IMG/VR virus record: IMGVR_UViG_3300025528_000004
Reading direction: 5' to 3' (one strand)
DNA length: 33,474 nucleotides
Origin: a virus
The position numbers and the translations under genes are program-made. Below the pieces are notes generated by a model. It ran no database searches. It was given only the letters and a program-made list of their open reading frames with translations, and was not told the origin of the DNA. Of the stretch, positions 1 to 33,474 are shown piece after piece. The first letter of the stretch is position 1, and each line of letters begins with the position of its first letter.

Positions 1-69
1 CCGCGCAGAAACTAAGGGAGGCGACGCGCAGGGGCGGTTAGCTCAGTTGGTAGAGCATCTCGCTTACAC
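1..69 (+). repeat. attL core: 69-bp direct repeat identical to 33406..33474
   Basis: Base-for-base identity by eye: ccgcgcagaaactaagggaggcgacgcgcaggggcggttagctcagttggtagagcatctcgcttacac. The repeat may extend left of the window. Confidence 0.9.
32..69 (+). pseudogene. Dead 5' fragment of tRNA-Val(TAC), acceptor 5' strand to anticodon loop
   Basis: GGGCGGT-TA-GCTC-AGTTGGTA-GAGC-A-TCTCG-CTTACAC. From position 70 the sequence is GGTGGCGCGAA, which cannot close the anticodon stem. Confidence 0.8.
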
Positions 70-103
70 GGTGGCGCGAATTTCTCCCCTAAATAGTTGA
101 ATC

Positions 104-1216
104 TCAAGAGATATTCTTGAAGCGTGCTTCCGGTATTTCGGGAGTATTTCGGGACTCTGCCTCGCCGCGCTCCATGGCCATCATCGCCTCATAGACCTCG
201 TCTTCGGTGGCGTGGGCATATTTCACGGTCGTCTTGATGTTGGTGTGGTCCAGTAGCAGCTGGGCGTGACGCAGGTTGCGCGAGGAGCGCAGCAGGCGCG
301 TGGCGGCTGTGTGCCGGAGGTCATGGATGCGGAAGTCGTCGATGCCAGCCTCGGCGCATGCCTGGGCATGGGCCTTGCGCAGTACGGTTGGGGTTAGCGG
401 ATAGCGCTCACCTTTGACGCGGGGCACTTTGGCCTTGGGGCCGCGAGCTTGGGTTTTTTCGCAGATGTAGGTGAATACGAAGGGGCCGACTCGGGGCTGT
501 CGTGCCAGCAGCGCAACCTCGTCCGGTGTCAGGCGCTTTGTGACGCGGCGAGCGGCTTCGCCTTGTCGCCGCTTGAGGGTGTACGTGATCAGTCCGCGCT
601 GCAGGTCCAGATCGGCCCACCGTAGCCCCATGAGGCCGGCACGCCGGATGCCGCGTTTGATGGCGAATCGGAAGAAGTCGACCAGATCTGGTCGCATGGC
701 GTTGAAATACCGCTGCTCCTCTTGGGGCGTCATCTCGCGGACCCGCTCTGGGCTGCGCGCATAGAACAGGGAGGTCCAAAGCGGCATCTCTCCCACATCT
801 CGGCCGAGGACTCTCGCTGCATAGCGCCACAGGGCGCGGATCACCTCCAGTTCGCGATTTACAGACGAATCAGAGACGCTGGCCCGGCGGGTCGCCGCGA
901 CTCGGGCGATGTCGGCTGTCGTGATCTCGCGCAGCAGGTTGGTGCGGCCAAGCGCCTCCACCCATAGCGCAAGGATATATTCCGTGGTGGAAGCGCTCGC
1001 CTGGTGTTGAGCGACATTGATCCAATAGAGGCCTGCGGCGTCATCAAGAGAGATCGACGGCTTTGCCTCTGGCAAAGCCGCCTCTCTCCGTTTCATGGCT
1101 TCGTACTGCCTGGCGTCCGTTTTCGACGTGCAGCCTGTAGAGCCGTAAAAGCGACGACCTTTGAACTGGAAGTCGTAGTGCCAGTACGGCGAGCCTTTTG
1201 GCTTGTAGAGCGACAC
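104..1216 (-). CDS. int: Tyrosine recombinase / phage integrase
   Basis: 370 aa. N-terminus MSLYKPKGSPYWHYDFQF is typical of phage integrases. C-terminal catalytic region contains HDLRHTAATRLL and TTVKYAH (R..HxxR..Y). Adjacent to att. Confidence 0.95.
   Translation of the reverse strand: MSLYKPKGSPYWHYDFQFKGRRFYGSTGCTSKTDARQYEAMKRREAALPEAKPSISLDDAAGLYWINVAQHQASASTTEYILALWVEALGRTNLLREITTADIARVAATRRASVSDSSVNRELEVIRALWRYAARVLGRDVGEMPLWTSLFYARSPERVREMTPQEEQRYFNAMRPDLVDFFRFAIKRGIRRAGLMGLRWADLDLQRGLITYTLKRRQGEAARRVTKRLTPDEVALLARQPRVGPFVFTYICEKTQARGPKAKVPRVKGERYPLTPTVLRKAHAQACAEAGIDDFRIHDLRHTAATRLLRSSRNLRHAQLLLDHTNIKTTVKYAHATEDEVYEAMMAMERGEAESRNTPEIPEARFKNIS
134..154 (+). promoter_or_regulatory. 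Candidate integrase arm-type sites (P' arm): TATTTCGGGA x2, 11-bp period
   Basis: TATTTCGGGA at 134..143 and 145..154, inside the int 3' end. The same decamer pair recurs at 33315..33335 on the other side of the core. Confidence 0.55.
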
Positions 1217-1401
1217 GGAGCGGCCTCTCGAGTCCCACGTTGCTTGTATTCGTCCAGATCAACTGGTTTGAAGGCGATTCGCCGGGGGCTGACCTGTACG
1301 TATCGGATGAGCCCTCGGGCGACAATTCTGCGGAGCGTACGCTCGCTGATGGTCAGCTCGCAAGCTGCCTGCTTGTAGGTCAACAACGGCTCTCTACTCA
1401 T
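1093..1401 (-). CDS. Excisionase-like HTH DNA-binding protein
   Basis: Internal start MSREPLLTYKQAACELTISERTLRRIVARGLIRYVQVSPRRIAFKPVDLDEY resembles the excisionase/MerR-type HTH_17 fold. Its ATG overlaps the upstream stop (ATGA). The 3' 124 nt overlap int in another frame, so the true stop and tail are uncertain. Confidence 0.6.
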   Translation of the reverse strand: MSREPLLTYKQAACELTISERTLRRIVARGLIRYVQVSPRRIAFKPVDLDEYKQRGTREAAPCRSTSQKARRTGTTTSSSKVVAFTALQAARRKRTPGSTKP

Positions 1402-1652
1402 GCCGTTTCCCTTGCTGCCTCCAGATGGTGCTCGGCCCATCCATCCATGATGTCCCCCCGGCTACGCGCGTTCGGGGTCTCGGAGAGCCAGTATTCCCAT
1501 CCGGTCAGGCGGCCGGAAGGTGTCTTGCTCGCAGGCACAATGCCGACTACATGGAGAATGATGCCTTCCCAGTCGGCACGCCAGTCGTCCGGCGCGCGCT
1601 CCTGGTCAACCTTGACCATGTCGCCGATGGAGAAACGGGGGCGGGCGTTCAT
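1398..1652 (-). CDS. Hypothetical early protein (84 aa)
   Basis: ORF in the early operon. Stop/start overlaps with both neighbours. Coding-like composition. Confidence 0.6.
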   Translation of the reverse strand: MNARPRFSIGDMVKVDQERAPDDWRADWEGIILHVVGIVPASKTPSGRLTGWEYWLSETPNARSRGDIMDGWAEHHLEAARETA

Positions 1653-2086
1653 GCTGCGCTCCTTCCTTCAATCAGGCCGCCGTCATTGGCAGCCGTACGC
1701 CGGGCCATGCGCAGCAGGCCGGGCGCAAGATCCGCGTGGACGCGCACCGGATGAGTGACGCCTGCGATGTCGGCCCACTGGCGGGGGGTCTTGTTGTCGT
1801 AGAGCACGTAGGTCTCGTGGATGACTTTGGCGTCGAGCCAGAGACCGTCCGGGCGTTGCTCAAGCCGCAGCTGGACGCCGAACCAGGCAACCGGAGCCGC
1901 CTTCACGATCGGCCCGCGGTTGATCCCGCCGCGCGCCGGAAACCCGGCGCTGCGCTCGGCCACATAGCGCCACTCGAAGATGCCAGGCTCGACCTGCCGG
2001 CCGATGACCGCCACCATCTGGGTCTGGGCTGCATCGTACTGGTCGATGATGACCAGGCGCGGGCTGGTGAGAGGGAGGGTGGTCAT
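1649..2086 (-). CDS. Hypothetical early protein (145 aa)
   Basis: Start taken at MTTLPLTSPRLVIID. The upstream part of the 283-aa track ORF is R/P/S-rich off-frame-like text. ATGA overlap with the upstream gene at 2083..2086. Confidence 0.65.
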   Translation of the reverse strand: MTTLPLTSPRLVIIDQYDAAQTQMVAVIGRQVEPGIFEWRYVAERSAGFPARGGINRGPIVKAAPVAWFGVQLRLEQRPDGLWLDAKVIHETYVLYDNKTPRQWADIAGVTHPVRVHADLAPGLLRMARRTAANDGGLIEGRSAA

Positions 2087-2442
2087 GCCGGGACCTCCTC
2101 GCCGCCGGTTGCCTTCTGGCTCTGCGTCAGGGCTTCCCGGATCTTGCAGGCGCAGGTGAGCGCCAGCTCCTGCTGGCGGCGCGAGGCGAGGGCGAAGGGC
2201 GCTGCATAGATGGTCTGGGTGATCTGGTCGGCGATCAGTTCCAGCTCGGCGCTGGCCGGTGAAACGGTCATGTCGAAATCCTCCAGGCAATCGGGGCAAA
2301 AGGGCAGGGCGCGGGGCTGCCGCCAGCCACCTGGAAGCCTGGCATGGGTCAGGAATCCCTGCCGGTTGTGCTTCAGGATGAGACGGCCGGTCGCGCCGCA
2401 ACCGGCGCAACGGACGCGGGTGAGGGCTTCGGCGGCGGTCAC
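2083..2442 (-). CDS. Hypothetical 4-Cys zinc-ribbon protein (about 119 aa, GTG start)
   Basis: VTAAEALTRVRCAGCG...FCPDCLEDF gives CxxC..CxxC. The GTG start overlaps the upstream stop (GTGA at 2439..2442). Confidence 0.5.
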   Translation of the reverse strand: MTAAEALTRVRCAGCGATGRLILKHNRQGFLTHARLPGGWRQPRALPFCPDCLEDFDMTVSPASAELELIADQITQTIYAAPFALASRRQQELALTCACKIREALTQSQKATGGEEVPA

Positions 2443-2729
2443 GGCTGGTGCTTTCGGATGGTGACAGCCGGCGTGGGCTGGGCGAGGGCGGCCTGCACAA
2501 TGTCCACGGCCTGCTCGGCCGTCAGCAGGCGCAGCATGGTCTCGCACCAGAGCTCGACCGGCAGGCCGTTGTGGTGAGTGGCCTCACCCCACGAATAGGT
2601 GATCTCCACTTTGGTGCGGTCGGCAAACCAGCCGATGATGGCGAGGGCCGGGCGCTGTGCGTCGTCGTGGTCGAGCATGGCGCAGACGAGCAGGCCGTTG
2701 GGCCCGGGAAAGGTGCGGGAGCTGGTCAT
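2439..2729 (-). CDS. Hypothetical early protein (96 aa)
   Basis: ORF with overlapping stop/start on both sides. No recognisable motif. Confidence 0.6.
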   Translation of the reverse strand: MTSSRTFPGPNGLLVCAMLDHDDAQRPALAIIGWFADRTKVEITYSWGEATHHNGLPVELWCETMLRLLTAEQAVDIVQAALAQPTPAVTIRKHQP

Positions 2730-2917
2730 GCGGACATCCTTTCAAGCAAGGCTGCGACGACGACGGCGATGCCGAGCGCAAGCTTCATCGGCAGGGCGCG
2801 GCTGCCTTCCGGCTCGCGCCGCAGGCGAACGGTGACGGCGGGCGCATCCAGCGTCGGCATGGTGGTGTCGCGTTCGAGCTGGCGGCGGGCGTGGTAACGG
2901 TGGAACGGCTCACGCAT
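2726..2917 (-). CDS. Small putative membrane protein (63 aa)
   Basis: Start at MREPFHRY. C-terminal hydrophobic stretch LALGIAVVVAALL. Overlaps neighbours by 4-8 nt. Confidence 0.4.
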   Translation of the reverse strand: MREPFHRYHARRQLERDTTMPTLDAPAVTVRLRREPEGSRALPMKLALGIAVVVAALLERMSA

Positions 2918-3302
2918 GTTCCATCCCCAGCGCCGCGTAGTAGGTCTCCAGCAGGGCCTCGGCTTCCTGCCGCTTGTGGGCATCCATGCGGCGCAGCCGG
3001 ATGATCTGGCGCATGGTCTTGATGTCGAAGCCCTGGGCTTTCGCCTCGGCGTAGACCTCCTTGATGTCGTCCAGGAGGCTGCTTTTCTCCGCCTCCAGAT
3101 GCTCGATGCGCTCGACCAGCTGGCGCAGGAGGTCCGCGGCGACGACCTCGCCGCCCTCCGACTGGACGATGGTCTGGCTCTGGATAGGGTCGGGCCGGGG
3201 TGCCTTGCCCTTTTTCGCCGGGGCAGGGACCATGCGGCAGACGAGGCGGAACCCTCCCTGACCATCCGGCTCTTCAACGAATTTTTCGATCATTTCTGCC
3301 AT
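2910..3302 (-). CDS. GapR-like / DUF2312 (UPF0335) DNA-binding protein with N-terminal extension
   Basis: C-terminal 80 aa LRQLVERIEHLEAEKSSLLDDIKEVYAEAKAQGFDIKTMRQIIRLRRMDAHKRQEAEALLETYYAALGM matches my recollection of the GapR/DUF2312 signature. Confidence 0.8.
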   Translation of the reverse strand: MAEMIEKFVEEPDGQGGFRLVCRMVPAPAKKGKAPRPDPIQSQTIVQSEGGEVVAADLLRQLVERIEHLEAEKSSLLDDIKEVYAEAKAQGFDIKTMRQIIRLRRMDAHKRQEAEALLETYYAALGMEHA

Positions 3303-3314
3303 GGAAAATCTCCA

Positions 3315-5984
3315 TCAACGGCCCTGCTGCGGGCGCTCGAAACACCAGCAGAGGACAGTTTTTCCGGTGACTGAGTTGACAGGCTTCACGCCGAGGAACT
3401 TGCGGCTCTTGCTGGCTTTCAGCAGGCGCTTCAGTTCGGTCATGGGCGGAAGTGAAAGGCGCAGGTCGCCGCACTTCTGCTCAAACTGCACGAGGTTGAT
3501 CGCGATGGTGTCATCGCGGCGGCTGTGATTGATTGGGGTCAAGGTCTCGGGGAGTTGATTTGACTCGAGCCAGTCGAACCGCTCCCAGAACAGCTCGACA
3601 TGCGGGTGGTCACTTTCAACGGCCCGCTGCCGCTCGATCAGCATGGCGTGGATCAGTTCGTGTGCAGCCTGAACATCGCGGTCGTGCAGGTTGGTGATGA
3701 CAACGCGCATGGCATCAAGCATCGCCGACAGCTGGGCATGGTTCTTGGCGAGACGGCCATTGCGGACGCCGTTCTGGCCCAGCATGTCCGCTTCGTGTTT
3801 GGCGAACCGCTGGCGATAGATCTCCATCACCTTCTGCTCGGCGCAGGCGGCGTGAACGATGAAGCCGCTGACGCTTTCCATCGGCATGCGGGCCAGCCGG
3901 TGGGCGGCGGCCTTGGTCTCCGGCCCCCAGCCGGTTTTGTCGAAATGCAGCCCCATGATGCGCTCGCGCAGCGCGGGGGAGGCCTCAACCGGGTCGTTCT
4001 GGACGATGGCGATGGCGGCCCGGAACGGCGGCTCGAAGGTTTCCATGCCCGCGTTGGCAATGGCCCGGGTGCGGACGGCGCGGCCGTTGTAGGCGGTTTT
4101 CAGCTCGTCCCACTCGAAGCGCCGGGCATGAGGCGTTTCCTGGTTGCGGTCACCCTCGATCAGCACGACCGGCATGTTCGCAACCTGACCCAGCGTGCGG
4201 GCGATGCCGGCGCTGGTCGCCTTGGTGGGGTCGAATCCCTCGTAGTTGGCGCGGCCGAACAGTTTCCAGAGGAACTCGATGATGGTGGTCTTGCCGGTGC
4301 CCGGCGGGCCGGTCATTTCGAGGAAGCCGAGGCTGTCCTGTTCGGCGCGCAGCTGCTCGGCGAACAGCGACATGAACCAGAAGGCCAGCGTCACCAGCCC
4401 CTTGGGGCCATAGGCCGTGACCAGGAGCGGCACCCACTGGAGCGGCACTTCATCCGGGTTGTAGTCGATGTTCAGGATGCGTTCGGCCGTGCGCAGCTTC
4501 ACCGCACGCTTCGAGAGCTCGAAGTAGTCCTCGGCGTTGGGGTAGTAGACCCGTCCCTTGTGAACGGCGATGTCGCCGAAGATGTAGGCTTCGTGCTCGA
4601 TGGAATAGCCGGTGAACGGGATCGCCTCGACGACCCGAATGTTGGCCCACTGGCGCTGCATCAGCCGGTCCAGCTGCTGCGTGGTGCCGGTCCACTGAGC
4701 GCCGGGGGCGACGGCCGCCAGCTTCTTCTTGAACTCGCTGCCGGCGGTCAGAGCCCCGCCGGGGAAGGCGGCCTTCACGGTCTCGCGGGCCGGGAAGTCG
4801 ATGCGGACGTAGTAGGCGCCCTCGTCGATGTTCGGGTCGCGCTGGTAGTAGAGCGTGCGGAAGGTGCAGTTGGCGATTTCGGAGATCTCCATCGCCTGCT
4901 GTTCCGCCATCTTCCGCAGCTCGGGCTGGGGCAGGTGGGCGTAGTGCGCGTCGGCGGCGAGGGCGGTGAAGATCTCGTTGGCCTTGTCGGCCGAGGTCTT
5001 GGCCCAGTACAGGCGGCCGCCGAAGGTGAATGGAAACTGCGTATAGCGGTGGCGCTGGAAGATCAGGTTGGCCTTGGCCACTGCGCTCGGCGCGATGGTG
5101 ACCTCGCCGTTCCAGCGGTACTCCTCGATGTGCTCCGGGCCGAGCCGGTCGCGTTGCAGCAGGTCGTTCCAGTCCAGCTTGTCGCCCTCGCCATCGGGCA
5201 GCACCTGCGCCGCGCCGCAGGTCCAGCCCTCCTCGCGGGCGCGGGCGACAAACTTGCGGGTGTACTCGACGCCGGCCCGGCCGACGTCGAAGGCCCAGAT
5301 CAGCCTGGGCCCGGCCTTGCCCAGTTCGGCCGCGGCCCGCCGCAGATCGGCCAAGGCAGCCTCGGGGTAGTTGTTGCAGGACATGAGCGAGACGGCGTGC
5401 AGGCCCGCCTGGGCGAGCGCGGCGGCGTCGAAGATGCCCTCGGCGAGCCAGATTTCATCCGCCTGCGCGAGGTCCGCCATGGTCGCGCCCGGCATGGACC
5501 ACCAGTAGCCGCGGTAGCTCTTGCCCGGCGCAAAGCGGGCTTTCCTGTCGAACCGGCCGGGCTGGTCGATCAGGCGTTCCCACCAGCCGCCGCCGGGCAG
5601 GGCGAAGCGCACGGTGGCCGAGGCAATGCGGCGGTCGGGGTCGTAGTAGGTCTCCTGCGTGTAGGCGCCCTTCAGGCGCTGGATGTCGAGTCCGCGGGCG
5701 TATTGCAGATAGGCGTCGGCAGTGGCGGTTGGATTGCTTTCGGTCGGCTTGAAGCGGCGGGACCAGTCATCGAACAGGTCCGCGTACAGATCCTTGACGT
5801 GGCCCTCCCAGGCGCACTTTTCGAGACGGCCGCAGCGCACCACCCAAGGCCGTTCGCCGTGGGTGTACAGCTCCCGCTTGCCGCACTGGGGGCACTTGCC
5901 TTCGCGCAGCCATTCGCCGCGGTCGCGGAAATGATAGTCCGCGATCAGGCGCCGCCGTACATCCTGGAGGAGATCTTCACGCAT
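3315..5984 (-). CDS. Replication protein: zinc-finger + TOPRIM primase fused to P-loop (SF3/D5-like) helicase, P4-alpha-like architecture
   Basis: 889 aa. CPQCGKRELYTH..RCGRLEKC zinc motif, EIWLAEGIFDAAAL TOPRIM-like acidic motif, Walker A MTGPPGTGKTT, and a C-terminal tail of about 120 aa. Confidence 0.85.
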   Translation of the reverse strand: MREDLLQDVRRRLIADYHFRDRGEWLREGKCPQCGKRELYTHGERPWVVRCGRLEKCAWEGHVKDLYADLFDDWSRRFKPTESNPTATADAYLQYARGLDIQRLKGAYTQETYYDPDRRIASATVRFALPGGGWWERLIDQPGRFDRKARFAPGKSYRGYWWSMPGATMADLAQADEIWLAEGIFDAAALAQAGLHAVSLMSCNNYPEAALADLRRAAAELGKAGPRLIWAFDVGRAGVEYTRKFVARAREEGWTCGAAQVLPDGEGDKLDWNDLLQRDRLGPEHIEEYRWNGEVTIAPSAVAKANLIFQRHRYTQFPFTFGGRLYWAKTSADKANEIFTALAADAHYAHLPQPELRKMAEQQAMEISEIANCTFRTLYYQRDPNIDEGAYYVRIDFPARETVKAAFPGGALTAGSEFKKKLAAVAPGAQWTGTTQQLDRLMQRQWANIRVVEAIPFTGYSIEHEAYIFGDIAVHKGRVYYPNAEDYFELSKRAVKLRTAERILNIDYNPDEVPLQWVPLLVTAYGPKGLVTLAFWFMSLFAEQLRAEQDSLGFLEMTGPPGTGKTTIIEFLWKLFGRANYEGFDPTKATSAGIARTLGQVANMPVVLIEGDRNQETPHARRFEWDELKTAYNGRAVRTRAIANAGMETFEPPFRAAIAIVQNDPVEASPALRERIMGLHFDKTGWGPETKAAAHRLARMPMESVSGFIVHAACAEQKVMEIYRQRFAKHEADMLGQNGVRNGRLAKNHAQLSAMLDAMRVVITNLHDRDVQAAHELIHAMLIERQRAVESDHPHVELFWERFDWLESNQLPETLTPINHSRRDDTIAINLVQFEQKCGDLRLSLPPMTELKRLLKASKSRKFLGVKPVNSVTGKTVLCWCFERPQQGR

Positions 5985-6083
5985 TATCGGGTCGCTTCAG
6001 GCAAGGTTTGTCCGTTCCCGGTCGCGGGGGCGGCCGGGCTGCATGTTCTGGTGATGGCATCAGGTGGGTGTGCGCCGACCTGG

Positions 6084-6407
6084 TCAGCCGGAGCTGCTCA
6101 GCCTCGCGCTGGCGGCAGGCGGCTGCGGCACCGGCCTGTCGTCGTTTGCCGGAGGAGGAATGCGGTCATTCGCAGCGCGGTAGCTGGTGATCGGCAGCTG
6201 CACCTCGGGGTTGGGCATGGCGGACGGGCGGATGGTGCGCAGGATGACCATGCCCACCACAAACACGTGGCCGCAGGCCAGCTCTTCGCGGCAGTGGTAG
6301 TAGACCTCGCGGTAGGTCGTGTCGGACTTTCCTCCGGTGCGGGCGAATGCCTTGCTGCCGCAGTGCGGGCAGCGAATGTAGGGCAGGCGCGGGGCGGAGC
6401 GTTTCAT
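6084..6407 (-). CDS. ogr: Ogr/Delta-family zinc-finger late-gene activator
   Basis: MKRSAPRLPYIRCPHCGSKAFARTGGKSDTTYREVYYHCREELACGHVF has the same C-x2-C...C-x4-C pattern and context as P2 Ogr. Confidence 0.85.
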   Translation of the reverse strand: MKRSAPRLPYIRCPHCGSKAFARTGGKSDTTYREVYYHCREELACGHVFVVGMVILRTIRPSAMPNPEVQLPITSYRAANDRIPPPANDDRPVPQPPAASARLSSSG

Positions 6408-6895
6408 CAGGCGGCCTCCAGATCCGGGTGTTTCGGGGTCATGCCGAGGGCGACAAGGCTCTTGTTCAGTGCTTCGACGGCCTCGACGATTTCGGCCGCA
6501 GCCCGTGCCTTGTCGTTCGGGCTGGCATGCGGGGAGGCCGCCAGGACCAGGGCGTGCATGGCCTCGCCGGTCTCCTTGGCTGCTGCTGCCGTGGTGCGGA
6601 TCAGGCAGGGCTGGTGCAGGCGGGCCTGTTCGACCTCGCGTTCCAGCTGGAGCGCATAGGCGTCGAACAGGGGCGTGCCAATGCCGCCGGCGGCCCTGTA
6701 GGCGAGGTCCAGCGTCAGGGCGTCGTCTATGGAAATGGTGGGGCTGGTGTCTGGGTCGGACCAGTTGCGGATCGTGCGTTCCGCCACCTTGCGGCCGTTC
6801 GTGCTGAGTGCCGACGCGCAGCCGTCCCAGCCGATCTGGCCGGCGATCCGAGTGATGGCGTCGTGGAAAGACGCAGGCGGGCGAACCTTCGTCAT
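6407..6895 (-). CDS. Phage regulatory protein, CII/CP76-like
   Basis: Start at MTKVRPPASF (ATGA overlap with the cro-like stop). ERTIRNWSDPDTSPTISIDDALTLDL resembles the 186 CP76-family core as I recall it. Confidence 0.55.
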   Translation of the reverse strand: MTKVRPPASFHDAITRIAGQIGWDGCASALSTNGRKVAERTIRNWSDPDTSPTISIDDALTLDLAYRAAGGIGTPLFDAYALQLEREVEQARLHQPCLIRTTAAAAKETGEAMHALVLAASPHASPNDKARAAAEIVEAVEALNKSLVALGMTPKHPDLEAA

Positions 6896-7227
6896 GCCCG
6901 GTTCTCCAATGCGAAAGCGGTGGTTGAAGCGGGTTGCAATTTCGCGCGGTGATCGCACGAGCCTTGCTCGCCGGCGGCTGCTACCGTCTTGCTGTCAGCA
7001 GCGGGAAGCAGGTCGACGGGGTAGATGTCCGGCCGCAGCAGGTGGCGGGAGACGCCTGTAGTTTGCTCGGCTTTCAAGACATACTCAGCGGGAAGAACCT
7101 TCCTGCTTTGGAGCCACTTCCAAACGGTCGATTGCTTCACGCCAATGAATTTGGCGAATGTGGTCTGGGAGCCAGCGCGGCTTACCGCCATCTGTAGTGC
7201 TTCTGAAGGGGATGGGTTATTCCTCAT
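6892..7227 (-). CDS. Cro-like HTH regulator (YdaS/Cro type), first gene of the leftward early operon
   Basis: SQTTFAKFIGVKQSTVWKWLQSRKVLPAEYVLKAEQTTG HTH. Divergent from the repressor genes across the operator region. Confidence 0.7.
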   Translation of the reverse strand: MRNNPSPSEALQMAVSRAGSQTTFAKFIGVKQSTVWKWLQSRKVLPAEYVLKAEQTTGVSRHLLRPDIYPVDLLPAADSKTVAAAGEQGSCDHRAKLQPASTTAFALENRA

Positions 7228-7239
7228 GTGTGCAGAGAT

Positions 7240-7253
7240 ATTCCAATTGGAAT
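7240..7253. promoter_or_regulatory. Operator-like perfect palindrome ATTCCAATTGGAAT
   Basis: Lies in the 85-bp AT-rich divergent region between the cro-like ATG (7227) and the repressor ATG (7313). Confidence 0.55.
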
Positions 7254-7287
7254 TAACTCGTCAAGTGCATATTGAGGGTGGTGTGTT

Positions 7288-7301
7288 ATTCCGCTTGGAA
7301 T
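7288..7301. promoter_or_regulatory. Second operator-like site ATTCCGCTTGGAAT (ATTCC-N4-GGAAT)
   Basis: Same half-sites as 7240..7253, centre-to-centre 48 bp. An extra ATTCC half-site lies at 7219..7223. Confidence 0.5.
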
Positions 7302-7312
7302 AATGTGCGGAT

Positions 7313-7972
7313 ATGACGGTTGGAGAACGTATCGCAAAGCTAAGAGCGGACTTGGGGTTGTCCCAGTCCGAGCTGGCTCGTCGCGCCAATGTTTCTCAGG
7401 CTACCATAGCGAAGTTGGAGAAGGGGTTTACCTCGGGCTCTTCTCACCTGCACCGGATTGCTCGTGAGTTGAGAACCACCCCTGAGTATCTAACGGGCGA
7501 AACGGACGATCCGGCCGAAGGTGCATTGCCTGCTCCGACCCCGGCGCTGCTGTCAGAGCAGCTTGGGGTCGTTGAGATCAAGGAAATCGATCTCACTTAC
7601 GGCATGGGTGCCTGTTACCTTGATGTGCCAGTGACAACGGAAAGTCGGCATTTCTCGCTGGCGTGGGTGCGCCTTTATACAAACAGCAGCCCTGACAAGT
7701 TGTTCTTTGCCCGTGGCATTGGCGATTCCATGGCGCCGACCTTGCTCGATTCAGACATGGTGCTCATTGATACCGCGCAGCAGACCCCGCGCATGGGGGA
7801 TCAGATCTGGGCCATTGCCTATGGGCAGGTTGGCATGATCAAGCGCCTGCGCCCGATGCCGGACGGCTCGGTGAAGATTCTCTCCGACAACGACCGCGTC
7901 CCCCCCGAAATCGCCGTAGATGGCGAAATGCATATCATCGGCCGCGTCGTCGCCGTGATCCGGAAGTTGTAA
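7313..7972 (+). CDS. LexA/CI-like repressor 1 (XRE HTH + S24 peptidase)
   Basis: HTH LSQSELARRANVSQATIAKLEKG. S24 Ser-Lys dyad in GDSMAPT ... GMIKRL. Confidence 0.9.
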   Translation: MTVGERIAKLRADLGLSQSELARRANVSQATIAKLEKGFTSGSSHLHRIARELRTTPEYLTGETDDPAEGALPAPTPALLSEQLGVVEIKEIDLTYGMGACYLDVPVTTESRHFSLAWVRLYTNSSPDKLFFARGIGDSMAPTLLDSDMVLIDTAQQTPRMGDQIWAIAYGQVGMIKRLRPMPDGSVKILSDNDRVPPEIAVDGEMHIIGRVVAVIRKL

Positions 7973-8018
7973 GGGTTTGCGCCTTGGCTCTGGCGATTGA
8001 AACTGGGAAAGAGCGGGC

Positions 8019-8696
8019 ATGGTCAGGCGAGGGTTAATCCAGCCTGATAGGTTTCGCGAGCGCCTTGAAGCCGCTGGCTTCTCACAATCGGCCTTGGCGC
8101 GCAGAATCGGGATTACGCAAGCAAGCATCGCGAGGCTGGCGTTAGGAACAAGTGCCGGTTCAAAGTATCTGCACAAAATAGCCCGCGAGCTCGGCACCAC
8201 GCCTGAGTATTTGACCGGTGAAATCGACGATCCGACCGCAGGGGCCTTGCCTGCACCAACGCCGGAGCAGATTGCGGAGCAGCTGGGTGCGGTTCTTGTG
8301 CCCGAACTGGCGCTCGGTTGCTTCACAGGCGGGGGATCGGTCTTCTCTGAGTTTCAGCAAACGGGTGTTGTGCCGTTCCAGAAAGCTTGGCTGCGCGGCC
8401 GGACGGGCGGCTGCTTCTCTGACCTGTTCGTAGCACGGGGCGAGGGGGACTCCATGGAGCCGACCCTGCGCGACGGCGACATCATCCTGATCGACACCAG
8501 CCTGAAAGAGATCAACCGGCAGGATGCCATCTGGGCGCTGTCCTACGGCGAACTCGGGATGATCAAGCGGGTCCGCAAGCTGCCGACGGGCGGCTATCAG
8601 ATCAACAGCGATAACCGTTCGGTAAGCCCCATTGAGGCATACGACGGCGAGATGCACGTCATCGGCCGCGTCATCTGGATTGGCCGGTGGGTTTGA
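8019..8696 (+). CDS. LexA/CI-like repressor 2, tandem paralogue (XRE HTH + S24 peptidase)
   Basis: HTH FSQSALARRIGITQASIARL. GDSMEPT ... GMIKRV. Shares the linker TTPEYLTGE.DDP..GALPAPTP with repressor 1. Confidence 0.9.
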   Translation: MVRRGLIQPDRFRERLEAAGFSQSALARRIGITQASIARLALGTSAGSKYLHKIARELGTTPEYLTGEIDDPTAGALPAPTPEQIAEQLGAVLVPELALGCFTGGGSVFSEFQQTGVVPFQKAWLRGRTGGCFSDLFVARGEGDSMEPTLRDGDIILIDTSLKEINRQDAIWALSYGELGMIKRVRKLPTGGYQINSDNRSVSPIEAYDGEMHVIGRVIWIGRWV

Positions 8697-8831
8697 ATCG
8701 ATCGGGGGAATAGATCCAGCAAATTATTAACGATACCTCGGGGGGGGGTAATGGGTAAAAAGTGCACCATTCAGTATCGTTACGTGAATGCCAGTGAATT
8801 GAACGATGGTTTTAGGGTCCGGACCCTAGAA

Positions 8832-8906
8832 TCAGCTTACCGTCTCCATCCGCAGATTCGTGCTAAATCCACCGTTGCTGTCGAGGCGGTGGCTGACCTT
8901 GGTGGC
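8832..8906 (-). pseudogene. Remnant of the 3' end of a diverged gene D (last 24 codons plus stop)
   Basis: Minus-strand frame reads ATKVSHRLDSNGGFSTNLRMETVS*, against the resident D C-terminus ITEVSHRLDSNGGFTTDLRMETAP*. An in-frame TAG lies just upstream, so only the tail survives. Confidence 0.7.
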
Positions 8907-8931
8907 CAGCTACATATCGGCGTCGGCCAAG

Positions 8932-8979
8932 TGTAAGGCAATGGTTGACATATCGTGATGTGTAAGCTATTGCCTTACA
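8932..8979 (+). promoter_or_regulatory. higBA promoter/operator: 11-bp inverted repeat TGTAAGGCAAT ... ATTGCCTTACA flanking TTGACA
   Basis: Inverted-repeat arms at 8932..8942 and 8969..8979. TTGACA at 8945..8950, with TATTGC 17 nt downstream. The right arm ends 1 nt before the higB ATG. Confidence 0.55.
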
Positions 8980-8980
8980 T

Positions 8981-9256
8981 ATGATCAGGTCGTTTCGCAG
9001 CAAGGCTCTCAGACTCTTCGCCGAAAGGGGCGATGCTTCCAAGCTGAGTGTTCCCAACACGGACCGCATCCGTCGCATTCTGGCGCGTCTGGATGCATCG
9101 ACCAAGCCGGAGGACATGAACCTGCCGGGCTTCCGCTTTCATGGCCTGCAAGGCAACCCCAAGCGCTACGCGATTAATGCCAGCGGCAACTGGCGGGTCA
9201 CTTTCGGTTGGGAGGATGGCGATGCGATCGACGTGGATCTGGAAGATTACCATTGA
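8981..9256 (+). CDS. higB: HigB-type toxin (RelE/ParE superfamily, plasmid maintenance killer)
   Basis: 91 aa. MIRSFRSKALRLFAERGDASKL...NWRVTFGWEDGDAIDVDLEDYH is the classic HigB pattern. Confidence 0.9.
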   Translation: MIRSFRSKALRLFAERGDASKLSVPNTDRIRRILARLDASTKPEDMNLPGFRFHGLQGNPKRYAINASGNWRVTFGWEDGDAIDVDLEDYH

Positions 9257-9267
9257 GGAGAGGTTTG

Positions 9268-9576
9268 ATGAGCAATCTGCTGCTGGCTGGCCTTCAGCCC
9301 ACTCATCCGGGCGAACTGTTGCGCGAGGACGTGCTGCCTGCATTGGGCCGCTCCAAGGCGGAAATCGCCCGCCTGCTCAAGGTGTCGCGCCAGACGCTTT
9401 ATGATGTGCTGCGCGAGAGGCAGCCGATCACTACAGCCCTTGCACTGAAGATCGGAAAGCTGACCGGCACCACGCCGGAATCGTGGCTGAACATGCAGCA
9501 CGCCTATGATCTGGCGATTGCCGAGCGCCAGATCGGTGCGGAGCTGGACGACATTCCAACGCTTTCCGCGATCTGA
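9268..9576 (+). CDS. higA: HigA-type antitoxin (XRE HTH)
   Basis: Start at MSNLLLAGLQPTHPGELLRED behind GAGGAGAGG. HTH KAEIARLLKVSRQTLYDVLRERQPIT. Confidence 0.9.
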   Translation: MSNLLLAGLQPTHPGELLREDVLPALGRSKAEIARLLKVSRQTLYDVLRERQPITTALALKIGKLTGTTPESWLNMQHAYDLAIAERQIGAELDDIPTLSAI

Positions 9577-9591
9577 CGGCGAGGGGGCGCT

Positions 9592-9885
9592 ATGGAAATG
9601 AGAGTGGCCTACCCTGCCATCATCGAGCGCGCCGAAGATGGTTACAGCGTGTTCTTTCCCGATCTTCCGGGGTGCGCGTCGGCGGGAAGCAGCTTCAATG
9701 AGGCGGAAAGAGTTGCTGAAGAAGCCTTATCTGCGCATCTTTCCTTGATGATCGAGCAGGGGGAAAAGGTGCCTGCACCCAGCCGCCTTTCTGATCTGCC
9801 GCATGACGCGGAGGTTGATGAAGCGGTCCGAGTGGTTGTGCACTGCACTGTCACGGCGCGGTCTCCATCCGCAGGTCGGTGGTGA
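9592..9885 (+). CDS. Orphan HicB-like (UPF0150) antitoxin-domain protein lacking a DNA-binding tail
   Basis: MEMRVAYPAIIERAEDGYSVFFPDLPGCASAGSSFNEAERVAEEALSAHLSLMIEQGEKVPAPS is a HicB N-domain. No hicA adjacent. The last 35 nt run antisense into the gene D 3' end. Confidence 0.7.
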   Translation: MEMRVAYPAIIERAEDGYSVFFPDLPGCASAGSSFNEAERVAEEALSAHLSLMIEQGEKVPAPSRLSDLPHDAEVDEAVRVVVHCTVTARSPSAGRW

Positions 9886-10861
9886 AGCCGCCGTTGCTGT
9901 CGAGGCGGTGGCTGACCTCGGTGATGAGCCATGTGGCAGCGTCAATCTCGGGCTTGAAGCCGCTGACCTTGACCCGCTGTTCGGGGTAGGCGTCGGGTCG
10001 GCCGAAGGCGAGCTGGAGATCAAGTGTGGCAGGCGAGCGCTTGAGGCGGTCGCGCTCGGCAAGGGCGGCGCGTTTGGCCTCGGCCTCGCTGGCGAAGGTG
10101 CGGCGCAGGCGCTTGGCTCCCTGTTTTTCCCCGACCGTCACCGATTGACGTTTGGCTTCGCCTGTGTCGTGCCAGTAGGCGGTAACGCCGGGTTGCTCGT
10201 CCTGCGTCTGGCGGGTCCAGCGGTGCCGGTCGCCATCCTTGCGGTGGAGAGAGAGCAGAGGGATGGGCTTGCCGCCCGGCGTTGTCCCGGCTCCCTTGCG
10301 CGTGAAGATCAGGCATCCGGCCTTGATGGTGGCAACGGCGTCATGCTCTGTCCCTAAGCGGCGGAGCAGGGCGGTGTCGCTCTCCCGGCTCTGGCAGAGT
10401 GTCGGCACGGCAACGGTGGCCAGTTCCGGCGCGATGCGGGCGGAGAGGCCATTGCGCCCGGCGATGTCGCTCAGCACTGCGCCCAGCGTCGTCTCGTGCC
10501 AGCTCTGCTCGCGGCGCAGGCGCAGGTCGCGGGTGAAGTCGGCCGAGCGGGCGCGCAGGGTGATGGTGTCCGGTGGACCGGAGTGCTCGATCTCATCCAC
10601 CTTGAAGCTGCCCTTGCCAACCAGCCCCGGCGTCACATCACGGCCCTGCTTCCAGCCGATCGCCAGCGTCAGCACCGCGCCGGGACGGGGCAGGGCAAGG
10701 CCGCCGTCGGTGTCTTCGAGTACAATGTCCAGCTGGTCCGCCTCCTCGTCGCGCTTCTCGGACAGGGAGAGCGAGACCAGGCGAGGGCGCAGCTTGCCGG
10801 TCAGATCCTGCCCTTCCAGCGTCACCCGCCAGTCGGGCACGTTGTGCCGGTATTCGGTCAT
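9851..10861 (-). CDS. D: Tail protein D (late control D family)
   Basis: 336 aa at the P2 position after U. N-terminus MTEYRHNVPDWRVTLEGQDLTGKLRPRLVSLSLSEKRDEEADQLDI is typical of gpD. Confidence 0.95.
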   Translation of the reverse strand: MTEYRHNVPDWRVTLEGQDLTGKLRPRLVSLSLSEKRDEEADQLDIVLEDTDGGLALPRPGAVLTLAIGWKQGRDVTPGLVGKGSFKVDEIEHSGPPDTITLRARSADFTRDLRLRREQSWHETTLGAVLSDIAGRNGLSARIAPELATVAVPTLCQSRESDTALLRRLGTEHDAVATIKAGCLIFTRKGAGTTPGGKPIPLLSLHRKDGDRHRWTRQTQDEQPGVTAYWHDTGEAKRQSVTVGEKQGAKRLRRTFASEAEAKRAALAERDRLKRSPATLDLQLAFGRPDAYPEQRVKVSGFKPEIDAATWLITEVSHRLDSNGGFTTDLRMETAP

Positions 10862-11265
10862 GCCGCATTCCCCGCTTCATGGTCGGGGTCGTCCACCCGG
10901 AGGAGGTCGAGGGCAAAGTCGATCCGCCGCGGGCAGCCGTCGTCGTGGAAGACCACGTGGCGCTCGTCCAGTGCGGTGATGACGTAGGTGCCGAGCACTG
11001 TGCCGTCACCAGCCACAAGGGGCAGGGCCTCGCCCTGGTCGGCCATCTCGCGCAGGGTTTCGAGGGAGGCGGGCCCGTCCGCAATTTCGGTGTACACCGC
11101 TCCTTGCAGGCAGATGGTTTCCTCGCCTGGGCCGACGAACTGGGTGGCGTCTCGCGCGCCGATACGGCTGGTGCGGGCGTGCCGCCAGTCCGTGCGGCGC
11201 TGGAGTTCGCGGTACGCCAGCGTGGAGATCTCGAAGACAAACAGGCCAAGGGCCATCAGGTGCAT
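10858..11265 (-). CDS. U: Tail protein U
   Basis: Start at MHLMALGLFVFEISTLAYRELQRRTDWRH behind GAGGAGG. Collinear with P2 gpU (MMMVLGLFVF..YQELQ..WRH). The upstream part of the track ORF is off-frame text. Confidence 0.9.
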   Translation of the reverse strand: MHLMALGLFVFEISTLAYRELQRRTDWRHARTSRIGARDATQFVGPGEETICLQGAVYTEIADGPASLETLREMADQGEALPLVAGDGTVLGTYVITALDERHVVFHDDGCPRRIDFALDLLRVDDPDHEAGNAA

Positions 11266-11276
11266 GGTGAGCCTCC

Positions 11277-13766
11277 TCAGCTGTCGCGGTAGGTGCGGCC
11301 CGAGCGTTCCCGCTCGATGCGCTCGATGGCACTGCGCACGGCGCGCTCGATGTCGGCCGGGTTGGAGCCGTTCACGTGGATGGTCAGGTTGTAGGTGTTG
11401 CCGCTGGCCGGCGAAGCAGCAGCCGTCACTGGCGGCAGCTGGGCTGGCGGCGTTGCAACGGCCGGCCCCGCAGCCAGAAGCGTCGGCGCGGTTGCGCCGG
11501 CTGCAAGGGCGCGCGTCAACTGCTCCGACAGGTTGCTCATGCGCGTCAGAGGCTCGCGCGCGCCAGCGCCAAGGCCCAGGTCGAGGCCGGCCATGAGGTC
11601 GGTGCCGATCCCCATGAACACCCGGCTGGGGGAATGAATGCCCAGAGCCTGGCGGATGGGCTCGGGCAGCTTCCGTGCGAGGGCCTTGATCTGGTCGAGC
11701 AGCCATGCGGCCTTGCTGGTGATGCCTTGCCAGAGGCCGTTGATCATTTCCGCACCGAGCGTTGCGAGCCGGTTGGGGATTTCGATGCCGAGCCAGCTCA
11801 GCAGCTTGGCAAACCCGGCGTAGAGGAGGCCAACGGGGGAGAAGTTGATCAGCGTGGCGATGATGCCGCCGATGCCGCTGGAAAAACCCGCCTTGATCTC
11901 GGCCCAGAGCGAGACCCACCAGGTCCTGATGCGGTCCCAGTTGGTGTAGAGATAGAGCGCGGCGGCCGACAGCGCCGCAATGCCGGCCACCACGGCAAGC
12001 ACAATGCCGATCATCGGCAGCATGGCGACGTTGAAGACCCCGGCGATGAACGCGAGCGCCGCAAAGGGGGCGAGCAGGGCGGTGATGGCGAGTGCCAGTC
12101 CGCCAAAGCCGAGCATGACGCCGGACAGAATGCCAGCGATCAACAGCATGCCCCGGACAAGGCGCGGGTTTGCGTTCGCCCAGGCGCGCAGGCGGTTGAA
12201 CAGCGCGCCGCCCTTCCTGGCGAAATCAACAACGGTTGGCAGCAGCTTCTTGCCGAGCGTCATGTTGAGGGCGTTGAACGCATTTCGGGCCAGACCGACC
12301 GCGCCTTCGGTGGTGGCGATGCGGGTCAGGTACTCCTTTTGCATCGAATCGGCGTATCGGCTGGCGTCGCCCACCAGTTCGAGGTTCTTCTCCAGCTGAT
12401 CAAGATTGTTGAGAAGCGGAGAGATCGCAGCGACCGATTCCGATCCGAACAGCTGGGTCAGGATCGAGGCCTGCCTGTCGGCCGACAGGCTTGAGATCCG
12501 CCTCATCACGTCGAGGATGGTGCCGGAGGCGTCCTTCTGCATGGCCTTGGCCACGGCAACAGCATTCAGGCCGAGGGCCTTGAATGCTTCCTTCTGGCTC
12601 TTGGTGGCAGCCGCGCCCTGCGTCAGACGCAAGAGCAGGTTCTTGATGCCAGTGGCGCCGATTTCGGCCTCCACGCCCACCTTGTTCATCAGCTGGGCGA
12701 TGCTGGCAATCTGCGGAGCCGCAAGGCCAGCCACCTTGCCCAGGGGGCCGATGCGGGTGACCATCTCGGTCACCGCCTGCACATTGCCGCCGTAGGTGTT
12801 GGTGAGCGCATTGATCTGGTCGGCGAGATCAACCACGCCCTTCTGGCCGAGGCCGAAGGCGGTGCGCCACTTGGCCATCATTGCACCGGCTTCCTCTGCC
12901 GTGGTGTCGAACGCAATGCCCATCATGGCGGCGTCTTCGGCAAAACCGAGCAGTTCCTCGCGGGCAATGCCTGCGCGCCCAGCCGCGGCGACGATCTGGG
13001 CGAGGCCCTCGGCGGCCATGGGAATACGGGTTGACATGTCGAGGATGTCGTTCCCCATGGCCTCGAAGGCGGCAGGTGTCGGGAAGTCGACGACCTTGCG
13101 CACGTCGGCCATGGCGCTTTCAAACGTCATGGCCTCACCAGTCATGCCGGTCAGCGGAGCGGCAATCGCCATGCCGCCACCGATGGCGGAGGCACCGGCC
13201 AGCGCCGTCTGGCCTGCCACAGCCTGCACCTTGCCGAACGCTTCACGGCCTGCCGCCAGACGTTTCGAGCGGTTGGTGATGGCATCGAGGCGGCGGTTTT
13301 GCTGCTCCAGCACATCGTTGGTCTGGGTGATCTCCTGCCGCAGGCGGCGCTCGTGCTCCGCCAGCTCGCTGGTTGGAATACCGGTTGCCTGCAATCGCTC
13401 GCGCAGTTGCTGAAGCCGAAGGCTTTGCGCCTGGTGCTCTGTCTTCAGGGCCGCTGCGGCGCGCCTGGCGCGTTCGAATTCGGTCTTCAGCTTCTTGGTA
13501 GGCGCGTCTGTGGCCTTCATCTCACGGGCCAGAGCGGTAACCCGCGCCTGCGCGTCCCTCATCGCCCGCTCGGTGCCGCCGATTTCCTGCTTCAGCTTGC
13601 GGAAGGCGGCAACATCGGCTTGCGCCCGGTTGAGTTCCTGGAGTTTGCTCCGGGTCTCCTTGAGCGCCTTCGTGGCCGCGCTTGATCCGCCCGTGATCTC
13701 GCGCAGGGGCTGCGTGACCTTGTCGAGGGCTTCAAAGAGCACGCGAAGGCGCAGGTTGCGGTCCAT
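11277..13766 (-). CDS. T: Tail tape measure protein T
   Basis: 829 aa. Coiled-coil N-terminus, central hydrophobic block, position between E/E' and U. Confidence 0.95.
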   Translation of the reverse strand: MDRNLRLRVLFEALDKVTQPLREITGGSSAATKALKETRSKLQELNRAQADVAAFRKLKQEIGGTERAMRDAQARVTALAREMKATDAPTKKLKTEFERARRAAAALKTEHQAQSLRLQQLRERLQATGIPTSELAEHERRLRQEITQTNDVLEQQNRRLDAITNRSKRLAAGREAFGKVQAVAGQTALAGASAIGGGMAIAAPLTGMTGEAMTFESAMADVRKVVDFPTPAAFEAMGNDILDMSTRIPMAAEGLAQIVAAAGRAGIAREELLGFAEDAAMMGIAFDTTAEEAGAMMAKWRTAFGLGQKGVVDLADQINALTNTYGGNVQAVTEMVTRIGPLGKVAGLAAPQIASIAQLMNKVGVEAEIGATGIKNLLLRLTQGAAATKSQKEAFKALGLNAVAVAKAMQKDASGTILDVMRRISSLSADRQASILTQLFGSESVAAISPLLNNLDQLEKNLELVGDASRYADSMQKEYLTRIATTEGAVGLARNAFNALNMTLGKKLLPTVVDFARKGGALFNRLRAWANANPRLVRGMLLIAGILSGVMLGFGGLALAITALLAPFAALAFIAGVFNVAMLPMIGIVLAVVAGIAALSAAALYLYTNWDRIRTWWVSLWAEIKAGFSSGIGGIIATLINFSPVGLLYAGFAKLLSWLGIEIPNRLATLGAEMINGLWQGITSKAAWLLDQIKALARKLPEPIRQALGIHSPSRVFMGIGTDLMAGLDLGLGAGAREPLTRMSNLSEQLTRALAAGATAPTLLAAGPAVATPPAQLPPVTAAASPASGNTYNLTIHVNGSNPADIERAVRSAIERIERERSGRTYRDS

Positions 13767-13775
13767 GGGTGGTCC

Positions 13776-14224
13776 TTACATGGCAGGGGGCTTGGCGCGC
13801 GCGGCGGCGCGGGAATGCCAGGCCATCAGTTCGCTGATGGCCATGGTGTCCATCTCCGAGAGAGGCCAGTGAAAGACGGCGGCGATGTCTGCCATCACCT
13901 CGTCTAGGCTGCCGGCAAGGCCGCCTTCACCCGCTTCGGCAGCAAAAAATCCACCACCTCAGCGCCCAGCTGCATCAGGTCGGAGGGGTCGAGATTGGCC
14001 ACATCCTGTTTGGTGAGCGGCGGCGTGGTGATGCGCGGCAGCAGGCTTTCGAGCGCGCTGTATTCCAGCTCGCTCAGATTGCGCAGGTTGAGGCCACGCA
14101 GCTCGCCGGCGCGCGGGCGGCGGACTTCCACCGTGGCGATGGTGGAGTCGCCGCGCGTCAGCGGCTGATCGAGGGTCACGGTGCGGATATCGGACGCGGC
14201 TGGGGCGGCAGAGGTGTCGGTCAT
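13776..14224 (-). CDS. Tail assembly chaperone E+E' (programmed -1 frameshift product)
   Basis: Slip at T_TTT_TTG. The -1 frame stays open to TAA (13776..13778), giving ..FFAAEAGEGGLAGSLDEVMADIAAVFHWPLSEMDTMAISELMAWHSRAAARAKPPAM, and ends 9 nt before the T start. Confidence 0.75.
13904..14224 (-). CDS. E: Tail assembly chaperone E
   Basis: 106 aa. LRGLNLRNLSELEYSALESLLPRITTPPLTKQDVANLDPSDLMQLGAEVVDFLLP is collinear with P2 gpE. Confidence 0.9.
   Translation of the reverse strand: MTDTSAAPAASDIRTVTLDQPLTRGDSTIATVEVRRPRAGELRGLNLRNLSELEYSALESLLPRITTPPLTKQDVANLDPSDLMQLGAEVVDFLLPKRVKAALPAA
13943..13949 (-). other. Slippery heptamer T_TTT_TTG for the E/E' -1 frameshift
   Basis: Plus strand CAAAAAA. 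Zero frame GAT TTT TTG was verified against the E translation (..VDFLLPK..). As I recall, P2 uses the same heptamer. Confidence 0.75.
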
Positions 14225-14253
14225 GAAAGTCTCCTTGGCTCAGGCAGAAAGAT

Positions 14254-14272
14254 GCCCCGGCCGGGCCGGGGC
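14254..14272 (-). terminator. GC hairpin between FII and E (possible attenuator)
   Basis: GCCCCGGCC-G-GGCCGGGGC. On the minus-strand transcript it is followed by ATCTTTCTG. Lies in the 62-nt FII-E gap. Confidence 0.35.
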
Positions 14273-14286
14273 GAGGGTGGGAAGGA

Positions 14287-14799
14287 TCAGAAGAAGCCCA
14301 GGGCGTTTCGTCGCCCGGCCATCACATCGACGCCGTTGATGATCTGGACCATGTTGAGCACGTCGATTTCGAACTCGGTTCGGCCGTTCCAGATCTCCTT
14401 GTAGTAGACGCAGGAGGTCTTGACCTTGAACTCGCCGGGTTCGCCAGTCTTGGCCTCGCCGCGGTCGATTTCGTCATGACGGCCGCGCATGATGACCTCG
14501 ACGGTGTCATATGCGCCGGTGTCCTGCTGCTGGTACGCGCCGACAAAGCGCATGTAGACGCCGGCGATGCCGATGACGCCGAACTGCCGCAGGATGTCGC
14601 GCATCGGGCCGCCATAGGTGTGTTCCAGCTCGATGGCTTCGAGCCCCATGTCCAGCTTCACGGGGGCAAACATCCCGCCGCCGCGCCACTCTTCGGTCTT
14701 GCGGGTGAGCTTGGGCAGGGTGATGCTGGTGACCTGTCCCATGTAGGACTGGCCTTCGTTGAACAGCATCATGTCGGTGAGAATGCGGGGCAGTGCCAT
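14287..14799 (-). CDS. FII: Major tail tube protein FII
   Basis: MALPRILTDMMLFNEGQSYMGQVTSITLPKLTRKTEEWRGGGM is collinear with P2 FII (MALPRKLKLMNVFLNG..LPKLTRK). Confidence 0.95.
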   Translation of the reverse strand: MALPRILTDMMLFNEGQSYMGQVTSITLPKLTRKTEEWRGGGMFAPVKLDMGLEAIELEHTYGGPMRDILRQFGVIGIAGVYMRFVGAYQQQDTGAYDTVEVIMRGRHDEIDRGEAKTGEPGEFKVKTSCVYYKEIWNGRTEFEIDVLNMVQIINGVDVMAGRRNALGFF

Positions 14800-14829
14800 G
14801 CAGAGGCTCCTTCAAATGTGCGGCCGGGG

Positions 14830-15993
14830 TCAGGCGGCGATCTGGGCGGAGAAGTCGGCGAAGTAAGCGTCGGTGATCCGCTGGGCGAAGGTGAGGTCTT
14901 CAAGCGGCGGCGGCACGGTGTAGTCGTAGTCGATGCGCAGCTTGCCGGCCTTGAGGCTCTCGATGCTGTTTTGGGTCTCGTCGTACCAGGCGGTGGCGCC
15001 GAGGATGATGCCGCGGGCCTTCAGATCCCGGAAGAAGCCGTTGACGGTCTCGACGATGTCGCGGACCAGGCTGGGGGTCAGCGGCTTGTCGATGCCCCAC
15101 TCCATGCCGAGAGCGACGGTGTCGGCGATGAGCTGGCCAACGCGCACGGTGCTCTCGAACGCAAACAGCGGGTCGTTCGAACAGGTCCGGTTTCCCCAGA
15201 AGCGGTAGCCGGTGGAGGTGCGAACCAGAGCAGTGATCTCGGCGGCGTTGAGCAGGGCAGCTTCCGTGTCGCTGTTCTGCAAGTCCCACTGGATATCGCG
15301 GGTGAGGCCGACGACGCCCTCGACGGCGACGTTGGAGAGGGTCTTGTGCGGGCCGATCTCCTCGTCGATGCGAGCGCGCAGGCCCAGCGCCCGGGCGACG
15401 GCATGGCTGGTGGTGGTGATTGCGGACGTGGTGTCGAAGGCGAGAAAGTCCGGGAAGAGGAGCATCTGCTCGCGGGACGAGAAGTGGGAGCGATAGGAGA
15501 TCGCCTCCGAGATGCTGTCGCCGACCGCACGGGTGTAGGCAAAGCCGCGCAGCTTCTGGGCGATAACGGCGAGCGCGGCGGCGACCGGCTGGGTGTCGAG
15601 ACCCGGCGCGCCGATGATGCGGGGGCGCACGCCCAGCTGGCCTTCGGCGGCCAGCAGCGCCTGCATGCCGGTCTTCTGACCGTCGATCGTGTCGCCGATG
15701 ACGTTGGCGTTGGTCTCGTTGTCATCCTCGCCTTCAGGGACACGCACGACGACCACGACCGGCCGGGTCTGGTCAGCAATGGCGCGGAGACTGGCGCGCA
15801 GGGTGCCCGTGGCGCCGGCCTTGCCGATCGCGGTCTCGATGTCGGTGACGAGAGCCGGCCGGTTGAGTGGGAAGGTGGTGGCGTCAGCATCCGGCGCGGT
15901 GGCAACCAGGCCGATGATGGCGGTGGAAACGGGCGTCAGCGTGCGGGCGCCGTCGTTGATCTCGATGACGGTGATGCCGTGTTTGAAACTCAT
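14830..15993 (-). CDS. FI: Tail sheath protein FI
   Basis: 387 aa, MSFKHGITVIEINDGARTL.. is a typical sheath N-terminus. Sits immediately upstream of FII. Confidence 0.95.
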   Translation of the reverse strand: MSFKHGITVIEINDGARTLTPVSTAIIGLVATAPDADATTFPLNRPALVTDIETAIGKAGATGTLRASLRAIADQTRPVVVVVRVPEGEDDNETNANVIGDTIDGQKTGMQALLAAEGQLGVRPRIIGAPGLDTQPVAAALAVIAQKLRGFAYTRAVGDSISEAISYRSHFSSREQMLLFPDFLAFDTTSAITTTSHAVARALGLRARIDEEIGPHKTLSNVAVEGVVGLTRDIQWDLQNSDTEAALLNAAEITALVRTSTGYRFWGNRTCSNDPLFAFESTVRVGQLIADTVALGMEWGIDKPLTPSLVRDIVETVNGFFRDLKARGIILGATAWYDETQNSIESLKAGKLRIDYDYTVPPPLEDLTFAQRITDAYFADFSAQIAA

Positions 15994-16352
15994 GGCAGGC
16001 TCCTTGAGGACAGCGGAATGGTCAGGCGAACGAGGCTGGTGGGGGCGGGCATGTCGCGGCGTTGACCCTCGATGACGAGGGCGCGTGCGCTGGGCAGATC
16101 CCGACCTTCAAGCGTGACGCGTTGCAGGCGCAGGCGCGGCTCCCATCGGGAGAGGGCGACAGCTGTGGCCCCGTAGAGACGGAGTTTCAGCGCAGGCGTC
16201 AGCGGCTGGTCGATCAGATCGGGCAGCAGGGAGCCGTAGTCCCGCCGGGCCACCCGGGAGCCGATGGGGGTGGTCAGGATGTCGGCGACGGATTGCGCAA
16301 GATGCGCCTCGCCATCGATCGCAGCGCCCGTGTGGCGGTTCATGCCGGTCAT
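15990..16352 (-). CDS. W: Baseplate protein W (gp25/GPW family)
   Basis: HLAQSVADILTTPIGSRVARRDYGSLLPDLIDQP is the GPW_gp25 signature. Confidence 0.9.
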   Translation of the reverse strand: MTGMNRHTGAAIDGEAHLAQSVADILTTPIGSRVARRDYGSLLPDLIDQPLTPALKLRLYGATAVALSRWEPRLRLQRVTLEGRDLPSARALVIEGQRRDMPAPTSLVRLTIPLSSRSLP

Positions 16353-16900
16353 TCCGGGCCTCCGGTCTTGCCGGAGCCGGTCGCGACGCCGCCGTGCTTG
16401 TGGCTTTTCAGGCTGATGCCGTCGCCCACCACATCCTCGGCGCTGGTGATGGCGCCGGTGGCGGTCAGGGTGCCGTTAATGGTCACATCGCCCACGATGC
16501 TGAGGCCGCCGTCTGCCGTGATGTGCGCAGCGCCTCCCGGCGGCAGCAGAGCTTCCAGCCGGTGGGAGCCGTGGTGATAGCTGAGCTGCGCGCCGTCGGG
16601 GAATCGCACCAGGACAAGTTCGGGGTCGATCGATGGCGGGGGGAAGGAATTGGAGAACAGGCCGACCAGAACGAGCCCGCACAGCGTGTCGCCTTCCGGG
16701 CACAACAGCAGGCATTGCTCGCCAACCTGGGGCGGGGCCCAGACGGATACGCCGCCGGCGCGCGGCGTAAGCCACGGCAGCGGGCCGGTGGTGATTTCTC
16801 CCGTCGCGACGCGGCAGGTGGCATTTTCCGCATCCACCTCGGCGATGGTGCCGAGGCGCATCATGTCGCCGAGCTGTTGTTCGAGGTCGGAGATCATCAT
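16349..16900 (-). CDS. V: Baseplate spike/assembly protein V
   Basis: Start at MMISDLEQQLGDMMRLGTIAEVD. C-terminus GISLKSHKHGGVATGSGKTGGP is typical of gpV. The upstream TTG-initiated MWRGTLST extension is an artefact of the palindrome. Confidence 0.9.
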   Translation of the reverse strand: MMISDLEQQLGDMMRLGTIAEVDAENATCRVATGEITTGPLPWLTPRAGGVSVWAPPQVGEQCLLLCPEGDTLCGLVLVGLFSNSFPPPSIDPELVLVRFPDGAQLSYHHGSHRLEALLPPGGAAHITADGGLSIVGDVTINGTLTATGAITSAEDVVGDGISLKSHKHGGVATGSGKTGGPE

Positions 16901-16943
16901 GCGCCTGACAATGGCGCGGCCCGCGTGACGATGCGCGGGGGCG

Positions 16944-16970
16944 TTTGTGGAGAGAGTTCCTCTCCACAAA
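16944..16970. promoter_or_regulatory. Late-operon palindrome copy 1: TTTGTGGAGAG-agttc-CTCTCCACAAA (candidate Ogr-dependent control element)
   Basis: 11-bp arms, centre at 16957, 57 nt upstream of the V ATG (16900) and 14 nt downstream of the methyltransferase stop. Confidence 0.5.
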
Positions 16971-16984
16971 CAGCCGGTTGCCGG

Positions 16985-17827
16985 TCAGTCGTTTGCAGGC
17001 TGCCAGACGAATAGCGTGGGCACGTTGGTGATGATCAGCTCGCCGGCGGGCTTGGCGCGACCGACCGCGCTGGTTGAGATCGAGTAGCTGGTCTCGACCT
17101 CAATCATCGGAAAGGCGGCGAAGGTCTGGCGCACGCCCGGCATATCGTTGAGCGAGAGCAGAAACTTGCCCTTGATGCCTGCCAGCTGCTCCGCCAGCCG
17201 GGCGAAGTCCTCCCGGCTGAAGACGCCGGCGCCATAGTCGGTCTCGCAGTTCCAGTAAGGCGGGTCGAGGTAGAACAGTGTGCCCGGCCGGTCGTAGCGG
17301 GCAATGAACTCGGCATAGGGCAGGCGCTCGATGACGACGCCGGCCAGACGCTCATGCACGTCAGAGAGCATCGGCTCCAGCCTGGTCACATCGAAGCGGG
17401 CCGGGCTGCCGGGGTCGACGCCGAAGGTGCGCCCGGCGACCTTGCCGCCAAACGCCAACCGCTGAAGGTAGAGAAACCGGGCAGCGCGTTGCAGATCGGT
17501 CAGGGTTTCCGGGTCGACAGACATCAGCCGCTCGAACTCGGCGCGGCTGGTCAGCCGCCACTTCAGCATGTCGATGAAGTAAGGGTAGTGCTCCTGCAAC
17601 ACGCGGAAGAGGGTGACCACGTCGCCCGAGATGTCGTTGATGACTTCGGCCTTCGGCCGCGAGGTTCGGCGCAGGAAGATCCCGCCCATGCCGACGAAGG
17701 GCTCGGCGTAGGTGGTGTGTTCGATGCGCTCGATCAGCTGGCACAGGCGCTTGGCCAGATTGCGCTTGCCGCCGATGTAGCCGGCCACAGGTTTTGTGGA
17801 ACGTACAGAGAACAAATTGGATGGCAT
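16985..17827 (-). CDS. Orphan N6-adenine DNA methyltransferase (D12/Dam class)
   Basis: GYIGGKR, AEPFVGMGG (motif I) and FYLDPPYWN (DPPY motif IV). No endonuclease partner nearby. Confidence 0.9.
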   Translation of the reverse strand: MPSNLFSVRSTKPVAGYIGGKRNLAKRLCQLIERIEHTTYAEPFVGMGGIFLRRTSRPKAEVINDISGDVVTLFRVLQEHYPYFIDMLKWRLTSRAEFERLMSVDPETLTDLQRAARFLYLQRLAFGGKVAGRTFGVDPGSPARFDVTRLEPMLSDVHERLAGVVIERLPYAEFIARYDRPGTLFYLDPPYWNCETDYGAGVFSREDFARLAEQLAGIKGKFLLSLNDMPGVRQTFAAFPMIEVETSYSISTSAVGRAKPAGELIITNVPTLFVWQPAND

Positions 17828-17853
17828 TTTACAGTTGCAGCCTCTACAAATGC

Positions 17854-17896
17854 CCCCTCTGGTGAGGGGACTTCGGGCCCGGCCTGCGCCGGGCCC
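17854..17896 (-). terminator. Two GC hairpins between orf87 and the methyltransferase
   Basis: CCCCTC-tggt-GAGGGG (17854..17869) and GGGCCCGGC-ctgc-GCCGGGCCC (17875..17896). On the minus transcript the second is followed by GCATTTGT. No strong U tract. Confidence 0.35.
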
Positions 17897-17975
17897 CGGG
17901 TGCGAGTGGCCGCTCGCGGTTTGAGGTGCTGCACCACCTCGGCCCCCTTCGCCGGAGCGTCAGGGGCAATACGCT

Positions 17976-18239
17976 TTACGTTTCGGCTTCCGTCGGCTCT
18001 TCGGTTTCCTCATCGGCCGGAGGGGTGGAGGTGATGACGCCAAGTGCGATCTTGTGCTCCACGCCGCGCGCGACCTCCTGTACGCGAATGGCCGTGGCCG
18101 CGGCATCGTAGCCGCCAGCCTCATCGTGGCAGGCGTTGACCGAGCGGATGTGGACGATCTCTCCCTTGGTGAAGGTCACCGGAACCGTGCGGGTTGTAGC
18201 GTCATATGCGCCGATGGCGATGTGCAGATCAGCGGACAT
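17976..18239 (-). CDS. Hypothetical protein (87 aa, acidic C-terminus)
   Basis: Start at MSADLHIAIGAYDATTRT. The upstream part of the 169-aa track ORF looks off-frame. Overlaps the G stop by 11 nt. Confidence 0.5.
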   Translation of the reverse strand: MSADLHIAIGAYDATTRTVPVTFTKGEIVHIRSVNACHDEAGGYDAAATAIRVQEVARGVEHKIALGVITSTPPADEETEEPTEAET

Positions 18240-18636
18240 GGAGGTTCTCCTGGTTGGGTGGTGTCGGCCAGACCACGCTTGCGGGATCTTCGGCATGACG
18301 CTCGGGTAGGTCGCGCAGCGCCTGGCGGTAATCGGCCCATGCTGCGCGCTCTTCCGCCGAGAGCGGAGCATCGGGGAGCTGGGTGAAATCGGTGTCGCGC
18401 AGCAGACGGTCGCGCTTGCGCCGCAACGCGGCCAGCAGTTGGTCGGGATCGAGTGAAGGCTCCTGGGCGACGACCTGACCGTCAATGGCCGTGATGAAGA
18501 GCCCCCGGGCCTGCGCTTCCAGCAGCGAGCCGTGTTGATCCGCCGTTAGCGGAATCGCGTCGGCAGGGATGTCTGCCGGGGCATGGATGGCGTCATCGTA
18601 AAAGCCGCGGGTTGTGGGGGAGAAGAACTTTGCCAT
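18229..18636 (-). CDS. G: Tail fibre assembly chaperone (gpG-like)
   Basis: MAKFFSPTTRGFYDD... and ..RDRLLRDTDFTQLPDAPLSAEERAAWADYRQALRDLPE are typical tail-fibre-assembly motifs. Directly follows H. Confidence 0.8.
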   Translation of the reverse strand: MAKFFSPTTRGFYDDAIHAPADIPADAIPLTADQHGSLLEAQARGLFITAIDGQVVAQEPSLDPDQLLAALRRKRDRLLRDTDFTQLPDAPLSAEERAAWADYRQALRDLPERHAEDPASVVWPTPPNQENLHVR

Positions 18637-18637
18637 G

Positions 18638-20581
18638 TCAGTACCCGAATGCGATCCAGTAGGCGGTGGTGTTGTTGTCGTTGGCGTTGATCGACTGGAA
18701 GCCGGTCGTGGTGACTGAATTGCTTACAACCGTCGGCGTGTTTCCCTCCGCGCCATAGGACGTGTCGCCGGAACCGCTGGTCACAACTCCCATGCAAAGG
18801 GACGGAAACGCCAGCGGGAAGGAGATCGAGATCGTCGTGTTGGCGTACTGGGTATAGCGGCCCGCTTGAATGATCATGCCATTCGGCAGTTTGCAGTAGC
18901 CGGAGGCCGACTTGCTGGCGACAAAATCAGCCAGCTTGGCAAAGGCGCTGGCGTGCAGGCCGTCGAGCAGGTCAGCATCCAGTCCAGAACCCGAGCCGTC
19001 ATTGCCCGCGTGCCAAGCCCGGTTGCCGGATGCCGCTCCGATATAGAGTTGCGCGCCGTCCCAATACAGCAACCACTTTGCGTCGCTTTGCCGATACCAC
19101 CCCCCGATACCAGTGGGCGTGAACATGCTTGCGATATGCGATGTCGAAGTGCCGTGGAGAATCCCGTAATAATTCCCCTTGAGGACGTCGAGCGCATAGG
19201 CCGCGTAACCATGGGCTGTGGTGGACCGGACAAAACTGGAGGCGTGCAAGCCGTCGAGCAGGTCAGCGTCGAGTCCCGAGCCCGCTCCATCGTTGCCCGC
19301 ATCCCATACCGTGTATGACCCTCGCGTGATGATGCCGGTGCTGTCATTGATGGTCACGATGGTGGCGGTATTGGTCCGGTTGCGGAAGACGTAGCCATTT
19401 GCGCCGCCCGCGTACAACCATGTGGCATCCCCAGCCTGGCGGATGATCGGAACGCCATTGGAGTACAGGGCAGTCCCGTCGGCCATGTAGATATTTCCGC
19501 CAGCGGAAATCGTGCCGGTAGTAGAAATGCTCCCAGTGAAGTCAGCGCCTGAGAGATGGGCAAAGGCGCTGGCGTGCAGGCCGTCGAGCAGGTCAGCATC
19601 CAGCCCCGAGCCTGCGCCGTCATTGCCCGCATCCCAGACCCGGTTTCCTGCCCGGAAAATGGCCGTGTCCGTGAAGGAGACGTAGGTTGAAGCCCCGGAG
19701 GGATCCGTGATTCTGAGCCCGGTGCCTCGCGCGATCCATTCGCCGCTCTGGGTTACGATAAATGCAGTTCCTGCTGGCGTTCCGGCACGCGTCAGGCCAG
19801 CGCCGCTCATGCTGAGTTTGCCCCCGACCGATACGTTGCCCGTGAAGTCAGCGCCTGACAGTTGAGCGAACGCGCTGGCGTGCAGGCCGTCGAGCAGATC
19901 CGCGTCGAGCCCCGAGCCGTGGCCTTCATCCTTGAGCGCGGCGGACCTGATCTCCAGTGCGGCCCGGAGGGCGGCCGCGCTTGCTGCGGTCAGGATGGAT
20001 TTGACGAACAACGACGGCGCACCCGAGCCGAAGCGGTCATTCAGCCAGCTGGTGACGGCTGCTTTCAGCCCTTTGGGCGTGATCGCGCGGGAGGCGTCGG
20101 TTCCAGAGGTGGTTTCGCTCTCGGTTGCCAGCTCGACCACGCCCTGCCGTTCGGTGGTGGCGGGAGGGTTGAGGAAGCTGGTGTCGCCGAAGGTGATCTG
20201 GGTTGCATCGATGTCTGCGAAGATGACGTCGATGGCCAGCAGTAGCATGGCCTGCGCCGACTTCTCCATGATCGGGTTGGCCTGACTGTAAACGCCGAAC
20301 AGCGTGCCATCGGCAAGGTACAGGCCGAACGAGCGCACGGTATAAACGTCCGCGCTTTCGTCGCGCACCGTCACATGGATGGTGTCGTCCGCCACTGCCT
20401 CTCCGGCGATGGTGGTGATCCGCTTGATTTCGCCGGGCAGGCTGGTGATGCCAGGCGACGGCGTGAAGGCGGTCGCCGAGACGCCAACCGAGGCCATCAG
20501 CACCGGATTGGTGCCGGTGTTGGCTGCATTGACGAGCGCCGCGCGTCCGGCATTGGTGATGGTCAGGATCAGCCCACTCAT
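18638..20581 (-). CDS. H: Tail fibre protein H
   Basis: 647 aa with a conserved P2-H-like N-terminal domain (MSGLILTITNAGRAALVNA...RQGVVELATESE..AITPKGL). Repeat-containing shaft and a distinct C-terminal tip. Confidence 0.9.
   Translation of the reverse strand: MSGLILTITNAGRAALVNAANTGTNPVLMASVGVSATAFTPSPGITSLPGEIKRITTIAGEAVADDTIHVTVRDESADVYTVRSFGLYLADGTLFGVYSQANPIMEKSAQAMLLLAIDVIFADIDATQITFGDTSFLNPPATTERQGVVELATESETTSGTDASRAITPKGLKAAVTSWLNDRFGSGAPSLFVKSILTAASAAALRAALEIRSAALKDEGHGSGLDADLLDGLHASAFAQLSGADFTGNVSVGGKLSMSGAGLTRAGTPAGTAFIVTQSGEWIARGTGLRITDPSGASTYVSFTDTAIFRAGNRVWDAGNDGAGSGLDADLLDGLHASAFAHLSGADFTGSISTTGTISAGGNIYMADGTALYSNGVPIIRQAGDATWLYAGGANGYVFRNRTNTATIVTINDSTGIITRGSYTVWDAGNDGAGSGLDADLLDGLHASSFVRSTTAHGYAAYALDVLKGNYYGILHGTSTSHIASMFTPTGIGGWYRQSDAKWLLYWDGAQLYIGAASGNRAWHAGNDGSGSGLDADLLDGLHASAFAKLADFVASKSASGYCKLPNGMIIQAGRYTQYANTTISISFPLAFPSLCMGVVTSGSGDTSYGAEGNTPTVVSNSVTTTGFQSINANDNNTTAYWIAFGY
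18947..19918 (-). repeat. Four intragenic repeats in H encoding GSGLDADLLDGLHAS
   Basis: Motif at aa 222-236, 324-338, 434-448 and 531-545 (DNA 19874..19918, 19568..19612, 19238..19282, 18947..18991). Near-identical DNA, e.g. ggcgtgcaggccgtcgagcaggtcagcatc. Confidence 0.85.
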
Positions 20582-20672
20582 GCCGCCCCCCTCCGGCCGA
20601 CCAGGACAAGGGCAAGACCAAGAGCGGCAAGGAGAAGTTCAGGCGGGGCAGGGGGCAGGAGCATGGGCGATC

Positions 20673-21215
20673 TCAGGCGGCACAACGGAGGCGGGCGGAG
20701 ATGACAGGGCGGGCGGCGGCCAGAACGCCGACGCGGGCTGCTGCGGCAAAGCCCTGGGTGAAGGTGAAGTGACTGCGCACCGGCTTGGTGCGGGCAACTT
20801 CGGCAATGACGGCATCGACGAAGGCGGCGCTGGCGGGCGCATTGACGCTGCCGAGCGTCAGCACCAGTTCAAAGGTGTACGGATCGCCGGCCGGCGTTTT
20901 CTGCCACCATTCGCGAATGGCGACCTGGCCGCCGAACGATTCGATGACGGCGCGCACGCTGGCCGTCGTGCCCTTTTGCCGGGCGATCTCAAGGGCGCGG
21001 CGCACGCGCTCGCGCTTGACGGCCTCGGGCCAGTCAGAGGACCAGCTGTCGAGCGAGAGCGCCCAGGCGAGCCACGGCAGAAGGTCCACCGGGCAGATGT
21101 CCGGGTTCCACAGCTTGCGCAGGTTGGCGTCAATGTCGGCAATCCGCGCCGTGGCGGCGGCCAGCGCGCGTTCGAATGGTGTGGCATTGGGCGGGAGCAG
21201 GGACGCGGTCATCAT
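20673..21215 (-). CDS. I: Baseplate/tail protein I
   Basis: LLPPNATPFERALAAA...LWNPDICPVDLLPWLAWALSLDSW is the gpI signature. Confidence 0.9.
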   Translation of the reverse strand: MMTASLLPPNATPFERALAAATARIADIDANLRKLWNPDICPVDLLPWLAWALSLDSWSSDWPEAVKRERVRRALEIARQKGTTASVRAVIESFGGQVAIREWWQKTPAGDPYTFELVLTLGSVNAPASAAFVDAVIAEVARTKPVRSHFTFTQGFAAAARVGVLAAARPVISARLRCAA

Positions 21216-22105
21216 TCACCCGTCCCTCCATAGGTGATGCTCAGGCTCGTGCAGTATGGCGCCTGGTTGCGGTTGATGAGGATGTCGGCGCTCGGCTGGG
21301 TGAGAACGACACGGTGAACGCCCTCAACGTGCAGCGCCGCGTGGATGCCGGAGATCGTGATGTCACGTCCCAGCCGGTGGCTGTTGGTGATGTACTCCTG
21401 AGTGCGGCGCTGAGCCTCGGCCATGACGACGGAGCCGTCGGGACCGGCAAAGGTGGTGATGGTCGCCGCGATTGCATAGGGCACGATCTGTGCCGACTGG
21501 ACAGTGACGTGGTCCGTCAGCGGCCTGACGCGATCGGATGACACGTGCGAGGCCACTGCTGCGATCAGCTCGGGCGATGCAGTGCCATCGCCGGTGCGTG
21601 ACAGGATCGAGACGACCACTTCGCCGGGGGAGGGGCTGGTCGCGCTGGCATCGAGCACGTCGGGATGCGCGGAGAGTGCATGGTAGATGTAGGCCCCTTC
21701 AGGCCCGGCCACAGAGTAGCCCTCCGGGGCCAACACCATGCGTCGCCGGAGATCCTCGTCGCTCTCCATCGTCGGCGGGATGCCCAGTTCCGGGTCGCCC
21801 GGGTCGAGGGTAAAGCGGGTGACGCCGAGCAGGGCGGCCAGATTGTCAAGGTCGCTGCCGGCGGCATAGGCGGGCATTACCGCGCGGGCAGCATCGTTGA
21901 TCCGTTGGCGGAGCAGGACTTCGCGGTAGGCGACAACCTGAAGGATCTTGGTGGCAGGGTCGCTTTCAAGCGGCTGGAAATCAGGCAGGAGCAGACGGAG
22001 CGAGGCGATCAGGTCTGCCAGGATCGTCTCATAGTCGAGTGCCTCCACCACCTGCGGAGCGGGCAGGCGGGACAGGTCGACCGCGGTGAAGGTTGCATCT
22101 GCCAT
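21212..22105 (-). CDS. J: Baseplate assembly protein J
   Basis: Start at MADATFTAVDLSRLPAPQVVEALDYETILADL (gpJ-like). The upstream MWRGALST extension is a palindrome artefact. Confidence 0.9.
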   Translation of the reverse strand: MADATFTAVDLSRLPAPQVVEALDYETILADLIASLRLLLPDFQPLESDPATKILQVVAYREVLLRQRINDAARAVMPAYAAGSDLDNLAALLGVTRFTLDPGDPELGIPPTMESDEDLRRRMVLAPEGYSVAGPEGAYIYHALSAHPDVLDASATSPSPGEVVVSILSRTGDGTASPELIAAVASHVSSDRVRPLTDHVTVQSAQIVPYAIAATITTFAGPDGSVVMAEAQRRTQEYITNSHRLGRDITISGIHAALHVEGVHRVVLTQPSADILINRNQAPYCTSLSITYGGTGE

Positions 22106-22147
22106 GCCGCCTTTGTCGGCGGCAGCAAAGGAATAGCGCCAGAGGGA

Positions 22148-22176
22148 GCTTGTGGAGAGAGCCCCTCTCCACAAGC
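22148..22176. promoter_or_regulatory. Late-operon palindrome copy 2: GCTTGTGGAGAG-agccc-CTCTCCACAAGC
   Basis: 12-bp arms, centre at 22162, 57 nt upstream of the J ATG (22105) and 7 nt downstream of the hicB stop. Confidence 0.5.
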
Positions 22177-22183
22177 TGCCGGA

Positions 22184-22588
22184 TCAGGAGGCGTACTGGC
22201 GAGCGGCCTCGGCAATAAATGCTGAGCGCGTCAGGCCTCTCATGTGAGCAGCCTTGTCGATCAGGTCGAGAGTGTTCTCATCAATACTCAGGTTGACGCG
22301 CTTGGTGCGGCCAAACGGAACAACGGCAGGCAACATGATGGTCGTTGCTGCCTCTGCGAAATCGTCCACCAACTCAGGGTCGGCACGCAATTCCGCCAGC
22401 GAACGGGCGCGCGGCAACTCCCCGCCGGCATCGATCAGGCTTGCCAGATGGTGCGTCAGAACCTGACGGGCGACCATGACCGCTTCGTCGAAATCTTCCG
22501 TTTCAGCGTGAGCCGTGAAGCCGAGAACGTCCGGCGCGGTGAAGCTGTAGCCTCCTGCGTCGGTGAATACAAAGGTGAGATAGTGCAT
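22184..22588 (-). CDS. hicB: HicB antitoxin (HicB N-domain + RHH/CopG C-domain)
   Basis: Start at MHYLTFVFTDAGGYSFTAPDVLGF behind AGGAGGAAA. C-terminus KRVNLSIDENTLDLIDKAAHMRGLTRSAFIAEAARQY is ribbon-helix-helix. Confidence 0.9.
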   Translation of the reverse strand: MHYLTFVFTDAGGYSFTAPDVLGFTAHAETEDFDEAVMVARQVLTHHLASLIDAGGELPRARSLAELRADPELVDDFAEAATTIMLPAVVPFGRTKRVNLSIDENTLDLIDKAAHMRGLTRSAFIAEAARQYAS

Positions 22589-22662
22589 CGTGCTTTCCTC
22601 CTGAATGACACGATATGCCGGGCTAGGCGACAGCGGAGCTGAACGGAAAGGAGGGTGGCGCT

Positions 22663-22848
22663 TCAACGCCACCCAGCTGCCTTCTCGATCGCTCTTTTCA
22701 ACCCCTTCGGAAGATCTTTTCTTGGGTGTGGCACCGTGATCAGCTTGACCTCCTGAGGATGCTTGAAGGTCCGGTGGCTGCCCTTCTGTGAGACCTCAAT
22801 CCAGCCTTCTCGAAGAAGCCGCCGTATGATCTCGTCGCTGTCGCCCAT
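22663..22848 (-). CDS. hicA: HicA mRNA-interferase toxin
   Basis: 61 aa. IIRRLLREGWIEVSQKGSHRTFKHPQEVKLITVPHPRKDLPKGLKRAI is the HicA/YcfA signature. Confidence 0.9.
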   Translation of the reverse strand: MGDSDEIIRRLLREGWIEVSQKGSHRTFKHPQEVKLITVPHPRKDLPKGLKRAIEKAAGWR

Positions 22849-22868
22849 TCCGCCTCCCTGTCGTTTGT

Positions 22869-22905
22869 TGTGTAATTATATACACATTTTTCGAGGAAAA
22901 TGCAA
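22869..22905 (-). promoter_or_regulatory. hicAB promoter with overlapping operator-like inverted repeat
   Basis: Minus strand has TTGCAT (22905..22900), a 17-nt spacer, then TATATA (22882..22877). The inverted repeat TGTGTA-N6-TACACA (22869..22886) covers the -10. GGGAGG SD precedes the hicA ATG. The region is AT-rich. Confidence 0.5.
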
Positions 22906-22934
22906 GCGTCATGTGTATTTATTTGCGCAATTCG

Positions 22935-23630
22935 TCAGGTTGCGTTTGCTGAGAGGTGCGCATAGACCATGTCGAGTATTGCCTGCCGGTCTGCGTCGCT
23001 GATCCCGACCAAAGGGCGGCGTGGATAGGTGAGGGGCTGGGCCTTGCGCGCCGGGCGATCCCGCAGGCCCTCATGGTGAATGCGGGCGATTTCCGCGGCG
23101 CGGCCGGTGAAGCCGACCCAGAAGCTATGATCATCCTCCCCAAAGCGCAGAAAGCGGGCTGTGGCAAGACGGCGGAACATGGCCTTGCGGCGCAGGTTGC
23201 CGCGACGCCGCAGGCGGCCTCCTGTCTTGTTGCGGTATTCCTCGTCAACCGGCAGCCACTTGATGATCTTGTCATGGAAGAAGCTGCGGATGCCGCCTGC
23301 CTCGATGTCAAAGCCGGTCATCATGTAGGAGTCGCCGGTTTTCTCGAGGGCATACTGGCGCAGGATTACCTTCCGGGCTGGGCCGGAGCCGCCCGAGGGG
23401 TACAGGAAGCAGACAGTTTGATTGACGGTGCGCGCGGGTTCGCGCGGGCGGCGCGGCTCGAAGGCGGTGCCGTCCGGAGCCTTCTGCGCCGCGATGCGCG
23501 CCCGGTTGCGTGCGGCCATCTCGCGGGCCATGCGGCGCAGCAGCGAGCGCCGTTGGCCAGCGGAGAGCTGGCGAATCAGGCCTCCGGCGATGCGCTCGAT
23601 CTCGACCAGGTCGTCGGTGTCATCGCTCAC
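22935..23630 (-). CDS. S: Tail completion / virion morphogenesis protein S (with internal insertion of about 80 aa)
   Basis: N-terminus ..LSAGQRRSLLRRMAREMAARNRARIAAQKAPDGTAFEPR and C-terminus ..HHEGLRDRPARKAQPLTYPRRPLVGISDAD are collinear with P2 gpS. 231 aa against about 150 aa recalled for P2. Confidence 0.8.
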   Translation of the reverse strand: MSDDTDDLVEIERIAGGLIRQLSAGQRRSLLRRMAREMAARNRARIAAQKAPDGTAFEPRRPREPARTVNQTVCFLYPSGGSGPARKVILRQYALEKTGDSYMMTGFDIEAGGIRSFFHDKIIKWLPVDEEYRNKTGGRLRRRGNLRRKAMFRRLATARFLRFGEDDHSFWVGFTGRAAEIARIHHEGLRDRPARKAQPLTYPRRPLVGISDADRQAILDMVYAHLSANAT

Positions 23631-24151
23631 GCGTCGACCTCGGGCGGTATGCCTGGCTTGAGATCGGCGTCAGGGTTCTTGGATTGGGCGAGCAGTTCGG
23701 TCCCGCCGTAGCATTGCAACAGCCACGAGGCGCGGATGCCGGGAAAGGCGTCGGCCGGTGGCGGGGCCGGACGGCTGATATCTACCCCGCTGCCGTCTTC
23801 GCGTGGCGTGACGATGACCGGCTCGGTCAGGTCGAGCTGGAACAGCAGGTCGACGCGTTTGCGGTCGAGAATCTCGGCCTCGTAGCGGAACGGCTGGCTG
23901 TCGTCGCGTTTGAGGAGGTCCGGCTGCTCCAGTTCGATCCATGCGAGCAGTGGCACCACAATCTGGTCCGGACTGCCCGCGTAATCGGTCAGCAGCACAG
24001 AGAGGGTGTAGCTGTAGGCAAACGAGAGGCTTTCGCCGCTCCGCGCCCTGACGCTTCCGGCGTCGACGTAGATCTGCAGCTGGTCCGGGTTCTGCTTCAA
24101 CTCCGGTAAGCAGGCCTCGAGCCAGCTGCGCAAACTGTCAGCCTTGCGCAT
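23627..24151 (-). CDS. R: Tail completion protein R
   Basis: Start at MRKADSLRSWLEACLPELKQNPDQLQIYVDAGS, collinear with P2 gpR (MLKPDSLRRAL..NPDMLRIFVDNGS). Confidence 0.85.
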   Translation of the reverse strand: MRKADSLRSWLEACLPELKQNPDQLQIYVDAGSVRARSGESLSFAYSYTLSVLLTDYAGSPDQIVVPLLAWIELEQPDLLKRDDSQPFRYEAEILDRKRVDLLFQLDLTEPVIVTPREDGSGVDISRPAPPPADAFPGIRASWLLQCYGGTELLAQSKNPDADLKPGIPPEVDA

Positions 24152-24437
24152 CGCAGCCGTCCTTGTCGTGCCAGGCAATCAGCCGCTCGAGCTGGTCAAC
24201 GGCTTCAGCATAGCCTTGCGCCAGCCTGATCGCGGCTTCGCGGACAGCCTTCGGCATCGTGGCGACGGCGTCTTCCGGGAAGCCTGCCGGTCGCTGTGGG
24301 CAGGCGAGCAGTTCGGCGGGCGGTGTGTCGCGGATCTCGACGGCGACCGCTGTCGGCGCCGGGTCAGCCGCGCGGTGCGCGCAGGCCTGCAACGCGATTG
24401 AGAGCAGCAAACCAGCTGCCAGTGACCTGATCATCAT
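24138..24437 (-). CDS. o-spanin (outer-membrane lipoprotein, Rz1-like)
   Basis: MMIRSLAAGLLLSIALQAC gives a signal peptide plus lipobox LQAC. Its 5' 74 nt overlap the i-spanin 3' end in another frame. Confidence 0.7.
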   Translation of the reverse strand: MMIRSLAAGLLLSIALQACAHRAADPAPTAVAVEIRDTPPAELLACPQRPAGFPEDAVATMPKAVREAAIRLAQGYAEAVDQLERLIAWHDKDGCDAQG

Positions 24438-24831
24438 GGACCTGTTCCTCGGCGGTGTTTATGGCGGACAGAGCAGCAAGGCGGGCCTCAAGCCGGGCTT
24501 GCCGGCGCTCGGCATCGCGCGCCTGTTTTTCCTCGCGGGCGCGCATGGCGGCGATCAGCGTCTCGGCCGTTTTGCCCTGCGCCTCGCTCCTGAAGCGGGC
24601 GAGTTGCTGAACCTGCTTGGCACAGGCCTCGCCGGGCTTGCCTTCGCCCGTGACGAAAGCGCTGCCGGCCGCTGCGCAGATCCGCTCGGCCCGGTGCGTG
24701 GTGTCCGCAAGGTCTGCCCTGGTGCTGGCATAGGATGCCCACAGCCATGCCGCTGCCACGGCAAGGGCGATGAGCGTCAGGAAGGAACGGTTGCGGCCCA
24801 GAAAGCCGAAGAGGCTAGACAAGGCTGTCAT
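24364..24831 (-). CDS. i-spanin (Rz-like)
   Basis: N-terminal TM FLTLIALAVAAAWLW, then a charged coiled-coil (REEKQARDAERRQARLEARL). Follows the endolysin. Confidence 0.7.
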   Translation of the reverse strand: MTALSSLFGFLGRNRSFLTLIALAVAAAWLWASYASTRADLADTTHRAERICAAAGSAFVTGEGKPGEACAKQVQQLARFRSEAQGKTAETLIAAMRAREEKQARDAERRQARLEARLAALSAINTAEEQVHDDQVTGSWFAALNRVAGLRAPRG

Positions 24832-25483
24832 GGTTCAGCTCCCAGATGGCTTTGGCGCGGGTGAGATAGCGACGGCGCTCTTCCAGCCCGTTGGTGCCGC
24901 CGTTGATGCGCCGGGTGATGGCGACCAGGGCATCATCGTCCGCCAGGGCATTGAGATTGCGGTCGGACCAGAACAGGCAGGCGATCAGCACCGCCAGTTC
25001 GGGTTCAGCGGCCCTCTGCGGCTGGTTGATGAGGTCGATGCCGACGCGCTTGCCGTAGTTCCAGTAGTTGGCCTTGCCGGTCAGCTGGAAGATGCCCCGG
25101 CCCCGGTAACGCTCGCCATCGCCAGGGGCGTTGTTGCCAAGGTCGCGCCGGTAGTCGTAGCGCTGCAGGTAGTCGTCATACGGGTCCGGGTCCGGGCCGT
25201 CGCCGGAGCCCAGCTCGACAAAGTGGCGGAAGCCGCCGGTCTCATGCGCCGCTTGCGCGAGGAAATGGCTCATGCGCAAGGGCGTCGAGATGTCGAAGCG
25301 GCGGAAGTCACCGGCCATGGCGGTGCCGAGCAGAAGCCCCAGCGAGCCGAGCGGGCGGGCGGCGATATAGCTGCACCAGGCGGCGAGCGTTTTCGGGCCG
25401 ATGATACCGTCAACTCCACCCGGCTCGTAACCGGCTTTGACCAGATTGGCCTGTGCAGCGAAGATCTGTCGGGCCGGGATCAT
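24815..25483 (-). CDS. Endolysin: PG-binding domain + glycoside hydrolase family 19-like muramidase
   Basis: LVKAGYEPGGVDGIIGPKTLAAW (PG_binding_1). HFLAQAAHETGGF ... YRGRGIFQLTGKANY ... INGGTNGLEER (GH19 lysozyme motifs). Confidence 0.9.
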   Translation of the reverse strand: MIPARQIFAAQANLVKAGYEPGGVDGIIGPKTLAAWCSYIAARPLGSLGLLLGTAMAGDFRRFDISTPLRMSHFLAQAAHETGGFRHFVELGSGDGPDPDPYDDYLQRYDYRRDLGNNAPGDGERYRGRGIFQLTGKANYWNYGKRVGIDLINQPQRAAEPELAVLIACLFWSDRNLNALADDDALVAITRRINGGTNGLEERRRYLTRAKAIWELNHDSLV

Positions 25484-25821
25484 TTGTCCCTCCCGATGCG
25501 GGCCTTCAGCAGGGCAGGCAGCTCGGCCGCCAGATCGCTCGCGGCGCGGATAAAACCGGGCGCGGCTTCAAAGGCGATCATCGCGATGACGAACCCGCAG
25601 GCCTGCGCGACAAACGGCGTGAAGTCGAAGATCTCGGCGGCGGCTCGGGTCACGTAGTAGCTGACACAGATGCCGACGATCCACTGGACCAGGCGCTGCT
25701 TCCACGGCAGGCCGGGCCGCCAAGCCTGGGCGACCGCCGAGCCGATGGCGGCGGGGGTCAGGGCGGCAGCAGCGGCGCGGGTCTGCTCCCACAGTTCATT
25801 CAGCAGGTCAGTCAGGGTCAT
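25480..25821 (-). CDS. Putative holin
   Basis: 113 aa with 2-3 hydrophobic segments (WIVGICVSYYV, FVAQACGFVIAMIAF) and a charged C-terminus. ATGA overlap with the endolysin start. Confidence 0.55.
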   Translation of the reverse strand: MTLTDLLNELWEQTRAAAAALTPAAIGSAVAQAWRPGLPWKQRLVQWIVGICVSYYVTRAAAEIFDFTPFVAQACGFVIAMIAFEAAPGFIRAASDLAAELPALLKARIGRDK

Positions 25822-25824
25822 ATC

Positions 25825-26034
25825 TCAGTCCCACAGCTGTACGAGCGGGCGCGTCAGCGGCTGGCTCGTGATGTCAGGGAGGCGGACCCGTGTGCCGATC
25901 GGGAGCACAGGGCCGAGGTCGGCAAGGCCCGGGTTGAGTTCGAGGACGCGGGCGATGTCGGTGGCTTTGAGCCCGGCGTCTCGCCAGATGAGCGCGTCGA
26001 GCGTGTCGCCCTGGCGGGAGATGACCGTGCGCAT
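25825..26034 (-). CDS. X: Tail protein X (LysM-like)
   Basis: MRTVISRQGDTLDALIWRDAG...NPGLADLGPVLPIGTRVRLPD is collinear with P2 gpX. Confidence 0.85.
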   Translation of the reverse strand: MRTVISRQGDTLDALIWRDAGLKATDIARVLELNPGLADLGPVLPIGTRVRLPDITSQPLTRPLVQLWD

Positions 26035-26036
26035 CG

Positions 26037-26543
26037 TCAGATCAGTTCGACAATGGTGCGCGGCTTGCCAAGGATATCGCGCACGGCGTGCAGAGCGTCG
26101 CGGCGCAGGTCGCCGATGCTCTCCTCAAGTTCGGTCAGATCCTTGCCGCCCGCGGCCGTGGTGTCGAAGTCGCGGTACCGCTCGATCAGCTCGGCCTTGG
26201 CGTAGAGGCCCACAGCCCGCTTGTATTGCTGCACCAGCACCGAGACGCCGCCGATCTGCGTCGCCGGAATGGCGTCAAGCGCCGCATGGCCTTTCGCCTT
26301 CTGCTGAGCGGCCCACGTGGCCAGATCGTTGGAGACGGTGACGATGGCGGCGATGATGGCGGCTTTCAGCACGTCGGCTGTCACGGATGAGGAAATCCTG
26401 GCGATGAGCCGGATTTCGGCCGAGTCCACGTCGGGAAAGAAGCCGTCGTTGGTGATGACGGCGTCCGGCTCCGGTTGGATCGGGGAAGGCGAGCAGCGGT
26501 TGGGGAGGGCAACAAAGCTCATAGGCGGCTCTTGGTCGGTCAC
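26037..26543 (-). CDS. L: Head completion/stabilisation protein L
   Basis: ..NDGFFPDVDSAEIRLIARISSSVTADVLKAAIIAAI.. is a gpL-type motif. The start is ambiguous: GTG at 26543 or ATG at 26522. Confidence 0.85.
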   Translation of the reverse strand: MTDQEPPMSFVALPNRCSPSPIQPEPDAVITNDGFFPDVDSAEIRLIARISSSVTADVLKAAIIAAIVTVSNDLATWAAQQKAKGHAALDAIPATQIGGVSVLVQQYKRAVGLYAKAELIERYRDFDTTAAGGKDLTELEESIGDLRRDALHAVRDILGKPRTIVELI

Positions 26544-26564
26544 TCGCCCGGTTTACGGCGGTGG

Positions 26565-26611
26565 GGATCGGTCAGGAGAGGCGAGGCAGATGTCTGCTCT
26601 CTGACCGATCC
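26565..26611 (-). other. Long stem-loop in the M-L intergenic gap
   Basis: GGATCGGTCAG(g)AGAG - 16-nt loop - CTCTCTGACCGATCC, a 15-bp stem with one bulge. No U tract on either strand. Confidence 0.6.
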
Positions 26612-26638
26612 GCCGCCGCGCGCCGGGGGGCGAGCAAG

Positions 26639-27442
26639 TCAACCGGCGTTGCCGGTGTCCTTGATGGCTGGCTCAGCGCCCCTTGCAAGGGCGCGCTCCA
26701 GCCGTTCGATCTCTTTCTTAACGCCGACGCGATCATGCAGGTTGCGGGCCCTGACCAGAGCGTCGCGAGCACTGGCCTGCAAGACTGCCTTCTCGTCGAG
26801 GTTGGCCTCCTGTTCGGCCCGCCGCAGAAACTCAAGGCCGATGGCCTTGAACAGCTTGGCCTTGACTTCGTCGTGCATGTCCTTGTCGGTGACCAGGCTT
26901 TCGGTTCTCTGGAGTACCGACAGGTCGAAGGCGCCTCCGCGGCCGAGTGCAGTCAGTGCTGCATCGGCGATCTCTTCTGTGACCAGCGTTGCCGTGTCGC
27001 GGGCATAGCGGGCGGGCAGGGGCAGGTTGTGCGCCAGCATCGGTTCCGCAATCTGGAGAGCGCCAACATAGTCGCCGGTGTCGATCTTCCAGACCATCAT
27101 GGTTCCGACGATCTCGTCTTCGCGCGCCTCGCCGGTCTGCCCGATGGCGGCAAGCCAGCCTTCGATCCATGCCTCGTATTCCGGCAGCATCAACCTCTTG
27201 GCCTCGACCTTGGCCTGGACGGACTTGATCTCCTTCAGGCGGCGCAGGTCATGGACCAGACGCATATGGAGCTGCGCGGCGGTCGGGTTGTGGGGAGCAG
27301 CGCCAGCAAGGGCCGTCCCCCCGGTGCTGGCCTGCGCACCCTCGGCCGCATCTTCGAGCGCATTGCCGGCCCTTGCCGGGGTCGCCAGTGCGGCGAGCCG
27401 GGCCGCCATGCGCTCACGATGGCGACGGACAAGGCTCATCAA
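26639..27442 (-). CDS. M: Terminase small (endonuclease) subunit M
   Basis: 267 aa between N and L. ..LHMRLVHDLRRLKEIKSVQAKVEAKRLMLPEYEAWIEGWL.. is typical of gpM. Confidence 0.9.
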   Translation of the reverse strand: MMSLVRRHRERMAARLAALATPARAGNALEDAAEGAQASTGGTALAGAAPHNPTAAQLHMRLVHDLRRLKEIKSVQAKVEAKRLMLPEYEAWIEGWLAAIGQTGEAREDEIVGTMMVWKIDTGDYVGALQIAEPMLAHNLPLPARYARDTATLVTEEIADAALTALGRGGAFDLSVLQRTESLVTDKDMHDEVKAKLFKAIGLEFLRRAEQEANLDEKAVLQASARDALVRARNLHDRVGVKKEIERLERALARGAEPAIKDTGNAG

Positions 27443-28488
27443 TTCCCTCCGCCTGCCTTGCCCATGACGATGTTCTCGATGAGCGCCGTGTAGCCGTAGT
27501 CTTCGACCACGTAGGCCTCGTTCCAGCTCTCGTAGTTCTCGATGCGGTCGCGGTCGGGCCGCTCGATGATGTGGCGACGGCGGGTGCCGTTCTGCCAGTA
27601 GATCGACAGGTTCGAGAGCTTGGTGATCAGCAGGGCGTTGCCGGGGAAGAACGGCACAGTGATGGCTGGCCGTCCGCCCAGCTGCTTCGCCGAGTGCAAG
27701 ACCTGGTCACGCGCCACCACTTCCGTTGCGGTCGATCCCGCCTGGTTGATGATCGGGAAGTATTTGTCGTCGAGCAGGTCGCGGCCGCAGATGACCACCA
27801 TGTCAGGGTCGTCTTTTGCCCACGGGTCGAGCAGGCCGAGTGCGTCGTACACCAGCGCGTCGAGGCTGGTGTAATCCACCTCCGCGCCGGGAGTGCCGTT
27901 GCCGACGAAGATCTTGTTTGCCTCGATCTCGCCTTCCGCCATGACCCGCTGCGGGGCGTGCTCGCGGATCTGTTGCAGCCAGCCCTTGTTGACATCCTGA
28001 AGCAGCGGGTACTGCGTCTTGTTGGTGGTGGCGGCGACATGCGTACCGTTCCAGCCGATCATGATGCGGTCGAGGCCCTGCTGCTTCAGCAGCGCATCGC
28101 GGACGCGGATCTGGAAGTCGGGGAACTTTGCCCAGGCGTCGAGCTTGCCGTAGCTCAGGAAGGTGTCGCTGTTGGTCTTCTCGCAGCGGTACTTGTGGTT
28201 TTCCAGACTGGACGGGTCGCTCGGGGTGCGGGTGCCGCCGCCGGACGTGTCGGTTCGGCTGGCGACCGGCCCGGAGATGACAAGGCCGAGCTTCTCGCCT
28301 TCCTGCTCATCGACCGGCAGGATGTTGATCTGCTTCAGGAACTCGCTCGACTCCTGAATTTTGGTCTCAAGCGTCTGCTGGACGGACGGGGTCACCGTGA
28401 ATTTCACGCTGATGTCGTCGGTGCCGTTCAGCTCGGCAATCCGGGCGCAGTACGCATTGTACTGTTGGCGGGTGGTAGGCTTCATCAA
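27439..28488 (-). CDS. N: Major capsid protein N
   Basis: MMKPTTRQQYNAYCARIAELNG..KFTVTPSVQQTLETKIQESSEFLKQINILPV is collinear with P2 gpN over the full length. Confidence 0.95.
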   Translation of the reverse strand: MMKPTTRQQYNAYCARIAELNGTDDISVKFTVTPSVQQTLETKIQESSEFLKQINILPVDEQEGEKLGLVISGPVASRTDTSGGGTRTPSDPSSLENHKYRCEKTNSDTFLSYGKLDAWAKFPDFQIRVRDALLKQQGLDRIMIGWNGTHVAATTNKTQYPLLQDVNKGWLQQIREHAPQRVMAEGEIEANKIFVGNGTPGAEVDYTSLDALVYDALGLLDPWAKDDPDMVVICGRDLLDDKYFPIINQAGSTATEVVARDQVLHSAKQLGGRPAITVPFFPGNALLITKLSNLSIYWQNGTRRRHIIERPDRDRIENYESWNEAYVVEDYGYTALIENIVMGKAGGGN

Positions 28489-28516
28489 CAGGGCCTTTCG
28501 AGGGGGAGGGGTGGGA

Positions 28517-29386
28517 TCAGCAGTCGGTGACGATGCCGCCGGCGCCGCCCGTCACCAGGCGGCGATGCGGGGCCGGAGCCTCGGTTTGCGCCAGCTGCTG
28601 GGTCAGCCGGGTCAGGTCGGCCCGCAGCGATGCGATCTCCTGCTTCGGGCCGGCCAGCGCCTGCTCGATGACGGCGCTGAAGCTGGCCGACATGCGCTCG
28701 GCGAGTGCAGCCATGTTGTCGTTGGCCGGAGGTTGGGACGGGATCGGCGCAACAGGTTGCGCCGGGGCTTCCTGCTGTTGCGGCGCGGGGCGAGCGCCCA
28801 GCTCCGAGAACAACGACGCGAAGAAGGCCTTGATGGCCGTCGCAAGGTCGGAGGTCGCCGCCTCGTCCTCAAAGGCGACGGCGGTCTCCTGAGCGGCCGT
28901 GAACAGATTGCCGGGATCAGACTTGCGGGCGTCCCACATCGGCTTGAGCGCGGAGAACTGAAGGGCTTCGGTGCCGAGGCTGGCCGGGTTGTCGGTGAGG
29001 GCGAGACCGACCAGGCCCGCCTTGCCGGTGTTGGCGAAGTTGGGGGCAACCTCGATGCTGGTGAAGATCTTCTGCCCCTTTTCGACCAGGCGGACCATCT
29101 GGTCGTTGGCCTCGATCCGCGCCAGCAGCGCCAGACGTTTCTCCTTCTTGCCGCCGATCTCCAGTTCGATCTCCTCGGTCTTGAGTGCGACGACCGAGCC
29201 GTAGGCATTGAACGGCGGTTCCGGGCTGAAGCCCTTGATGTGCTCGCAGTTGACGCGGGCCGTGTAGGTTGTCGGGTTGTAGGTCGCGGCCATCTGTTCG
29301 ATCCAGCCGCGCTCGATGACGCGGCCGTCGGTCGTGGCGCCTTCAACAGCGATCCGGGTCCAACGGGTCGTGCGGGTCTTTGCCAT
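28517..29386 (-). CDS. O: Capsid scaffolding protein O
   Basis: Start at MAKTRTTRWTRIAVEGATTDGRVIERGWIEQMAATYNP (gpO-like). The upstream MWRGPLST extension is a palindrome artefact. Confidence 0.9.
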   Translation of the reverse strand: MAKTRTTRWTRIAVEGATTDGRVIERGWIEQMAATYNPTTYTARVNCEHIKGFSPEPPFNAYGSVVALKTEEIELEIGGKKEKRLALLARIEANDQMVRLVEKGQKIFTSIEVAPNFANTGKAGLVGLALTDNPASLGTEALQFSALKPMWDARKSDPGNLFTAAQETAVAFEDEAATSDLATAIKAFFASLFSELGARPAPQQQEAPAQPVAPIPSQPPANDNMAALAERMSASFSAVIEQALAGPKQEIASLRADLTRLTQQLAQTEAPAPHRRLVTGGAGGIVTDC

Positions 29387-29476
29387 AGGGGAGGGCAGCC
29401 TTTTCGTTGCGAATAGCGGTGCGTTCGTGCGCACAGCAGCAGGCCGCAGATGCGGCGGTCTGCTCAAGGTCGTGCG

Positions 29477-29499
29477 TGTGGAGAGCGGGCCTCTCCACA
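29477..29499. promoter_or_regulatory. Late-operon palindrome copy 3: TGTGGAGAG-cgggc-CTCTCCACA, in the divergent O/P control region
   Basis: 9-bp arms, centre at 29488. It lies 49 nt (ATG 29537) or 58 nt (ATG 29546) upstream of P, and 102 nt upstream of the O ATG (29386). Confidence 0.5.
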
Positions 29500-29536
29500 A
29501 ACTGCCTCTCCGGCCGGTGCGTGTCGGGCGGCAAAC

Positions 29537-31345
29537 ATGCCGGTCATGACCGTGCCAACCACAAACCTGTCTCTGTCGACGACGCCGTTTGATGCACGCC
29601 GCCTGGCGCGCAGCCTGTACTGGCGGGGGTGGTCGGTGACGCAGATTGCCGAAGAGCTCCAGCTCAAGCGCCCGACCGTCGAAAGCTGGAAGCAGCGCGA
29701 CAGGTGGGATGACGCGCCCTCAATCCGCAAGCTGGAGGACTGCCTTGAAGTGCGCTTCCAGGCACTGGTGCTGAAGGAGAAGAAGACCGGCGCGGACTTC
29801 AAGGAGATCGACCTTCTCGGCCGCCAGCTGGCCCAGCTGGCGCGCATTCGCCGGTATGAAGCGCCGGGCGGCCACGAGGGCGACCTGAACGAGAAGGTCG
29901 CCAACCGCAACAAGGGGGCGCGCCGGAAGCCCAAACGCAACCACTTCACCGCCGAGCAGGCGGCGAAGCTGCGCGAGATCTTCGAGAGCCAGCTGTTCGG
30001 CTATCAGGAGACGTGGCGGGACAGCTCGAACCTGCGCACGCGCATGATCCTGAAGTCCCGCCAGATCGGCGCGACCTACTACTTCTCTTTCGAGGCGCTG
30101 CTCGACGCCATCGAGACCGGACGCAACCAGATCTTCCTTTCCGCCTCACGCGCCCAGGCGCTTCAGTTCCGCAGCTACATCGTGTCGTTCGCCAAGCTGG
30201 TCGGCGTCGATCTGACCGGAGACCCCATGATGATCACGTCGGAGCTGGTGGGCGAGGAACAGCCGGCGGCCGAGCTGCACTTCCTCGGCACCAACTACCG
30301 CACGGCGCAGGGTCGGCACGGCAACTTCTACTTCGACGAGTTCTTCTGGGTGCATGGCTTCGAGGAGCTGAACAAGGTCGCCTCAGGCATGGCCATGCAC
30401 AAGAAATGGCGGAAAACCTACTTCTCGACCCCCTCGACCGTCGCGCATGAGGCCTATCCCTACTGGACGGGCGAGCGGCACAATCGCCGCCGCAAGAAGG
30501 GCAATCGCATCGAGATCGACGTGAGCCATGCGGCGCTGAAAGACGGCCGCCTGTGCGAGGACGGGATCTGGCGCCACATCGTCACTATCGAGGATGCGGA
30601 AAGGGGCGGCTGCGATCTCTTCGACATCGAGGAGCTGCGCCTGGAGTATGCGCCCGACGAGTTCGCCAATCTGCTGATGTGCGAGTTCGTTGACGACAGC
30701 CTTTCGGCCTTCAGCTTCAACGATCTAGTCAAGTGTGGCGTCGATAGCCTGGTCGAGTGGCCAGACTTCAACCCGGACGCGGCTCGGCCCTTCGGCAACC
30801 GGCCCGTGTGGGCCGGGTATGACCCGCAGGAGAGCGCCGAGGGCGATAACGCCGCGCTCGTCATCGCAGCGCCGCCTGCCGAACCCGGCGGCACCTTCCG
30901 CCTGCTGGAGCGCCACCAGCTCCGCGGTCTCGATTTCGAGCAACAGGACGGGTTCATCCGGGCGACGCTCAGCCGGTACAACTGCACCTATCTCGGGATC
31001 GACGCCACGGGCGTCGGCGCTGCCGTCTACCAGCTGGTGAGCAAGTGGTGCCCGCGGGCAGTGCGCATCGACTACTCGCTCGATGTCAAGGCGCAAATGG
31101 TCCTGAAGGCCCGCAACGTGATCAGCCGCGGGCGACTCGCGTTCGATGCCGGGTGGGTCGACCTGATCGGCGCTTTTCTCTCAATCAAGAAGGTCCTGAC
31201 CGCCTCGGGTCGCAACATGACCTTCAAGGCCGGGCGCGGGGCCGAGACCAGTCACGCCGATATCGCCTGGGCGACAATGCACATTCTCATGAACGAGCCG
31301 CTCGACGGCAAACCCAAGGCCACCGGCCGTATGGAGATCTTCTGA
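29537..31345 (+). CDS. P: Terminase large (ATPase) subunit P
   Basis: MPVMTVPTTNLSLSTTPFDARRLARSLYWRGWSVTQIAEELQLKRPTVESWKQRDRWDD is a typical gpP N-terminus. An alternative ATG lies at 29546. Confidence 0.95.
   Translation: MPVMTVPTTNLSLSTTPFDARRLARSLYWRGWSVTQIAEELQLKRPTVESWKQRDRWDDAPSIRKLEDCLEVRFQALVLKEKKTGADFKEIDLLGRQLAQLARIRRYEAPGGHEGDLNEKVANRNKGARRKPKRNHFTAEQAAKLREIFESQLFGYQETWRDSSNLRTRMILKSRQIGATYYFSFEALLDAIETGRNQIFLSASRAQALQFRSYIVSFAKLVGVDLTGDPMMITSELVGEEQPAAELHFLGTNYRTAQGRHGNFYFDEFFWVHGFEELNKVASGMAMHKKWRKTYFSTPSTVAHEAYPYWTGERHNRRRKKGNRIEIDVSHAALKDGRLCEDGIWRHIVTIEDAERGGCDLFDIEELRLEYAPDEFANLLMCEFVDDSLSAFSFNDLVKCGVDSLVEWPDFNPDAARPFGNRPVWAGYDPQESAEGDNAALVIAAPPAEPGGTFRLLERHQLRGLDFEQQDGFIRATLSRYNCTYLGIDATGVGAAVYQLVSKWCPRAVRIDYSLDVKAQMVLKARNVISRGRLAFDAGWVDLIGAFLSIKKVLTASGRNMTFKAGRGAETSHADIAWATMHILMNEPLDGKPKATGRMEIF

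Positions 31346-33474: not shown

Follow-up and report, generated by a model that had tools for sequence, protein, structure and literature searches.

Palindromes upstream of the late operons of a P2-like alphaproteobacterial prophage as probable binding sites of its Ogr/Delta-type activator

Three long, perfect palindromes located upstream of the late operons of a P2-like prophage are probably (at a rough probability of 0.8) binding sites of the prophage's own Ogr/Delta-type late activator, each with a late transcription start some 56 nt downstream. We infer binding by the Ogr homologue, the positions of the transcription starts and activation itself from the conservation of these elements and from their analogy with the late promoters of P2. 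The palindromes would most likely constitute a further instance of the already described class of Ogr/Delta-dependent late promoters, and the understanding of P2-type late control itself is unchanged. Of interest are the length and perfection of the palindromes, a core common to the whole family and framed by flanks particular to each phage, and the leaderless messages predicted at the head of three of the four late operons. For annotation, the assignment fixes the operon structure and the starts of genes V (16900), J (22105) and P (29546) in an uncharacterised prophage family, and removes three spurious TTG-extended ORFs. These ORFs (16349..16969, 21212..22174 and 28517..29500, all on the minus strand) begin at the TTG of TTGTGGAGAG, and had been correctly identified as spurious in the initial annotation.

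The window (that is, the complete 33.5-kb stretch of DNA analysed) is a P2-like prophage carrying the late genes Q, P, O, N..S, J, I, H, G, V, W, FI, FII, E, T, U and D. Its G+C content is about 65% and its host is an alphaproteobacterium of roughly 65% G+C; a near-identity search of the phage collection returned no close annotated relative. On the minus strand, from high to low coordinates, the observed order is O, N together with head and lysis genes, R, S, HicA/HicB, palindrome 2, J, I, H, G, methyltransferase, palindrome 1 and V..D. The early region encodes an integrase, two CI-like repressors, a GapR-like protein and a Toprim primase, and the gene for the Ogr homologue, whose presence in the element had been pointed out in the initial annotation, adjoins the primase gene in an early/replication operon. 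The genes and cargo on which the analysis draws are as follows:

29546..31345, plus strand: gene P, terminase large subunit (Pfam Terminase_6N, Terminase_6C and Terminase_5), with the portal gene Q next
28517..29386, minus strand: gene O, capsid scaffold protein (Pfam Phage_GPO, E = 5e-83), heading the O..S operon
22184-22848, minus strand: HicA/HicB toxin-antitoxin pair, cargo directly upstream of palindrome 2
21212..22105, minus strand: gene J, baseplate wedge protein (PHROG match, E = 1.6e-85), heading the J-I-H-G operon
16985-17827, minus strand: DNA methyltransferase, cargo directly upstream of palindrome 1
16349..16900, minus strand: gene V, baseplate spike/assembly protein (PHROG baseplate assembly protein), heading the V-W-FI-FII-E-T-U-D operon
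9851-10861, minus strand: gene D, end of the V..D operon
6084..6407, minus strand: Ogr/Delta-family zinc-finger protein of 107 aa (Pfam PF04606, E = 3.7e-13, 49.6 bits against a cut-off of 26.3; cysteine motif CX2CX22CX5C)

Exactly three matches to the pattern TGTGGAGAG-N5-CTCTCCACA were detected in the 33.5-kb window (16946-16968, 22151-22173 and 29477-29499), and these remained the only sites when up to three mismatches were allowed. The chance expectation for the pattern is 0.01, and none of 100 shuffles gave three matches. Extended to the full length of their perfect arms, the three palindromes are:

16943..16971, centre 16957: palindrome 1, perfect arms of 12 bp, predicted to be the activator site for the promoter of the V operon
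22147..22177, centre 22162: palindrome 2, perfect arms of 13 bp, predicted to be the activator site for the promoter of the J operon
29477..29499, centre 29488: palindrome 3, with 9-bp perfect arms, single predicted activator site for the divergent P (plus strand) and O (minus strand)

The core of palindrome 1, TGGAGAG-N5-CTCTCCA, spans positions 16948-16966. The initial annotation had reported the three copies to lie at a fixed distance from late genes, and the distances bear this out: the centres of palindromes 1 and 2 are each 57 nt from the minus-strand ATGs of V (16900) and J (22105), and the centre of palindrome 3 is 49 and 58 nt from the two plus-strand ATGs of P (29537 and 29546) and 102 nt from the minus-strand ATG of O. 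A half-site-like TTGTAGAGG without a symmetric partner is also present at 17840-17848 (minus strand), 13-21 nt upstream of the methyltransferase ATG (17827), and may be due to chance.

Loci from related prophages were gathered by homology to the terminase P, J, D and Ogr proteins. For the Ogr locus search a 13-sequence alignment proved too divergent and a 4-sequence alignment was used, and a single-protein search with V returned no relatives. Perfect palindromes were found at the same three places in dozens of related prophages, most of which carry one just upstream of P. The J and V copies present the same arms as the P copy of the same phage, and orthologues of the V site are present in several relatives (e.g. 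L110, L111 and L340). The arms themselves vary among phages, including TCTTGTAGAAA-N3-TTTCTACAAGA, CATATGGAGAGG-N3-CCTCTCCATATG, CATCGGGCGAGA-N3-TCTCGCCCGATG and CATTTGGAC-N8-GTCCAAATG, with a half-site identity of 0.95 within loci versus 0.66 between loci. The spacing is constant regardless of the arm sequence, with centre-to-ATG distances of 56-60 nt for J (mode 57, n=28), 55.5-58 nt for V (n=10) and 56-60.5 nt for P (mode 59-60, n=25), and the sequences of the spacers are unconserved. One comparison of orthologous J sites gave 56-57.5 nt. From the centre to the O ATG, most relatives have 102-114 nt and a few have 86-98 nt.

When 54 odd-length sites are anchored on their centres, they define a family core of the form TGKAGAR-N5-YTCTMCA, equivalent to TGK-N13-MCA, with the following composition in the left half-site:

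Position -9: T in 46/54
Position -8: G in 53/54
Position -7: G or T (28 G and 26 T, of 54)
Position -6: A in 49/54
Position -5: G in 53/54
Position -4: A in 54/54
Position -3: G or A (40 G and 14 A, of 54)

The window palindrome fits this core exactly (TGGAGAG-N5-CTCTCCA), and the conservation lies in the sequence, beyond mere pairing. The outer TGT...ACA of the window palindromes, which the initial annotation had read as a TGT-N17-ACA register, falls two bases beyond the core, within the variable flank; this register is probably incidental, the centre-anchored family core taking the form TGG-N13-CCA in the window. The J copy of the closest relative, TGTGTAGAG-N5-CTCTACACA, contains an inner TGT-N13-ACA, and across relatives the dyads conform to TGT-N13-ACA or TGG-N13-CCA, with even-length dyads presenting N12 or N14.

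The only conserved block between the palindrome and the ATG is a -10-like hexamer at centre+44..50. Among 10 V sites, the bases C44, A45, T46, k47, G48, T49 and C50 are each present in 9-10 of the 10; the 25 P sites show A46 (22/25) and T50 (21/25) in a TAnnnT pattern (e.g. TAGGCT), and the centre-anchored profile of 28 J sites reads G45, A46, C47, A48, T49 and G50. The corresponding elements in the window, together with the one on the O side of palindrome 3, are:

16908..16913, minus strand: CATTGT at centre+44..49, the -10-like hexamer assigned to the predicted promoter of V, ending 7 nt before the V ATG
22112..22117, minus strand: GACAAA at centre+45..50, the -10-like block assigned to the predicted promoter of J, weaker than the other two
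29533..29538, plus strand: AAACAT at centre+45..50, the -10-like hexamer assigned to the predicted promoter of P, overlapping the first ATG (29537)
29462..29467, minus strand: TTGAGC, a -35-like element assigned to the predicted promoter of O (O side, centre+21..26), with GCCTGC 17 nt later (29439-29444)

The -10-like hexamers are weak, that of J most of all. A sigma-70 consensus scan of positions 16000-30500 found no promoter, and no -35-like conservation was seen on the J, V and P sides. The location of the hexamer at centre+44..50 points to a transcription start at approximately centre+56/57, placing the centre of the palindrome at about -56. An alternative class II geometry (site at -41.5, leader of 15 nt) was also considered and rejected, since no conservation was found at centre+28..38 and centre+44..50 is conserved.

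Strong Shine-Dalgarno sequences (GGAGG or AAGGAG) precede the internal late genes W, FI, FII, E, T, I and H, and the regions upstream of V, J and P present none, or AGG only. With their ATGs 57-58 nt from the palindrome centres and no Shine-Dalgarno sequence, V, J and P are predicted to have leaderless messages, which would start at, or within about 3 nt of, the ATG. For P, the start is most likely the second ATG (29546), given that the first (29537) falls inside the -10-like hexamer. On the opposite side of palindrome 3, about 20 relatives present a CCTTGAGAAG block at the same O-side position as the window, with a -35-like TTGAGA at centre+21..26, followed 17 nt later by CCCTkT at centre+44..49, and GAGGA or AAGGGA precedes the distant O ATG. 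Transcription of O is accordingly predicted to initiate at the mirror-image position, giving a leader of about 46 nt. The O-side block as a whole, CCTTGAGAAG-N~10-TTCGGTCCCTkTTC, is conserved at 29439-29470 (minus strand) in the window and in the P/O intergenic regions of loci L032-L100. Its spacing fits a -35-like TTGAGA with an unusual CCCTkT hexamer after it, and the second part of the block, more strongly conserved than a plain -10 would be, may serve some other purpose.

The palindromes could instead function as RNA hairpins, acting as terminators, in 3'-end protection or as 5'-UTR structures for a phage RNA-binding or antitermination factor, a reading that we deem unlikely. If transcribed, they are predicted to fold stably (-24.9, -26.5 and -19 to -21 kcal/mol, with z-scores of -2.8 to -5.4), and their arms stay perfectly complementary as the flanks change between phages. 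In addition, palindromes 1 and 2 begin 10-15 nt past the methyltransferase and HicB stop codons, and the terminator scan found no terminator-like hairpins between the operons other than the palindromes. The same scan, however, calls none of the palindromes, all three copies lack a T tract after the palindrome, and searches of the window found no Rfam family or tRNA. Furthermore, palindrome 3 and its orthologues are located between divergent genes, where no transcript ends, but their arms are as long as those at the operon junctions (medians 12 vs 12-13, Mann-Whitney p = 0.76), which indicates that the palindrome of about 27 bp is a property of the site and not of a terminator. The bases G-8, A-6, G-5 and A-4 are conserved as sequence in 49-54 of the 54 sites, although a hairpin does not need them, the distance to the -10-like block and to the ATG is fixed, and the P2 precedent is a DNA site. 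The 5'-UTR hairpin that the initial annotation had offered as an alternative is unlikely, and the palindromes may have a second role in RNA.

As activator sites, the palindromes find their closest point of reference in P2 (AF063097), where pO and pP have a single activator binding site (3057-3087) whose centre lies 56 and 55 nt, respectively, from the P (3016) and O (3127) starts. The pV site of P2 (10239-10266) is centred 55.5 nt from a start (10308) that coincides with the first base of the V CDS, the pF site (17555-17583) is associated with starts at 17626-17628, and the annotated activator sites are 28-31 bp long (AF063097). The inverted repeats to which Ogr binds have their centre at about -55, and the protein makes contact with the RNA polymerase alpha subunit (PMC3152322); the P2 consensus and the Ogr motif have been described as TGT-N12-ACA and CX2CX22CX4C (PMC3931495). 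The work on P2 late promoters by Christie and Calendar (1985) and by Julien and Calendar (1995) is referred to here as cited in PMC3931495 and PMC3152322.

Like P2, the window encodes a small Ogr/Delta-family activator with a Cys4 zinc finger, and it has an inverted repeat before each late operon and one site for the divergent P and O. The P2 distance from activator site to start is 55-56 nt, and the centre-to-ATG distances of 57, 57 and 58 nt in the window match the P2 pV case, in which the start falls on the ATG. The P2 pV region also contains TTCTACA, which is the right half-site of the prophage family, and the inter-operon gaps that hold the nonessential orf30 and fun(Z) in P2 hold HicAB and the methyltransferase in the window. 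The two systems differ in that P2 presents partial dyads whereas the window presents perfect palindromes of 23-31 bp, and in that the TGG-N13-CCA of the window (TGK-N13-MCA in the family) departs from the literal TGT-N12-ACA consensus of P2, although the TGK triplet, at about 7-9 nt from the centre, agrees with P2 to within 0.5-1 bp. In P2 the operons are V-W-J-I-H-G and FI..D, the latter with pF; in the window they are J-I-H-G and V-W-FI..D, and pF is missing. Only V is leaderless in P2, whereas J and P are also predicted to be so in the window, and the P2 Ogr has a CX4C motif and is encoded after D, whereas the window homologue has CX5C and is encoded in the early/replication operon.

A second comparison is provided by Stenotrophomonas phage Smp131, for which the promoters PP'/PO' (with a shared site), PJ' and PV', the operons JIHG and V..D and an Ogr-like protein have been predicted or described (PMC3931495). 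Smp131 shares with the window the rearranged JIHG / V..D order and the use of one TGT-N12-ACA-like site in both orientations for P and O; unlike the window, it has a gammaproteobacterial host and imperfect dyads, and its sites are predicted only. The site coordinates in the Smp131 paper do not match its GenBank record, and its spacing is comparable with that of the window only loosely. The initial annotation had proposed Ogr-type late-promoter dyads before the late operons O..S, J.. and V..D, in addition to P and Q, and this proposal draws support from the Ogr_Delta gene, the relatives, the -10-like block and the P2/Smp131 layout. Its operon count needs to be amended: the P site is common to O, so that three palindromes would serve four operons.

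Ogr-family activators, which further include coliphage 186 B, P4 Delta, PSP3 Pag and phiR73 Delta, activate late promoters via upstream dyads and have partly different promoter specificities; these four proteins cross-activate P2-type TGT-N12-ACA sites. In the mechanism that we propose, the Ogr homologue of the window, presumably as a symmetric oligomer, would bind the 19-bp core TGGAGAG-N5-CTCTCCA and its phage-specific flanks, and the bound activator would recruit the host RNA polymerase to promoters that have a weak -10-like hexamer and no usable -35. Palindrome 1 would thereby drive V-W-FI-FII-E-T-U-D and palindrome 2 would drive J-I-H-G and whatever comes after, with palindrome 3 acting bidirectionally on P-Q to one side and on O..S to the other. 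The C-terminal tail of the Ogr homologue is proline-rich, contains ANDD/ANDR motifs and is common to relatives. The inclusion of 186 B in the family is also made by way of citation in the Smp131 paper (PMC3931495, ref. 39).

An Ogr_Delta-type gene was identified in every site-bearing relative long enough to check. In the contigs yielding both the activator gene and sites, each site class is accompanied by its own Ogr variant, reproducibly over independent contigs, as seen in the zinc-finger region:

Site class TGGAGAG: I[RC]CPHCG..AFAR..GK...TYRE.YYHC (the window and five contigs)
Site class ATATGGAGAGG: VDCP.CG.RAFAR.IGK..LLYREVYYHC.D.RDCGHEFVVGISALRT (four contigs)
Site class CATCGGGCGAGA: ASCPACG.GAKARRVGKVALTYREIYYHCRDELGCGHVFVAELTAIRT (six contigs)
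Site class TGTAGAG / GGTAGAG: ...R[ST]S.[QK][VI]TP..RE... (four contigs)

Site classes CATTTGTAGAGG, CATTTGGAC and CATTTCGCT likewise have an Ogr variant of their own each, and the prophage family comprises at least eight site classes with different flanks (about nine independent). The link between Ogr variant and site class agrees with co-evolution of protein and site, and is to be taken as supporting evidence rather than proof, because shared ancestry confounds it and the TGTAGAG core is found with two distant Ogr clades.

The putative activator sites of the window extend the P2 late-control pattern (a site at about -55, a common pO/pP site and a leaderless V) to Sphingomonadales-type hosts, and their 19-bp core and perfect symmetry provide a sharper definition of the site than that available from E. 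coli phages. The phage-specific flanks and the distinct Ogr variants, moreover, hint at specificity classes. It is conceivable, and we advance it here as a tentative proposal that is more likely to fail than to hold, that the Ogr activators and palindromic sites of alphaproteobacterial P2-like prophages have split into insulated specificity classes, sharing TGKAGAR and differing at -7 and in the -10..-13 flanks, with each phage switching on no late genes but its own and with leaderless V, J and P operons. If true, the insulated classes would constitute a natural set of orthogonal activator/promoter pairs, as well as a system for leaderless initiation.

The palindromes could also be DNA sites for another phage protein, such as a CI-like repressor, the GapR-like protein or a late repressor, which we regard as quite improbable. 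The case for Ogr is one of analogy and of a phylogenetically confounded correlation, and the element also encodes two repressors with HTH and S24 domains and a GapR-like DNA-binding protein. Operators of the CI type, however, would be expected at early promoters near the repressor genes and not before each late operon. The position of the palindromes, their spacing of about -56 and their TGK...MCA core all match the Ogr system, the heptamer recurs as TTCTACA in the P2 pV region, and the presence of an Ogr_Delta-type gene in every checkable relative with sites likewise argues for the Ogr homologue as the protein that would bind them.

The exact pattern TGTGGAGAG-N5-CTCTCCACA was detected in 23 stretches of 596 Gb of representative genomes, approximately the chance level for 18 specified bases. 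The sole relative among these 23 matches is a Pedomonas (Sphingomonadales) MAG, in which a 40-kb contig with two copies carries a homologous prophage that shares about 79% identity with the window. In the metagenome collection the pattern was found in 38 stretches, three of which are clearly homologous prophage fragments with the J, V or O/P site; one other match, L332, has weak similarity to the window only, and the remaining matches are unrelated single copies in DNA of 33-62% G+C. No contig with multiple non-phage copies was found in the metagenome scan. Across the genome, viral and metagenome scans, the motif is therefore not a dispersed host repeat and recurs only in homologous prophages, which speaks for a prophage-restricted element, one of the two outcomes that the initial annotation had considered.

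Nucleotide homology between the window and its closest relative, L111, breaks exactly at the palindrome edges, where the relative holds different cargo. In L111, a block of about 57 bp with the V-site palindrome is duplicated (14405-14453 and 15510-15538), the two blocks flanking a 279-aa cargo ORF (14581-15420), and the upstream copy has decayed to TTTATGGAGAG-N5-CTCTTCACAAA. This suggests that the cargo of L111 inserted between the activator site and the -10, duplicating the site. Repeated palindromes in intergenic DNA, homology that breaks at their edges and a relative with a duplicate copy flanking a cargo gene might also evoke a REP-like repeat dispersed in the host, or a miniature mobile element, sitting in the prophage by chance, but the chance-level single matches in the genome scan (apart from one homologous prophage), the three homologous prophage fragments and otherwise unrelated single matches in the metagenome scan, and the orthologous, position-fixed sites of many relatives render this reading extremely improbable and refute the REP-like alternative that had been entertained initially.

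Other features of the prophage were observed outside its late promoters. Two tandem CI-like repressor genes lie at 7313-7972 and 8019-8696 on the plus strand, each encoding HTH_3 and Peptidase_S24 domains. The C repressor of P2 is non-cleavable, and the present element therefore appears to be SOS-inducible, like phage 186. The protein with a GapR-like DNA-binding domain (2910-3302, minus strand; PF10073, E = 1e-32) is a homologue of an alphaproteobacterial nucleoid-associated protein, and a second, solitary HicB-like antitoxin ORF (9592-9885, plus strand; PF15919, E = 8e-20) is located just beyond D, on the opposite strand. Finally, the tail-fibre gene H (18638-20581) contains internal repeats of about 60-90 bp at 18940-19920, which match each other and the repeats in the fibre gene of a relative, suggesting a repetitive fibre shaft.
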